A stretch of DNA of 64,000 bases from Candidatus Moraniibacteriota bacterium (GTDB taxonomy: Bacteria; Patescibacteriota; Minisyncoccia; Moranbacterales; UBA1568). The notes under the pieces are model-generated. The model did no database searches. It was not told the origin of the DNA and worked only from the letters and a program-made list of their open reading frames with translations. The DNA lies in the NCBI GenBank assembly GCA_963778555.1, contig CAVZUR010000003.1, positions 117,704 through 181,703 of the forward strand. Direction: 5' to 3'. Positions 1 to 64,000 of the stretch are shown here, one piece after another. Within the stretch, counting starts at the first letter, position 1; each line of letters starts with the position of its first letter. A program made the translations under genes and the position numbers.

Positions 1-1236
<1,236 letters not shown>

Positions 1237-1391
1237 CCTGTCTCCTATGCCCGAAACGGCATCACTCGTCGTTATCACCAGAAACGCTCTCCAACTGGTC
1301 CGTAAAATCCGTCGGGGCTGGCGCTTCGTACTGCCTGCCGGCCTCCTCATCATTCTCGGATCGATTAACCCTATCGCTCTGCCTCCTTCGA

Positions 1392-2138
1392 TTGACCCGA
1401 GAAGCGCTCTTTTCCGGAGACTGGTTTTTCACTCCTGAGGGCCGACAGCTCTCTTTTCTCATCGGCCTCTCTTTCTGTCTATCTCTCGGTCAGGCGCTCG
1501 TCCGCGGGCCAATGCTGATCGCCCTCAATCAGACGGCTACAAGGGATGAAAAATCAAGTGATCCCTCCGCCCGCCCAGGCTGGATCCGCGCTGCTTTCCT
1601 CTCGCTTCTTTTCCAAATCGCTTTCTGGTGTTTACTCTGTATCCTTGGTCTCATACTCTTTCTCCCATCGTATACCGCGTGGATTATCAATCAGGAGAGT
1701 TTTCCTGTTCTCACCGAAATGGCGCTCATTCTGTTTCTCACGCTTGCCGTCTATCTATTTTTCATCAAGGAGCTGGCTTATTTCTTTGCTCTCTTCAGTA
1801 AAATCAGCCTCCCCACATCAATCGATCTCGGGGCGCGCTTGTTTCGCAAGTATTCCTTCGCCACCGTCCTCTTTATATTCTATGCCTCCCTCCTTGCCTT
1901 ACTTGTTATCGTTCTCATTGATTCTCTCCTCGCCCCTATCCGCTTGATTTTACCCGAGCCAATCCGTCAACAGGCTGTAAGTCTCGTCGGGGTTCTCCTT
2001 TTTGGCTACTATTCACTTTTTGATCAGTCCCTGAGACTTGTATTCTTCCGCTCTATCGCCGCACCTCCGAAACGTCGGGCGAGCAAGGAACCGCTGACGA
2101 AACCGGCAGAGAGTGCGCCCGGCATCACACCGGTTTAG
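1392..2138 (+). CDS. hypothetical polytopic membrane protein
   Basis: A 248-aa ORF with several hydrophobic helices. I recognise no family, and an overlapping alternative frame (1546..1947) looks spurious. Confidence 0.4.
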   Translation: MTREALFSGDWFFTPEGRQLSFLIGLSFCLSLGQALVRGPMLIALNQTATRDEKSSDPSARPGWIRAAFLSLLFQIAFWCLLCILGLILFLPSYTAWIINQESFPVLTEMALILFLTLAVYLFFIKELAYFFALFSKISLPTSIDLGARLFRKYSFATVLFIFYASLLALLVIVLIDSLLAPIRLILPEPIRQQAVSLVGVLLFGYYSLFDQSLRLVFFRSIAAPPKRRASKEPLTKPAESAPGITPV

Positions 2139-2227
2139 TTTGTTATTCTGCACGATTGTGCTACAGTATTTTCTGTGTTTCCAATTGCATCACGGTTAGC
2201 TCAAGCGTTTCAATCTGCAATTCATTT

Positions 2228-2304
2228 GGACAATTAGCTCAGTTGGTTAGAGCGTCACATTGACATTGTGAAGGTCACTGGTTCGAATCCAGTATTGTCC
2301 ACCA
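2228..2304 (+). tRNA. tRNA-Val(GAC), CCA encoded
   Basis: Folded by hand into a cloverleaf: acceptor GGACAAT/ATTGTCC, anticodon loop TTGACAT, T-loop TTCGAAT. Confidence 0.9.
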
Positions 2305-2404
2305 CGCGAGGGTATCTGAACTGTTTTCCGCTGTCACGTATCTTCATTTTGCCCGCCTGTACAGCTCTCCCCCAGTATTAAGCAAGAGGGGCTTTCGCAC
2401 GTAA

Positions 2405-2437
2405 CAAAAACCGGCCCTTCAGAGAGCCGATATTTTC
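2405..2437. terminator. GC hairpin (CGGCCCTTCAGAGAGCCG) flanked by A-run/T-run; likely bidirectional intrinsic terminator between tRNA-Val and the minus-strand secreted-protein gene
   Basis: There is a stem-loop with TTTTT on the minus strand and ATATTTT on the plus strand. Confidence 0.45.
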
Positions 2438-2467
2438 CATGCCCCAGATGGAATCGGGATGAATCCG

Positions 2468-3559
2468 TCAGCAACCATTTAATCCAGCCTCGCCCCGGCA
2501 GCCAGGTACGGGATTGAAATTCACCACCGACTGCTGAACACCGGTGTACTTCCCATTGTTCGCACCTCGTTGCTGGCTGACATTCCGTAGAAACTGTGCT
2601 CCTGGACCAAGTTCTTTCATCAGATTTCGCCGTTCGCCCTGCAATTTCTTATCAACATTTCCGAGTTCGCGCGAAACGACTTTTGCGACCTCTTCAAAGC
2701 CGCGTTGATAAATATTATTGAGAGCTTGATTCGCAAAAGCCCCAGCAGCCGCCGCTAACAGCTCGCCCCATTTCTGCGATCCGGTTATCATTTGAAACGG
2801 AAGATTTTGTGCTGCTCCCGTAACATCAGCGATGATTGACCCGGGCGAGATGATTTTTCCGTTGACCTCCACCCCAGTGAATCCCTTGCCCGCAATGGCC
2901 CGCGTTTTGGCTAGCTCTTGATTTGCCGCGCGTTGCCGTTGGGCGGCATCTTTCATGTACTGACTCATACCGAGTGGATTATTGCAGTTGGAACCGATCG
3001 TAGCATTCATCACCCGCCAGTCGCCATTCCCGAGTGAGCGCACGACATCCGTCGAGTATTGGTCCAGATTGTACTGGCAATTATCCCGTGCGAAAGCAGC
3101 GTTGACTTCCAAATTAAGATAATTCAAATAGTTCATCCCGAGGCGTTGAACGCTGCCACCAGCGATGATATAGTTGAGGGCTGAATTTTTGCCGCCTGTC
3201 GCAGTCGTCAGGAGATCATTCACATAGATAAGCGACTCATCCAACGCGGCACCGTAGATATAGGCTTTGTAATCTGTGATAAAAGCAGGTTTTTTGGTCG
3301 ATCCACCAGCGACAAGTCTGTTCGCCGCATCTCGCGCGAGGGTAACTGCGACTCTCTTCGCGATACCAAAAAGTACTGCCTGAATTTGCTCCCAGATAAC
3401 TTCCAAAACCTGCTTCAATAACCCGGAAGCGATACTCTCACCCCAGACTCCGGCACGGGCCGGAAGCGGAGCCGCGGTTGTAAAAATCACAGCTCCGATA
3501 AGCACCGAGGCGATGTATTTTTGGATTCTATTTTTTTTCTGTGTTTGAATCGGTCGCAT
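2468..3559 (-). CDS. secreted hypothetical protein (N-terminal signal peptide)
   Basis: A 363-aa ORF. Its N-terminus MRPIQTQKKNRIQKYIASVLIGAVIFTTAAPLPARA looks like a signal peptide. The protein is rich in Gly/Asn/Ala and has no recognisable catalytic motif. Confidence 0.55.
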   Translation of the reverse strand: MRPIQTQKKNRIQKYIASVLIGAVIFTTAAPLPARAGVWGESIASGLLKQVLEVIWEQIQAVLFGIAKRVAVTLARDAANRLVAGGSTKKPAFITDYKAYIYGAALDESLIYVNDLLTTATGGKNSALNYIIAGGSVQRLGMNYLNYLNLEVNAAFARDNCQYNLDQYSTDVVRSLGNGDWRVMNATIGSNCNNPLGMSQYMKDAAQRQRAANQELAKTRAIAGKGFTGVEVNGKIISPGSIIADVTGAAQNLPFQMITGSQKWGELLAAAAGAFANQALNNIYQRGFEEVAKVVSRELGNVDKKLQGERRNLMKELGPGAQFLRNVSQQRGANNGKYTGVQQSVVNFNPVPGCRGEAGLNGC

Positions 3560-3568
3560 ATGCCAACA

Positions 3569-4606
3569 TCAGATGTCCAATGGTATATTGGTAATCCCAA
3601 AGGCAGTAAGCTGAGATTGCATTTCTTCCATAAAGGTTCCCAGCGACATCAGAAAACCTTGAACTTTCGAAAACATATACATTTGGCCAAGTGGATCACT
3701 CGTAGATACCGAAGCCTTGACCGTATCTTTCAGATTCGAAGCAAAGGTCAACATCTTGATTGTCTTCACATGTGTCGCCAGCATACTCTCTGGCACCTCG
3801 ACTTGATTCACCTCATCCAGCGCATTTTGTGCGCGCTCTTCGATTTTATCAAGATAAGAATAATTTCCCGAAAGTAATCCGAGTACCATCTGATTGCCGG
3901 CGTCAAGCGCGAAGTTCTTCAGTCCCGCTGTATCACGTATCTGGACTGGCGCGTTCGATATGAGGATATAGCTCGTGAGGGTCAGATACTCGACTACATC
4001 CTGACGATTCTGCTCCTCCTTCTCATCATCTGACAATTTTGTCGAAAGCGGTTTAATTTCAATGTCCGAAATATCCACGTCCGGCAGCACGATCTCTTCT
4101 TGACTCGCCGCCATGACATTTGCCATCACGGTACTCAGATCTTCGCTGGTGATTTCCGAACTTCCCACACTTTCAGAATCAGATCCCCCTTCAGCATTTT
4201 TGGACTTCTCGGTCACGAGCGCCGCTAATTCCTCAGAAGCTTTCGCTGTCAAATTTACTGTTCCAACTGCAGAGTCTGATTCAGCTACATCAAGAGACTC
4301 TTCTGACACTACTCTGTCACCGGGTGCCGGCTTCAGCGGGTCAAAGCCGCCCTCGATTTCAACACCATCACTGTAGCTGTCTCCATCCGTATCCGCGACC
4401 TCCGGATCCGTCCCATAGACTTTTTCCTCATCACTCGAGAGACCATCCTTGTCAGCATCATCAAAAACTGTTGTTTCTATTGTGGACGATTCATCCGCGG
4501 CAACAAACAAAGCCGTACTGAATAAACAAAGAAATCCAAACACGAACACGCTCCAACGCAAATTGTTTTTTGTTTGCGATACTCCCATATGAGTAGAGTA
4601 TATCAC
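3569..4606 (-). CDS. secreted acidic protein with thrombospondin-type-3-like Ca-binding Asp repeats
   Basis: It has a signal peptide, then DADKDGLSSDEEKVYGTDPEVADTDGDSYSDGVEIEGGFDP (DxDxDG repeats). The rest is very acidic. Confidence 0.55.
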   Translation of the reverse strand: MIYSTHMGVSQTKNNLRWSVFVFGFLCLFSTALFVAADESSTIETTVFDDADKDGLSSDEEKVYGTDPEVADTDGDSYSDGVEIEGGFDPLKPAPGDRVVSEESLDVAESDSAVGTVNLTAKASEELAALVTEKSKNAEGGSDSESVGSSEITSEDLSTVMANVMAASQEEIVLPDVDISDIEIKPLSTKLSDDEKEEQNRQDVVEYLTLTSYILISNAPVQIRDTAGLKNFALDAGNQMVLGLLSGNYSYLDKIEERAQNALDEVNQVEVPESMLATHVKTIKMLTFASNLKDTVKASVSTSDPLGQMYMFSKVQGFLMSLGTFMEEMQSQLTAFGITNIPLDI

Positions 4607-4871
4607 AACAAGATTATTGCAATACCGCGTATTTCATTTGCACAACAGATTTTCCTCTTGATGTTACTACACGAATATTTTTCGGGCCAACTGATCTAAT
4701 CTAAGCTGATACTCTGGACTGAAATTAGCATTCAGTGAGTCATCAAAAAATTCATTCCACACCGTACAGCACAAGCAGTCCAGTGTTAGTAACTTTATCG
4801 CTCGTATAATCTACAATCATCTATATGTATCTCGAGTGATGCATGATTATGCAATCTAATATATTATGTCA

Positions 4872-6164
4872 TCATAATGTCATCTTGTCAATCCTTATAG
4901 TAACTAGTGTAATTCCAAGCGCCAAGATAAATTGTCCTTGATATATATCCCATGGATAGTGATCAGTTACGATTATATACACAAGAAATATACTTAGTAG
5001 ATAATGCTGTCTCAATGTTTCACGTGGAACGCTTCTGAAAAATCTATAGATAAATATTGAAAAAACTATGAGTCCAACTATCCCCAACTCGACTAGGACT
5101 ATATATGGCACAAAATGAATTGGTTCATAATTCCACCAATTCAAATAATCTGTATTAGTGTAGTAACTTAGCCTATAGGATCCAATTCCTGAGCCAAGTT
5201 TAGTGATTTTTGTACTACTGAGTTGCTCAGAGAACTGAGTGAGTCTAGTTCTATATGACTGCACAGAGTCTCTTATAAGTAGTGTTTGAAAAACTAGCAC
5301 TAGTAAAAATAGAACTACAATCAGGACTCTATGTTTCACGTGGAACAATATATTCCAATTAGATCTTGCATAAAAATACGTCACTAGTAGACCGAAATAT
5401 GCGAAAATTGCTAGTTTTGACTGCGCTACCAGAATTGTAAGAAATGAAATGACTGACACTACTATTAAAATTCTTTGTTTCACGTGGAACAAACTCCCAA
5501 ACTCCAATAAATACACAAAAACTAGCAAGGCGTAGGCACTAAGTACATTTGGATGTGGAAATGTTCCATATCCACGTAATAGAGTGAAGCTAAAAATATT
5601 CGATTTTGCAATATTCTGGGCGGCAGTTCCCAAATTTGACTCATTTAAATAATTGAGTCCAATTGATTCAAAATTTATAACCTGAAGGCAGGATATGATC
5701 AGTTGAATAAATAGACTTAAAGACAAGATAACAGCGACTTCCTTTATGACTATTGTTCCACGTGAAACAACCAGATCAATGAACATTAATCCAAAAGAAA
5801 AAAGAAACATTAAATGAAAAATAGCTGCAATGCTCAAAATGGCATCAATAGATAAATATATCCCAATGAGTAAATATAGTACTCCAATATATAATATAAA
5901 ATGTTCCACGTGGAACTTCCAACGAGCTACGTTACTACATATTGACTTTATATCGAATTCATTGCTTTGTATTTTGATGAGTAAGGCTAGAAGAAGCAAA
6001 ATCTCACCAAAATATAGTGAGATGTCCATGTATTCATTGAATCCACCTGTGGATTGAGCACTACTAGGTATAAATATATAGCGCCAGGAAAAGGGTATTT
6101 GCCAAATATAGACATAAATCAAAATGTGATAAAACCTATTAAATGGTAAATTTATGGCTTGCAT
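4872..6164 (-). CDS. AT-rich polytopic membrane protein, Wzy/O-antigen-polymerase-like (low-GC, atypical composition)
   Basis: A 1293-bp ORF sits in roughly 33 percent GC DNA, which is unlikely by chance. It has at least 10 predicted TM helices. Wzy genes are typically AT-rich and horizontally acquired. Confidence 0.5.
   Translation of the reverse strand: MQAINLPFNRFYHILIYVYIWQIPFSWRYIFIPSSAQSTGGFNEYMDISLYFGEILLLLALLIKIQSNEFDIKSICSNVARWKFHVEHFILYIGVLYLLIGIYLSIDAILSIAAIFHLMFLFSFGLMFIDLVVSRGTIVIKEVAVILSLSLFIQLIISCLQVINFESIGLNYLNESNLGTAAQNIAKSNIFSFTLLRGYGTFPHPNVLSAYALLVFVYLLEFGSLFHVKQRILIVVSVISFLTILVAQSKLAIFAYFGLLVTYFYARSNWNILFHVKHRVLIVVLFLLVLVFQTLLIRDSVQSYRTRLTQFSEQLSSTKITKLGSGIGSYRLSYYTNTDYLNWWNYEPIHFVPYIVLVELGIVGLIVFSIFIYRFFRSVPRETLRQHYLLSIFLVYIIVTDHYPWDIYQGQFILALGITLVTIRIDKMTL
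5017..5916. repeat. five dispersed copies of a 14-bp (near-)palindrome GTTYCACGTGRAAC (extended TGTTTCACGTGGAACAA) inside the wzy-like ORF
   Basis: Copies lie at 5017-5030, 5333-5346, 5477-5490, 5755-5768 (opposite orientation) and 5903-5916 (perfect palindrome). They fall in different reading frames of the ORF and encode FHVKH, FHVKQ, FHVEH, VSRGT and VPRET. Confidence 0.85.
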
Positions 6165-6352
6165 AAGGGTTCTCTAGTATACCGTAGGTGAGAAAAAAAT
6201 CTAGTCTTACATTGACGAAACAATATATATAGATATGATTGTAAGATACCACCTTAGACTCTTAAGGGGCTTGAGGTTAGGAAGTTAATAGTAGGTATGT
6301 TCCTGTGATCGTAGTATTGAACTCGAAGTTCACGTAGACCGCACATTTTTTT

Positions 6353-6425
6353 GGGCCATTAGCTCATTTGGTAGAGCACTTCCATGGCATGGAAGGGGTG
6401 ACCGGTTCGAATCCGGTATGGTCCA
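6353..6425 (+). tRNA. tRNA-Ala(GGC)
   Basis: Hand-folded cloverleaf with a G3:U70 identity pair and anticodon loop ATGGCAT. No CCA is encoded. Confidence 0.85.
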
Positions 6426-6539
6426 CTTATACAAGCTGAGGGATATATTCATGATGACTTATCCTCAAGTTATCCACAGCTTTGCTGAAACACATACTTG
6501 GCTTGCCAGAGCGATGGTTTTCCTTTACAGTGACCACTC

Positions 6540-6611
6540 GCCCCTGTAGCTCAATGGATAGAGCTATCCCGTCCTAAGGGAGAGATCTAGGTTCGATTCC
6601 TGGTAGGGGCA
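6540..6611 (+). tRNA. tRNA-Arg(CCT)
   Basis: Hand-folded cloverleaf: acceptor GCCCCTG/TAGGGGC, anticodon loop GTCCTAA, discriminator A. Confidence 0.8.
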
Positions 6612-6615
6612 CACT

Positions 6616-6981
6616 ATGCATGACAGAATCACGCAATTGAATGATCTGATCCGGGACACGCTCTCCGATCTTATAGTTCGCGAATTGTCACTGAAGCACG
6701 GGGTCATCCTGACGGTGACACGTGTTTCAACTGCACGGAATTTGCGCTCCACTCATGCTTCAGTCAGTGTTTTTCCTGAAGGTGAACGCGACTATGCGAT
6801 GAAGACACTTGTCCATGAATGTCGTCAGCTGCAAAAGTTTCTTCACCGCAGACTTTCGACCCGCCCTTTGCCGAAACTCTTCTTTGAGTTAGACACGACA
6901 GAGGAGCATGCCGATGTCGTCGAACATCTTCTCCGGGATATACGTGAGTCTGACACTCATGATGCATCAAAGGAGCCTTAG
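6616..6981 (+). CDS. rbfA: ribosome-binding factor A
   Basis: The 121-aa protein matches the RbfA pattern (R..RV...I..ELS..L...KD..L..VTVT.V.VS.DL..A.V.VS...) and ends in an acidic tail. Confidence 0.8.
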   Translation: MHDRITQLNDLIRDTLSDLIVRELSLKHGVILTVTRVSTARNLRSTHASVSVFPEGERDYAMKTLVHECRQLQKFLHRRLSTRPLPKLFFELDTTEEHADVVEHLLRDIRESDTHDASKEP

Positions 6982-6982
6982 T

Positions 6983-7945
6983 ATGAGATTTTTCGGCAAA
7001 GAATTTAAGACGTTGCATTTTGTCATTGACAGGGCAGCATCTGTTCTGCTCGTTGCACACAAGCGTCCGGACCCGGATACCGTCGGCGCGAATTTCGCAT
7101 TGAAATATTATTTAAGGATCTGGGAAAAACAGTAACAATCGCCTGCTACGATCCATTTCCCGAGATGTTGGCGAGTCTCTTTCCACATGAAACATTCTAT
7201 CATCCCGATCAACTGGATCTTACAGTCATTCGATGCAGTCATTGCTGCTGATTCAGTCGATAGGGGCTTTCATTTGTTCGCGGATCGTTTCGATGAACGG
7301 CAGGTCGTGGCGCTCATCGATCATCACCCCGATATCTCGCTTTCAGCCGATATTATCATGATTGATCCGCACTATTCTTCCTCGAGTGAGTTGGTGTATC
7401 TCTATTTCCAGCAGACTCAGGCGCATATCAACAGAGACATCGCGACGGCGCTACTCACAGGCATCCTCTTCGATACCGGTAATTTTCAGCACTCGTCCGT
7501 TTCGCCACAGGTGATGGATATCGCATCGCAACTGATGAAGCTCGGCGCGCCCCTCACAAAGATCTCGAGTACCATTTTCACGAACAAGAACATCTCGGCC
7601 ATGAAGCTCTGGGGCAAGGCTTTTGAAAAAGCGAAGTTTCTCCCGCAGTCAGGACTCCTTGTCACTGCCGTCACGCGCTACGACATCGACGAATGCGAAG
7701 CAACATCGGACGATATTTACCAGGTCGCCTCCATCCTCTCGACCGTGCCTGAGGCGCGGTTTGCGCTCGTTTTATCGGAGCGCGATGAAGAGACGGTGCG
7801 GGGAAGTTTGCGCGCATCCGAACATCATGGCGTTGATGTTTCGGCTATCGCGCATCGGTTTGGCGGCGGCGGACATAAACTCGCGAGTGGTTTCGAAGTG
7901 AAAGGAAAGATCGTTGAGACTGCTGAGGGCTGGCATGTGATGTAA
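6983..7945 (+). pseudogene. DHH/DHHA1 phosphoesterase (NrnA-like oligoribonuclease/pAp phosphatase) interrupted by two apparent frameshifts (~7115 in TATTATTTAAGG; ~7190)
   Basis: The N-terminal motif HKRPDPDTVGANFAL is in one frame, LGKTVTIACYDPFPEML is in a second, and DAVIAADSVDR...LIDHHPD...DTGNF...GGGGHKLASG is in a third. This may be a sequencing indel rather than true decay. Confidence 0.55.
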
Positions 7946-7958
7946 TCATCTCAAGAGC

Positions 7959-8550
7959 ATGCAAAATAAAACGGATCAACTGAAGATTTTGAACGCCCGC
8001 ATGGCAATCGAATGCCCCTGTACGCTGCGCGAGACGGCGACGCAGGCCGTGCCGGGGGACGGAAGCGCTTTCGCCGAGATCATGTTTGTAGGTGAAGCTC
8101 CGGGGAAAAACGAGGATATCCAGGGGGATACCCTTTGTCGGTGCTGCAGGAAAGTTTCTCGCTGAGATGCTTGGCACGATCAACCTGAAACGTGCGGATA
8201 TTTATATCACGAATGTCGTGAAGTACCGCCCACCGAACAATCGCGATCCCAGTCCTGATGAGATCGAAGCCTGCATGCCCTGGCTCCATGAACAGATCGG
8301 GATTATCGAACCCAAGATCATCGTCACCCTCGGTCGCCATGCGCTGGAGCATTTTATTCCAAACAAGAAAATCTCCGAAGTCCACGGCCAGGCCTTCCGC
8401 CGGACCTTCGACGATATCGGGCCGCAGGTGTTTTTTGCGCTCTATCATCCGGCCGCAGCACTCTACAACGGCGGCATGCGTCGAACGCTCATCGAGGATT
8501 TCAAAAGGATTCCGAAAGTAGTGGAGAAGATCAAAACCGGGAAAACATAA
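7959..8550 (+). CDS. uracil-DNA glycosylase, family 4 (UDG superfamily); single-base frameshift in a G5 run near 8135 (GEAPGKNEDIQG | IPFVGAAGKFL)
   Basis: CxxC, the GEAPG motif and the continuation PFVGAAGK...HPAAALY are split across two frames. Removing one G from CAGGGGGAT restores the frame, so a homopolymer sequencing error is likely. Confidence 0.6.
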
Positions 8551-8580
8551 GGTCCCGATCACGCGGGTTTTTACTCGCAC

Positions 8581-9687
8581 CTATTCTTTTCGATTCAACG
8601 TAAAGAAGACGACTTCCTGCGCCGTACCAAAGCGCTGCGGCGGGCCCCAACTGCCGGCCCCGCTCGTCGTATAAACAAGGCTGTCGCCATATGGTTGCAG
8701 TCCGAAATCAAAGCCCTTGTAGACTATCCCCGTCACGAGATTGAAGGGCCACATCTGTCCTTTGTGTGTATGACCATGCAGGGTGAGATCCGCCCCGCCA
8801 GCGACAAGCTGCCCGATGTTGCGCGGCACATGCTTGAGCGCAATAGTCGGAAGACTCTGGTCAACCATGAGGTGGAGCATGATCATCTCTGTCGCCTCAG
8901 GCGTACGCGTTGTGACGAAATCGAGTCCAACTATCTGCAATCCGTCGACAACCTCACGCCGATCATTGATAACGCGGAAACCGGCCGCCTGGAGTGAGCG
9001 GAGAAAACCGATAGTGTCTCCGTATTCCTCATGATTGCCAGAAACAAAATAGGTTGGGACGCGCGAGGCAATTGACTTGAAAGGAGCCGTCACAAGATCC
9101 GCCTCGACTGGCGGCCCATCAAAAAAATCTCCGCCCATCAGAATCAAAGCCGGGTTCTCAGCTTCGAGGAGCTTCACGATGTCCTCGGCCGTCCGTTCAC
9201 GGTGGACATTGCCAAAATGAGAGTCGGCGAAAAAAGCGATTTTCTTTCCCACCCACTGAGGAGGGAGGTAAGGGAGTGCCACGGTATGGTGCTTGGGAAA
9301 GATCTGAAAACCATTCCAAAGCGCGAACCCATTAAAAGCCATCGCACCCATGAAAAAAAGAAACGCAACCCATGGAGAAAGCAGGCCACCTGACGTCTCG
9401 GTGAGCAGCGAAGCAAGGGAAATAGCGACTGCTGCGAGAAAAAGAAAATGTATCGTACCGAGCCACATGGCTGCATAGGAGTAGAGCGTCCGAGCGACAA
9501 TACCAGGTGCGAAACGTGTCAGGAGATTGGAAGTGAGGAACGAAAAGGATAAGACCATTAGCAACACGAAAAAGATTATCCGTGAATGCCCGATGAGCGG
9601 CCAATAACTATCAAGGGTACGCCAGACCACCCAATGAACGAAAGTGATGAGCGACTGAACAACAACAAGAAAAGCGGCGATACCCAT
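8581..9687 (-). CDS. membrane-anchored metallophosphoesterase (calcineurin-like, YkuE-like)
   Basis: N-terminal TM helices are followed by the motifs GDFFDG, GNHEEYGD and HGHTHKGQ. Confidence 0.75.
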   Translation of the reverse strand: MGIAAFLVVVQSLITFVHWVVWRTLDSYWPLIGHSRIIFFVLLMVLSFSFLTSNLLTRFAPGIVARTLYSYAAMWLGTIHFLFLAAVAISLASLLTETSGGLLSPWVAFLFFMGAMAFNGFALWNGFQIFPKHHTVALPYLPPQWVGKKIAFFADSHFGNVHRERTAEDIVKLLEAENPALILMGGDFFDGPPVEADLVTAPFKSIASRVPTYFVSGNHEEYGDTIGFLRSLQAAGFRVINDRREVVDGLQIVGLDFVTTRTPEATEMIMLHLMVDQSLPTIALKHVPRNIGQLVAGGADLTLHGHTHKGQMWPFNLVTGIVYKGFDFGLQPYGDSLVYTTSGAGSWGPPQRFGTAQEVVFFTLNRKE

Positions 9688-9742
9688 ATGTTTTTGTCTG
9701 TGTGTATTGTAGCAAACCAGGCCTACGAACTCGGTATCGTTG

Positions 9743-9824
9743 TGGGCGGGGAGGGACTTGAACCCTCATGCCTATTGGGCACAACATTTTAAGTGTCGCG
9801 TGTATACCATTCCACCACCCGCCC
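9743..9824 (-). tRNA. tRNA-Leu(TAA), class II with long variable arm
   Basis: Folding the reverse complement gives acceptor GGGCGGG/CCCGCCC, a 3-bp D stem, anticodon loop CTTAAAA and T-arm GAGGG-TTCAAGT-CCCTC. Confidence 0.85.
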
Positions 9825-9834
9825 ATGTTGTAAA

Positions 9835-9854
9835 GTGTATACCATTCCACCACC
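9835..9854 (-). repeat. 20-nt exact duplicate of the tRNA-Leu(TAA) 5' acceptor/D-arm (GTGTATACCATTCCACCACC), also present at 9800-9819
   Basis: A direct repeat that I found by reading the sequence. Confidence 0.8.
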
Positions 9855-9888
9855 TTGCCTACCGGCTGGCTGGCGCGGCACGTATGTG

Positions 9889-9959
9889 AGGCCAGAAGGA
9901 GAGTCGAACTCCTGTACGAGGTTTTGCAGACCTCTTCCTAACCGCTCGGACATCTGGCC
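9889..9959 (-). tRNA. tRNA-Cys(GCA)
   Basis: The reverse complement folds with acceptor GGCCAGA/TCTGGCC, anticodon loop CTGCAAA and discriminator U73, which is typical of Cys. Confidence 0.8.
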
Positions 9960-10039
9960 AGACGAAACATTGGCAGCCTAGCAAGGGCCCAACCGGGCGT
10001 CAACAATATAGCACAGGGGGCCGTACGACCCCCTGTGCA

Positions 10040-19161: not shown

Positions 19162-20740
19162 ACAATGGCGTTTGTGATGACTGATGATACTCAAAATGGA
19201 GTCCATGCTGCGTCTTTTCCCAATAGTGCGGTTTGAAAATGAGTTGGAAGAGCGCCTTCCAGGCGGCAAAACTCATTAGGAGCCAGTACCCGGGGATGAG
19301 GGCGACATATTTCACCAAATCATACTGCCCGCGGCGGAGCGAACCGAGCACGTGGTAATACAGGTAGAGGAAGTTGCCGAACGCGAGCGTGAATATGCCA
19401 AGATAGAGGATAGTGGGCGGATACAAGGATTCGATCGTGGGACCGACTACTGGACGGAGGACCACATAACTGATTGTCAGGAGCCAAAAGAACGGATTCA
19501 CGAACAAGACAAACGCCTTGCCACCAACAACGAGTTGAAACGCGAGGAAAGAACGAAGACCAGAATGAGCGATGAATTCTCCAGGTCGTCGCATGTGTAC
19601 AAAATAAGTCTGCATATAACCCTTAATCCAACGCGAGCGTTGGCGTATCCAATTTCCGAGGTCACTGTTCGCCTCTTCATACGTGGTTGAATTGAAAATC
19701 GCCGTCTCGTAGCCGGACTGAGCAATCCGCACCCCAAGATCACAGTCTTCGGTCACGTTGTACATGTCCCAGCCCAAGAGCCGGCGGAGCTCACGGGTCC
19801 GGAAATGATTGGACGTCCCACCTAAAGGGATTGGGCAACGCGCCGATTGGAGTCCCGTCAGGATAAGGTCGAACCAGAGCGCGTATTCCATGGCAAAAAG
19901 TCGGGTGAGAAGATTCTGCCGGATATTGTAAAAATCAAGTTTCGCTTGCGCGCAGACGATGGGACGGTTCGTTGTTTTCTGGAAGACCAAATAGGCCTTC
20001 TTCAACTGATCCGGCTCCGGAATATCCTCGGCATCGTAAATGACGGCATACTCTCCGCGCGCATGAGAAAGACCGAAATTACAGGCCTTTGGTTTGGTTT
20101 TCGGCTGACTGTCGGGAACAATGATCTTCCGGAAGTGTTTCGGCAGATTGAGCGCCGTAATACGCGCGATAGTCTCAGCATCATCCTCTTCAAGGAGCAA
20201 CAAGACATCAAGCTTCTCCTTCGGCCACTCTAGCCGTTCGATCGCTTCAATGAATTGCGGCATCACCCCTCCCTCTCGATAGAGGGGGCAGAAAATCGTA
20301 TATCCAGGGAGGTCTGCATCCCTAAGTCTCGCGACATCTGATGCACTCACGACGATTTCATGATCATCCATGAAGCTCCGGACGACGAGGAAGAGCGTGA
20401 ATAGGAGGTGCAGCACATATAGAAAGGTAATGCTCGTAATGAGAAGGAGCAATGACGCATGCCAATCCACTGAGAGTGCCCACTCGAACAACAAGAAGAT
20501 AATGAAGAGGAAAAACGTCTGCGGGCGGTCCAAAGTGTTGAGAGCGCTTTCTCTTTCCGGAAGCTGCGGGTAGCTGAATGCAGCCGATGGCCTCTCAGCC
20601 ATACTGGGTTCGACCCTTAAAAGGCATCGATTCTCCGGCGGCCAAAACGAAGGCGTACGGTCCGCCCACGGATGGACTTCTTCCTCTACCGCTTTTCTAT
20701 TTACAGCCGTTGTTCTCGTTCCAGGGATGGAATCAGTCAT
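19142..20740 (-). CDS. family 2 glycosyltransferase, processive cellulose-synthase/PgaC-like (D,D,D,QxxRW)
   Basis: It has the motifs DAEDIP and IRQRSRW (QxxRW) and flanking TM helices. Confidence 0.75.
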   Translation of the reverse strand: MTDSIPGTRTTAVNRKAVEEEVHPWADRTPSFWPPENRCLLRVEPSMAERPSAAFSYPQLPERESALNTLDRPQTFFLFIIFLLFEWALSVDWHASLLLLITSITFLYVLHLLFTLFLVVRSFMDDHEIVVSASDVARLRDADLPGYTIFCPLYREGGVMPQFIEAIERLEWPKEKLDVLLLLEEDDAETIARITALNLPKHFRKIIVPDSQPKTKPKACNFGLSHARGEYAVIYDAEDIPEPDQLKKAYLVFQKTTNRPIVCAQAKLDFYNIRQNLLTRLFAMEYALWFDLILTGLQSARCPIPLGGTSNHFRTRELRRLLGWDMYNVTEDCDLGVRIAQSGYETAIFNSTTYEEANSDLGNWIRQRSRWIKGYMQTYFVHMRRPGEFIAHSGLRSFLAFQLVVGGKAFVLFVNPFFWLLTISYVVLRPVVGPTIESLYPPTILYLGIFTLAFGNFLYLYYHVLGSLRRGQYDLVKYVALIPGYWLLMSFAAWKALFQLIFKPHYWEKTQHGLHFEYHQSSQTPLYESLAK

Positions 20741-20868
20741 ACAGAATTTGCTCGGTCAATCAATCCACCCCCCACTGACACTTTTTTCTAATATGCCGTT
20801 ATAGCAGACATTCTGAGAAATAGCAATGAACACCCACCGCTCGTGAGCCTTTCTAAATGCTTGAAGAA

Positions 20869-21570
20869 TCAAACCGGCTTTGATGTCAGAAGGGGACCGC
20901 GACGATTGACGGTATGCCGCTTGTCGAACTCGACAGCGAGACGAAAGAATATGACAGTGATACCGACAACGGAGAAGAGAAGACGGGTCGGCGGGAGCGT
21001 ATCGAGTGCTTGGAGATACTGCCCCCAGTATTCCGGCCGCGCATCCGCACCGATCGGGTTGCTCTCGTTCATGGCAGCACGGAGAACAAGAAGAAAGAAG
21101 GCGAGATAGCCGAGCCGGAGTAGATTGCGCCAGCGTATGGGACCAATGGCGATCATCGCAGCATCATTCGAGATAAGTGCCATCCCAGTAAAGATCGCCA
21201 TCGCTGATAGCCCGAGCAATATATCGCTCGTCCAGAAAAACTCGGGGAGCCCATAGCCATAACGCTCTGGTCGGAGCACCGGGAGAAGCAGCATATAGAT
21301 GAGCGCCGAAAAATAGCCGAGAAGACCGAGATACTTTCGGTAGACGACCTTGCTATCGAGGAAATTGAAGAAGTAACCGAAGGACGACAATGAGAGCGAC
21401 AGTGCAAAGAGAACATTCGCCATCCCCGCCATCACTTTGGCAAAGGAGATCAGGGTAAACGGCCCATCGAGTATCGAGACATAGACCACAAAGAAAGCGC
21501 CAACTGCCACAGCGAAGAGCAGCGAGTGACCCCAAAGTTTTTTCGTAAGAGCAGCGCGCGTGTTGTCCAT
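20869..21570 (-). CDS. hypothetical integral membrane protein
   Basis: A 233-aa ORF with about 6 TM helices. Confidence 0.45.
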   Translation of the reverse strand: MDNTRAALTKKLWGHSLLFAVAVGAFFVVYVSILDGPFTLISFAKVMAGMANVLFALSLSLSSFGYFFNFLDSKVVYRKYLGLLGYFSALIYMLLLPVLRPERYGYGLPEFFWTSDILLGLSAMAIFTGMALISNDAAMIAIGPIRWRNLLRLGYLAFFLLVLRAAMNESNPIGADARPEYWGQYLQALDTLPPTRLLFSVVGITVIFFRLAVEFDKRHTVNRRGPLLTSKPV

Positions 21571-21681
21571 AGAGAAAGCATCTGTTTTTAGTATATATCG
21601 AAATCTCTATGCGTGACTTCTGGAAAGCGAAGGGCCGTTTGAAACACCTATGGAGCATTCCCCGTGCTAACGATAGTATGT

Positions 21682-22500
21682 CTACAACACTCCTTCTTTC
21701 CTGACCCAACTCGTATTGTTGCGGACGAAAACCTCTCGTCGAGCAATAAAGAAATCTCGCCGTTTGGGATGGGCTGCATAGCGCTCGATATGCAGCGTGC
21801 GCGATGTAGCTCGAATTATATTAAACGAATTTCCTTCCTTGCGGGTACGTGTTGATATCGCCGTACCAGCCTGGATGAGGAGTGGCCCCGCCGAGGACAA
21901 CTTGTAGGCGCGGTCACGATACCGCTCCAAGGTGTCATGAAGATGGCCAGAAAGAAAAAGGTCAACACCCATCTCATGGAGATCTTTCCAAAACCTCCGC
22001 GCTTGTGAGAGCGGGCGCTTATAATGTCCCATGGGGATATTGAACGGATGATGGGAAACAATGATTTTTATTTTTTCCGGGGGAATACTCATCAACACCC
22101 TCCGCGCTCGTTCAATCTGCTTGGCATTGACCCTACCTTCCTTCAATTTAAATATCCGGACGGTATTGATCCCGACAACGAGCATCTCATCATCCTGGTA
22201 GAGCGGCTCGAGATCATCCGAGATATGTTGGCGGTATTTCGCGTACGGCCGCGTAAAACGTGTCCAAAATGAATATAACGGGACATCGTGATTTCCTGGC
22301 ACGATGAGCATCGGATAGGGGAGTGATTGAAAGAATTTCTTCGCCTCCATGAACTGGGCCTGGGTGGCCCGCTGCGTCAGATCACCAGAAATGATGATGA
22401 GGTCAGGATGCTGATTAATGATGATTTTCTTCAGCGCATGCTCAAGTGCGGTCTCGGTCCGACCAAAATGAAGGTCGGAGATATGGACAATAGTGCGCAT
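21682..22500 (-). CDS. metallophosphoesterase (calcineurin-like phosphoesterase)
   Basis: The protein begins MRTIVHISDLHFG and also contains GDLTQ, PGNHD and SHHP. Confidence 0.8.
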   Translation of the reverse strand: MRTIVHISDLHFGRTETALEHALKKIIINQHPDLIIISGDLTQRATQAQFMEAKKFFQSLPYPMLIVPGNHDVPLYSFWTRFTRPYAKYRQHISDDLEPLYQDDEMLVVGINTVRIFKLKEGRVNAKQIERARRVLMSIPPEKIKIIVSHHPFNIPMGHYKRPLSQARRFWKDLHEMGVDLFLSGHLHDTLERYRDRAYKLSSAGPLLIQAGTAISTRTRKEGNSFNIIRATSRTLHIERYAAHPKRRDFFIARREVFVRNNTSWVRKEGVL

Positions 22501-22638
22501 AAACTATTTCTGACAAAGTCTCGTCCGATACATAGACTGTAGCATGGGCAAAAAAGAGGTCTCTCGGACCTTTTGCTCTCGCAGTTATCTCTCATCAGTC
22601 AGACTTTCCCGTTCCCCTCTCATCACCTCCTAAGTAAT

Positions 22639-22661
22639 CAAAAACTCCCGCGAGGGGAGTC
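22639..22661 (-). terminator. intrinsic terminator downstream of the minus-strand tRNA cluster (hairpin ACTCCCC-TCGC-GGGAGT followed by TTTTT on the minus strand)
   Basis: I saw a stem-loop followed by a T-tract in the reverse complement. Confidence 0.5.
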
Positions 22662-22671
22662 TTGATTGCCA

Positions 22672-22689
22672 GTGAGCGGGTAACGGGAG
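22672..22689 (-). repeat. 18-nt direct duplicate of the tRNA-Gly 3' end (GTGAGCGGGTAACGGGAG; original at 22868-22885), possible integration scar or att remnant
   Basis: An exact repeat about 180 bp downstream of the tRNA 3' end. Confidence 0.75.
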
Positions 22690-22870
22690 AATCTCACTCG
22701 CTTCGCTCTTTGAGAACCCCTCGGTTCTCAACGCTCCCATTCGACTTTTCTCATGGTCACTACTCTCCGCCACAGGAAAACTCCCGTTTTCCCGACCCCT
22801 TTCCCGTTCTCCTCCCGTTCCCCAGAAAAAACCAAAAGACCCAGGGGATCTGGATCTTTTGGTTCTTGTG

Positions 22871-22942
22871 AGCGGGTAACGGGAGTCGAACCCGTATCTT
22901 GACCTTGGCAAGGTCACATAATAGCCGCTATACGATACCCGC
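22871..22942 (-). tRNA. tRNA-Gly(GCC)
   Basis: The reverse complement folds with acceptor GCGGGTA/TACCCGC, anticodon loop TTGCCAA and discriminator U. Confidence 0.85.
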
Positions 22943-22965
22943 GGATCTGATTTTCAACTTGCCTG

Positions 22966-23038
22966 TGGGTCCGGATGGACTCGAACCATCGACCAAGCGG
23001 TTATGAGCCGCCTGCTCTAACCGCTGAGCTACGGACCC
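22966..23038 (-). tRNA. tRNA-Met(CAT), elongator type (G1:C72); the tRNA-Ile2(lysidine) alternative cannot be excluded
   Basis: The reverse complement folds with acceptor GGGTCCG/CGGACCC and anticodon loop CTCATAA. Confidence 0.8.
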
Positions 23039-23067
23039 GAGAGAGGCGCGATAGGGCGAAAACCCTG

Positions 23068-23139
23068 TGCCGGGGGGCAGAATTGAACTGCCGACGCAAG
23101 GATTTTCAGTCCTTCGCTCTACCACTGAGCTACCCCGGC
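23068..23139 (-). tRNA. tRNA-Phe(GAA)
   Basis: The reverse complement folds with acceptor GCCGGGG/CCCCGGC, anticodon loop CTGAAAA and discriminator A. Confidence 0.85.
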
Positions 23140-23294
23140 GAAACATCTCCCATTATCCCGGACTGGCTGAAAAAAGCAACCTTCAGACGGTTCCGGGGAC
23201 CACGCAGCGGTGGGTAGTGAAGCACACCTATCTAACTGTCAACAAATAGGGAACTTTTGACTCTCTCTACTTGCCCCGAACCAAAATGGAACCG

Positions 23295-23368
23295 TGGACG
23301 ATGCTGGACTCGAACCCGCGACCCTCTCGGTGTAAACGAGATGCTCTAACCAACTGAGCTAATCGTCC
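23295..23368 (-). tRNA. tRNA-Val(TAC)
   Basis: The reverse complement folds with acceptor GGACGAT/ATCGTCC and anticodon loop TTTACAC. There is one G-A mismatch in the T stem. Confidence 0.8.
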
Positions 23369-23466
23369 GGGCGCTCTATGACGAGACCAAACTACCCCCG
23401 ACTGTTCCATGGTACCTAGGTCGCTATAAAAAAGAAAGCTGGCTCAAGACCAGCTTCATTCCTTTG

Positions 23467-23550
23467 TGCCCAAGAGAGGACTCGAACCTCCAATCCCTTG
23501 CGGGAACTAGCACCTCAAGCTAGCGCGTATACCAATTCCGCCACCTGGGC
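23467..23550 (-). tRNA. tRNA-Leu(GAG), class II
   Basis: The reverse complement folds with acceptor GCCCAGG/CTTGGGC, anticodon loop TTGAGGT and a long variable arm. Confidence 0.85.
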
Positions 23551-23573
23551 ATCTCCGACGCGAGAACCGAAAC

Positions 23574-24044
23574 TTACTCCTTCTCGGTCTTCGCTTCTGC
23601 CTTGGCTTCCTCAGCCTTGACCTTCGCCGCTGCCTTCACTTCCTTCACGATGTCTTTCACATCAACGCCCGACTTGCCGATTTCAAATGGCACTTCCTTC
23701 AGTTTCTTACCGATAACTCGGGCCGACTTGGTGCGGACGAAATACAGTTTACCACGCCGAGCCTTGGTCCGCTTCATGATTTCAATGGACTCCACCTGTG
23801 CGGCCAAAAGAGGAAATACAATCTCTACGCCGATACCTGATGACACCTTGCGTACCGTCACCATCGGACTTGAGCTCTGTCCACCCTTGATCGCAATAAC
23901 CATACCCTGAAACATCTGGATGCGGGTTTTTTCGCCTTCTTTGATCTTGCGGCGAACTTTCACCACGTCTCCCGCCTGAAGAGCTGGCAGATCAGTACGG
24001 ACGGCACGGAGAGTTTTATTGAATTCAACGAGTTTCTGGTGCAT
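23574..24044 (-). CDS. rplS: 50S ribosomal protein L19 with Lys/Ala/Glu-rich C-terminal tail
   Basis: GDVVKVRRKIKEGEKTRIQMFQGMVIA...VRKVSSGIGVE matches L19. The tail is AAAKVKAEEAKAEAKTEKE. Confidence 0.85.
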   Translation of the reverse strand: MHQKLVEFNKTLRAVRTDLPALQAGDVVKVRRKIKEGEKTRIQMFQGMVIAIKGGQSSSPMVTVRKVSSGIGVEIVFPLLAAQVESIEIMKRTKARRGKLYFVRTKSARVIGKKLKEVPFEIGKSGVDVKDIVKEVKAAAKVKAEEAKAEAKTEKE

Positions 24045-24126
24045 AGCAGTTGGGTTCGCCTGAATTAAACCGATGTCGGAAATACGAATAAAAAGAAGCC
24101 TTCTATTACACTCAGCGAAGGCTTAC

Positions 24127-25125
24127 TCAAGCGCTCCAATCATAGCTTCTCCCCGCTTCGGAGTCAAGCATTTTCAAAGTATCGGAAAAGTATCTTGGAA
24201 GAGGCGCAGAATAGCGGTATTTTTTCCGCCCTAATTGGAAGCGGAGCTCACTGGCATGAAGCAACTGGAAGGGTGGCTGTAGTGGATCTTGGCGATGTTC
24301 CTTATAGCGGTAGAGGCGGTCCCCGACAATCGGATGGCCAATCGCCGCTAAATGGACTCGAATCTGATGGGTTCTCCCGGTTTTTGGCTTAATTGAAAGA
24401 AAATCATACCCTGTATAACGCGTGTCTAAGACGTATTCAGTCACCGCATCACGCAAAGCGCCTGCAAACTCCCTTTTCCCGGCCGGAACCGCGCGCTTCT
24501 TTTCCCCCTTTATTCGACCAATAGCTGTGTCAATGACACCCGTAGGATGACTCAGCTTCCCATAAACTAATGCTTGATAGGTCTTTTGGATCTTTCTTTC
24601 CTGAAAAAGCTTCTTTAAAGCCAAAAATGACTTATTTGTTTTAGCAATGAGGACGAGTCCTGAAGTATCCTTATCCAGTCGATGAACCATACCCGGACGG
24701 TTGGCGTCCTCACCAATCCCGATTATCTGTGGATAAGTGGTGGATATCCAGTCAGAAACGGTCTTTTGACGCGAATTCCCGGCCGAATGCATCGCAATGC
24801 CCGCTGGTTTGAACAGTACCAGAAAGGCGTCGGTTTCAAACATGACCTTGGGGAGAGGGGAAATCACTTGCTCCATGAGCGTTTTCTTCTGTTTCTCAGA
24901 AACTCCCTTGAGATGCACCCTCATTCCTGGTTTCAGACGCAGCCCTGCTCGAACCAGCACTTTGCCATCAAGCGCCACGGCTCCCGATGAAATGAGTGCC
25001 TGTGCCGCTGGACGCGTCAACTCCGGCCGAGTCTCCATGAGAAAACGATCGAGCCGAGAGCCGTTATGTTTTTCCTTGACGAAGAGTATAATCAGTTGCT
25101 TCATAGTGTCTTCCTTCTTAACCAC
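24127..25125 (-). CDS. RluA-family 23S rRNA pseudouridine synthase (RluD/RluC-like) with N-terminal S4 domain
   Basis: HRLDKDTSGLVLIAK is the catalytic-Asp motif. The N-terminal region looks like an S4 RNA-binding domain. Confidence 0.85.
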   Translation of the reverse strand: MVKKEDTMKQLIILFVKEKHNGSRLDRFLMETRPELTRPAAQALISSGAVALDGKVLVRAGLRLKPGMRVHLKGVSEKQKKTLMEQVISPLPKVMFETDAFLVLFKPAGIAMHSAGNSRQKTVSDWISTTYPQIIGIGEDANRPGMVHRLDKDTSGLVLIAKTNKSFLALKKLFQERKIQKTYQALVYGKLSHPTGVIDTAIGRIKGEKKRAVPAGKREFAGALRDAVTEYVLDTRYTGYDFLSIKPKTGRTHQIRVHLAAIGHPIVGDRLYRYKEHRQDPLQPPFQLLHASELRFQLGRKKYRYSAPLPRYFSDTLKMLDSEAGRSYDWSA

Positions 25126-25409
25126 TCCTTACCTAACAGCTCGCCCTTCAAACTTGTCCCCGTGTTATACCTATCAACTAGGCTCCTAGCATGCCATCCC
25201 TGTCCGTGAGTGTCAATGCCTCTTGTACTTCATTATTCGCGATAAATACCATGGGTTGTATTAATTCTGGCTCATAACCGTCCAGGGAGGCAATTAAGGC
25301 GCGATAGACGCCCGAGTTGACACTCGCATTTGACCTCTCTATCATGGTTAGGCGTCTCCTAATTTTCGAGGTCGCGAAACACAATTTTTTACTCATTTTA
25401 TCCAACACT

Positions 25410-26057
25410 ATGGACCAACAAGAGGGGTGCTGCGGGGGTGGGTGCTGCGATCAAGCAGGGGCGGATGGTCTGGGATATTTCCCGGTCATTGGAAGCACCG
25501 TGCCGAATCTCGAATTCGATTATTATCACCAGGAGGGATTTCATCACTCGCATTTCTCCGATCACCGTGGGAAGTGGGTTATCGTATTCTTCTACCCAGG
25601 CGACTTCACTTTCATTTGTCCGACCGAGCTTCAGGAGCTGGCGGCCAGTTATGAAAAGTTAAAGGCGCTCGGAGCGGAGGTACTGTCGGTAAGTACGGAC
25701 TCCAAACATGTCCATAAAGCGTGGCATGACCAATCCGTTGCGGTAAAGAATGTGAATTTCCCTATGCTCGCTGATCCGTCCGGCGATATCTCGGATGCGT
25801 TCGGTGTGCTCATTCGCGATACTAAGAGCGAGGACTATGGACGAGCGCTGCGTGGCTCATTCATCATCGATCCGGATGGCGTACTGCAGGCCTATGAGGT
25901 CCATGCCAACAATGTCGGCCGTTCTGCTGATGAACTCCTCCGGAAGCTGGAGGCCTGTATTTTTGTCCGTGAACACGGCGGCGAGGTCTGTCCCGCCAAC
26001 TGGAAAAAAGGTGGCAAGACGTTGAAGCCAGGCATCGACCTCGTCGGAAAAATCTAA
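25410..26057 (+). CDS. typical 2-Cys peroxiredoxin (AhpC/Prx1-like) with an unusual Cys-rich N-terminal extension (CCGGGCCDQ)
   Basis: FTFICPTEL holds the peroxidatic Cys and VCPANW the resolving Cys. The N-terminus MDQQEGCCGGGCCDQAGADG is unusual. Confidence 0.8.
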   Translation: MDQQEGCCGGGCCDQAGADGLGYFPVIGSTVPNLEFDYYHQEGFHHSHFSDHRGKWVIVFFYPGDFTFICPTELQELAASYEKLKALGAEVLSVSTDSKHVHKAWHDQSVAVKNVNFPMLADPSGDISDAFGVLIRDTKSEDYGRALRGSFIIDPDGVLQAYEVHANNVGRSADELLRKLEACIFVREHGGEVCPANWKKGGKTLKPGIDLVGKI

Positions 26058-26066
26058 ACCAACCCT

Positions 26067-26648
26067 ATGCCGTATAGCGCAAAAAACTATTCACCTCTGA
26101 TCGGACTCGCTGGTTTCTCGGATACGCTTCTCACTAATCACTTCGCGCTCTACGAAGGCTACGTGAAAAACACGAACGCCCTCTCCGACAAGTTGAAGGC
26201 ACTCGCTGAAAAGGGAGAATTCGCCGCGCCAGAATTCGCTGAATTTAAACGCCGCTTCGGTTGGGAATGGAACGGGATGCGCATGCATGAACTCTATTTC
26301 GGCAACCTGTCGAAAGAAGCAGCGCCCCTCTCGAACGGAGTTCTCAAAGAAAATCTCGTTACCGCGTACGGCAGCATCGAGAATTGGGAGAAGAATTTTA
26401 TTGGCACCGGGTCAATGCGCGGAATCGGCTGGGTCGTCCTCGCACACGATGCGGAAACTGGGAAACTCTATAATGTCTGGGTGAATGAACACGATATGGG
26501 CCATCTGGTCGGTACCAAGCCCCTTTTGGTAATGGACGTCTTTGAGCATGCATTCATGATCGACTATGGTCTGAAGCGCGCTGAGTATATCGCCGCTTTC
26601 ATGAAGGCGATTGATTGGTCCGTTATCGAAACGCGTTTTGCCGCCTAG
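26067..26648 (+). CDS. Fe/Mn superoxide dismutase family protein (divergent N-terminal half)
   Basis: The C-terminal region VMDVFEHAFMIDYGLKRAEYIAAFMKAIDWSVIETRF resembles the SOD DVWEHAYY...VNW block, and candidate His ligands are retained. The N-terminus is atypical. Confidence 0.55.
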   Translation: MPYSAKNYSPLIGLAGFSDTLLTNHFALYEGYVKNTNALSDKLKALAEKGEFAAPEFAEFKRRFGWEWNGMRMHELYFGNLSKEAAPLSNGVLKENLVTAYGSIENWEKNFIGTGSMRGIGWVVLAHDAETGKLYNVWVNEHDMGHLVGTKPLLVMDVFEHAFMIDYGLKRAEYIAAFMKAIDWSVIETRFAA

Positions 26649-26729
26649 TCGCCCCTCTCGCAACCAATTCATTCTTAAATCCTTGAGCCGACGCCACTCC
26701 ACCGCGGGTCGCCGCTCGCTCCGAACCGT

Positions 26730-29609
26730 ATGCCTTCCTCTATCGAAAAAATCCAGAAACGAAACGGTGTCATCGTTGATTTCGAACCAGGCAAGATCGG
26801 TATAGCGATTCGCAAAGCCTTCCTCGCCGTCACCGGAAGCGTTTCCGATGAACGCGTCAAAGACATCGCGGAGGCGGTCGTCACCGGGCTGTCCGCGCTC
26901 AATACCGGCGCCCAAGTCGCGACTGTCGAACAAGTGCAGGACCTCGTCGAAAAGGAGATCATGAAAGCTGGATTCTTTGATGTCGCCAAGGCTTATATCC
27001 TCTATCGTTATGAGCACGCCAAGGAGCGCGAAGAAGAGAAGAAGGTCGTAGAGAAAAAGATCGAAGAGAACCAATTGAAAGTAAAGAAGCGCAATGGAAC
27101 GCTTGAGGTATTCTCGGAAGAGAAACTCCGCACTTCCTTTGTGAAAGCCGCGGGCGATCTTGCGGATAGCGTCGACGTCGAGACAATCATCGCCCAAGTT
27201 CGCTCCGAGATGTACGACGGCATCGAAACTAAAGATGTCGCACGCGCGCTCATCTGGACGGTCCGTGCAATCATCGAGCAGGACAATGTTTATTCACACC
27301 TCGCCTCGCGCCTCCTCCTCACTCGAGTGTACAAAGAGGTCATCGGACCCGACGAAATCAATTATCAAAAACTGGACGCTCAGTACCGTGAAGCGTTCGT
27401 CAAGAATCTCCGTCGGGCTGTCGAGTTCGAAAAGATCGACTCCGCACTCCTTGACTTCGACCTCTCTGCTTTAGCCGACGCGCTCAAGCCGGAACGCGAC
27501 GACTTGTTCCGCTATCTCGGTACGCAGACCCTGCATGACCGCTACTTCATCCAGGAGCCCCGAACAAAACGTGCGCTCGAAGCGCCGCAGATGATGTGGA
27601 TGCGCATCGCAATGGGCATGGCGCTCATGGAACGGAACCGGACAGAACGCGTCATCGAGTTCTACAACGTCATGTCGAGCTTACGTTTCGTGCCATCCTC
27701 GCCGACCCTCTTTCACGCCGGCACGCGCCATCCACAGCTCTCCAGCTGCTATCTCAACACTGTGAAGGATTCGCTCGATCACATCTTCAAGGTCTACAGC
27801 GACAACGCCCAGTTGTCCAAGTGGGCCGGCGGCATCGGTACCGACTGGTCATACCTCCGCGCTACCGGCGGCTATATCAAGGGCCCGGGGATCGAGAGCC
27901 AAGGCGTCATCCCATTCCTAAAAATCGCAAATGACGTCACCGTCGCCATCAACCGCTCAGGCCGTCGTCGGGGCGCCACCTGCGTCTACCTTGAAACCTG
28001 GCATGCCGATATCGAGGATTTCCTCGAACTCCGAAAAAATACCGGCGATGAGCGGCGGCGCACCCACGATATGGATACCGCCAACTGGATTCCCGACCTC
28101 TTCATGAAGCGGGTCCAGGCTGACGCCGACTGGACGCTGTTCTCACCCGAAGAAGTACCCGATCTCCACGATTTGTACGGCTCCGCATTCGAGAAACGCT
28201 ACATAGAGTATGAAGAAATGGCCAAGGCGCCAGGCCGTTTCCATATCGCCCGCACTATGAAGGCCCGCGACTTGTGGCGAAAAATGCTCGCAATGCTTTT
28301 TGAAACCGGCCACCCCTGGGTCACCTGGAAGGATCCGTCCAATGTCCGTTCGCCCCAGGATCATGTTGGTGTCGTCCACAATTCCAATCTCTGTACCGAA
28401 ATCACGCTCAATACATCCGAGCACGAGACGGCCGTCTGCAACCTGGGTTCCATCAATCTTGCGGTCCACATGAAAGACGGCGCTTTGGACGAAGCGAAAG
28501 TTCGCGAGACCGTTACGATCGCGATGCGCATGCTCGACAATGTCATTGACGTGAATTTCTACCCGACGATTGAGGCGAAGAACTCCAATATGCGCCATCG
28601 GCCCGTCGGCTTGGGGCTCATGGGCTTCCAAGACGCACTCTATCTGATGAATGTGAATTTCGATTCTGAGGCCTGTGTGCAATTCGCGGATACCTCGATG
28701 GAATTCATCAGCTATCACGCGCTCCTCGCTTCGACCGAGCTGGCTAAGGAACGCGGCGCCTATGCTTCGTTCAAGGGATCTAAATGGGACCGTGGCCTTC
28801 TCCCGGTCGACACGATCGCGCTTCTGGAGAAGGAGCGGGGGCAAAGCATCGATGTGGATCGCACGGAGCGCCTCGATTGGTCAATTGTGCGAACAGCCAT
28901 CACAGCGAATGGCATGCGCAATTCGAATTGCCTGGCCCTTGCGCCGACCGCGACCATATCGAACATCGCCGGCTGCGTCCCGACTATCGAGCCGATCTAT
29001 AAAAACATCTACGTGAAGTCGAACGTGTCCGGGGATTTCATCGTCATTAATCCCTACTTAGTCGACGAGCTCAAGAGCCTCAACCTCTGGGACTACGAGA
29101 TGGTCGGCAAGATCAAATACAATGATGGCTCTATCCAGAACATCACCGAGATTCCTGAAAAAGTCAGAGCGAAATACAAAGAGGTTTTTGAGATCGATCC
29201 ACGCTGGCTCATTCGCTCCGCCGCCTACCGCGGCAAATGGATCGACCAGAGCCAGTCCCTGAATATTTATTTCACCGGAACCTCAGGCAAGCAGCTCTCG
29301 GAAGTCTATCTCTACGCCTGGGCACTCGGACTGAAGACCACCTATTACCTCCGCACCCTCTCCGCTTCGCAAGTCGAAAAATCAACCGTTGACACGGCCA
29401 CCTACGGCTCCACCCACAAGCGCAGTGCCTCGACGACCGGCGGACGACCCGAGGGAACCGAGGAACAGCCGATAGAATCGCCGAAAAGCGCTCCGACCCA
29501 AACCCCACGGCAAGTCGTCCAGGCTCCCGTTAAGATCGTCAGCGCCCCGCCGGAGGGCCAACCGAAACTCTGCCGCATCGATGATCCGACCTGCGAATCC
29601 TGCCAATAA
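26730..29609 (+). CDS. nrdA: ribonucleoside-diphosphate reductase class Ia alpha subunit with N-terminal ATP-cone
   Basis: An ATP-cone (IQKRNGVIVDFEPGKI), the active-site NLCTEI, and a C-terminal CESCQ tail. Confidence 0.9.
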   Translation: MPSSIEKIQKRNGVIVDFEPGKIGIAIRKAFLAVTGSVSDERVKDIAEAVVTGLSALNTGAQVATVEQVQDLVEKEIMKAGFFDVAKAYILYRYEHAKEREEEKKVVEKKIEENQLKVKKRNGTLEVFSEEKLRTSFVKAAGDLADSVDVETIIAQVRSEMYDGIETKDVARALIWTVRAIIEQDNVYSHLASRLLLTRVYKEVIGPDEINYQKLDAQYREAFVKNLRRAVEFEKIDSALLDFDLSALADALKPERDDLFRYLGTQTLHDRYFIQEPRTKRALEAPQMMWMRIAMGMALMERNRTERVIEFYNVMSSLRFVPSSPTLFHAGTRHPQLSSCYLNTVKDSLDHIFKVYSDNAQLSKWAGGIGTDWSYLRATGGYIKGPGIESQGVIPFLKIANDVTVAINRSGRRRGATCVYLETWHADIEDFLELRKNTGDERRRTHDMDTANWIPDLFMKRVQADADWTLFSPEEVPDLHDLYGSAFEKRYIEYEEMAKAPGRFHIARTMKARDLWRKMLAMLFETGHPWVTWKDPSNVRSPQDHVGVVHNSNLCTEITLNTSEHETAVCNLGSINLAVHMKDGALDEAKVRETVTIAMRMLDNVIDVNFYPTIEAKNSNMRHRPVGLGLMGFQDALYLMNVNFDSEACVQFADTSMEFISYHALLASTELAKERGAYASFKGSKWDRGLLPVDTIALLEKERGQSIDVDRTERLDWSIVRTAITANGMRNSNCLALAPTATISNIAGCVPTIEPIYKNIYVKSNVSGDFIVINPYLVDELKSLNLWDYEMVGKIKYNDGSIQNITEIPEKVRAKYKEVFEIDPRWLIRSAAYRGKWIDQSQSLNIYFTGTSGKQLSEVYLYAWALGLKTTYYLRTLSASQVEKSTVDTATYGSTHKRSASTTGGRPEGTEEQPIESPKSAPTQTPRQVVQAPVKIVSAPPEGQPKLCRIDDPTCESCQ

Positions 29610-29652
29610 CCCCTTCCGACTCAGGACCGTCCATCCGCCGTAAAAGAAACAT

Positions 29653-30687
29653 ATGCCCATCAAGTTCACTACCGAACGTGTCGACATCAACCAACGCCGC
29701 ATCATCAATGGCGCAGACGCGGACGTCATTCAGCTCTATCCCATGAAGCATCACTTCGCGTGGGAAGCTTACAATGTCGGTAACGCGAACCACTGGCTCC
29801 CGACTGAAATCAGCATGCAGCTCGACATCGAACAATGGAAATCAAATCGCGTGCTCTCGGATGACGAGAGAAAAGCACTAAAGACGGTTCTCGGTTTTTT
29901 CTCAACTGCTGATTCAATCGCAGCCAACAATGTCGCCCTGGCCTTCTACAAACACATCACCTCACCCGAGTGCCGGCTCTACATCCTCCGCCAGGCCTAC
30001 GAGGAGGCGATTCATACCCACGCCTATCAATACATCGTGGAGAGTCTCGGACTCGATGAAGGCGAGATTTTCAATATGTACCGCGAGGTTGAGTCGATCC
30101 ACCGGAAAGATTCCTTTATCCTCCGCTTCAATGAAGGGATTTTCGATCCGAATTTCAAAACCGGCACGTTTGAAAATGACCAGAAATTCTTGGAGAATAT
30201 CGCCGTCTTCTCGCTCATCATGGAAGGCATCTTTTTCTACAGCTCTTTCGCGGTTATGTTCGGCTTCCAGCGGCAGAAGAAAATGACCGGGTCCGCCGAG
30301 CAGATTCAGTACATCATGCGCGATGAAAGTCAGCATCTCAATTTCGGCATCAATCTCATCAACACCATCAAAGAGGAGCAGCCCGAATTGTGGACACCCG
30401 AGTTCCAGCAGCATCTCGTCGACCTCGTGAAAGAAGCTACGGAGATGGAATACACTTTCGCCCGGGAAGTCTTTCCCACCGGCATCTTTGGGATGAACGC
30501 TGATAATTTCAAGCAGTACATCGAGCATATCGCTGATCGCCGCTTGGAACGTATTGGACTCCCAGTCCAATACCAGGTCGCCAATCCGTTTCCCTGGATG
30601 TCGGAGGCGGTTGACCTGTCCAAGGAAAAGAACTTCTTCGAAACGCGCGTGACCGAGTATCAGGTCGGCGGGACACTGAACTGGTAG
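29653..30687 (+). CDS. nrdB: ribonucleoside-diphosphate reductase beta subunit (ferritin-like diiron-tyrosyl)
   Basis: EEAIHTHAY and MRDESQHLNFG are the iron ligands. A FFYSSFA region follows. Confidence 0.9.
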   Translation: MPIKFTTERVDINQRRIINGADADVIQLYPMKHHFAWEAYNVGNANHWLPTEISMQLDIEQWKSNRVLSDDERKALKTVLGFFSTADSIAANNVALAFYKHITSPECRLYILRQAYEEAIHTHAYQYIVESLGLDEGEIFNMYREVESIHRKDSFILRFNEGIFDPNFKTGTFENDQKFLENIAVFSLIMEGIFFYSSFAVMFGFQRQKKMTGSAEQIQYIMRDESQHLNFGINLINTIKEEQPELWTPEFQQHLVDLVKEATEMEYTFAREVFPTGIFGMNADNFKQYIEHIADRRLERIGLPVQYQVANPFPWMSEAVDLSKEKNFFETRVTEYQVGGTLNW

Positions 30688-30752
30688 TCTCCTCCTTCCG
30701 AGCAAAGTGAAATTCTCGCCCGTGACTCGCTGGGTTTTGCTCGGCTCAAGAA

Positions 30753-30785
30753 AAAAGCGTGTATACTGGGAGAGCAAAGAAAACT
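30753..30785 (+). promoter_or_regulatory. conserved 5' block AAAAGCGTGTATACTGGGAGAG... shared with the paralog at 31675-31707 (extended -10-like TGTATACT plus GGGAG Shine-Dalgarno)
   Basis: About 33 nt are nearly identical immediately upstream of both pilin-like genes. Confidence 0.3.
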
Positions 30786-31550
30786 ATGAGTCAACACCTC
30801 AGTGCTTCCATTCTCGTGGTCGTCGGGATGATTTCGGTCGGGTTCGCGACCCCCGTCCAAGCGATGCACGATGGCCTGCTACACGAATACACTCAAGCCG
30901 CTTGCCAAGCTGAAACCGGCACCTGCAAACCTGGGGGCAATTCGTGCTTAGTGGGGCCTCAAGGAGAGGATTTGCTTGGATATTGTGATGGGCCAACCAA
31001 TGCCGTGAGCTGCTGTAAGCTCAAACCCACCGCCACCGCTCCCAATACGCAATTCAACTGTACTAATGTTCTGAGAGGAACCTGCAAGCTCGTCTCAGTC
31101 GGCTGTGGCGCCGGTATCACTCCCTTGGCTCCAGGGTCGAGCTGCGGCGTCGATGCGGCAGGAATCGGCCGCATCTGCTGCCCCATACCCGCGCCCGTCA
31201 CCGCTCCCACCCAAGTCACCGGCCCCAACCTGGGGAATTATCAGCTCCTGGAGCAGATTCCCGGCTCGACGAATACAGTCGGCAGCCTCAAGACCTATCT
31301 CGAGGATATGTATCGCTTCGCGTTCTGGACGGTTGGGATCGCGGTCGTTCTCATGCTCACAGTTGGCGGCTTCATGTATATGACGTCGGCAGGCAATACT
31401 TCGCGCATGTCGACAGCTAAAACGGTGATCTTCGATGCTATCCTCGGCCTCATTCTCGCACTCATGGCCTGGCTCTTCTTGTACGTCATCAACCCTGATT
31501 TGGTCAATCTCACGTTACCGACGGGGGTGACGGTGACGCCGGGAACTTAG
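30786..31550 (+). CDS. secreted Cys-rich protein with C-terminal TrbC/VirB2-pilin-like two-helix membrane module
   Basis: A signal peptide MSQHLSASILVVVGMISVGFATPVQA, then a Cys-rich region with 14 Cys, then FAFWTVGIAVVLMLTVGGFMYMTSAGNTSRMSTAKTVIFDAILGLILALMAWLFLYVI. Confidence 0.55.
   Translation: MSQHLSASILVVVGMISVGFATPVQAMHDGLLHEYTQAACQAETGTCKPGGNSCLVGPQGEDLLGYCDGPTNAVSCCKLKPTATAPNTQFNCTNVLRGTCKLVSVGCGAGITPLAPGSSCGVDAAGIGRICCPIPAPVTAPTQVTGPNLGNYQLLEQIPGSTNTVGSLKTYLEDMYRFAFWTVGIAVVLMLTVGGFMYMTSAGNTSRMSTAKTVIFDAILGLILALMAWLFLYVINPDLVNLTLPTGVTVTPGT
31197..31543 (+). repeat. 347-bp exact direct repeat (copy 1) encoding the shared TrbC/VirB2-like module; copy 2 at 32224-32570
   Basis: Identical byproduct ORFs 31295..31513 and 32322..32540. 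The offset is 1027 bp. Confidence 0.8.
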
Positions 31551-31628
31551 CTCAATATCTCAATAATCACAGCCTTGCATGTTGGATGATTGAGTCAAAA
31601 CATTGATTCACTGCCCGATCCGTCCTGA

Positions 31629-31661
31629 ATATGACTCGCGCGACGAGTCATATTTCTTTTC
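31629..31661 (+). terminator. intrinsic terminator: 10-bp perfect stem ATATGACTCG-CGCGA-CGAGTCATAT followed by TTCTTTTCTTCT
   Basis: A hairpin plus T-rich tract 80 bp after the stop codon of the first pilin-like gene. Confidence 0.55.
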
Positions 31662-31707
31662 TTCTCTCAGCCGAAAAGCGTGTATAATTGGAAAGGAAAA
31701 GAAAATC

Positions 31708-33183
31708 ATGAAAAAAAATGTCTCAACTTTTGTTTTTGGCACTGCCCTTGTCTTGATACTGCTTTCCTTTGCTGGACTAGCCAAGACTGCTTCTGCTCAA
31801 CAGTATACTCAACAGCAATGCCTTTCCATCTCTGGAGGTTTTGGTGCCTCCGAGGCTAATTGTGTTAGCAACGGGGATGTGAAGCTCGGGGATTATTTGA
31901 ATACCGCCTGCGTGGTAAATGGGGTTTGCTGCGGACCGATTTCAAGTCTTGGAAGAACGCCAAGCGGACCTGGCTGTGTCGCTCAAACTTGTGATCAGAT
32001 TGGAGGGGTGTGCACGACTGGGGCCTGCGGCACTGGCTTTGGTCCTGGACCAGCTGGGGCCTGCACCACTGGTCAATGCTGCATCCCAGGTGGAGGTGGT
32101 TCGTGTGCAAGCCAGGGTGGGACCTGTATGGGTAGCCTGACGCAAACCTGCGCTTCGCTCGGTCGGCAAACAGCCAGCGGGAGCTGCTTCACCCCGGGTC
32201 AGAATTGCTGCGGTGCTGCCATCGTCACCGCTCCCACCCAAGTCACCGGCCCCAACCTGGGGAATTATCAGCTCCTGGAGCAGATTCCCGGCTCGACGAA
32301 TACAGTCGGCAGCCTCAAGACCTATCTCGAGGATATGTATCGCTTCGCGTTCTGGACGGTTGGGATCGCGGTCGTTCTCATGCTCACAGTTGGCGGCTTC
32401 ATGTATATGACGTCGGCAGGCAATACTTCGCGCATGTCGACAGCTAAAACGGTGATCTTCGATGCTATCCTCGGCCTCATTCTCGCACTCATGGCCTGGC
32501 TCTTCTTGTACGTCATCAACCCTGATTTGGTCAATCTCACGTTACCGACGGGGGTGACGGTGACGCCGGGGGCCGCGACAGGGGTGGGGACGACTCCCGC
32601 GACACCTGCCGCTCCGACGATTACAACCCCTTTTCAATGCGGTCAAAACAGCGGTAATTGCAAGACCGGCAATCCTGCTAATCCCGTCTGCCTCCCGAAT
32701 GAGACCAAGATCGGGACCTGCGACGGGGGAGCAGGTGTGAACAACTGCTGCGCCGCCGCGGGAGTTGTCCCGGCCTGTAACTCGCTCCCCGGAGTCACCT
32801 GCGCGCCATGCGCCAATTGCTCTGTGATAGGCAGTAATATTCCATTCAAACCCTGCGGACTTGCACAGTGCTATCTGAACAGCGCACTGTTAGGAAAAAT
32901 ATCAAATATTACCGGCGTCTCGGGTTGGCGCGTCACTGAATCGTGGCCGCCGACGGTCGCACATATCAGCTTCTGTCATGCCAATGGCACGTGCGCCGAT
33001 ATTAACAATAGCGGCGGGCCAACCGACCCCGCGACCATCAAGACCTATTTTGATGCATTCCGAGCTGCTGGCCTGAATGTATTGTATGAGAATGGGGCGA
33101 GTTGCGCTCCCTACAATGCACTGGGTATAAATTGCGCGAGCTACCCCACCCAGACGAACCTCTCTTCGTTCCATGTTCAGTAG
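31708..33183 (+). CDS. secreted Cys-rich protein, paralog of 30786..31550, with identical central TrbC/VirB2-like module and additional Cys-rich N- and C-terminal domains
   Basis: The signal peptide is MKKNVSTFVFGTALVLILLSFAGLAKTASA. There are about 40 Cys in Gly-rich context, and the middle 115 aa are identical to gene 1. Confidence 0.55.
   Translation: MKKNVSTFVFGTALVLILLSFAGLAKTASAQQYTQQQCLSISGGFGASEANCVSNGDVKLGDYLNTACVVNGVCCGPISSLGRTPSGPGCVAQTCDQIGGVCTTGACGTGFGPGPAGACTTGQCCIPGGGGSCASQGGTCMGSLTQTCASLGRQTASGSCFTPGQNCCGAAIVTAPTQVTGPNLGNYQLLEQIPGSTNTVGSLKTYLEDMYRFAFWTVGIAVVLMLTVGGFMYMTSAGNTSRMSTAKTVIFDAILGLILALMAWLFLYVINPDLVNLTLPTGVTVTPGAATGVGTTPATPAAPTITTPFQCGQNSGNCKTGNPANPVCLPNETKIGTCDGGAGVNNCCAAAGVVPACNSLPGVTCAPCANCSVIGSNIPFKPCGLAQCYLNSALLGKISNITGVSGWRVTESWPPTVAHISFCHANGTCADINNSGGPTDPATIKTYFDAFRAAGLNVLYENGASCAPYNALGINCASYPTQTNLSSFHVQ
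32224..32570 (+). repeat. 347-bp exact direct repeat (copy 2)
   Basis: See copy 1. Confidence 0.8.
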
Positions 33184-33214
33184 GTTTGCTATCTACCGAA
33201 ATTGATAATCTCCC

Positions 33215-34357
33215 ATGAAAAAACTCTTCATCATTTCCGGGTCATTCTTCCTCCTCGTCCTCGCGTTTCTCGCGGTCTATAATTTTGCGTTCAAGAACAA
33301 CACCTCCAATCCAATCGCCGATCCAGAGAAGAAGGCGGCTGCGGAGAAGAAAGACGAGACCGCCGCAGAAACAGTCACGCGCTCGGTCGCCTTTGAACAG
33401 ATTCTCACTGAGAACGTTTTCCAAGCTACCGCAGGGGAAACGGGGATCTTCTACTATTCCAAACGCGACAATCTGCTCAAAGAATCAACCTTCGACGGCA
33501 AACGCACCATACCGAGGACGGGACAGCTCCCTGGCACACCTGCGCGTATCGTCTGGTCGCCCAACTTACTCGGCGCCCTCTTTCTCGTGAAGGAAACCGG
33601 GGGTGATCTTTGGTATTACGCTGATCTCCGCAACCAAGCCATCACCCCGCTCAAAAAAGGCTGGTCTCGCCTCGCCTGGACCAGCCTCAGTGATCGTATC
33701 CTCTACCAATACACTGACCCTGTCACTGGCGACCGGACCATGAATATCGCCTATCCTGATGGTTCAAACTGGACCAAGCTCGCTGATTTAGGCAAAGATG
33801 ACCACTTCATCTCTGTTATCCCCCAATCGAGCCTAATTGCTTTCTGGCCAAAAACTGACGGGGGACGTGAGAGCGCGCTCGAGACCGTCAATATCAACGG
33901 CCAGAACCGCCGTACTGTCCTCGCCGGCCGGTTCGGTGCGGATTTCCTTTGGTCGCCAGACAGCCGGCGTATCCTCGTCCAAAGTATCACAGCTCGTAAT
34001 GGGAATATGCTCGTGCTCGGACTCGTTGACGAAAATGGCATCGGCTACAAGGATCTCCATGCGCCGACTCTCGTCTCAAAAGTCGCCTGGTCAAAGAACA
34101 ACGATACTTTCTATTATTCACTCCCGGGGGCTTTTCCATCCGACGTCATACTGCCCAACGATTATTTCGGCAAGCCAGCGTACAGCAAGGATACCTTCTG
34201 GAAAATGAACGTGCGGACCGGCAAGAAAGAGCGGCTCGTACCGCTCGGCGACATGCAGATGGCTTTCGATGCGACGGACGTATTCCTCTCTCCGACCGAG
34301 ACTGATCTCTACTTCGTCGATCGGACCACTGAAAAGCTCTACCGTATCACGCTCTGA
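33215..34357 (+). CDS. membrane-anchored beta-propeller protein (TolB/PD40-like repeats)
   Basis: An N-terminal TM helix. WSPN...LWSPDSRRIL...KVAWSKNNDTFYY recurs as a repeat typical of PD40-type propellers. Confidence 0.45.
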   Translation: MKKLFIISGSFFLLVLAFLAVYNFAFKNNTSNPIADPEKKAAAEKKDETAAETVTRSVAFEQILTENVFQATAGETGIFYYSKRDNLLKESTFDGKRTIPRTGQLPGTPARIVWSPNLLGALFLVKETGGDLWYYADLRNQAITPLKKGWSRLAWTSLSDRILYQYTDPVTGDRTMNIAYPDGSNWTKLADLGKDDHFISVIPQSSLIAFWPKTDGGRESALETVNINGQNRRTVLAGRFGADFLWSPDSRRILVQSITARNGNMLVLGLVDENGIGYKDLHAPTLVSKVAWSKNNDTFYYSLPGAFPSDVILPNDYFGKPAYSKDTFWKMNVRTGKKERLVPLGDMQMAFDATDVFLSPTETDLYFVDRTTEKLYRITL

Positions 34358-35366
34358 TCCGAAGTGCGGCTACACACAGCCCCAGACAGCCCCAGACGGC
34401 CAGCGCAAGGTCGTTTTTCATATACGGCGTATCAACCAGTCCCGAGACCAGGTAGAGTACTAGAAGCGCGCAGGCAAGCGTACTGAGGCCGCTGGACGCT
34501 TCTGGCGCCTCTACAGTCAACGCTCTCATCTGAGGATGCCGAAAGACATACGTCAGTACACCCAAGAAACCAATCAATGTAAGCACTCCACCCTCGAGGA
34601 GCAGGGTCAGGTAGAGATTGTGCGGCGTCGGCACCGCCCATTCGAGGTAGGGCTGGTAGAGAGGTTGATAACCCAGATAGACTTCCTGGAACCGCCCTGG
34701 CCCGATGCCCCATGGGAAACTCTCGGTGACCGCCCTCCCTGCGACACGCCAGATTATGAGACGCGACGCGAGAGACGTACGGCTATCGCCCGAAATAAGA
34801 CTCTGCCATTTCTGAGACTCTTGCTCTTGGAAAATTCCAATTCCTCCCAGACAGAGCAATAGTCCGAGAATAAGGACGAACTGACGACGCTTGGTTCGCC
34901 ACTGCATCCAGGCCAGCGAGAGGAGTCCGACCATAACCCCTAGCCAGGTGCTGTACGAATGCGTCAGGTACAGTACCACGACAATCAGGCTGCCGGACAA
35001 GGCGGTCAGCACACGGATGAGAATCGATCGATACGAACTAAAGAAGAAAATCGATAGCGGCACTCCCGGGGCTAAGAGCAGCGCAAGATAATTCGCTGAC
35101 TGATAGGGGCCGGCGAGTCGGCCATCATAGAGGAACCAGCCGAAGGAAGCCGCTGTTAAACTCGCACCCGCAGCAGCTGAAAGACCAAGAAGCCACGCTC
35201 CAAAGAGCCACACGAGCCGCTCACGCGTCGCTCCCCAGAAGATGATGAGGAGACTGAAGAATCCGGGGATGAAATAGAAACTTTTTATTTTCCCAAGGCC
35301 GGAAGGCACATGCGGATTGGTAAAATACGACAGTACAACTCCCGCAATGAAGAGTCCGAGCCACAC
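34347..35366 (-). CDS. O-antigen ligase/polymerase family membrane protein (Wzy_C-like)
   Basis: It has at least 10 TM helices, the Wzy_C-like loop HNLYLTLLLEGGVLTLIGFLG and a large periplasmic loop. Confidence 0.6.
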   Translation of the reverse strand: MWLGLFIAGVVLSYFTNPHVPSGLGKIKSFYFIPGFFSLLIIFWGATRERLVWLFGAWLLGLSAAAGASLTAASFGWFLYDGRLAGPYQSANYLALLLAPGVPLSIFFFSSYRSILIRVLTALSGSLIVVVLYLTHSYSTWLGVMVGLLSLAWMQWRTKRRQFVLILGLLLCLGGIGIFQEQESQKWQSLISGDSRTSLASRLIIWRVAGRAVTESFPWGIGPGRFQEVYLGYQPLYQPYLEWAVPTPHNLYLTLLLEGGVLTLIGFLGVLTYVFRHPQMRALTVEAPEASSGLSTLACALLVLYLVSGLVDTPYMKNDLALAVWGCLGLCVAALRIRA

Positions 35367-35641
35367 GAAAAATATTCGCTCTGTGATCAGAATTTCACGG
35401 AAACGGAGAGTGGTCGACAGACTGCCTCATGGCAACGACGAGTACCCCGCCACGATGAGAACCACTGTCTCACCAAGATAGAGTGGCAGTCCGAACAGGG
35501 AGATAGGTGAGCAATTGGGAGGAACAGAAACACTGCTGCGAGCAACGCGAGAATCGGGTCCGAAAAAGCTGTCCGGACACGGTCTACGAGAGGGAAGGGT
35601 GAAGTTTTCTCTCGCCATATAACTCTATTCTATCAGGCGGC

Positions 35642-36960
35642 TCAGCCGTTTTGCGTCGCCTGAGGTCCGTCCACCTCTGCGAGTGCGAGGCACAAGACCA
35701 GAAGCAACATACTGTATGTAGAGAAAAGCGCAGTTTCAAAAAACGAATGCACGAGATACAAAACGAGAGCAGCTAATACAGCTGGTGCGAGTGCCCAGCG
35801 CTGACTCGCTCGAATCAGTCGCCTCAGGGCATGGAACAACATGCCCAAGAAAAAAACCAGGCCTATGAAGCCGAGTTCGACTGTCACATCCAGATAGAGG
35901 TTATGCGCATAAAACGGTGTCTCCGGCGAAGCGATCGGCCGGACAGAGCGTCAAATAATTGCCGATCCCAGTGCCAAATACGGGCGTTTGAGCAATGGTG
36001 TGAAACGCCTCGCGCCAGAGGGTGATCCGCTCGATACTTGAAGCGTCTCTGAGGGAGAAGCTGGTGAGAAAACGGGACAGGATCGGTCCGCCCGCGATGA
36101 GGAGAAGGAGGAAGCTCCTCCCAACACCGGCCCAATCGATGTTTTCCGCTCATAGAAAGAGTTGGCCACACCAGCCACAGTATAGAGCCCTGTCGCCGCC
36201 ACAAGTCCGACATATCCCCCCCGGGAGAAAGTAAGAATATCCACGAGAAAAAGCAGTGCGGCGATCCAGAGATAGCGAGACTGACGAGATACCCCCGCGA
36301 GGCCGAGTGCCAAGAATCCGCTCATACCGAAGAAATATGCCGCCACATGCGGGTCAGGAAAAAGCGCTGATGCGCGCAGTATCGTCACGCCGTCGATATT
36401 CACCAGTAGGCTTGGGTACGCGGCGACCATACTTCCCGAGTTCGCGACCGAGGAAAAACGGGAGCAGGCGATCAATGAGAACATGGAACGTCACACCGAC
36501 TCCCCAGACGAACTGGGAAAGGAACAGAATAAGCGCGACAGCCGCAGCAGCGGCGGCGCCCCAGACAAGCGCTGAAACCAGCATAGCCTGAGTCTGAATC
36601 TCACGCTCGAAACAGATCATTCCAGACAAGGATGAGTGGAAAGAAATTGATAAGGAAAACGATCTTGGGAAGCGCCGCTCCAACCGGGACGCCCAGAGCA
36701 GAGAGCCGGCGGCCACCACTAGGAATGAAGTCCAGAGGCCGACGAATACCAGGCGGGGCAACAGCCAGACCGGCGTGAAAAAACGGTGATTAGAAAAGCG
36801 ATAAGGTAAGCACCGCCACGAATCGCGAAAGTGGGATATCCCAGCGACCCAGGAATGGAAGGGTGAACTGAAAGGGAAGCGTGATGAGGAGGAGAGCGGA
36901 GAGATGATATACCATATGGCTTCAGAAGATGGATCGGAGTTTGTTTCCGAGGACCAGGCA
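35642..36960 (-). pseudogene. second O-antigen-ligase-like gene fragmented into at least 3 ORFs (35642..35887, 35951..36484, 36354..~36960) by frameshifts
   Basis: The fragments carry the ligase-like motifs LLFLVDILTFSRGGYVGLVAATGLY and HSFFETALFS in different frames. Confidence 0.4.
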
Positions 36961-36967
36961 GGCGGTC

Positions 36968-37713
36968 TCATAGGCTGGCTGCCATTTTTGAAAGTATTGT
37001 CTTTGGCCGGCTCGATAGGCCAGTTTTTTTCCTTTTTGTCATATGGCTTTGACCGCCCAGATGTTGGAGGACCACGAAGGGATACACCCCAATCCAACCC
37101 TCTGCCAAAGTCGCCCGCCGACAAAAATCAACGTCTTCAAAGTAGAGGAAAAAATCCTCATCGAAACCTCCCAGTGCCTGGAAAAACTCCCGCCGAATCG
37201 CTAAGGCCGCGCCGGATACCCACTCTGTCTTTGTCACCTGCGTCGCGCACCACGGATGAGACAGCCAGAGGGGAAAAGATTTGTGCGGACAAGCTGAGCG
37301 AGGCTTGGAAATCGGCCGGCGCTCCACACTTCCCGCCTTCCCGCTTCTTGCTCAAGCGCCATGCCGTACACTGCTTTCGGTCGAAAACGGAAGGCTTCAA
37401 GCAATCCGAGAAAATTACCCTGAACGAATCGGGTGTCAGGATTGATAAAAAGAAGAATCTTCCCAGAAGCAAGTTTCGCCCCAATATTATTGGCAGCGCC
37501 AAAGCCAAGATTCTGTTCGGTGTGAACCACCTGGGTCTGGGGAAAATCAACGATACTTCGTTCGACTTCCGCCCGCTCACGCTCATCATTATTGACCACG
37601 ATATGCTCAGCCAAAAGAGAGTCTCCCAGCGACTGTTGAAGGCTCAGTAGTGCCGCTTTAAGCAGCACTACGCTGTGATAATTCACGAATATGAAAGAGA
37701 TATCAGGTTTCAT
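36968..37713 (-). CDS. family 2 glycosyltransferase interrupted by a frameshift (N-terminal part 37234..37713, C-terminal part 36968..37327)
   Basis: The N-terminus has ISFIFVNYHS and NNDERE. The C-terminus has LAIRREFFQALGGFDEDFFLYFEDVDFCRRA. The two parts overlap out of frame. Confidence 0.55.
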
Positions 37714-38561
37714 ACAGAGGCATCAGTATACGCCCGTTTCACCTCCTTTGCTATTTGATTGTCAGTCCACCACATGTCAAGTCGATTCTTGAATTTTCGT
37801 AGTGTGAGATAGAGCGGTGCCCAATACCTCCAGATTCCACGACTCTCTCGTAGGAAGAATTCTGTTCCAGAACGGACGAGCCAATAGGTCTTTTCTGGGC
37901 TCGCCTCGCTTTGCTCAACATGATGGACAATCGACTTCGGCACGACCCAGAGAGGAAAGTTGTTACGCATTGCTCGGAATGAATACTCCGCATCCTCATA
38001 GTAGAGAAAATACCGCTCATCTAATTGGCCCAGGACCTCGAGCGCCTCGGCTGGAATAAAAAGCGCGCAACCCGTTAGAAAGCCTGTTTGAAAGGGAGCT
38101 CCTGAGACCGATTTCTGATCATGGAGCGTTCGCATCCGTGCAAAATCTATCCTACCGCCCGAAAACCATATTTTTCGTTCCGGTTCAGAATAAATGACAG
38201 GGGAAAACAGCGCCTGAGACCCCAGCTCGAGACAGGCGCGCTTCAGTTCGGAAAGCGCTTCGGGATCAGCGACCACGTCATTATTCACAATCCAATAGGC
38301 ATCAAATCCGCCTGCGGCTTGCATCTGACGGAGGCCAGAATTCATGCCAGCCGCAAAGCCATGGTTCATGCCCAGAGTTATCGTCTCAATCAACGGGAAA
38401 AGCTCCTTCATCCGCTCCAACAAAGGCTGCTCGGATCCGTTATCTACTACCAGGATGCGATCTCCGAGACTCAGTGTACGAGTGAGGGAAGTGAGGCAGG
38501 GTTGAATCACGTTTTCGCCTCGATAATTTAAAACGATGACAGCAACACGCAAAGTAGCCAT
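37710..38561 (-). CDS. family 2 glycosyltransferase
   Basis: VAVIVLNYRGENVI...VVDNGS and the YYEDAE motif. Confidence 0.8.
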   Translation of the reverse strand: MATLRVAVIVLNYRGENVIQPCLTSLTRTLSLGDRILVVDNGSEQPLLERMKELFPLIETITLGMNHGFAAGMNSGLRQMQAAGGFDAYWIVNNDVVADPEALSELKRACLELGSQALFSPVIYSEPERKIWFSGGRIDFARMRTLHDQKSVSGAPFQTGFLTGCALFIPAEALEVLGQLDERYFLYYEDAEYSFRAMRNNFPLWVVPKSIVHHVEQSEASPEKTYWLVRSGTEFFLRESRGIWRYWAPLYLTLRKFKNRLDMWWTDNQIAKEVKRAYTDASV

Positions 38562-38564
38562 ATC

Positions 38565-40022
38565 TTAGGCTGAGAGCGGCTCGAATGAGTCTTCCTTTGG
38601 ATCCTCGCTGGAGTTGAAAATGCTCGCAACTTCCTTTGAAGTCACAGCTCGAGTCAGCCATAAAAGGCTAACGTACGATACTCCTCCGAGGAACAACGAG
38701 ACGAGAAAAGACAAGTGGACAGAAAGCGTGAGGACCACCGCCATGACTCCTGCTGAAAGAAAAATACGCACGAGCCGGTCTGGCTTCGGGAAAAATCCAA
38801 GAGTGCGGAAAGCGATAAGACCCGAAACGATCACTACCACAGCCTCAGTTACGGCGGACGAAACAGCCGCACCAAAATAGGAGTACTCTCGAATGAGAAG
38901 GATGTTCATGACGACATTCATCAAGGCTATGATCGCGAGCGCCTTCAAGAGTTTTTTCTGGGCATTCCCGACGAGAATGAGCATATTGAAGTAGTGGCCA
39001 AAGAAGATGCCCGCCAATGAGAATATAAGGACGCGCAGCACATTAGCTGAGACCTCGAATCCTGAACCACTGACGATGGCGACAATGTCGGGAGCTAGAA
39101 AGAGCGTCCCGATAACGATGGGGAGGACGATGGCTATAAAGACTTTAGCGGTTTTGTCAGCGATACCGCGGAATTCTCGCTGGTCTGTCTGATGAGCACG
39201 TGCTAGCAAGGGAAGGATGAGCCCGACCAGCATCGCTGGAAAAAAGATGAGATTCTCCATAATTTTGTAGGCGACATTATAGATACCCACATGCGCTGCC
39301 GGCTGGAGAAGCGAAAGTATAATCGTATCTAATTTGAAGTACGCGAAGGTGATAATAGCCGTGAGGCCTAGCGGCCAAGCATCACGCATAAAGGACTTCC
39401 AGAAGGAGACATCCCAAGTAAAGTGGAATCGGACCAGTTTCCAGGACAGGAACAGCGCCACGCACGCATTGAAAAACATCGTCGCAAGGACCGCCGCGAT
39501 GATTGCAAGAAAGCCGAGATCAAATTTGACCGCCAGATAGACAAGGCAGAATTGAAGGATTTTCCCTGCAAACTCCACCATCGCCACCCGATCCATTGCC
39601 AGCCGTTTTTGGAAGATTCCGTTGAGCAGTGTGCTGAACTGCGCGAATAGGAGTGCTATGGTCACGATTACAATGCCTCCTTTGACATGCGGGACGTAAT
39701 GGAGCAGTCCGAGAAGAATCGGTGCTCCGATAATAATCGCTAGGCTTGAAATAATTCGGAGCGTCGCCACTTTTCCGAGAAAGGACTCTTCGTCAACGGT
39801 CGGCTTGGCGATCTCCCGGGCGGTAATCGTCGCGAGTCCGAGGTCGCCAATAGCCCCGAAGAAAGCAAAGAAGGCGAGAACGGTTGCATACTCACCAAAA
39901 CCCTGTTGGCCGAGATAGCCAGTGATGAGACGGATGGAGAGAAGTGCGATGAAAACAGTCGACGTCACTTTGAGCGCCGAGTTAAATACGACGTTGTAGG
40001 CGATTCTTCGCGCGAGAGCCAT
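38565..40022 (-). CDS. wzx: oligosaccharide flippase, Wzx/polysaccharide biosynthesis protein family (MOP superfamily)
   Basis: A 485-aa protein with about 12-14 TM helices and an N-terminus MALARRIAYNVVFNSALKV... typical of the family. Confidence 0.75.
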   Translation of the reverse strand: MALARRIAYNVVFNSALKVTSTVFIALLSIRLITGYLGQQGFGEYATVLAFFAFFGAIGDLGLATITAREIAKPTVDEESFLGKVATLRIISSLAIIIGAPILLGLLHYVPHVKGGIVIVTIALLFAQFSTLLNGIFQKRLAMDRVAMVEFAGKILQFCLVYLAVKFDLGFLAIIAAVLATMFFNACVALFLSWKLVRFHFTWDVSFWKSFMRDAWPLGLTAIITFAYFKLDTIILSLLQPAAHVGIYNVAYKIMENLIFFPAMLVGLILPLLARAHQTDQREFRGIADKTAKVFIAIVLPIVIGTLFLAPDIVAIVSGSGFEVSANVLRVLIFSLAGIFFGHYFNMLILVGNAQKKLLKALAIIALMNVVMNILLIREYSYFGAAVSSAVTEAVVVIVSGLIAFRTLGFFPKPDRLVRIFLSAGVMAVVLTLSVHLSFLVSLFLGGVSYVSLLWLTRAVTSKEVASIFNSSEDPKEDSFEPLSA

Positions 40023-40033
40023 GGAGGAAACGC

Positions 40034-40531
40034 TTAAAGGGCCTTCTCTTCTACTGTGTCTGGTTTGAGTTTTATGAGCACTTTCCGCTCTTCGCCAGCA
40101 CCAACACTCTCCGTCATGACTGCGGGATGGGAAGCGAGAAGATGATGAATCATTTTCCTCTCGAACGAAAGCATAGGCCGGAGTGTCGCTGGGAGGCCAG
40201 TCGCTTCCACTTCTTTTGCTACCAACAGAGCCTCGCGCTCCAAAAAAGAGCGCTTCTCTTCAAAGTAATGATTTACATCCAGGCTGATTATCGCGTCTTT
40301 TGGCGCCGTTTGGCGAGCGATCAGCTTCACAAGATGGAGGAGCGCCCCCACATTGCCGCCGTGCTGGCCGATAAGCAGATTCTGCCCATCCTGGAGGATG
40401 ATCTCACAGTGATACCGCACTTGGCCATGTTCCGCCATCTCCTCTCCTGTCTTGACCTCCGCCACGAAACCGAGGCGCTGCAACAAGTCCTTAACTGTTA
40501 TGGTGAGGTATTGACGAAATGGTTGTTCCAT
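40034..40531 (-). CDS. jag: Jag-like KH/R3H RNA-binding protein (SpoIIIJ-associated)
   Basis: A KH-like N-terminus and an R3H C-terminus, in the conserved position downstream of yidC. Confidence 0.75.
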   Translation of the reverse strand: MEQPFRQYLTITVKDLLQRLGFVAEVKTGEEMAEHGQVRYHCEIILQDGQNLLIGQHGGNVGALLHLVKLIARQTAPKDAIISLDVNHYFEEKRSFLEREALLVAKEVEATGLPATLRPMLSFERKMIHHLLASHPAVMTESVGAGEERKVLIKLKPDTVEEKAL

Positions 40532-40537
40532 GATACT

Positions 40538-41302
40538 TTATGCCTTTGTTACAGGGGGGACTGCTGTTTTTTGATGAGAAAAGATCCATTTCTGTTGGAG
40601 CCACGCCAAGAGTGTTGAAACGAACCAATACAGGGAGAGTGCAGCGGGAAACTGAAAACTAAAGAAGAACACCATCGCCGGGCCTAGATAAAGCATCTGC
40701 TTTCCCATTATAGCAGCCATATCCGGCATATCACCGCTCGCCTTCTCGCCCTTTTTACGAGTGCTTATTGCGCTTGCTTGCGGAAGAATCATTTTTGTTT
40801 GGAAGTACTGTGCGAGGGCTCCGAGTGCGCCGAGAACTGGGCTCGCTTTCACCATGTCTAGGAAACCGAAGGCGAGGTGCTTAATCTCTCCAGGATTTGG
40901 AACAAATGAGTAAATATCGGCACTTTTCACAACCAAGCCATTCTCGCTGATATTGATTATGACCCGATAAAAAGTGATGAAAAACACGAGTTGAATAAGA
41001 AGGGGGAGACAACCAGCGAAAGGGTTGACCTTATTTTCCTTATAACAAGCCATTATCGCCTTAGTCTGCTCACCCTTATCTGATTTATATTTTTCTTGGA
41101 TCGCCTTGAGCTTTGGCTGTATATCCTGCATCCGTTTCTGCTGCTCAATTTGCATCCGAGAAAGCGAGAAAAAAGCGGTTTTAATGAGGATGGTAGTCAG
41201 GATGATCGCCAAGCCGAAATCTTGGACTGGGAGGCTAGAATAGAAAAAAATAACGGCATTATAGAGCGGTTGGTAAATGAGGGTGTGGAAAATCTCGACC
41301 AT
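40538..41302 (-). CDS. yidC: membrane protein insertase YidC (short form)
   Basis: A 254-aa protein with the YidC/Oxa1 core TM pattern, in rnpA-yidC synteny. Confidence 0.85.
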   Translation of the reverse strand: MVEIFHTLIYQPLYNAVIFFYSSLPVQDFGLAIILTTILIKTAFFSLSRMQIEQQKRMQDIQPKLKAIQEKYKSDKGEQTKAIMACYKENKVNPFAGCLPLLIQLVFFITFYRVIINISENGLVVKSADIYSFVPNPGEIKHLAFGFLDMVKASPVLGALGALAQYFQTKMILPQASAISTRKKGEKASGDMPDMAAIMGKQMLYLGPAMVFFFSFQFPAALSLYWFVSTLLAWLQQKWIFSHQKTAVPPVTKA

Positions 41303-41304
41303 AG

Positions 41305-41652
41305 TTATTTTTTCGCTTTAATAAGCCTTTCAACAAGTTCAGCAAGTACTTTTTTTAGATATGGATACTCCACAGGCCCAGGATGGGGCTTATGAAAAAG
41401 AATCACGATATCAGTGTTTTTAGGCAATAATGGTGCAATTTCCCCCATTATCGCACTTCCTTTCCTCTTCAGGAAATTCCGAGTGACAGCCCGGGGAAAG
41501 ACCTTCTGTTTAAAAGCAAAGCCGACACGCGTGCCCGATGGTGCCCCGGGACGAGAAAAAAGGCTGATTTCTGATCCAGAGATAACTTTTCGAGCCCGGA
41601 AGACCGCTTCAAACCCCTCCCTTCCTTGCAAACGGAGGTGTTTCGGAAGCAT
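41305..41652 (-). CDS. rnpA: ribonuclease P protein component
   Basis: A 115-aa basic protein (LRLQGREGFEAVF...) in rpmH-rnpA synteny. Confidence 0.8.
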   Translation of the reverse strand: MLPKHLRLQGREGFEAVFRARKVISGSEISLFSRPGAPSGTRVGFAFKQKVFPRAVTRNFLKRKGSAIMGEIAPLLPKNTDIVILFHKPHPGPVEYPYLKKVLAELVERLIKAKK

Positions 41653-41655
41653 AGG

Positions 41656-41796
41656 TTAGACGGAGAGCTTCTTCCTCCCTTGCCGGCGGCGGCGAGTAAT
41701 GACTGCTTGGCCGCCTTTTTCGCTCATCCGTTTTAGAAAACCGTGACGACGGGCACGACGGCGCTTTTTTGGCTGATAGGTGCGTTTTGTGGCCAT
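41656..41796 (-). CDS. rpmH: 50S ribosomal protein L34
   Basis: Hand translation gives [46 protein letters not shown]. No ORF of this size was in the supplied track. Confidence 0.9.
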
Positions 41797-42033
41797 AGGT
41801 TATAAGAAATACATGTAGTCCAATTTTATTTTAAACAAAGGGAAAAGTCAACCTGGCCGGGGTCAATGCACCACCTTTCCCTCATTTTTTACCCACTTCT
41901 AAATTAAGTCAGCGACTTTTCTCCCTCCTTATTTTTTCGGCCATTTATACACTGATTCTCCACATATTATGCACTCTTCATTCTCGATGAAGTTGGCGGC
42001 ACATGGTACAATCAGATTTACTTGCTTTGCGCT

Positions 42034-43458
42034 ATGACCAACGAAGAACTCTGGAAAGCGGCTCTTGGCCAGATAGAACTTTCCCTTTCTAAAGCCAATT
42101 TCATTACCTGGTTTAAAAATACCTCCATCCTTTCGCAAGAGAGTGGTCGGGTTGTTATTGGTGTCCCGAACGGATTTGCTAAGGAGTGGCTGGAGAATAA
42201 GTATAATCTCTACATCATTAAAGCCCTCAAAAGCCTAGATCCGAGCATCCAGGATATTAAATGCGCTATTACGCCTCAGGGCGTACGGCTAACAGCTCCC
42301 CAGACTTTTAAGAAGTCTATGGATGCGGTTCGGCCTGCTGATGGACAGATCAACACTGCGCCCGCCGGGTTCTCTCGGAAAAAAATATCCGCGAAGCCGT
42401 CTTTGACTTCTCCGAGTGGAGATACCTACTCCCATAATCTCAATAGCCGGTACACTTTTGATAATTTTATCGTCGCAGAGAACAATGAGCTCGCCCGGGC
42501 CGCTTGTTTCGCAATTTCACAAAACCTCGGGCAACTCTATAATCCTCTTTTCATCTACGGCGGTGTGGGACTCGGGAAAACTCACTTGCTTCAAGCACTC
42601 GGGAACGAAATCACGCTCAAACAGCCTGAAAAGCGGGTAAAATACATTACATCCGAGCGCTTCACGAGCGAACTTGTCGAGTCAATAAAAAATCAGACTG
42701 TTGACCAGTTCAAGACTGCGTACGAACACATCGACCTTTTAATTATTGATGATGTTCAGTTTCTTTCGGGTCGAGAGAAGACCCAGAATGAGTTTTTTCA
42801 TATCTTTAATGCGCTCTATCAGCTCAATAAGCAGATTGTTATTTCAAGTGACCGAACACCAAAATCAATCCCGACCTTGGAGGAACGGCTGCGGTCTCGG
42901 TTTGAAGGGGGGATGATCGCGGATATTAGCCGCCCAAGCCTAGAAACCCGCGTTGCTATCCTCCAAACCAAAGCTCAAGAGCGGGGAGTCGCTATCGATC
43001 CTGCCTCTATTCAGTTCATTGCTGAGCATGTAAAAAATAATATCCGAGAACTCGAGGGGGCACTCTCGCGTGTCTTTGCTTATAGCGAGTTTCAGCAAGT
43101 CCCCATCACTTTCCCTTTAGTCCAAAAAGCTCTTTCAGATATGTTGGTGCAAACAAAAAAGTCTGTGAGGCTTGATGATATCGTGCAGGTTGTAAGTGAT
43201 TTCTACGGGGTTCCAGTGGAGGAGATGGTGAAAAAGGGACGCAAGAAAGAAGTTGCCCATCCCCGTCAGATAGCGATGTACCTCCTCCGTACCGAGCTGG
43301 ACACCCCTTTTTCTACAATTGGTACATTTTTCGGTGGTCGAGATCACACAACCGTACTGCACGCGGTAGAAAAAGTGAGTCAGAGTAAAGAAAGCCATCT
43401 CCGCATCAAAGAAGAACTCCTTTCGTTGAAAGAAAAATTACAAACGCCGGCTGTATAA
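42034..43458 (+). CDS. dnaA: chromosomal replication initiator DnaA
   Basis: Walker A (GGVGLGKTHLLQA), the AAA+ sensor motifs and a C-terminal DNA-binding domain. Confidence 0.95.
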   Translation: MTNEELWKAALGQIELSLSKANFITWFKNTSILSQESGRVVIGVPNGFAKEWLENKYNLYIIKALKSLDPSIQDIKCAITPQGVRLTAPQTFKKSMDAVRPADGQINTAPAGFSRKKISAKPSLTSPSGDTYSHNLNSRYTFDNFIVAENNELARAACFAISQNLGQLYNPLFIYGGVGLGKTHLLQALGNEITLKQPEKRVKYITSERFTSELVESIKNQTVDQFKTAYEHIDLLIIDDVQFLSGREKTQNEFFHIFNALYQLNKQIVISSDRTPKSIPTLEERLRSRFEGGMIADISRPSLETRVAILQTKAQERGVAIDPASIQFIAEHVKNNIRELEGALSRVFAYSEFQQVPITFPLVQKALSDMLVQTKKSVRLDDIVQVVSDFYGVPVEEMVKKGRKKEVAHPRQIAMYLLRTELDTPFSTIGTFFGGRDHTTVLHAVEKVSQSKESHLRIKEELLSLKEKLQTPAV

Positions 43459-43668
43459 GTCTGTATTACACTGTATGATTATTGCTTATCTTGTGGATAA
43501 ACTCTCCTCACTAACACTTTATCTCCATGAAACGAATTTTTCATACAATTCTATCCACTCGTTTATACTAAAAAATCCGCTTATCTAGGCTCTTAACCTA
43601 TGTTTCCCACTTATACAGATGACTAATAACAATAATATTTATATAAATATTCTTTATAGATTACTCTC
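43459..43668. promoter_or_regulatory. probable oriC: perfect DnaA box TGTGGATAA at 43492-43500, TATCCAC-core box at ~43551-43560, AT-rich DUE 43624-43660, between dnaA and dnaN
   Basis: Seen directly in the sequence, with the rpmH-dnaA-dnaN arrangement around it. Confidence 0.6.
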
Positions 43669-44799
43669 ATGAAACTCACCTGCACCCAAGAAAATCTTCG
43701 TAACGCTCTTTCTTTATTAGAGCGTGTTGTTGGGCGGCAAAGCTCGCTGCCTATCCTAAGTAATATTTTATTTGAGACGGAACAAGGGAGACTTTGTCTT
43801 TCAGCGACTAATCTGGAAATTGGGATAATCACTTCAATTGGAGCAAAAATCGAGTCGGAAGGCAAAATAACAGTACCAGCAAAACTGATCATTAATTTCA
43901 TCCAAAATCTTGCCGATGATCAAATTGTGAGTATTGAACAGATGGGGACGCAAGTGGTAGTCGTAAGTGGGGACTATACGGTAAAAATTAATGGATTAGA
44001 TAGTAAGGATTTCCCTATTATTCCTCGGAGGAGTGGTGGAAAAGTTTTTTTACTTCCAACAAATCCACTTCGTGAGGGACTCCAAAAAACACTCTTCTGT
44101 GTTTCTTTAAACGAAAGCCGTCCTGAACTTACAGGTGTCCTTTTTGGATTTCGAGCGGGGAAGTTCTTTCTGGCGGCAACAGATAGTTTTCGTCTCGCCG
44201 AGTGGAGTATGCAAGAATCAGCCGGTGGGGATATCAATCAGGAAGAGGGGCAGGAAGGAGTAGCGATTATCCCAGCGTACACCCTTCAAGAAGTATTGCG
44301 TACCTTACAGCAATCCTCAGACCAGGTAGGGGTTTCACTTGAGGAAAATCAGGTGTTCTTTGAAATTGGGAATACCCGCATTGTTTCAAGACTGATCAAC
44401 GGGAGATTCCCTGAGTATCAAACAATTATGCCAAAACAGTATTCTCTAGAAGTAGCCGTTGGCCAGGAAGAATTCCAAAGAGCTTTGAAAATAGCCACCT
44501 CTTTTTCCGTTTATAGCACTAATGAGGTCGTCTTCCGGTTGAATAACGAGGAAAAGCGGCTTGAAATCGAGTCGCATTCCCAAGGTATTGGAGAACAAAT
44601 CGCAAAAATCCCCTACAGTGGGGAGGTTGGGCAACCATTCCAGATCGTCTTCAGTCCGCGCTATATTCTGGAGGGTGTAGCCGCCCAACGCGGGGGGCAG
44701 ACTATCCTCTCCTTCAATTCCCCAGCCACCCCAGCCAAAATTTCTTCAGGGGTGGGGCAATCCGGGTACACGTACATTGTGATGCCTATCCGAAAATAG
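43669..44799 (+). CDS. dnaN: DNA polymerase III beta sliding clamp
   Basis: A 376-aa protein in three-domain clamp layout, downstream of dnaA. Confidence 0.9.
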   Translation: MKLTCTQENLRNALSLLERVVGRQSSLPILSNILFETEQGRLCLSATNLEIGIITSIGAKIESEGKITVPAKLIINFIQNLADDQIVSIEQMGTQVVVVSGDYTVKINGLDSKDFPIIPRRSGGKVFLLPTNPLREGLQKTLFCVSLNESRPELTGVLFGFRAGKFFLAATDSFRLAEWSMQESAGGDINQEEGQEGVAIIPAYTLQEVLRTLQQSSDQVGVSLEENQVFFEIGNTRIVSRLINGRFPEYQTIMPKQYSLEVAVGQEEFQRALKIATSFSVYSTNEVVFRLNNEEKRLEIESHSQGIGEQIAKIPYSGEVGQPFQIVFSPRYILEGVAAQRGGQTILSFNSPATPAKISSGVGQSGYTYIVMPIRK

Positions 44800-44841
44800 A
44801 GCAGGGTTCTCTTAGTCTGCGTGTCCTAAACCCATACCCAC

Positions 44842-45144
44842 ATGCGTTCACTTAAAGAATATATCGGAGGGAGAGAGTGGCGGGCACCCCACCTCCATCA
44901 TGTGGTAGATGATAAAACAATTTTTCATCTCTTCCGAAAGATTGTGAGGGAAGAATATGGTGCGCGCGGAGCGGCAGAACTTACTCCCACCGCGTTTGTT
45001 GAGGGGGTGCTATCCGTAAAGGCTGCTAGCCCACTCTACTCGAGTGAACTTTGGATGCGTCGTGAGGCTATTATTGGTCGAATGAATACCACGCTCGGAA
45101 ATGGGGGGGTAAAAGAAATCCGATTTGTTCGGTATAGCCCTTAG
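44842..45144 (+). CDS. small DUF721/DciA-like protein
   Basis: A 100-aa basic protein placed where DUF721/DciA helicase-loader proteins are commonly found. The sequence match is from memory and weak. Confidence 0.35.
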   Translation: MRSLKEYIGGREWRAPHLHHVVDDKTIFHLFRKIVREEYGARGAAELTPTAFVEGVLSVKAASPLYSSELWMRREAIIGRMNTTLGNGGVKEIRFVRYSP

Positions 45145-47720
45145 TAGGCGACAGACAGGCTACCGCTCGCCTCAGCCGTGTTGCCGTTTCGATCCTCGAG
45201 ACGGACTTTGACGCTGAGACTGGTATTGTTTTTGCTTGCGGGTATGGTGTATGAGATGGAAAAAGGCTTTTCATGGCGTTCTCCCACTACCTCGCTGTCA
45301 ACTGAAAAACTAACGTTTGAGACCCCATAGGGGGCGTTGACGTCGGCACTCAGTGTGACGGTATTTGAACTCGTTGAACTAGGGAGATTAAGCCCGATAG
45401 TGGGTTGGTATTTTTTGAAATCATCCGCTCCGCATTCTTTTTCTGGTGGCTCCTCAGCAATGACGCCCTTCTGTTTCTTATACCAGTCCTTCACTGCCTT
45501 CTCCCAGTTCTTGTACTGGGGATCAGCCTCTGGTTTTTCCGGAATACTCCCCCGCGGGTCATCACGCTTCACATAGTGGAGGATATCATGTGGTTCGACA
45601 AAATCGCGCTTTTCTGACTCCCCATCCGGGCAATATTTGTTCGCGAGGCAGTACTTGTTATCTTCCCCTGGGATTTCGCATACCTTCAGGTTTTGTTTTT
45701 CCTCAAGCTTTCCGCCCAGCATCGGTTTCTCTATATCCTCATTCTCATACTTTGGGAATCTTTCAGCCGCGGCGTTGACAAGCACTTTATCCAAAAAATC
45801 TCGCCAGATTGGGGCAGCTACAACTACCCCATCCGCCCCTTCAACCATCGGACGATTGTCGTTATTTCCTGCCCAAACACCAACAGCGAGTGACGGCGTA
45901 AACCCAATCGTCCAGCCATCCCGGAACTCATTTGTGGTGCCGGTTTTCGCAGCGACATCACGATTGTCAAAACGTAGCGGGCTGTTGTCTCCAAAAACCG
46001 GAGCCCGGAAATCATTGGTTGACATGATGTGTTCAAGCATTGTCACGTATTTTCCATCTATCACACGCTCTCCCACCTCTGAGCGGAACTCTTCAAGCGA
46101 GTTCCCTTTAGCGTCTTCAATCTTAAGGATCACAGCAAGGGGATGCTTGACCCCACCGGTGGCGAGGGTCGCGTAGGCATGGACATGGTCGAGGAGCCGG
46201 ACTTCGCCGCCTCCAAGGACGAGTGATAACCCAAGCCGGTCAGGGTTCTCCAGTCCCTGGATTCCGAGCCGCTTGGCCATCTCAATGGATTCTTTTACTC
46301 CGACGAGGTAGAGCGTCTTCACCGCCGGGATGTTGAGCGACTGAGCCAATGCTTCAGCCATTTTGAGTGGCCCCCGGAATTTCCCGTCGTAATTCTGAGG
46401 CTTATAACTTTTCCCTCCCACTGCTTCAAACCCAGTTTCCACATCGTACATGATGGTCTCGGGGGTGTAGCCTCTCACAAAAGCAGTGAGATACACATAG
46501 GGCTTGAAGGAGGATCCTGGTTGACGTTCGCGAATTGCCACGTTTACCTGGCCATCGATAGTTGTATCGAAATAATCCTTGGATCCGACCATAGAGAGCA
46601 CCTGGCCGCTTTTTGGGTCGATTGCGACGAGAGCAGCATTTTCAGCCTTATACCGCTCATTTTTCGCTGCTCCTGCACGCACCGCTTCTTCCGCCGCCGT
46701 CTGTTTGTCCCAGTCCAGAGTAGTGGTGACTCGATACCCCCCCTCTTCGACAGCTCGATCCCCATACTTTTCTTGGAGGTAGTCTTTAATGTACATGACA
46801 AAATGAGGCGCCGCGATGATATCTTTCTGCATGATGATCTTCTTGAGCGTGTCGGCGTTGATCGCTTCTTCGGCCTGTGCGTCGGTAATGTATCCTAGGC
46901 GTGCCATCTGCTGGAGCGCATAGGACTGCCGCCCCATGAGCGCTTCAGTATGGGAACCGTAGGGGGAATAGTAGGTGGTCGCTTGGGGTAAAGCGGCGAG
47001 GAGAGCGGCTTCATCGAGGCCGAGCTCGCGAGCTGATTTCCCAAAAAATGTCTGTGCCGCTGCCTCGATCCCATAGGCGTTTGATCCATACGGGATTTCG
47101 TTCAAATACATCTCTAAGATTTCATCCTTTGAGTATTTGGTCTCGAGTTCGAGCGCGAGTATCACCTCCTTCATTTTTCGCGACAGTGCCTTTTCATTCG
47201 TGAGGAGAGTGTTCTTCACAAGCTGTTGGGTGATAGTCGATCCACCCTGGGACTTGTCAAGCGTCACGATGTCTTTTAAAATCGCCCGGCCGATCGAGGA
47301 GAGTTTGATGCCGAAATGATTATAGAAATCTTGGTCCTCGAGTGAGATCGTCGCATATTTCACAACGTCCGGCATCTCCGAGAGGGAGATGACGGTTCGT
47401 TTCTCTTCGCCATGGACTTCATATAGCAGGTGAGTCCCTGAACGATCGTAAATCTTGGTCGATTCAGCGACGAAGCGATCCCGCACATTGCCTGGACTCG
47501 GGAGATCTTTGGCGATATACAGGAAGACCCCCAGTATCGCTGCACCACCTAGGCCGCTCGTGATAGCCAGCCCCCGCCAGATTTTTTTCCAAGGCCAGGG
47601 AGTTTTTGGCCCAGCGCTTTGAGGAGTACCCCCGCTTGACACTCGGCGCCGGAAACTCGGCCGTGAAAACATTGTTTTTGGGCTGAAATAAAGCATAAAG
47701 AGGCAACTCGTGTGCCTCAT
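45141..47720 (-). CDS. bifunctional penicillin-binding protein 1A (GT51 transglycosylase plus transpeptidase) with ~200-aa C-terminal extension
   Basis: GGSTITQQLVKN is the GT51 motif, and the transpeptidase motifs SSFKP and KTGT are present. An N-terminal TM anchor and a Ser/Thr-rich C-terminal domain flank them. Confidence 0.85.
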   Translation of the reverse strand: MRHTSCLFMLYFSPKTMFSRPSFRRRVSSGGTPQSAGPKTPWPWKKIWRGLAITSGLGGAAILGVFLYIAKDLPSPGNVRDRFVAESTKIYDRSGTHLLYEVHGEEKRTVISLSEMPDVVKYATISLEDQDFYNHFGIKLSSIGRAILKDIVTLDKSQGGSTITQQLVKNTLLTNEKALSRKMKEVILALELETKYSKDEILEMYLNEIPYGSNAYGIEAAAQTFFGKSARELGLDEAALLAALPQATTYYSPYGSHTEALMGRQSYALQQMARLGYITDAQAEEAINADTLKKIIMQKDIIAAPHFVMYIKDYLQEKYGDRAVEEGGYRVTTTLDWDKQTAAEEAVRAGAAKNERYKAENAALVAIDPKSGQVLSMVGSKDYFDTTIDGQVNVAIRERQPGSSFKPYVYLTAFVRGYTPETIMYDVETGFEAVGGKSYKPQNYDGKFRGPLKMAEALAQSLNIPAVKTLYLVGVKESIEMAKRLGIQGLENPDRLGLSLVLGGGEVRLLDHVHAYATLATGGVKHPLAVILKIEDAKGNSLEEFRSEVGERVIDGKYVTMLEHIMSTNDFRAPVFGDNSPLRFDNRDVAAKTGTTNEFRDGWTIGFTPSLAVGVWAGNNDNRPMVEGADGVVVAAPIWRDFLDKVLVNAAAERFPKYENEDIEKPMLGGKLEEKQNLKVCEIPGEDNKYCLANKYCPDGESEKRDFVEPHDILHYVKRDDPRGSIPEKPEADPQYKNWEKAVKDWYKKQKGVIAEEPPEKECGADDFKKYQPTIGLNLPSSTSSNTVTLSADVNAPYGVSNVSFSVDSEVVGERHEKPFSISYTIPASKNNTSLSVKVRLEDRNGNTAEASGSLSVAY

Positions 47721-47750
47721 TTATAGCACAGAAACGAGTCCGAAGGAAGA

Positions 47751-49133
47751 CTACCTCGAAAGAGTTTTCAAGTCTTGGTCAGTAATCCCGAGTTGATCCA
47801 GCACCCAGATATGGCGAGGATTACTTGGATCATACTTGCCGATATTCCAGCGCTGCATCTCAGGCTCATTCTTGTAGAGTGTCTCCCAGATAGCGATGTT
47901 CCCTTCGCGGTAGATGATGTCTTTGGTAAAACAAGCCCCGGGCGTTCGGCCATCAGTGCCTCGAAAGGTTCGAACTGTGCGGCCCCAGGCGCTGCTGGCT
48001 GCTTTCTTCTGGGCTAGGAGACCATCTTCCCCACGAGAGAGGTTTTTCACGAAGTAATATCGACGAAGAATGTCATAGGTTTCTCGGAAATCACGGGGAT
48101 GACCATCAAGACCAGTTGCAAGACTGATAGCGAAGTGACCGTCGAAACCTGAATAGTCTTCCGCTTCGCCCGCAAGCGCCTGTTCTCGGAGTGTTGCGAT
48201 CCCTTCCTCACCGCCTTCGTAGCGGTCGAGCCCCAACCCGAGTAGCTGCAGCTTGGTCCGTTCACCATTCAATCGTCGTGCTGTGTGCGTCCCGATCTCG
48301 TGTGCAATGAGTCCCTTGAGCTCGTTGACGGGCATCTTCCGCCCAGGCGGGACTTGAACCGCTTTCTTTTCCTGGTTCACGCTCACTCCAGTGCGCTTCG
48401 GATCAATGACGGCTATCCAGCCCTCGGCCGAGAGAGTCTCGAGTGCTGCCCCGAAAGCCAACCGGATTTCCTCATCGCTGAGCTCCCCATGCTCTTTCGG
48501 GAGCTTCAGGATATCCCCTAATGCAGTTTCTGTTTGATCTTTAACGCGTCCAAGGATTTCAGCTCGCGGCTTCTCTAGCGAGGAAGGCATACCCGCATCT
48601 GGCAGCGCATCCAAGAGTGAAGTGGCTTCTCGTCGTATGGTGTCGTTATCACTTCGCGCCAAGAGACCCTCAAGCTCCCCGCGAATCTGCCGAAGCGTGT
48701 ACGTAAAGATTTCCTCCGAAGGCTTCCCATAGATGAATTCAGAATAGCGACGGAAGCGCCGGGCATCACCTGTTGCTGCAGCTAACAACAGACGATTTTC
48801 TGCGATTTTTTCGTTCAAACGCCAGCGGTAGACGTTTCTGACGACCTCGTTTTTCTCTTGGGCGAGCACGCTTTCTTTCAAATCAAGCAGCTCATCATAT
48901 CGCTCGAGGAGTTGACCCTCATCTAAGAGGGGATAATCCAAGTCAGGATTTTCTTTTTCACCAGAGAGAAATACCGCCTTCTCTTTGGCGCGCACCGCAG
49001 CATCACCGTCGAGATACTCATAAGCCTGAAAAGCGCCGATTTCTTCGAAGCGAGCATACCACTCCTTATCGAGCGGTATCGGTTTGATATCGGTTTCAGC
49101 GTTTGTGTTCGGTAGTGGTGGTCGCTCGATCAT
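47751..49133 (-). CDS. DUF1704-family putative zinc metallo-carboxypeptidase (HEIGTH = HExxxH; QEGLA-family/MATCAP-like)
   Basis: The GLIAHEIGTHTARRLNGE motif is the key feature. This is the last gene of the ATP-grasp operon. Confidence 0.55.
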   Translation of the reverse strand: MIERPPLPNTNAETDIKPIPLDKEWYARFEEIGAFQAYEYLDGDAAVRAKEKAVFLSGEKENPDLDYPLLDEGQLLERYDELLDLKESVLAQEKNEVVRNVYRWRLNEKIAENRLLLAAATGDARRFRRYSEFIYGKPSEEIFTYTLRQIRGELEGLLARSDNDTIRREATSLLDALPDAGMPSSLEKPRAEILGRVKDQTETALGDILKLPKEHGELSDEEIRLAFGAALETLSAEGWIAVIDPKRTGVSVNQEKKAVQVPPGRKMPVNELKGLIAHEIGTHTARRLNGERTKLQLLGLGLDRYEGGEEGIATLREQALAGEAEDYSGFDGHFAISLATGLDGHPRDFRETYDILRRYYFVKNLSRGEDGLLAQKKAASSAWGRTVRTFRGTDGRTPGACFTKDIIYREGNIAIWETLYKNEPEMQRWNIGKYDPSNPRHIWVLDQLGITDQDLKTLSR

Positions 49134-49783
49134 GAGAGGGGGGAATTGATAAGATCAGTATACTGCATTAGCCTGAAGGGTTTGATCATTGCGCGGAAGC
49201 TCGAACCGCGGAGAAACTCAAGCTCAACCACACGCTCCTGATTATATGGGTAGCGGCAGCGCACATCCCTATAGCCAGGGTGGACAACGAGCTCAGAGAT
49301 CTGGTAGCCTCTTGCTTCACGGAGCCTTTTTTTGAGTATGTGTAGGCGCTCGGGGTGCCATGAAACGAAGTTGCCTGGCGTTGCCAGCCCGTTTTCTTTC
49401 AAAATGGCCCGGTCGACTGGAAAACGTGAGCGGACCGGGAGGCTGTAGCGCTTGGCAGCACGAATTGTCCAGTCAAGATTCTCGGAATGGAGATGCTTAT
49501 GCTGGTGACCATCAAGATACGCCGGAAGCCGGCCGAAACGCTCCCGGAAACGCTCAATTTGATCCTTGATTTCTTCAGGAGACGAAGCGGTTCGTAGTTC
49601 GAGGTGTAGGCCGAGCGGAATGCCAAACGCGAGCAATTCATTTCTTTTGATGTATTGCCGTTTTATCATTATAGAAATACCGGTAATTAATCGAGCACTG
49701 GCAAGCTCGAGTATTCCCTGGTTAAAAGAAGGAGACATCCCGTAATCATCCGCGGTGATGATAAGGGAGGGCCGGATCTTCAT
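49130..49783 (-). CDS. YdjC/ChbG-family carbohydrate deacetylase-like protein
   Basis: The N-terminal motif is IITADDYGMS. It has 4-bp overlaps with both neighbours. Confidence 0.65.
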   Translation of the reverse strand: MKIRPSLIITADDYGMSPSFNQGILELASARLITGISIMIKRQYIKRNELLAFGIPLGLHLELRTASSPEEIKDQIERFRERFGRLPAYLDGHQHKHLHSENLDWTIRAAKRYSLPVRSRFPVDRAILKENGLATPGNFVSWHPERLHILKKRLREARGYQISELVVHPGYRDVRCRYPYNQERVVELEFLRGSSFRAMIKPFRLMQYTDLINSPLS

Positions 49784-51720
49784 TTTTTTCTCTTAGCAGC
49801 GCGTTTGAGGGCGCTAAGGATAGCAAGATAAAGTTTCTCGATGTGTGGCCGCTCAGACTCGTCCGGATACAGGCCAGGCATAGTATTCAATTCTACGATC
49901 CAAGGGGTACCGTTTCGGTCGAACATGAGATCGATAGCGTATATTTTTTCCGAGAAATTAGCATAGTAATCTTGAATGGTCTTTACGATTGGCCACACAG
50001 CCGCCGGAATTTGTTCCTTCAGAACCATGGTCTGCATACCACCTTGAGCGAGATTGGCGAGATAGCTCCCTTTTTTTGGGGTGCGGTAATAGGAGTAAAC
50101 AAGATCATTGTTTGAAAAGATGAGCCGCAGATCGTGGAGCCCCGTCATAACACCCGGGATACCAGCCTCTGAATTGACGAATTCTTGGACCAGGATCGGG
50201 TATCTATGGGTCTCAAGCAGGAGCGCCTTTTTATCCAAGATGAGCACTCCCTCGCCGCTATTCCCGCGCTCTGGCTTCACAACTGCCATATGGCCTTGAA
50301 CTCGTCCAACACTATTTTTGAGCTCTGTCTGAGACGTAGCAACAAAGTATGGCTTAGCGAAGCGCTCAAAGGCACGGCTAACAGCGAGTTTGCTACCGGC
50401 GTGCTCGGAAAATTCTGGATGATTCACCATCGGAAACCAAGGGAGGAGGGACCTTTTTATTGGAAGCGTGGCCGGATTCATGGTGGATTTGTCATAAATA
50501 ACATCAGGAACAATCGAGTCTGTTAAGACCCAATCCTTGCCGTTCCAATGCCAGGCGAGATGGAAACGAGCTCTCTTTTTGTCGTACCAATTTGTCGAGC
50601 TTCGATAGAGTTTCACCCCCTCCCTTTGCGCGAGTTCTGCGAATGCCGTGTACGCAACACAAAGGGCTTTTTCTTGAAAGGCGAGTTTCCCCTCACCTCT
50701 GAAAGGAGTGAAAAGAATGACAACGCTAAGATACTGAGTCGGTTTCTTTTCAAGAGCGACTCGTTGGTCTGGTGTTGTAAGGGACTTCTTCAGTTCACGG
50801 AGGAGCCGCTTGTATACCCGCAACATGGTAGCCTTCTCGTCAGTTGGGAAAAACATACCAGGCATCGTGTTGTATTCGATCACCCATGGACGACCGGTTC
50901 CATCGAACATAACATCAATGGTGTAGGTTTTTTCAGTGAAGACAGCAAAGAGGTCGCGCGTGTCGCTGATGATAGGTTGGAGCGACTCGGGGAGTTTGCT
51001 ATTCGGGATAATTCTCATGCTTCCTCCTTGGGCGATATTCGCGAGAAACGACCCCTTCTTTGGTGTCCGAATATAGCTGTATACAAGCTCCTTACCAATA
51101 AACACCATCCGAAGGTCGTGGTATGTAGTCGTAAGACCGGGTATGCCCCCAGAGCTATCGATGAATTCCTGGACGATGACTGGGAAGGAGAGCTTGAGTT
51201 TCAAGGCTTCTTCTTTAGAAACTATGTAGACGCCAGTACCGCCACTGCCAATTATAGGCTTGATGACAATCTTGTCTCCAGTATACGTCTTGAGTAAACG
51301 TGCGAGACCCGCAACGCTGGAGATTTTCCGATACGGTTTAAAATGACGAGGAAGTCGACGGCTCATTTCATACTTATTGCTTGCAAAACGGGTGAATGCT
51401 GGATCATCGACAAACCGATACCGTGAAATAATCACAGCCCGGGTTGAATCATCATCCGAATCCCCGCTCGTTTTATCGTATACGAGATCGGGTTTCACCG
51501 GACCGGAGATGTGCCATACCCCGTCGACAAATTCCCATGATTTTTTAAAAATATCCCGATCCGTATCGTACCAATCGAGTGGCGCTCGGCAGAGATGGAG
51601 TCCTACCGTTTCACCGAGCGTATACAGCGTCTCATAGCAGCGCTGATACTTCACATCAGAAAAAGGTGTATGTGGCCCCGCATGGTGAGCGGTGTACAGA
51701 ATGAGGACTATCTTTTTCAT
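49780..51720 (-). CDS. tandem double ATP-grasp ligase (two RimK-like ATP-grasp domains, each preceded by a similar pre-ATP-grasp N-domain)
   Basis: Domain 1 has IVIKPIIGSGGTGVYIV and DVMFDGTGRPWVIEYNTMPG. Domain 2 has AVVKPERGNSGEGVLIL and DLMFDRNGTPWIVELNTMPG. Confidence 0.7.
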   Translation of the reverse strand: MKKIVLILYTAHHAGPHTPFSDVKYQRCYETLYTLGETVGLHLCRAPLDWYDTDRDIFKKSWEFVDGVWHISGPVKPDLVYDKTSGDSDDDSTRAVIISRYRFVDDPAFTRFASNKYEMSRRLPRHFKPYRKISSVAGLARLLKTYTGDKIVIKPIIGSGGTGVYIVSKEEALKLKLSFPVIVQEFIDSSGGIPGLTTTYHDLRMVFIGKELVYSYIRTPKKGSFLANIAQGGSMRIIPNSKLPESLQPIISDTRDLFAVFTEKTYTIDVMFDGTGRPWVIEYNTMPGMFFPTDEKATMLRVYKRLLRELKKSLTTPDQRVALEKKPTQYLSVVILFTPFRGEGKLAFQEKALCVAYTAFAELAQREGVKLYRSSTNWYDKKRARFHLAWHWNGKDWVLTDSIVPDVIYDKSTMNPATLPIKRSLLPWFPMVNHPEFSEHAGSKLAVSRAFERFAKPYFVATSQTELKNSVGRVQGHMAVVKPERGNSGEGVLILDKKALLLETHRYPILVQEFVNSEAGIPGVMTGLHDLRLIFSNNDLVYSYYRTPKKGSYLANLAQGGMQTMVLKEQIPAAVWPIVKTIQDYYANFSEKIYAIDLMFDRNGTPWIVELNTMPGLYPDESERPHIEKLYLAILSALKRAAKRKK

Positions 51721-51723
51721 AGC

Positions 51724-53136
51724 CTATTTCTTGCTGACGTCTACGAGAAAGGTACCGAGATTGCGTCGACCGATTATAGCCTGATACTGGAGTGATGATC
51801 GGTCCACGACGGTCGGGCTGGCCGAGATTATTTGGCTATCCATGATGATTGTCAAACCAATCTTCGGACGCATGCTCACGCCGTTTGAGGCAAAAACAAA
51901 AACGATGTCAGCGAGGTCGGGCAGATCTGAGCGAAGATATTTTTTCTTAAGCTCGTCCCGAAGGCGGTCACCTTCTTCCTGCGAGGCGGGGAGGATTGTT
52001 TCGATACCATCAAAATATTCCAGGACTTCGCTGAAGCCGAGTTCTTCAGCAAGCTCGCGGTCGATTGAACTGGAATCGGCGCCAGTATCAATCTTCGCCT
52101 CAACCTCTATTTCTTTCCCGTCCTTACCGACAAACTTCACTTTTTCAATTGTCCCGATGACGCGCTTGCCCGAGAGGCTCTCGATATTTTCTTCAATCTC
52201 GCCGCCGAAGAGATTCATGCCGACCCGGACGCCGTGGTCGACGCTTTTTATCTTAACTCCTTTCACTCGTTCGAGCCGCTCCCGTAACCCTGCCATATTG
52301 GCGAGCTGGATGGAAAGTCCGGGCCGAGCGTTCAGTTCCAGGATAACGGGCCCCTCGTCGCGGTCGATCGCGATGTCTGCGCCGAGAAAACCAAGGCCTG
52401 AAACCTCCTGGGCTTTTACAGCCATCGTAAGAATGTCTTTCCAACGAGGGATCTTGATACCAGAGAGGAGGAGTCGAGTCTCTGGGACATACTCGATGAG
52501 GCGGCCTTTACCGACAATTGCGGTAGTTGTGGTGCCGTTGGCCATATCGATACCGACACCTATGGCTCCTTGGTGAAGATTGGCTTTGCCACCCGAGTCC
52601 TTGGTGGGAAGACGTAGCATCGCCATCACCGGCACGCGGTTGAAAATAATAATACGAATATCGGGAATTCCTTTCCAGGTATATGGCTTGAAGAGCTTCA
52701 AGAGTTTCAGGCGTTCCTCGAAGAAGGCAATGTCTGGCTTGTTGGAAAGCGAGTAGGTCCCATCCAAGATATTCTCGATGTGGCTTTTCAGGTCGGCGAT
52801 GGTAATGAGATTGCCGTCAGCCTTCACCCAGGCGTCGTCACGGCCTTTCTTTCGGGCATACACAACTACAATGCCTTCCCCACCGAAGCCGCGATTCGGT
52901 TTGAGCGCAAAACTCTCGGGGAGTGATTGCCAATTGAAATGTTCAAGCTCGACAGGCGTGCGGATTTTCGCAATGAGCTTCGAGACGGGAAGGCTATTTT
53001 TTTTCAGCGCGACTTTGCAGCGAAGCTTCTGGTCAGCGAGACGCCGTCCGCGGGCGTGATTGTAGGGCCGCACATAATCAAGATTTCGGGCGTTCATCCC
53101 GAGAAGAGTGCGGCTTTGCGCGAGCCAGGAAAGCAT
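51724..53136 (-). CDS. RimK-related ATP-grasp (alpha-L-glutamate-ligase-like) fused to C-terminal retropepsin-like aspartyl protease domain (DTGA)
   Basis: LLGMNARNLDYV...FALKPNRGFGGEGIVVV...PVILELNARPG marks the ATP-grasp part. The C-terminal EVEAKIDTGADSSSID marks the retropepsin-like part. Start chosen at Met55 of the ORF. Confidence 0.7.
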   Translation of the reverse strand: MLSWLAQSRTLLGMNARNLDYVRPYNHARGRRLADQKLRCKVALKKNSLPVSKLIAKIRTPVELEHFNWQSLPESFALKPNRGFGGEGIVVVYARKKGRDDAWVKADGNLITIADLKSHIENILDGTYSLSNKPDIAFFEERLKLLKLFKPYTWKGIPDIRIIIFNRVPVMAMLRLPTKDSGGKANLHQGAIGVGIDMANGTTTTAIVGKGRLIEYVPETRLLLSGIKIPRWKDILTMAVKAQEVSGLGFLGADIAIDRDEGPVILELNARPGLSIQLANMAGLRERLERVKGVKIKSVDHGVRVGMNLFGGEIEENIESLSGKRVIGTIEKVKFVGKDGKEIEVEAKIDTGADSSSIDRELAEELGFSEVLEYFDGIETILPASQEEGDRLRDELKKKYLRSDLPDLADIVFVFASNGVSMRPKIGLTIIMDSQIISASPTVVDRSSLQYQAIIGRRNLGTFLVDVSKK

Positions 53137-53153
53137 AAGGAAGGAAGAAAGAA

Positions 53154-53813
53154 CTATGACTCCTGCTTCAGAATATGGCGGAAACGGAAGAGCTCCACCA
53201 AGCGGAGCCCTGACCACTTTCCGAGGCCAATATTGATGAGGAATGTCGCGAGTATTGCCCAGGGGTACTGGAGGAAGAATTCGCGGAGCGCGGGCCACCC
53301 GATGACAAAATAACCAATGATGGAGATAGCGAGTGTCTCACCAGCGAGAAACAGAGCCGTCTTCGTTCCCTGCTCGATCTGCGTTGCAATGAATTTTTCC
53401 GCGAGCGTGATGAGGATGAGTAAGGGGAAGATATCGACCGCAGCAAGACCAGTGCGCTTGAGTGAGGCTCCGAAAACGAGGATACCGAGCACAGTGATCG
53501 AAATGATCGAAAGCGTAATGGCAACGCGGGGGAGGTAGAGGAGTCGGAAGGAACGCAAGAGATACCGAGAAAGGATGCCCATCCCGATTACGGCGAAAAA
53601 GATAGCGATGCCATACTTCAACCCCTTCTCACCGAAGGCGAGAAACGCGAAGGTGATGATGGATGGTGTGTAGATGCCGAACGCCTTGATACCGACAATT
53701 TGCCGGAAGAAGGCGACGAGGGTCGCGATGACCGGCAGCATGAGGAGGAGATAGACAGTCTCCACGGGTACGCCAGCTCCCACGAAGTAATTGATGATCG
53801 GATGATAGCTCAT
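53154..53813 (-). CDS. 7-TM integral membrane protein (7TM partner of RimK-like/aspartyl-protease cassette)
   Basis: A 219-aa protein with seven hydrophobic helices, directly upstream of the ATP-grasp-protease gene on the same strand. Confidence 0.55.
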   Translation of the reverse strand: MSYHPIINYFVGAGVPVETVYLLLMLPVIATLVAFFRQIVGIKAFGIYTPSIITFAFLAFGEKGLKYGIAIFFAVIGMGILSRYLLRSFRLLYLPRVAITLSIISITVLGILVFGASLKRTGLAAVDIFPLLILITLAEKFIATQIEQGTKTALFLAGETLAISIIGYFVIGWPALREFFLQYPWAILATFLINIGLGKWSGLRLVELFRFRHILKQES

Positions 53814-53822
53814 ATACTCGTA

Positions 53823-54311
53823 TTATACTCTCCGTTTCGCGAAAGATGCATGGTGGATGTGGCAGAGTGCAATGGCGAGCGCGTCTGCGACGTCGTCGGG
53901 CTTCGGTATCGCTTTCAAATGAAGAATCTCTTTGGCCATGCGCTGGACCTGCTGCTTATCCGCCTTGCCGTAACCGGTGAGTGCTTGCTTCACTTGGAGC
54001 GGTGTGTAACCAGCGATACTAAGCCCAAAATCGGCTAATGTCAAGAGGAGCGCTCCCCGTGATTGAGCAACTGAGATGACCGTTTTCTGATTGTTGTAGA
54101 AAAAAAGGTCCTCAAGCGCGGCCTCATCCGGCGCATACTGCTGCACAATGTCTCGAATGTCGTCACGGATTTCCTGGAGTCGTTCGTGGAGTGCCAGTTC
54201 TTTTTTGGTCGAGATATGTCCATAGGCAATCGCCTCGGTATTTCCCTTTACGCTTTCCACAATCGCCCAGCCGACCGTCGCTGTGCCGGGATCAATGCCA
54301 AGGACACGCAT
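53823..54311 (-). CDS. ruvC: crossover junction endodeoxyribonuclease RuvC
   Basis: It begins MRVLGIDPGTATVGWAIVE and the catalytic D/E residues are present. Confidence 0.85.
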   Translation of the reverse strand: MRVLGIDPGTATVGWAIVESVKGNTEAIAYGHISTKKELALHERLQEIRDDIRDIVQQYAPDEAALEDLFFYNNQKTVISVAQSRGALLLTLADFGLSIAGYTPLQVKQALTGYGKADKQQVQRMAKEILHLKAIPKPDDVADALAIALCHIHHASFAKRRV

Positions 54312-54321
54312 ATTTTGAAAC

Positions 54322-55038
54322 TTAAGAAAGATTGTCCCAGACGGTTTGGACATCTTGGTGATCCTCGAGCTCCTCGAGGAAGACATTAAAAGCTTTTTGA
54401 GTTTCAGAATCGAGGGTCATGGTCTGGGTCGGCTTCCAGCCGAGCTGCGCCGCGGTCGGAGTGAGCTTTTGCGTTTCGAAAAACGCCTGGACCGTTTGCA
54501 GATGGTCAACTTCGGTATAGACGGTGAAGAATTCATCACTCACGGCGTAATCGAGCGCGCCGGATTCGATCGCGAGCTCTTCCAGCTTCTCGGTCGGAGC
54601 GGAGGTTTTATTGAAGGCCAGTAGGCCGACACGTTGGAACATGAAAGATACCGATCCAGCATTGCCGAGCTTGCCGCCTTTCTTCGTGAACAGAGACCGG
54701 AGTTCACTGACTGTGCGGTTCCGATTATCAGTCGTGGTCTCGACGAGGACAGCGACTTGGCCCGGGCCAAAACCTTCATACATGATTGATTCGATTTTTT
54801 CACCAATGAGTTCGCCAGTGCCGCGCTTGATGGCGCGCTCGATCCGATCTTTGGGCATGTTGAGGGCTCGGGCTTCGGTGATAGCGATTTTCAGGAGATA
54901 GTTCGAATCCGGGTTGCCGCCGCCTCGCTCTGCCGCCAGGATGATGTTGCGTCCGGCCTTGGTGAAGATAGCCGCGCGCTTGGCGTCATTCACACCTTTC
55001 TGGCGATGGGTAGTGGCCCAATGGGAGTGTCCTGACAT
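54322..55038 (-). CDS. yebC: YebC/PmpR-family probable transcriptional regulatory protein
   Basis: It begins MSGHSHWATTHRQKGVNDAKRAAIFTK. Confidence 0.9.
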   Translation of the reverse strand: MSGHSHWATTHRQKGVNDAKRAAIFTKAGRNIILAAERGGGNPDSNYLLKIAITEARALNMPKDRIERAIKRGTGELIGEKIESIMYEGFGPGQVAVLVETTTDNRNRTVSELRSLFTKKGGKLGNAGSVSFMFQRVGLLAFNKTSAPTEKLEELAIESGALDYAVSDEFFTVYTEVDHLQTVQAFFETQKLTPTAAQLGWKPTQTMTLDSETQKAFNVFLEELEDHQDVQTVWDNLS

Positions 55039-55144
55039 AATTTGAGAGGGTATGGATAAGGAATGATGAGCCATTCACTAGGGTGGCAAGAAAAACGGAG
55101 CCTCTGCTCCACTTCTTATCACATCTGGTTGGAAAATGGAACGT

Positions 55145-64000: not shown

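Follow-up and report, generated by a model that had tools for sequence, protein, structure and literature searches.

What purpose could be served by five near-identical palindromes crowded into a single gene? The question is raised by a 64-kb stretch of DNA from Candidatus Moraniibacteriota, a lineage of the CPR (64,000 nucleotides, the whole of which is referred to here as the window), in which an initial annotation had noted a repeated 14-mer inside one AT-rich gene and had considered a recombination switch, operator sites, restriction-modification sites or the silencing of foreign DNA as possible explanations. The analysis described below leads to a different answer, namely that the five palindromes are very probably chromosomal parS sites, which together constitute the origin-proximal centromere of this Moraniibacteriota chromosome and which, by analogy with characterised systems, would be bound by ParB.

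Five palindromes in a conserved membrane-protein gene

The repeated element had been described as five copies of a 14-mer. A scan of the 64-kb window shows that the five sites are real, but that only one of them, at 5903-5916, is an exact copy of GTTCCACGTGGAAC, the other four (at 5017, 5333, 5477 and 5755) being variants with a single mismatch; one further match in the window, at 7180, carries three mismatches. The extended 17-mer TGTTTCACGTGGAACAA is present, as had been noted, three times exactly (5332+, 5476+ and 5753-), compared with an expectation of 0, and the statement that such a cluster cannot be chance is supported by 100 dinucleotide-preserving shuffles, none of which (0/100) reaches the observed number of six matches to GTTCCACGTGGAAC. 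When one extra base is included on each side, the site unit becomes a 16-bp palindrome, TGTT(T/C)CACGTG(G/A)AACA, five of which span positions 5016-5917, all within a minus-strand open reading frame at 4872-6164 (430 aa). No further site of the 16-bp form TGTTNCACGTGNAACA is found in the 64-kb window, even with up to two mismatches allowed. In comparison with the chromosomal parS consensus TGTTNCACGTGAAACA, which is given together with the ori-domain rule in a review of ParB proteins (PMC7022226), three of the sites are exact, one has one mismatch and one has two, and matches to this consensus with at most three mismatches number 11 against a shuffle mean of 1.56.

In gene order, site 1 (5902..5917; TGTTCCACGTGGAACT, one mismatch to TGTTNCACGTGNAACA), the 14-bp core of which is a perfect palindrome, encodes K-FHVEH at residues 83-88 of the host protein, while site 2 (5754..5769; TGTTCCACGTGAAACA, the exact parS consensus) encodes VSRGT at residues 133-137 and is read in another frame than site 1. 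Sites 3 (5476..5491) and 4 (5332..5347), both exact matches to the consensus on the minus strand, encode L-FHVKQ (residues 225-230) and L-FHVKH (residues 273-278), respectively; in the translation, the resemblance between these two peptides continues a little beyond the sites, to give LFHVK[HQ]R[VI]LIVV. Site 5 (5016..5031; CGTTCCACGTGAAACA, minus strand, one mismatch) encodes VPRET at residues 379-383. The peptides FHVEH, FHVKQ and FHVKH are therefore products of frame 1, and VSRGT and VPRET of frame 2, exactly as the initial annotation had read them.

The host gene (4872..6164, minus strand; GC 0.33, GC3 0.30) encodes a 430-aa polytopic membrane protein that is WaaL/Wzy_C-like and a putative enzyme. 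The Pfam family PF04932 (Wzy_C) matches the protein with 17.6 bits (E = 0.0033), which is below the gathering cut-off of 31.7. Around 36 close relatives share roughly 38-54% identity with it, among them several assigned to Candidatus Moraniibacteriota, and about 70 remoter relatives (E 1e-20 to 1e-4) are nearly all annotated as PF04932. A profile of the host family retrieves 6,863 representatives at E <= 1e-3 and 370 at E <= 1e-30 from a set of 1.84 billion representative proteins. The AF2 model (pLDDT 81.5, pTM 0.86) is a bundle of long helices, and its top match in the PDB, although weak (E = 8e-3, TM 0.45-0.48), is the O-antigen ligase WaaL (7tpg_B).

In the window the host gene stands between PMSR, 3D, metallophosphatase, UDG, DHH and RbfA genes on one side and the gene for a TSP3-repeat protein and, further on, FtsH on the other. 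This order recurs in the complete chromosome of a Moraniibacteriota relative (1.22 Mb), as well as in the Logan contig of a relative carrying 18 sites. The host gene is a conserved, syntenic and vertically inherited gene of Candidatus Moraniibacteriota. Its base composition is also distinctive. The GC content of 0.333 agrees with the figure of about 33 percent given earlier, and the GC3 of 0.30 is below that of all other window genes (0.42-0.70), including those for equally hydrophobic membrane proteins, namely a flippase (0.60), a Wzy_C paralog (34347-35366; 0.61) and a 7-TM protein (0.70). In all close orthologs the gene is similarly poor in GC (0.27-0.38 in the gene versus 0.47-0.53 outside), and the low GC is thus retained as a feature of the centromere gene rather than being a sign of recent transfer. 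Promoter-like matches occur at chance level (12 found versus 9.0 +/- 3.1 expected). A pair of DnaA boxes adjoins the host gene and is conserved.

Conservation of the sites as DNA

In an alignment of 28 homologous proteins, which are colinear, the five site peptides occupy identical columns, and the variable residues within them (K/E, S/P, G/E and H/Q) reflect either third-codon positions or the pair of degenerate bases in parS. In the genes themselves, all 13 orthologs (13/13; protein identity 32-50%) carry the five core sites at identical columns and in the same order, with 5-7 sites each, site 1 falling in the same alignment column in every one of the 13. The frame in which a site is read is less constant than its place, and three reading frames are used for parS sites across the host family. 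In the orthologs L009 and L010 the third frame is used for the second site, which encodes CSTWN and lies a few codons away, and L011 possesses both the frame-2 version of site 2 and a third-frame site; all three (L009-L011) carry extra sites.

The constraint is also visible in the choice of synonymous codons. Where the alignment conserves an amino acid that has more than one codon, 13 of the 18 columns inside the sites never depart from one codon, compared with 4 of 65 columns elsewhere, and the most frequent codon accounts for a mean fraction of 0.97 in the sites versus 0.65 elsewhere (Mann-Whitney p = 3.6e-9). The sites enforce CAC, GTG and CGT, whereas the rest of the host gene prefers CAT, GTT/GTA and AGA. 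That selection on the sites acts on the DNA, independent of frame, is strongly supported by these observations. The initial annotation had arrived at the same view from the two frames of one gene, and it now extends to three frames across orthologs, with synonymous positions frozen only within the sites; in the homologs the sites are conserved as DNA in several frames and not as the single-frame codons of a protein repeat.

How a membrane protein accommodates such an array is suggested by the AF2 model, in which the five site peptides lie at five short turns between long helices, all on one face. The invariant segments of the family (RGYGTFPHPN; GSGIGTYRLSY...WWNYEPxH; and DHYxWDIYQG) are located in loops of the opposite face and are presumably catalytic. 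WaaL has 12 helices with both ends inside. The same topology is proposed for the host protein, in which case each cytoplasmic turn would hold one parS site, and the basic residues encoded by the sites fit a cytoplasmic side. The encoded peptides, FHV[K/E][H/Q] and V[S/P]R[G/E]T, would then be tolerated in cytoplasmic turns. In expanded relatives the turns that hold sites have grown into loops of successive sites, 11-17 residues apart. For the purposes of annotation, FHV[EK][HQ], V[SP]R[GE]T and CSTWN in this family should be regarded as footprints of a DNA site rather than as protein motifs.

The exclusivity of the sites was assessed in 80 loci of relatives from species-representative genomes, which had been retrieved with peptide patterns drawn from outside the parS peptides. 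Of the parS-like sites with at most one mismatch in these loci, 90 fall inside the gene and 15 at a distance of no more than 1.5 kb, and the remaining 943 kb contain 0. All 11 of the close and intermediate orthologs (11/11) have 3-6 sites with at most one mismatch, or 5-7 with at most two. Among the distant relatives (24-30% identity), 8 of 69 have at least two sites; the MAG labels of the distant site-bearing relatives include Doudnabacteria, Saccharibacteria, Moraniibacteriota and others, and in some distant relatives the sites lie in matching loops, in other frames. Among the best 148 family representatives (of 370), 94 have at least three parS-encoded peptides, and some have 14-18, compared with 0.003 per protein in a shuffled-sequence control; this count is biased because the query profile itself contains parS peptides, and the site count in the 80 loci is therefore taken as the unbiased estimate of exclusivity. 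The DNA of the relative with 18 sites confirms the peptide proxy for this one extreme member of the family. All 18 sites are contained in one 1.93-kb open reading frame in the matching syntenic position, with no site outside it, 16 of the 18 are the identical palindrome TGTTCCACGTGGAACA, and all three frames are used.

parS identity, origin proximity and competing explanations

As a check on the identity of the sites, 80 metagenome contigs (L088-L167) were picked solely by a triple array of the 16-mer. Within the fetched stretches, ParA is encoded in 43 of the 80 and ParB in 32 of the 80, usually adjoining the array. The arrays comprise 3 to 17 sites and are mostly short, with copies tens of base pairs apart. 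The array lies inside a gene of the host family in just one contig (1/80), and in a few it is embedded in mnmG/gidA or dnaX, which demonstrates that in-frame arrays exist in other hosts too. The observed linkage of 16-mer arrays to parAB in these otherwise unselected contigs confirms, independently of the host family, that the palindrome is parS.

The position of the array on the chromosome is in agreement with this identity. The origin region of the window is marked by dnaA (42022-43458) and dnaN (43669-44799), which were identified with Pfam, together occupy 42022..44799 on the plus strand and have yidC and jag upstream on the opposite strand. The cumulative GC skew reaches its minimum near 47-49 kb, and GC content is low around 41-45 kb. 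The assignment of oriC is based on these gene markers and on the skew, since the number of DnaA boxes over the full window shows no statistical enrichment (15 versus 10.7 expected). The parS array is situated approximately 36 kb from dnaA/dnaN, as expected for an origin-proximal centromere array and not for a recombination switch. In the genome of L009/L082 approximately 27 kb separate the host gene from dnaA, and its side relative to dnaA matches that in the window; in L015, a Paceibacterota contig, an intergenic array of eight sites lies directly downstream of a Wzy_C-like gene, approximately 7.6 kb from dnaA.

Homologs of ParB and ParA were sought with Soj and Spo0J as queries, the latter validated against PDB 6SDK, and neither the 64-kb window nor 81 related loci (about 1.4 Mb) yielded any at tblastn E < 1e-5 and phmmer E <= 1. 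The dnaA neighbourhoods in the genomes of three relatives are also free of parAB, and a search with the ParB core of a set of 5.8 billion proteins returned, among its best 120 matches, mostly Clostridia-like proteins and none from CPR. In tabulated CPR genomes, the ParB family (PF02195/K03497) is recorded in 1,717 genomes, compared with 1,985 for GyrB, while a ParA-like family is recorded in only 617 and SMC in 1,016 (PMC6744442, Supplementary Data 1); ParA has been reported as depleted in CPR, and ParB as retained (PMC6744442). Since the ParB family occurs in most of the tabulated CPR genomes, a cognate ParB, as the reader of the sites, is very likely present in this lineage, and ParA may well be absent.

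These results also bear on the proposal that the sites are operators, which would be bound by an HTH regulator other than ParB, or by a Noc- or KorB-like ParB paralog, and would control the Wzy_C-like gene without forming a centromere. We consider this clearly improbable. It would account for the confinement of all local sites to one gene, with none elsewhere locally, and for the lack of parAB nearby, and ParB proteins are themselves known to influence the expression of genes near parS, including in P. aeruginosa. However, the sequence is that of the canonical chromosomal parS and is neither a Noc nor a KorB site, arrays of the 16-mer accompany parAB in unrelated contigs, three genomes have the array close to the origin, and growth to 18 sites is typical of centromeres rather than operators. 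Were ParB binding to have a regulatory side-effect as well, this would agree with a centromere and would not supplant it. In the initial annotation, the idea of operators for an HTH regulator in fact came close to the present explanation, because ParB binds parS via an HTH domain, but the motif was not recognised as parS.

That the palindromes are crossover sites of a site-specific recombinase, and hence a shufflon-like switch that varies a surface-polysaccharide enzyme, is extremely unlikely. This suggestion of phase or antigenic variation, which came first in the initial annotation, would fit the multiple copies in both 'orientations' within a surface-related gene, and resolvase and recombinase families are common in CPR genomes (PMC6744442, table). 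The sites are, however, palindromes that lack directionality, such that their 'orientation' is merely the choice at two degenerate positions, and no integrase, resolvase or invertase domain is found in the 49 open reading frames of the window that were scanned. In addition, colinearity holds throughout the 28 homologous proteins and the 13 orthologs, in which the reading frames are intact and the sites keep their order, and the segments between the sites include the conserved, presumably catalytic loops, so that an inversion would destroy the protein. The switch is thereby largely refuted.

An equally slight probability attaches to the two remaining roles proposed at the outset, a target for restriction-modification or methylation and the silencing of an acquired AT-rich gene by nucleoid proteins. 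The core of each site, CACGTG, is a palindromic hexamer of the kind typical of type II sites, but 14 fixed bases are conserved here and not six, restriction targets are usually avoided and not amassed to 18 copies, and neither role explains a conserved 16-bp unit identical to a centromere consensus. Silencing would fit a host gene that is far more AT-rich than its surroundings, but synteny and an equal AT-richness are kept in all orthologs at 32-50% protein identity, which indicates that the gene is not foreign. Finally, the chance of an ordinary protein repeat or of a dispersed REP/MITE-like element, which the conservation of the peptides in every homolog and the extended peptide context shared by sites 3 and 4 might have suggested in the former case, is practically negligible, both being refuted by the use of three frames for one DNA motif (with a switch of frame near one position between lineages), by synonymous positions that are frozen inside the motif only, and by the complete lack of copies elsewhere in the 64-kb window and in the 943 kb of relatives' flanks.

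Proposed function and comparison with known centromeres

The functions proposed for the five parS sites, namely ParB binding, spreading and a role in segregation, are modelled on characterised ParABS systems. By this analogy, ParB/Spo0J dimers would recognise each 16-bp site via the HTH domain, and ParB would then load as a CTP-dependent sliding clamp and spread over the adjoining DNA. The resulting partition complex would organise and condense the region around the origin, as a rule through the loading of SMC, and would drive segregation where ParA exists. It is possible, if rather unlikely, that centromere and host gene are in addition functionally coupled, by membrane tethering through transertion, by ParB-gated expression, or by both. 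In the first case, the synthesis of the host protein, with its transcription and translation coupled to insertion into the membrane, would tether the ParB-parS complex, and hence the origin, to the membrane, which would provide the ultra-small CPR cells with a ParA-independent means of anchoring their origin. Alternatively, or in addition, ParB occupancy might gate the expression of the envelope enzyme according to replication state, in which case the low GC3 and the conserved pair of DnaA boxes would be parts of a single origin-region module.

As parS, the array reveals where the centromere lies on the chromosome of a CPR lineage that is uncultivated, and it raises the question of how origins are positioned in cells that are often without ParA. 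It is also a striking case of dual coding, in which the nucleotides of an array of binding sites have, over long evolution, also encoded a conserved, putative enzyme, in three reading frames and with 5 to 18 sites per gene. In practical terms, the array offers a built-in way of marking the origin region in metagenome bins of CPR bacteria, and its peptide signature flags parS in protein databases.

The closest parallel is the Spo0J/parS system of B. subtilis, with which the present array has in common an identical 16-bp palindrome (TGTTNCACGTGAAACA), multiple origin-proximal sites and the fact that sites can be intragenic. The Spo0J protein even contains VPRET, the same peptide as is encoded by site 5, and Lin and Grossman reportedly described in 1998 that the spo0J gene carries its own parS at VPRET. 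In contrast, the 10 sites of B. subtilis are widely scattered around the chromosome, where they occupy different genes and lie near parAB, whereas here five sites are packed into 900 bp of one gene and conserved codon for codon in the lineage, with no parAB in the window. In P. aeruginosa, nine of the 10 predicted parS sites are within coding sequences (PMC4368675), and intragenic parS is thus already established. The cluster of parS1-4 in this organism is, as here, close to oriC, but the sites are single ones in unrelated genes, with no one conserved host gene and no use of several frames evident.

The arrays beside parAB in the metagenome contigs contain several copies of the identical 16-mer but are mostly short and directly adjoin parAB, whereas the present array is away from parAB. 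Plasmid and phage centromeres such as F sopC and P1 parS, in which many tandem sites nucleate one partition complex, resemble it in their tandem binding sites. They differ in having other sequences and in being non-coding, while the array described here occupies the same DNA as an open reading frame that is conserved and apparently functional. Shufflons, too, feature short repeats in or next to a gene for a surface structure, but they are characterised by a dedicated recombinase, directional sites and rearranged variants, none of which were found here. No publication on the organisation of parS/ParB in CPR/Patescibacteria was found in the searchable literature, the coverage of which does not extend to subscription journals. 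The locus is best described as a known element, the chromosomal centromere, in a new and conserved arrangement. What appears to be new in comparison with all of these systems is the combination of a whole array in one gene, one site per putative cytoplasmic turn and lineage-wide conservation with as many as 18 sites, read in three frames, a position away from parAB and a maintained low GC3.

Conserved DNA elements within and upstream of the host gene

In addition to its five parS sites, the gene for the WaaL/Wzy_C-like membrane protein (minus-strand ORF 4872-6164) carries a second element that is frozen at the DNA level, AAGTCAATA (5940-5948, minus strand), which spans codons K73-S74-I75 and falls within the first loop inferred to be cytoplasmic. 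In the window, approximately 10 codons separate this element from parS site 1, which lies downstream of it; in orthologs the distance reaches up to approximately 20 codons. All 13 of the 13 orthologs use TCA for its serine, and its lysine is encoded by AAG in all 11 of 11, whereas AAA is favored in the rest of the gene. Read on the plus strand, the element is TATTGACTT, which includes a -35-like TTGACT.

A tandem pair of DnaA boxes (6459-6478), TTATCCTCA and TTATCCACA, with a spacing of 11 bp, precedes the host gene by approximately 300 bp and falls between genes for tRNA-Ala (6353-6426) and tRNA-Arg (6540-6612). The pair belongs to a conserved block, TGTGGATAAC-N5-GATAAGT, that in 11 of the 14 orthologous loci precedes the host gene by 100-540 bp. 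Perfect DnaA boxes are strongly over-represented in these upstream zones (7.6 kb in total), with 6 observed versus 0.14 expected (Poisson P ~9e-9). The centromere array may be adjoined by a region of DnaA binding.

parS sites and Wzy_C-like genes

A second Wzy_C-family gene is found in the window (34347-35366, minus strand; Pfam E = 3e-20), and this paralog is of normal composition (GC3 0.61) and contains no parS site in a motif scan of the window, which indicates that AT-richness and parS sites alike are confined to one paralog. The window also contains surface genes typical of CPR bacteria (13563-17549 and 30759-33183), namely the gene for a 1,328-residue protein with five PA14 stretches, a PKD domain and a glucose/sorbosone dehydrogenase domain, as well as two genes whose products carry type IV secretion pilin domains; these genes have no relation to the parS finding.

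Among the loci of host-protein relatives, parS sites are also found beside the Wzy_C-like gene. On a Paceibacterota contig (L015), eight parS-like sites are packed into approximately 470 bp (11825-12296), in a gap devoid of any ORF of at least 50 residues, directly downstream of a Wzy_C-like gene and approximately 7.6 kb upstream of dnaA. The link between the Wzy_C gene and parS holds even where the array is intergenic. Three further loci (L027, L065 and L072) each have two perfect TGTTCCACGTGGAACA sites, approximately 850-950 bp apart, which lie outside the Wzy_C-like gene, approximately 400-1350 bp upstream of it.

Several of the MAGs with a Moraniibacteriota-type locus (L001, L003, L004, L006, L009, L010 and others) have records that label them 'uncultured Bdellovibrionales', 'Gammaproteobacteria' or 'Saccharibacteria'. 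Some of these taxonomic labels look unreliable, since the gene order of the L009 contig is Moraniibacteriota-like and its DnaA is 70% identical to that of the window.

Other origin-proximal genes and ParB in CPR bacteria

In-frame parS sites are also found in other origin-proximal genes on unrelated metagenome contigs, which were chosen only for a triple array of the parS 16-mer. Three mnmG/gidA ORFs contain three sites each (L092, 2796-4862; L128, 2455-4608; L136, 3371-5404), and in two of these genes the sites apparently fall within an insertion that interrupts the GIDA domain, while two dnaX ORFs contain two and four sites, respectively (L097, 2714-4420; L159, 105-1859). Centromere arrays within origin-proximal genes are perhaps commoner than is generally appreciated.

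Across CPR bacteria, the ParB family is found in 1,717 genomes, a number near that for GyrB (1,985), whereas a ParA-like family (617) and SMC (1,016) are marked as depleted (PMC6744442, Supplementary Data 1). The near-GyrB level of ParB, together with the depletion of ParA-like proteins, suggests that in many CPR bacteria ParB-parS may operate without ParA.

What the first reader, a model, noticed from the sequence alone, without database searches (positions are those of the whole stretch)
30750..33183. Two adjacent paralogous Cys-rich surface proteins that share an exactly identical 347-bp TrbC/VirB2-pilin-like module and a conserved 5' leader
Both genes encode a signal peptide, a Gly/Cys-rich extracellular region (about 14 and 40 Cys) and the same two-helix hydrophobic hairpin (FAFWTVGIAVVLMLTVGGFMYMTS-AGNTSRMSTAKT-VIFDAILGLILALMAWLFLYVI). 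That hairpin resembles conjugative T-pilin (VirB2/TrbC) topology. The module is 100 percent identical at DNA level (31197-31543 and 32224-32570) while flanking sequence diverges. This points to recent gene conversion or cassette exchange between the paralogs. The second gene adds a large Cys-rich C-terminal domain, so the module would be internal rather than C-terminal, which is unusual for VirB2-like pilins. About 33 bp upstream of each start codon are nearly identical. A strong hairpin terminator separates the two genes, so they are transcribed independently. No T4SS ATPase is linked, and the only secretion ATPase in the window is PilB, about 26 kb away. These may be pilin-like adhesins or S-layer-like surface proteins typical of CPR bacteria. 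Nearly all of the extracellular portion is disulfide-rich.
Basis: partly seen in the sequence, partly recalled or inferred. Interest (0 to 1): 0.72.

Follow-up and report, generated by a model that had tools for sequence, protein, structure and literature searches.

The report
Pilin-anchored wall-enzyme genes sharing one module
Two neighbouring genes of an ultrasmall (Moranbacteria-type, candidate phyla radiation) bacterium encode surface proteins built around the same conjugative-pilin-like membrane hairpin, which gene conversion keeps identical while the outer parts differ; one gene carries a predicted cell-wall-peptidase-type domain, and both carry disulfide repeats predicted to fold like animal beta-defensins.

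Summary
Gene A is 30786-31550 (254 aa, 12 Cys) and gene B is 31708-33183 (491 aa, 34 Cys). They share an exact 348-bp repeat (31196-31543 = 32223-32570) with flanks at random-level identity. The repeat encodes a full Pfam T4SS_pilin (PF18895, VirB2-like) two-helix hairpin.

3. In six other genomes, paralogous pilin modules are 85-98% identical at DNA level over 195-416 bp. They group by genome rather than by gene type, which is concerted evolution. An independent k=31 assembly breaks exactly at the repeat's 3' edge, so an artefact is unlikely.

No T4SS machinery lies in the 64 kb. The locus sits in a conserved chromosomal slot about 9 kb from dnaA. VirB2-like pilin arrays in Patescibacteria are already published; the enzyme fusion, the defensin-like repeats and the homogenised module are a new variant.

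The parts
30753..30767 (+). Shared upstream core AAAAGCGTGTATACT of gene A, with a -10-like TATACT at 30762-30767, 18 nt before the ATG
30786..31550 (+). Gene A, 254 aa: signal peptide, two defensin-like repeats, then the pilin module. The stop codon lies 7 nt after the repeat ends
   Evidence: A is collinear with the first 247 aa of the 420-aa relative P0100
30786..30863 (+). Predicted signal peptide of A (aa 1-26, ...PVQA|MHD)
   Evidence: Hydropathy. The cleavage site is inferred by eye
30903..31016 (+). Defensin-like six-Cys repeat A1 (aa 40-77, spacing 6/6/12/8, ends CC)
31059..31181 (+). Defensin-like six-Cys repeat A2 (aa 92-132, spacing 7/6/12/10, ends CC)
31196..31543 (+). Copy 1 of the exact 348-bp repeat, the T4SS_pilin (PF18895) module of A. 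It includes the NYQLLEQIPG motif and the two-helix hairpin
31627..31665 (+). Intrinsic-terminator-like hairpin (12-bp stem, 5-nt loop) plus a T-rich tail between the genes
31674..31688 (+). Shared upstream core AAAAGCGTGTATAAT of gene B, with a -10 TATAAT at 31683-31688, 19 nt before the ATG
   Evidence: The same leader precedes the orthologue in L001
31708..33183 (+). Gene B, 491 aa: signal peptide, Cys-rich N-terminal region, pilin module, T/P-rich linker, a fourth Cys repeat, then a LAS-fold domain
31798..31935 (+). First Cys-rich domain of B (aa 31-76, 5 Cys, QC...GDYLN...GVCC), pLDDT above 90
31990..32082 (+). Defensin-like repeat B2 (aa 95-125, spacing 6/4/11/4, ends CC)
32104..32211 (+). 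Defensin-like repeat B3 (aa 133-168, spacing 6/7/11/6, ends CC)
32223..32570 (+). Copy 2 of the exact 348-bp repeat, the T4SS_pilin module of B. Helices are aa 203-235 and 240-270 (32314-32517)
   Evidence: Logan contig L038 starts at 32541
32572..32637 (+). Thr/Pro/Ala-rich linker predicted to be disordered (aa 289-310)
   Evidence: pLDDT below 50
32638..32751 (+). Defensin-like repeat B4 (aa 311-348, spacing 6/9/9/8). It is the repeat most similar to A1 (34% identity)
32776..33180 (+). C-terminal LAS / Hedgehog-DD-peptidase-fold domain (aa 357-491). Conserved residues are E411, H419, H424, G427, D431, E461 and H489
33215..34357 (+). Conserved neighbour: a 380-aa membrane-anchored protein of unknown family. 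It is adjacent to the pilin fusion gene in more than 20 related loci and lies between the two pilin genes in L017-L020

Best explanation
A and B are two independently transcribed members of a modular family of envelope proteins from Moranbacteria-type Patescibacteria.

Shown:
- Each protein is exported by a signal peptide and held in the membrane by a VirB2-family (Pfam T4SS_pilin) two-helix hairpin.
- The segments before and after the hairpin are disulfide-rich, which fits an outside location.
- A carries two Cys repeats with the beta-defensin framework. B carries about three such repeats before the hairpin. After the hairpin B has a T/P-rich linker, a fourth repeat and a LAS-fold domain with an H-x6-D...H triad.
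- The hairpin module is homogenised between paralogues by repeated gene conversion.

Inferred:
- The short Arg/Lys-containing loop of the hairpin faces the cytoplasm.
- The LAS domain is a zinc peptidase, or at least a binder of peptidoglycan stem peptides. Related genomes pair it with a second pilin fusion that carries a lysozyme-like (SLT_3-type) domain.
- The family would then supply the cell-wall-cutting function (VirB1-like) that is usually reported missing next to Patescibacterial VirB2 genes. It would be delivered on, or next to, the VirB2 filament or T4SS platform, and would act on the cell's own wall or on the host's wall at the contact site.
- The module stays identical because both products must fit the same assembly partner.
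- The shared module also acts as a recombination handle that shuffles outer domains.
For: Pilin module:
- PF18895 matches over its full length. The score is 26.6 bits for A and 29.4 bits for the module alone.
- 21 of 22 diverse family modules match PF18895.

LAS domain:
- AF2 pLDDT is above 90 for aa 360-491.
- H424, G427 and H489 are invariant, and H419 and D431 are at least 90% conserved, in 99 homologues.
- There are 490 cluster representatives at E <= 1e-3. Of 127 new ones, 113 have the pilin module upstream, and the rest are mostly fragments.

Partner enzymes:
- The second pilin genes in L017 and L018 have SLT_3-like C-termini (E 1e-3 and 4e-5) with an AES...GLFQIN motif.
- In other genomes the same chromosomal slot holds a pilin fusion with an SxHxxGxAxD...HxH C-terminus.

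Concerted evolution:
- Within-genome module identity is 94, 98, 95, 87, 92 and 87% at DNA level over the last 85 codons in L014, L017, L018, L019, L020 and L022.
- Between the three related genomes L018, L019 and L020, orthologous modules are only 78-82% identical.
- The homogenised tracts are 195-416 bp.

Not an artefact:
- Logan contig L038 (run ERR11593397) begins 30 nt inside the 3' end of the repeat. That is where a k=31 assembly graph would branch.

Literature:
- VirB2-like arrays are widespread in Patescibacteria, and one such array is reported essential for epibiotic growth.
- Most genomes with VirB2 lack a recognised VirB1 (PMC12102498, PMC12857230).
Against: - No VirB4, VirB6, VirD4 or other T4SS gene lies in the 64 kb. 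A link to a T4SS therefore rests only on the family assignment of the hairpin.
- Neither Pfam M15 models nor PDB sequence profiles detect the C-terminal domain.
- In B the first His of the LAS HxH motif is Ser487 (SSFHV). More distant relatives keep HFH. B may therefore be inactive or use other residues.
- A has no enzyme domain at all.
- Bulky domains on both ends of a 70-aa pilin core may not fit a VirB2-type filament. This could not be tested.
- No model coordinates were available, so the zinc-site geometry and the disulfide pairing were not checked.
Confidence: 0.6

Rival explanations
1. Anchor only. The VirB2-like hairpin is just a two-pass membrane anchor inherited from a pilin ancestor. 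A and B would be ordinary cell-surface proteins (autolysin-type peptidase or binding proteins) with no pilus and no T4SS role. The module identity would be a by-product of conversion between close direct repeats.
For: - There are no T4SS genes in the window.
- The locus sits in a conserved housekeeping slot: prx-sod-nrdA-nrdB-pilin fusion-380 aa-Wzy_C.
- The proteins are 3-7 times larger than canonical VirB2.
Against: - The module keeps the whole PF18895 profile (positions 2-71 of 71) and a strongly conserved pre-helix motif Y-x-LLE-x-IPG. That is more conservation than a simple anchor needs.
- Homogenisation recurs in at least seven genomes, which suggests selection for sameness.
- VirB2-like genes are reported far from virB4 in many Patescibacteria: 1,948 assemblies have them, and they lie near virB4 in only 1,135.
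Confidence: 0.25
2. Non-catalytic ligand binder. The LAS-fold domain of B has lost catalysis, as the Hedgehog signalling domain has. It would serve as a recognition or adhesion module for peptidoglycan stem peptides of a host cell, with the defensin-like repeats as further binding modules.
For: - The best structural matches are Hedgehog N-domains rather than enzymes.
- Ser replaces the first His of HxH in B and its closest relatives.
- Pfam peptidase models do not match.
- The repeats have net charge near 0, so they are not membrane-active cationic peptides.
Against: - The three metal-ligand positions and two Glu residues (E411, E461) are invariant or nearly so across the family.
- An extra nearly invariant His419 could replace the missing His.
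- Paralogues in the same slot keep canonical SxHxxGxAxD...HxH motifs.
- Partner genes carry lysozyme-like domains.
Confidence: 0.2
3. Assembly artefact. The identical segment would come from collapse or bubble-popping of two diverged copies, or from a chimeric join.
For: - Only one public assembly carries these exact proteins (singletons).
- Short-read assemblers can erase small differences between repeat copies.
- No reads were available to map.
Against: - The path unique-repeat-unique-repeat-unique has only one possible order.
- An independent Logan assembly ends exactly at the repeat's 3' boundary with B's continuation, as expected for a true two-context repeat.
- Six other independently assembled genomes show the same module-limited near-identity at graded levels of 85-98%.
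- Both reading frames stay intact, and A's gene call matches the database entry.
Confidence: 0.05
4. Simple recent duplication. The whole gene would have been duplicated recently and the flanks then replaced, with no ongoing conversion.
For: Tandem orientation and similar upstream sequence (27 of 35 nt).
Against: - Identity drops from 100% to random within a few bases at both edges.
- A is collinear with a different gene type (P0100, 52% identity over 236 aligned residues) than B is.
- Modules group by genome across related species. That pattern needs repeated exchange after speciation.
Confidence: 0.03

Closest known systems
VirB2-like pilin arrays of Patescibacteria (Quinonero-Coronel et al. 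2025, PMC12102498; Wang et al. 2023, as cited in PMC12857230)
   Same: - Adjacent genes match Pfam PF18895 in a candidate-phyla-radiation genome.
- The location is chromosomal and near dnaA.
- There is no relaxase, and often no virB4, nearby.
   Different: - Published arrays are described as sequence-divergent small pilins (mean 25% and maximum 54% amino-acid identity). Here the pilin module is 100% identical at DNA level while the rest is unrelated.
- The proteins are 254 and 491 aa, with extra extracellular domains on both sides of the hairpin.
- I found no mention of enzyme fusions or of homogenisation in that paper.
VirB1-type cell-wall hydrolases of monoderm T4SS (PrgK, TcpG and TraG types: lytic transglycosylase plus peptidase)
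   Same: Across the family there is a glycosidase-like domain (SLT_3-like, in partner genes of L017-L020) and a peptidase-fold domain, both membrane-tethered and both associated with a T4SS protein family.
   Different: - The two activities are on separate proteins, each fused to a VirB2-like hairpin.
- The peptidase fold is LAS (MD clan), not CHAP or M23.
- No activity has been shown.
- No T4SS genes are adjacent.
LAS / MD-clan zinc peptidases and Hedgehog N-domain (MepA, VanX, VanXY, phage L-Ala-D-Glu peptidases, Shh-N)
   Same: - The H-x6-D...H metal triad is conserved.
   Different: - There is no detectable sequence-profile match.
- The domain has four to five extra disulfide-forming Cys pairs.
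- The first His of HxH is replaced by Ser in B.
- The domain is always C-terminal to a pilin hairpin.
Beta-defensins / trans-defensins, and rusticalin-like animal proteins (PMC6339383)
   Same: - The six-Cys framework ends in CC, with Gly before C2 and G-x-C before C4.
- Rusticalin-like proteins likewise combine beta-defensin-like repeats with a Hedgehog/DD-peptidase domain.
   Different: - The repeats are bacterial, tandem and part of a membrane protein.
- Their net charge is about 0 rather than cationic.
- Pfam matches are below threshold (best E 0.015).
- Disulfide connectivity is unknown, so homology versus convergence stays open.
Concerted evolution and domain-limited gene conversion in surface-protein paralogues (for example pilE/pilS in Neisseria and tandem VirB2 paralogues in Bartonella/Anaplasma; cited from general knowledge)
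   Same: There is non-reciprocal exchange between nearby paralogous pilin genes.
   Different: In those systems conversion diversifies the exposed part. Here it homogenises the buried assembly core, and the exposed domains stay different.

Membership tests
Pfam T4SS_pilin (PF18895, VirB2-like) | HMM score at or above the gathering cut-off (26.6 bits) over the whole profile | tested here: met
   The module alone scores 29.4 bits, positions 2-71 of 71. Full-length A scores 26.6 and full-length B scores 25.0. 21 of 22 family modules match
Pfam T4SS_pilin (PF18895, VirB2-like) | Signal peptide followed by two hydrophobic helices joined by a short polar, positively charged loop | tested here: met
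   Hydropathy. AF2 helices 203-235 and 240-270 with pLDDT about 90. The loop is SAGNTSRMSTAKT
Conjugative VirB2/TrbC pilin in the functional sense | Small mature protein (about 70-120 aa) with the hairpin at the C-terminus | tested here: not met
   The proteins are 254 and 491 aa. There are 110-140 extracellular residues before the hairpin, and about 200 after it in B
Conjugative VirB2/TrbC pilin in the functional sense | Encoded with T4SS machinery (VirB4, VirB6, VirB3 and others) | tested here: not met
   None among about 40 ORFs of the 64-kb window. The rest of the genome was not available
Conjugative VirB2/TrbC pilin in the functional sense | Polymerises into a lipid-containing filament | not testable with these tools
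   Needs cryo-EM or biochemistry
Pfam TrbC/VIRB2 (PF04956) | HMM match | tested here: not met
   No match at E <= 1
Type IV (T2SS-related) pilins | Prepilin leader with G|F/M-x-x-x-E and an N_methyl HMM match | tested here: not met
   No Pfam match at E <= 1. The N-termini are ordinary Sec-type signal peptides
LAS / MD-clan (Hedgehog/DD-peptidase fold) | Fold match to solved members | tested here: met
   [not shown]
LAS / MD-clan (Hedgehog/DD-peptidase fold) | Metal triad H-x(3-6)-D plus a C-terminal His | tested here: met
   H424-x6-D431 and H489. They are invariant or at least 90% conserved in 99 sequences. Their geometry in the model was not inspected
LAS / MD-clan (Hedgehog/DD-peptidase fold) | H-x-H motif (first His catalytic) | tested here: not met
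   B has S487-F-H489. More distant family members have H-F-H
LAS / MD-clan (Hedgehog/DD-peptidase fold) | Sequence-profile match to Pfam M15-type models or to PDB sequences | tested here: not met
LAS / MD-clan (Hedgehog/DD-peptidase fold) | Zinc-dependent peptidase activity on peptidoglycan peptides | not testable with these tools
   Needs a biochemical assay
Beta-defensin / trans-defensin | Six-Cys framework C-x(4-8)-C-x(3-5)-C-x(9-13)-C-x(4-7)-CC | tested here: met
   Five repeats in A and B, with spacings 6/4/11/4, 6/7/11/6, 6/9/9/8, 6/6/12/8 and 7/6/12/10. Some loops are longer than in animal peptides. There are 71 repeats in 49 of 122 family proteins. No ORF outside the pilin fusion genes matches, in the window or in the first 37 related loci
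Beta-defensin / trans-defensin | Fold match | tested here: inconclusive
   [not shown]
Beta-defensin / trans-defensin | Pfam Defensin_beta match at threshold | tested here: not met
   6 of 42 repeats match Defensin_beta (best E 0.015) and 3 match Defensin_beta_2. All are below the cut-off
Beta-defensin / trans-defensin | C1-C5, C2-C4, C3-C6 disulfide connectivity and a cationic surface | not tested
   No model coordinates were accessible. Mean net charge of the repeats is about 0, range -4 to +4, so they are not cationic
S-layer protein | SLH or another S-layer domain | tested here: not met
   No such Pfam or NCBIfam match

The most novel reading that the evidence does not exclude
The Cys-rich repeats would be genuine trans-defensin (beta-defensin-fold) domains in bacteria, where only cis-defensins have been reported. 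They would sit in one protein with a Hedgehog/DD-peptidase-fold domain, the same pair of folds as in animal rusticalin-like proteins. Both would be displayed on a VirB2-type filament. The family would then be a pilus-borne cell-wall-attacking toolkit of epibiotic Patescibacteria, and a possible prokaryotic source of, or parallel to, the beta-defensin fold.
Probability: 0.2. Interest if true: 0.85.

Novelty: new variant of a known kind. Interest (0 to 1): 0.62.

Why it matters
VirB2-like pilins are one of the few gene sets shown to be essential for the epibiotic life of Patescibacteria, and how they work is unknown.

- This locus shows that in one large lineage the pilin core is a carrier for cell-wall-enzyme-type domains. 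That offers an answer to the reported absence of VirB1 next to these pilins. It also gives testable candidates for how an ultrasmall cell breaches its own wall or its host's wall.
- It is a clean natural case of concerted evolution restricted to an assembly core while the exposed domains are shuffled.
- If the defensin-like fold is confirmed, it would extend trans-defensins to bacteria.

Tried and rejected
Searches that led nowhere:
- Sequence-profile searches of the PDB found nothing for the C-terminal domain, the Cys repeats (only RNase 7 at E 4.4) or the pilin module.
- Pfam and NCBIfam gave no peptidase match for B.
- The 380-aa neighbour has no family or PDB match.
- Look-up of the contig through P0001 failed.
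- The afdb50 fold library was not available. The defensin-like model was therefore compared only with the PDB.

Readings considered and rejected:
- Type IV pilin: no prepilin leader and no HMM match.
- S-layer protein: no such domain.
- Hevein/chitin-binding domain: the CC pair would lie mid-domain, which does not fit.
- Chance repeat: impossible for 348 exact bases.
- A regulatory RNA leader: the shared upstream sequence is explained by a -10 box plus a purine-rich ribosome-binding stretch. The L001 orthologue has the same leader and other family genes have similar -10 boxes at the same distance.
- A and B sharing homologous N-terminal regions: BLASTP finds only the module, plus weak similarity between repeats A1 and B4.
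Full report
**1. Observation.**
The window holds an exact direct repeat of 348 bp, 31196-31543 and 32223-32570. Identity at the same offset falls to 18-42% per 50-nt window immediately outside. The repeat lies inside two same-strand ORFs.

With the ATG that follows a purine-rich stretch, the genes are:
- A, 30786-31550, 254 aa, 12 Cys.
- B, 31708-33183, 491 aa, 34 Cys.

A's 254-aa product is recorded exactly in NCBI/ENA on a 219,559-bp contig. B is recorded there only as a 351-aa product starting at Met141. That is probably a truncated call, because homologues such as P0003 align over B's N-terminal 170 residues. BLASTP between A and B aligns only the module and a few flanking residues (120 of 126 identical), plus a weak match between repeats A1 and B4.

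**2. The shared module.**
The module matches Pfam T4SS_pilin (PF18895) from profile position 2 to 71 of 71.
- A scores 26.6 bits, which equals the gathering cut-off. B scores 25.0. The module alone scores 29.4.
- 21 of 22 diverse family modules match, best E 1.3e-10.
- There is no match to TrbC/VirB2 PF04956 or to type IV pilin models. There is only a weak match to the NCBIfam Mbov_0395 pilin-like family.
- AlphaFold2 with 99 homologues gives two long helices, 203-235 and 240-270, with pLDDT about 90.

The assignment to the VirB2-like family therefore rests mainly on the HMM.

**3. The C-terminal domain of B.**

This is the LAS / Hedgehog-DD-peptidase fold. In 99 homologues H424, G427 and H489 are invariant, and H419 and D431 are at least 90% conserved. 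H424-x6-D431 plus H489 fits the LAS metal triad, which I know from established descriptions of the family.

B and its closest relatives have Ser at the first position of the HxH motif (SSFHV). More distant relatives have HFH. Sequence methods did not see the relationship.

A scan of 1.84 billion cluster representatives found 490 relatives at E <= 1e-3. Of the 127 new ones listed, 113 carry the pilin module upstream of the domain, and the others are mostly fragments. The domain subfamily is therefore essentially a dedicated pilin fusion.

**4. The Cys-rich regions.**
Five stretches in A and B follow C-x6-7-C-x4-9-C-x9-12-C-x4-10-CC. The pattern occurs 71 times in 49 of 122 family proteins. It occurs in no ORF outside the pilin fusion genes, in the window or in the first 37 related loci.

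- Avian BD3 and BD11.
- Crocodile BD13.
- Platypus DLP-2.
- Gallin.
- Human BD-6 and BD-1.

Other evidence:
- The Foldseek top ten are the same class but are not significant, with E >= 0.96.
- Scanning 42 isolated repeats against Pfam puts Defensin_beta first (6 members, best E 0.015) and Defensin_beta_2 second (3 members). All are below threshold.
- One relative, P0115, has a weak Defensin_big match.
- The repeats are not cationic; mean net charge is about 0.

I conclude that the framework and the predicted fold are beta-defensin-like. Homology and disulfide pairing remain untested. The literature held here reports only cis-defensins in bacteria (PMC11561630). Animal rusticalin-like proteins combine beta-defensin-like repeats with a Hedgehog/DD-peptidase domain of presumed bacterial or phage origin (PMC6339383). 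That is the same pair of folds.

**5. Family, synteny and partners.**
Homologues are mostly from Candidatus Moranbacteria/Moraniibacteriota and other Parcubacteria MAGs, and several are annotated 'pilin'.

The architecture is modular:
- A signal peptide.
- Zero to four Cys repeats.
- The pilin module.
- Then either nothing, the WPPT...CHxNGTCAD...FHV domain, or an SxHxxGxAxD...HxH domain.

The chromosomal slot is conserved: prx, sod, nrdA, nrdB, pilin fusion(s), a 380-aa membrane-anchored protein, then Wzy_C on the opposite strand, followed by glycosyltransferases and a flippase. In L039 and L040 the slot holds a single P0100-type gene of 420-425 aa. A is collinear with its first 247 residues (52% identity over 236 aligned residues) and stops where that protein continues into its C-terminal domain.

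In L014, L017-L020 and L022 there are two pilin-module genes. In L017-L020 the 380-aa gene lies between them. In L017 and L018 the first gene ends in an SLT_3-like lysozyme domain (E 1e-3 and 4e-5, below cut-off) with an AES...GLFQIN motif, and the same motif is visible in L019 and L020.

**6. Concerted evolution, and the artefact question.**
In those six genomes the two modules share DNA tracts that are 85-98% identical over 195-416 bp and are bounded by unrelated sequence.

Over the last 85 codons of the module, within-genome identity in the three related genomes is:
- L018, 95%.
- L019, 87%.
- L020, 92%.

Orthologous modules between these three genomes are only 78-82% identical. Paralogues thus group by genome, which is the signature of repeated gene conversion after speciation. 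Purifying selection cannot explain zero synonymous differences over 116 codons in the window.

An independent Logan assembly of run ERR11593397 contains a 2,163-bp contig that is 99.86% identical to 32541-34703. It starts exactly 30 nt before the repeat's 3' end. That is where a k=31 graph must branch if the repeat has two continuations. Bubble-popping could still hide a few differences between the copies, and only read mapping can settle that.

**7. Expression signals.**
The 35 nt before each ATG are 27/35 identical. The shared core is AAAAGCGTGTATA(C/A)T, which contains TATACT in A and TATAAT in B, 18-19 nt before the start. A purine-rich stretch follows.

The L001 orthologue has almost the same leader. 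Other family genes have TGnTAnAAT-type boxes at similar distances. The 'leader' is therefore best read as a promoter -10 element plus a short ribosome-binding leader; this is an inference. A 12-bp-stem hairpin with a T-rich tail (31627-31665) lies between the genes.

**8. Context.**
About 40 ORFs were scanned. They include FtsH, RNR, Prx, SOD, PBP1, an ATP-grasp cluster, RuvB, PilB, and rnpA-yidC-jag next to dnaA-dnaN at 40.0-44.8 kb. No T4SS component was found. The genes lie about 9-11 kb from dnaA. T4SS genes of Paceibacteria are reported to sit near dnaA, but here only the pilin-family genes are present.

**9. Mechanism.**
Shown:
- The domain composition.
- The family assignment of the hairpin.
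- The fold of the C-terminal domain.
- The homogenisation of the module.
- The conserved neighbourhood.

Inferred:
- Topology. Both termini would be outside, consistent with disulfide-rich segments on both sides of the hairpin. The R/K-containing loop would be inside.
- Function. The LAS domain would be a zinc peptidase or a stem-peptide binder. Together with the SLT_3-like paralogues it would give a glycosidase plus peptidase pair analogous to the VirB1-type hydrolases of monoderm T4SS.
- Location. The enzymes would be tethered to, or built into, a VirB2-type assembly.
- Reason for identity. Both products would need to fit the same partner.

The direct repeats are in frame, so recombination between them would join A's N-terminal region to B's C-terminal half. 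That gives a plausible route for the domain shuffling seen across the family.

**10. Comparison and novelty.**
VirB2-like pilin arrays in Patescibacteria are published. Those papers report 441 arrays, a mean identity of 25% and a maximum of 54%, and that an array is essential in one cultivated strain. This locus would count as a two-gene array.

I did not find the following described in the papers I could search:
- A fusion of the pilin core to LAS-fold and lysozyme-like domains.
- Beta-defensin-like repeats.
- Homogenisation limited to the module.

I therefore rate it a new variant of a known kind.

**11. Limits.**
- No reads, no model coordinates and no genome beyond 64 kb were available.
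- No activity has been shown.

Noticed in passing
window 33215-34357 (+); L017-L020, L039, L040: A 380-aa protein with an N-terminal membrane anchor and repeated W-S-P-D/N-like motifs, which looks like a beta-propeller. It has no Pfam, NCBIfam or PDB sequence match. It is always next to the pilin fusion gene and lies between the two pilin genes in four genomes, so it is probably a functional partner.
   Followed up: partly
window 34347-40022 (-): A Wzy_C (O-antigen-ligase/PglL-type) gene, two GT2 glycosyltransferases and a Polysacc_synt flippase lie directly downstream, conserved in relatives (two Wzy_C genes in L039 and L040). Together with the Thr/Pro-rich linker of B, this could mean O-glycosylation of the pilin fusion. 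That is speculation.
   Followed up: no
window 40034-44799: A replication-origin-type neighbourhood: rnpA, yidC and jag (R3H) on the minus strand, then dnaA, dnaN and DciA on the plus strand. The pilin genes are about 9-11 kb away.
   Followed up: partly
window 31708-32128: The public gene call for B (P0001, 351 aa) starts at Met141. It omits the signal peptide and most of the N-terminal Cys-rich region. The longer model is supported by homologues and by the promoter/RBS.
   Followed up: yes
window 47751-53298 (-): An unusual cluster next to PBP1: a MATCAP-like (tyrosine carboxypeptidase family) protein, a YdjC-like protein and two large ATP-grasp proteins (RimK/TTL-like, one with a Zn_protease-like tail). 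It may be a peptide-ligase/carboxypeptidase system.
   Followed up: no
window 13563-19269 (-): A 1,328-aa secreted-type protein with GSDH, PKD and five PA14 domains. It is followed by a 568-aa ORF with no Pfam match.
   Followed up: no
window 22870-23550 (-) and 9742-9959 (-): tRNA clusters: five tRNA genes (Gly, Met, Phe, Val, Leu) within 700 bp, and Leu plus Cys at 9.7-10.0 kb.
   Followed up: no
L020 4822-4913 versus 7103-7196; L017 4962-5377 versus 7517-7932: In other genomes the homogenised sequence also covers the signal-peptide and 5' region of the two pilin genes (96% over 94 bp in L020; in L017 the tract runs from the signal peptide through the module). This parallels the similar upstream regions in the window.
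   Followed up: partly
L038 (Logan ERR11593397) versus window 32541-34703: There are three mismatches in 2,163 bp. A near-identical strain or population variant of this organism is therefore present in that run.
   Followed up: no
window 25317-26057 (+): In the longest-ORF model, the AhpC/Prx homologue has about 57 extra N-terminal residues before the Pfam domain. This may be a mis-set start or an export signal. It sits beside Fe/Mn SOD and the RNR genes in the conserved slot.
   Followed up: no

Follow-up and report, generated by a model that had tools for sequence, protein, structure and literature searches.

A candidate expanded Rlo/Rim-class cassette of ATP-grasp ligases and peptidases in a Moranbacteria-like genome

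In Pseudomonas aeruginosa, rloABC encodes a secreted retropepsin (RloA), an inactive-transglutaminase 7TM protein (RloB) and an ATP-grasp protein (RloC) (Lormand et al., mBio 2025, PMC12239564). Loss-of-function of either rloB or rloC acts as a suppressor of the protease-null defects, rlo mutants show cell-shape, ampicillin and hypo-osmotic phenotypes, and 96% of RloB hits fell in Proteobacteria (PMC12239564). RimK and RimB act on the tail of ribosomal protein S6, RimB boosts the synthesis of poly-alpha-Glu by RimK, and a RimBK hybrid exists (Little et al., JBC 2025, PMC11957791). Both RloA and RimB cleave polyglutamate, with endo-cleavage acting on eight or more glutamates (PMC12239564, PMC11957791); mutagenesis showed that K46, R114 and R137 of RloA bind polyE (PMC12239564). 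In Pseudomonas, rlo and rimB had no genetic interaction, and the Rlo proteases act outside the cytoplasm (PMC12239564). MATCAP/TMCP, carboxypeptidases with HExxxH and EEG motifs, can shorten glutamate chains as well (PMC10499314).

On balance, the cassette found in the window (the whole 64,000-nucleotide stretch of DNA analysed) appears to be an expanded Rlo/Rim-class system in which ATP-grasp ligases and peptidases build and cut an acidic peptide on an acceptor. The host genome is Moranbacteria-like and belongs to the candidate phyla radiation. The original prediction had called the arrangement uncharacterised, which was overstated: the core was judged by sequence to be homologous to rloABC and resembles RimK/RimB, whose proteases cut polyglutamate, and both systems were studied by genetics and biochemistry in 2025. 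The core was already known in kind; the RimK-like units, the MATCAP-family peptidase and the YdjC protein are additions to it. As a putative enlarged form of the Rlo/Rim "polyglutamate" systems, which were described only recently and still lack an explanation, the cassette gives a direct route to probing their role and that of bacterial MATCAP relatives; one of its two peptidases is related to MATCAP, the human enzyme that trims tubulin.

Five closely packed minus-strand ORFs were confirmed from the sequence, as predicted. The gene for the 7TM membrane protein (53154-53813, 219 aa) ended 17 nt before the ATG of an ATP-grasp::retropepsin fusion (51724-53136, 470 aa), whose stop preceded the ATG of the tandem ATP-grasp gene (49780-51720, 646 aa) by 3 nt. 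The two remaining junctions were 4-bp ATGA overlaps, first with the gene for a YdjC/ChbG-family putative carbohydrate (N-acetyl-amino-sugar) deacetylase (49130-49783, 217 aa) and then with that for a DUF1704/MATCAP-family gluzincin metallopeptidase (47751-49133, 460 aa). Only 9 nt separated the end of ruvC from the 7TM gene, and 30 nt the MATCAP gene from that of PBP1A, showing that the cassette was embedded in a longer co-directional string (ruvB...yebC-ruvC-[cassette]-PBP1A). The tight packing claimed for a five-gene operon was present, but the five genes are no delimited operon. Tight gene packing is common in candidate-phyla-type genomes; evidence that the grouping goes beyond chance came from other genomes, not from gene spacing. 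All the protein families named beforehand were recovered (PF14402, PF14397, PF05618, PF08443, PF14398, PF03133, PF04794 and PF08014), and the assignment of three ligase domains, two distinct peptidases and a membrane partner held.

The 7TM protein matched PF14402 (2e-28, Pfam search), contained 5-7 hydrophobic segments, ended in a basic tail and was the sole protein of the set with TM segments. The NCBIfam RloB model NF052267 covered it at model positions 313-507 only, marking the protein as a homologue of the 7TM module at the C-terminus of RloB; a transglutaminase or other extracytoplasmic domain was absent from the window's protein. Its AF2 model had a pLDDT of 79.5, and structure comparison of the fold gave no convincing solved homologue. 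In other lineages, 7TM homologues carried extracytoplasmic transglutaminase-like or PKD domains.

The longest ORF of the ligase-protease gene was 51724-53298. The true start is the ATG at 53136, which agreed with all homologues (alignment A3) and with a 100%-identical database protein (P0121). The ligase domain (52261-53088, aa 17-292) matched PF14397 (2.2e-65, Pfam search) and TIGR02291 (2.8e-84; 282.8 bits, not reaching the cut-off of 314.2), its ATP-grasp K/D/E-x-N positions were invariant in alignment A3, and it is assigned by sequence to the RloC-type ATPgrasp_ST (sugar-transfer-associated) ligases. The retropepsin-like aspartic peptidase domain (51730-52170, aa ~323-469) matched PF05618 (1e-6, Pfam) and RloA3 (8e-8, NCBIfam), as well as PDB 9g58 (E 0.0026), and contained a catalytic DTGA motif at 52078-52089 on the minus strand. 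D350, G352 and R446 were invariant in alignment A3, and K348, T351, A353 and R423 were kept in at least 90% of its sequences. Residues K348, D350, R423 and R446 paired with K26, D28, R94 and R117 of 9g58, which have a spacing identical to that of the polyglutamate-contact residues K46, D48, R114 and R137 of RloA. The domain is of the RimB/RloA type, with conserved equivalents of the polyE-binding residues. No TM segment or signal peptide was predicted in the fusion, and all cassette enzymes are predicted to be cytoplasmic.

As in rloABC, the same three protein families were genetically linked, and the window retropepsin kept the catalytic DTG and the polyglutamate-binding basic residues. However, the window protease is predicted to be cytoplasmic and forms the C-terminal part of a fusion with the ligase, whereas that of Pseudomonas is separate and secreted; the window 7TM protein lacked the periplasmic transglutaminase-like domain; the order was B-C::A instead of A-B-C; two RimK-like units, YdjC and a MATCAP-family peptidase were added; and the host was a candidate-phyla bacterium, not one of the Proteobacteria. 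The canonical triad of retropepsin, inactive-transglutaminase-7TM protein and ligase was found on a Legionella plasmid (L154), and the window ligase domain shared 43% identity with the "alpha-L-glutamate ligase-like protein" of this triad. The RimK/RimB pair is similar in that a retropepsin removing glutamate chains partners an ATP-grasp alpha-L-glutamate-ligase-like enzyme, ligase-protease fusions occur, all components are cytoplasmic, and RimK structures were the best PDB matches of the window tandem ligase. By contrast with that pair, the window ligases did not reach the RimK-family cut-off (68.5 vs 143.4 bits), the window fusion has its ligase N-terminal and of RloC type, not RimK type, and the membrane partner of the window system is obligatory.

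The tandem protein had PF08443, PF14398 and PF03133 among its Pfam matches, with both halves hit. Its first RimK-like unit (50746-51720, aa 1-325) matched RimK PF08443, GSH-S_ATP and ATP-grasp_3 in aa 113-289 and aligned with the PDB RimK structures 5zct/4iwx over aa 142-316, and the K, QEF, D and E-x-N motifs were conserved in this alignment. The second unit (49783-50745, aa 326-646) matched YheCD, TTL PF03133 (8.8e-14) and rimK_fam in aa 429-631. Pfam and the PDB alignment thereby upheld the RimK/TTL-like character predicted for these ligases. The units were 35% identical to each other and belonged to one "RimKl" gene cluster, which in relatives consisted of one or two separate genes of ~318 aa; the fused form was limited to the window, L003 and L004. 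The YdjC protein matched PF04794 (1.2e-33, Pfam search), carried DDYG (aa 12), HLE (aa 60), GHQH (aa 92) and HPG (aa 168) motifs, and was reached by the ChbG and HpnK models only below cut-off. Its gene lay just upstream of the MATCAP gene in L002-L004, L033, L038, L052, L057 and L082.

The DUF1704 protein matched PF08014 (2e-19, Pfam search), with an N-terminal helical domain of ~200 aa preceding the metallopeptidase part. The expected zinc motif was present as HEIGTH (48285-48302), together with EEG (48201-48209), and the protein is a MATCAP-fold HExxxH/EEG metallopeptidase. The QEGLA model TIGR02421 also matched, but at 54 bits, far under the NCBI cut-off of 339; both TIGR models named beforehand (TIGR02291 and TIGR02421) matched below their cut-offs. 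The suggested counterpart of the tubulin-tail cycle (TTL/TTLL vs MATCAP/TMCP, KIAA0895L/KIAA0895) stands as an analogy of enzyme families, with the same two superfamilies juxtaposed and the second ligase unit matching the TTL Pfam family. As a mechanism it was overstated. Sequence identity was only 20%, the bacterial peptidase has the extra helical domain, the window ligases are RimK/RloC-like and not true TTL members, and the window has no tubulin and adds an aspartic peptidase, a 7TM protein and a sugar deacetylase.

Conservation across ~150 related loci, the counts including 80 core-anchored and 53 MATCAP-anchored loci, was tiered. A 7TM homologue was directly upstream of the ligase-protease gene in 74/80 core-anchored loci, and ligase and retropepsin were fused in 77/80; the core pair was nearly invariant, and the core ligase has the 7TM protein as its obligate partner. 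Additional ATP-grasp genes, one to three of them, were present in 73 of 94 cassettes. MATCAP (5/80), YdjC (2/80) and GT4 (5/80) were found in few core-anchored loci. The five genes had been predicted to act as one set; MATCAP and YdjC are optional accessories, not obligate partners. Co-conservation itself was observed, as expected, in seven loci with the complete five-family array (L003, L004, L033, L038, L052, L057 and L082). Two Saccharibacteria (L042, L045) encoded an 800-aa ATPgrasp_ST, retropepsin and MATCAP fusion protein, an independent link between these components. This fusion matched PF14397 (1e-71) and PF08014 (3e-47) in Pfam; its central retropepsin-like segment, which carries DTGE, was detected by BLASTP only (26% identity). 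Of the 53 MATCAP-anchored loci, 22 carried a retropepsin and 29 an ATP-grasp ligase no more than 10 kb away, and across CPR classes these genes were arranged in no fewer than five different ways. MATCAP adjoined RimK-like ligases and stand-alone retropepsins in Saccharibacteria without the 7TM core, ATP-grasp_4 ligases in Magasanikbacteria and Kaiserbacteria, and GshB-like ATP-grasp ligases with FGase amidohydrolases (as MATCAP/QEGLA genes) in Proteobacteria. This recurrence in varied layouts and the triple fusion indicated that the functional link between MATCAP and the ligase/retropepsin is real. The slot between ruvC and PBP1A was conserved in Moranbacteria, where part of the MATCAP adjacency could be inherited synteny.

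Which amino acid is added and to what acceptor, which way transport runs and how the two peptidases share the work are inferred as follows. The three cytoplasmic ATP-grasp units (one RloC-type, two RimK-type) would attach amino acids one after another through amide bonds at the expense of ATP, with glutamate or another acidic residue the most likely, and so give a short acidic peptide chain on a protein tail, a free peptide or an amino-sugar. We know of no biochemical activity for RloC-type ligases, so glutamate is extrapolated from RimK and from what the proteases cleave. That a cassette has several distinct ATP-grasp paralogues speaks more for a defined heteropeptide than for a homopolymer. 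Endo-cleavage of the chain, as by RimB and RloA, would fall to the retropepsin domain of the fusion, and the MATCAP-family zinc peptidase would trim it residue by residue from the C-terminus, like MATCAP/TMCP on tubulin Tyr/Glu tails; the latter may hold an independent housekeeping role, since ~45% of MATCAP loci had no ligase within 10 kb. Through the 7TM protein, acting as an exporter, an anchor or a subunit that presents the acceptor, the process would be linked to the membrane. The optional YdjC could free the amine of an N-acetyl-amino-sugar and so provide an alternative acceptor or modify the acceptor itself. The pathway logic may differ from that in Pseudomonas, because the protease is cytoplasmic and fused here and periplasmic there.

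A writer-eraser cycle on a protein C-terminus such as that of S6, in which the ligases add Glu/Tyr-type tails that the retropepsin and MATCAP-like peptidase remove, appeared rather unlikely. It would agree with the RimK- and TTL-like ligases, the cytoplasmic enzymes, the activity of RimK/RimB on the S6 tail (PMC11957791) and the role of MATCAP/TMCP as protein C-terminal carboxypeptidases (PMC10499314), and ~18 metagenomic cassettes adjoined L7/L12-L10-L1-L11 genes. However, the predicted nearby substrate was not found in the window, the sole acidic-tailed protein being L19, 24 kb away. A soluble cycle also leaves the obligate 7TM partner and the cassette sugar enzymes unexplained, and in one genetic study rlo and rimB were non-interacting and the Rlo proteases extracytoplasmic (PMC12239564). 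Given the obligate 7TM partner and the sugar enzymes that recur in cassettes (YdjC, GT4, GNAT), a free peptide or an amino-sugar is no less likely an acceptor than a protein C-terminus.

We also consider it unlikely that what the cassette makes and edits is an amino-sugar or envelope glycopolymer decorated with peptides. YdjC would deacetylate a GlcNAc-type unit installed by GT4 in relatives, the ligases would acylate the freed amine with amino acids, GNAT would cap the product in relatives, the 7TM protein would move it outward, and the peptidases would edit or recycle it. Mycothiol MshA-D, bacillithiol BshA-C and hopanoid HpnI/HpnK follow a glycosyltransferase, deacetylase, ligase, acetyltransferase logic, and YdjC here and GT4/GNAT in sister cassettes, alongside ATP-dependent amide ligases, would suit the same scheme (install GlcNAc, unmask the amine, acylate with an amino acid). 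But those enzymes are not orthologous, window-type sugar genes are optional, the window has no thiol-related or hopanoid genes, and the peptidases and 7TM protein have no counterpart there. The presence of YdjC in the window, GT4 (15 loci) or GNAT in the same slot of related cassettes, an LCP-family gene in the flanks of five loci, the "sugar-transfer associated" Pfam name of the core ligase, the conserved downstream PBP1A, the extracytoplasmic domains of 7TM homologues elsewhere, the GT4 gene near a Sinorhizobium QEGLA operon and the rlo mutant phenotypes (cell shape, ampicillin, hypo-osmotic; PMC12239564) would speak for this reading. However, sugar enzymes were in the minority of core-anchored loci and outside the invariant chemistry, the window cassette had no nucleotide-sugar or lipid-carrier enzyme, PBP1A adjacency was mostly lineage-specific syntenic backbone, and the polyE-binding residues kept by the retropepsin point to a peptide, not a sugar, substrate.

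That there is no five-gene system, with the 7TM protein, ligase::protease and RimK-like ligases forming a unit and YdjC and MATCAP being unrelated slot occupants, is very improbable. It would account for MATCAP without a ligase within 10 kb (~24/53 loci), the core without MATCAP (~75/80 loci), the equally short gaps to ruvC and PBP1A, and the identity of window to L003/L004 (core 89-94% vs 60-74% for MATCAP, YdjC and tandem ligase), but the L042/L045 fusion and the Saccharibacteria, Magasanikbacteria, Kaiserbacteria and Proteobacteria neighbourhoods are unrelated layouts, and recurrence across them is hard to attribute to synteny. A graspetide-type RiPP cluster or anti-phage defence module can be dismissed almost entirely, since the superficial likeness to microviridin/graspetide clusters (ligases, protease, membrane protein) was countered by a cassette with no precursor-peptide ORF, no intergenic space >30 nt, no peptide-maturase NCBIfam matches and no PADLOC matches, the nearest small conserved ORF (55742-55963) encoding a hydrophobic membrane protein.

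The preferred ligase-peptidase reading has a further parallel in QEGLA loci, where a PF08014 MATCAP domain lies beside or overlaps an ATP-grasp ligase gene, although the partner ligase there is glutathione-synthetase-like, retropepsin and 7TM protein are absent, and the partner hydrolase, which in Vibrio is fused to MATCAP, belongs to the FGase amidohydrolases. On Sinorhizobium pSymB the order was FGase, QEGLA, GshB-like ligase, and a GT4 gene was located near this operon. In Photobacterium, QEGLA adjoined "GshB", and both were induced at low salinity.

The cassette (window 47751-53813) consisted of five genes on the minus strand, which encoded in order a 7TM protein (gene 1, 53154-53813, 219 aa), an ATP-grasp ligase fused to a retropepsin-type protease (ligase::protease; gene 2, 51724-53136, 470 aa), a tandem ATP-grasp protein (gene 3, 49780-51720, 646 aa), a YdjC-family protein (gene 4, 49130-49783, 217 aa) and a MATCAP-family protein (gene 5, 47751-49133, 460 aa). 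The families assigned to these genes in the original prediction were all recovered in profile searches, and none of the ORFs fell into unrelated families. The tight packing was likewise confirmed when the sequence was read, with junctions of stop-17 nt-ATG, stop-3 nt-ATG and then two ATGA overlaps. The longest possible ORF of gene 2 began with a GTG at 53298 and overlapped gene 1 by 145 nt; the start in all homologues and in an identical database entry was the ATG at 53136.

Since ruvC ended 9 nt before gene 1 and the gene for a class-A penicillin-binding protein (PBP1A) started 30 nt after gene 5, the cassette was part of a long string of co-directional genes (ruvB, a small membrane ORF, a bPH_2 protein, yebC, ruvC, cassette, PBP1A) that left it unbounded as a unit. 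Consensus scans for promoters and terminators revealed no clear cassette boundary; terminators were at background, and 15 promoter-like sites were detected against 8.8±3.2 expected. Gene spacing by itself says little about the cassette as a unit. The string converged on dciA-dnaN-dnaA. The dnaA, dnaN and DciA-family genes were found at window 42022-45144 (+) and the cumulative GC skew reached its minimum at about 46-48 kb, so the probable replication origin is no more than a few kb from the cassette. That minimal genomes of the candidate phyla radiation (CPR) keep a cassette of up to 6 kb beside the origin implies a function important to the envelope or physiology. Between yebC and ruvB, outside the cassette, two ORFs were located (window 55145-55963, minus strand), one for a 197-aa membrane protein with a bPH_2 domain and the other a hydrophobic ORF of 73 aa with two helices; both were kept at this position in 15-22 related loci. 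A Wzx-type polysaccharide biosynthesis (flippase) protein was encoded about 8 kb from the cassette (window 38565-40022, minus strand), which would be relevant if the cassette product were an envelope glycopolymer.

Gene 1 was the only one of the five proteins with hydrophobic segments. It matched only the 7TM module of the 7TM_transglut family (PF14402, 2e-28) and aligned with the C-terminal 195 residues of the RloB model NF052267 (positions 313-507 of 508), scoring 79 bits against a cut-off of 900; no extracytoplasmic domain was present in its 219 aa. Its predicted model had a pLDDT of 79.5, and structure comparison of this model returned no informative solved homologue. In some lineages the 7TM partner was about 520 aa long (L045:14408-15970, minus strand; also loci L100, L103, L109, L117, L118, L136 and L148), and the one tested, from L045, had a PKD domain at its N-terminus, the place taken in Proteobacteria by a transglutaminase-like domain. 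The extracytoplasmic module of the 7TM partner thus appears to be interchangeable, and it is absent altogether in the window.

The ligase domain of gene 2 matched ATPgrasp_ST (PF14397, 2e-65, 221 bits, cut-off 31.4) and scored 282.8 bits with the 'alpha-L-glutamate ligase-like' model TIGR02291, slightly under its cut-off of 314.2. The C-terminal part was a retropepsin-type domain carrying DTGA (PF05618, 1e-6; RloA3, 8e-8; PDB 9g58). Neither a hydrophobic segment nor a signal peptide was detected in gene 2, the retropepsin being the C-terminal part of a soluble ligase. Residues K348, D350, R423 and R446 aligned with K26, D28, R94 and R117 of the retropepsin structure 9g58, through which they equal K46, D48, R114 and R137 of RloA in exact spacing, and they were conserved or invariant across the CPR fusions in an alignment of ligase::protease homologues.

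It was the NCBIfam matches that drew attention to the Rlo system. The Pseudomonas aeruginosa operon encodes a secreted retropepsin (rloA), an inactive-transglutaminase 7TM protein (rloB) and an ATP-grasp enzyme (rloC); three RloA paralogues are jointly needed if cells are to tolerate hypo-osmotic conditions and antibiotics, keep their normal shape and form biofilms, and the proteins cut runs of at least 8 glutamates (PMC12239564). Mutation of the catalytic D48 or of the basic residues K46, R114 and R137 abolishes both polyglutamate cleavage and in vivo function, and deletion of rloB or rloC suppresses the protease-null phenotype (PMC12239564). By implication of these genetics, the RloB/RloC product gets to the periplasm. 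A canonical triad was also found on a Legionella plasmid, where a 152-aa retropepsin-sized gene and an 'inactive transglutaminase family protein' were followed by an 'alpha-L-glutamate ligase-like protein' with 43% identity to the window's ligase domain. The window shared with Rlo the RloC-type ligase (PF14397), the RloA-type catalytic Asp and the basic polyglutamate-contact residues. However, RloB has an inactive transglutaminase domain, whereas the window's 7TM protein lacks the outer domain; RloA is separate and secreted with a signal peptide, whereas the window's protease is cytoplasmic and fused behind the ligase. The gene order also differs, and the window's host belongs to the CPR. In the cytoplasm, RimK and RimB put glutamates on and take them off ribosomal protein S6 and make free poly-alpha-glutamate, and RimB-RimK hybrid proteins exist (PMC11957791). 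These hybrids have the retropepsin N-terminal to RimK, unlike the window's protein, in which it is C-terminal and attached to an RloC-type ligase. Contrary to the claim that the arrangement had not been characterised, the 43% ligase identity and the shared RloA contact residues make the core a variant of a described Rlo/Rim class. The cassette is therefore an expanded variant of this ligase-peptidase class rather than a categorically new system, with MATCAP and YdjC as accessory components.

Gene 3 was composed of two complete RimK-like ATP-grasp units that were 35% identical to one another. Its best solved relatives were RimK structures (best PDB matches E ~3e-4), and the second unit had a TTL-family match. 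The K, QEF, D and E-x-N nucleotide- and metal-binding motifs were present in both units by structure alignment and sequence reading. The protein scored above the Pfam RimK cut-off (PF08443, 67.5 bits vs 21) and below those of TIGR00768 in NCBIfam (68.5 vs 143.4) and of the S6-ligase equivalog (32.7 vs 331). The fused double ligase occurred nowhere but in the window and its two closest relatives. Gene 4 belonged to the YdjC family (PF04794, 1e-33, 117.5 bits vs 29.7) and scored under the ChbG and HpnK equivalog cut-offs (66.8 vs 227 and 30.5 vs 232.6, respectively). It carried DDYG, HLE, GHQH and HPG motifs, which we take, from the ChbG/TTHB029 literature, to serve catalysis and metal binding.

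Gene 5 matched PF08014, formerly DUF1704 and now MATCAP, with 70 bits against a cut-off of 27, and had the MATCAP three-dimensional fold. The zinc-peptidase assignment of the original prediction stood: HEIGTH, the same motif as in human MATCAP, was found at aa 278-283 and EEG, with its Glu, at aa 309-311, and these positions were invariant in 44 homologues. HExxxH and EEG form the metal site of the MATCAP/TMCP enzymes, which take off C-terminal Tyr and shorten glutamate chains (PMC10499314). Gene 5 was far from the cut-off of the QEGLA model TIGR02421 (54.4 bits vs 338.65). An exhaustive search yielded 1694 MATCAP representatives at 50% identity, 417 of which (E<=1e-30) formed a subfamily of CPR proteins. 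Close homologues of gene 5 were almost all from Patescibacteria (Moranbacteria, Saccharibacteria, Magasanikbacteria, Peregrinibacteria, Microgenomates and others). To our knowledge, bacterial MATCAP/DUF1704 proteins have no demonstrated function beyond the annotation name 'flavohemoglobin expression-modulating'. Ten MAG records titled 'uncultured Bdellovibrionales', 'Gammaproteobacteria' or 'Pseudomonadales' (L003, L004, L007, L021, L029, L030, L038, L053, L055 and L061) encoded MATCAP proteins 41-71% identical to that of the window. The flanks examined (e.g., L003, L004 and L038) had the Moranbacteria-type order ruvB-yebC-ruvC-cassette-PBP1A-dciA-dnaN-dnaA, and the titles look wrong as taxonomy. 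Archaeal MATCAP-like genes (L062-L071, DPANN and others) were distant, with 24-40% identity over the catalytic half, and usually adjoined an RsmB/F-type rRNA methyltransferase gene; the one in L063 adjoined an ATP-grasp gene as well.

Gene neighborhoods were compared in two sets of loci. The MATCAP-anchored set contained 70 loci, which came from a scan of species-representative genomes. When tblastn and ORF clustering were applied to them, 29 of the 53 bacterial loci whose MATCAP gene was intact had one or more ATP-grasp ligases encoded within 10 kb; a retropepsin was present in 22 of these 53 and a 7TM gene in 17. Co-conservation in related genomes, which the original proposal depended on, was observed, the whole array being retained in the same order and strand in L003, L004, L033, L038, L052, L057 and the metagenomic locus L082. 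A truncated form occurred in L002. Other layouts were found in other lineages: MATCAP beside a stand-alone retropepsin (PF05618, 7e-18) and a RimK-like ligase of about 300 aa, without the 7TM core, in Saccharibacteria; MATCAP with an ATP-grasp_4/L-amino-acid-ligase-like gene in Magasanikbacteria and Kaiserbacteria; and a second MATCAP paralogue beside the core in Roizmanbacteria. Two Saccharibacteria encoded an 800-aa triple fusion (L042:11416-13818 and L045:12022-14424, both minus strand) of ATPgrasp_ST (1e-71), a retropepsin-like segment and MATCAP (3e-47, HEIETH); the middle segment was found by BLASTP only and had DTGE, not DTGA. It was because of these genuine fusion proteins that the first clustering run put MATCAP and ligase::protease in one cluster. 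L147 may encode the same ligase-retropepsin-MATCAP fusion. A separate full-length MATCAP gene, a GT4 gene and a RimK-like ligase gene lay beside the triple fusion.

The association of MATCAP with ATP-grasp genes in Proteobacteria was examined directly in annotated plasmids. On Sinorhizobium pSymB, a QEGLA (MATCAP-type) gene overlapped a gene for an FGase amidohydrolase and was followed by a glutathione-synthetase-like (GshB-like) ATP-grasp gene. QEGLA MATCAP was fused with an FGase (N-formylglutamate-amidohydrolase) domain in Vibrio. In Photobacterium damselae, the QEGLA gene, which low salinity induces 27-fold, adjoins 'GshB'. The FGase/QEGLA/GshB-like set is a second type of ligase-hydrolase module, one centred on glutamate amides. 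Proteobacterial MATCAP/QEGLA proteins were about 630-660 aa long (L152:6038-8029, L153:5319-9120). The unrelated layouts, the triple fusion and the proteobacterial linkages together indicate that MATCAP-family peptidases and ATP-grasp amide ligases are functionally linked, and this link is well supported. Full-text searches returned no paper linking MATCAP/DUF1704 with ATP-grasp enzymes, and no relevant one under the core families' Pfam names; Iyer/Aravind 2009 (PMC3268129), which lay outside the searched texts, may mention it. New here are the repeated coupling of bacterial MATCAP peptidases to ATP-grasp ligases, fusion proteins included, and the compact, soluble CPR versions, which make Rlo chemistry directly testable.

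The core-anchored set contained 80 metagenomic loci found with a profile of ligase::protease. The 7TM gene was directly upstream in 74 of the 80 (contig ends truncated the others), and the protease was fused in 77. By contrast, just 5 of the 80 had MATCAP and just 2 had YdjC. One to three more ATP-grasp genes usually followed the core and came from three families, RimKl (the ligase type duplicated in the window), c3 (RimK-like, about 300 aa) and G12; no extra gene was counted in 21 cassettes, one in 32, two in 31 and three in 10. The slot before PBP1A was variable and was filled by GT4 glycosyltransferases (15 loci overall), GNAT acetyltransferases, YdjC or MATCAP, and an LCP-family gene was present in the flanks of five loci. 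Between the window and its two closest relatives, the 7TM protein and the ligase domain were 89-94% identical, and the tandem ligase, YdjC and MATCAP only 60-74%. The counts for core and accessory genes show that the system is modular: the membrane-ligase-protease core does not vary, extra ligases are common, and the genes for tailoring or trimming are optional. The window's cassette is one of its richest versions.

All cassette enzymes were cytoplasmic by membrane-segment prediction, and characterised relatives of the carboxylate-amine ligases add alpha-linked glutamate. Together with the polyglutamate-binding residues and the MATCAP family, whose members are presumably exopeptidases on acidic C-terminal tails, this makes an acidic-chain scheme the simplest reading. 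The ligases would build an acidic peptide chain; the retropepsin would cut it internally, perhaps freeing the product and, like RimB with RimK, stimulating synthesis; the MATCAP-like enzyme would trim or recycle the chain from its C-terminus; and the 7TM protein would couple the process with the membrane. The balance leans slightly in favor of this general scheme. That a cassette holds several distinct ligase paralogues hints that the product is a defined heteropeptide and not a pure homopolymer. The YdjC, GT4 and GNAT sugar enzymes occur too irregularly to set the core chemistry. In some lineages they suggest that an unmasked amino-sugar amine may be the acceptor or part of the product, a logic followed by the mycothiol-type and HpnI/HpnK pathways.

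A protein tail is a possible acceptor and would leave the membrane partner unexplained. A window-wide look for an acidic-tailed substrate brought up only ribosomal protein L19, 24 kb off and unlinked to the cassette, and no rpsF (S6) was recognised among the window ORFs examined. The L19 protein (PF01245, 1e-30; window 23574-24044, minus strand) had a C-terminal extension of about 45 residues ending EEAKAEAKTEKE. At about 18 metagenomic loci (including L113, L119, L122-L125, L133, L135, L138, L139, L146 and L151), a 7TM-ligase::protease-RimK-like cassette adjoined the genes for L7/L12, L10, L1 and L11 and nusG, mostly on the opposite strand. This adjacency could be lineage synteny or a hint of a ribosomal substrate.

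A further and rather doubtful reading is that bacteria possess a true writer-eraser system for non-templated C-terminal tails, with RimK/TTL-like ligases as writers, MATCAP and retropepsin as erasers and one shared substrate at the membrane, and that the eukaryotic TTL/TTLL and MATCAP/TMCP enzymes descend from such a pair. The MATCAP-ligase linkage does suggest a prokaryotic origin of the ligase/carboxypeptidase pairing used on tubulin, and if the writer-eraser reading were true, the Saccharibacteria ligase-retropepsin-MATCAP fusions would be its most compact form. A graspetide/microviridin RiPP cluster was rejected, as the cassette had no small ORF or intergenic space and no maturase model match, and so was anti-phage defence, as no PADLOC model matched any of the five proteins.

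The recurrent MATCAP-ATP-grasp linkage, with the fusion protein, predicts that bacterial MATCAP relatives hydrolyse ligase-made peptide tails. In pathogens, Rlo systems influence how well cells tolerate osmotic stress and antibiotics, as well as cell shape and biofilm formation, and we know of no RloC-type ligase that has been assayed. The CPR cassettes, with all enzymes cytoplasmic and ligase and protease in one polypeptide, offer soluble proteins for reconstitution. The extra ligases, exopeptidase and sugar enzymes beside the CPR core are neighbours that narrow down the chemistry.

Elsewhere in the window, three successive ORFs (363, 345 and 430 aa) without a Pfam match were found at 2468-6164 (-), partly overlapped by a GC dip at 4001-6000 (0.379 vs ~0.52); this stretch may be foreign or fast-evolving DNA. 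A 568-aa ORF without a family match came after a gene at 13563-17549 (-), whose 1328-aa product contained a glucose/sorbosone dehydrogenase domain, a PKD domain and five PA14 repeats and is probably a large surface protein.
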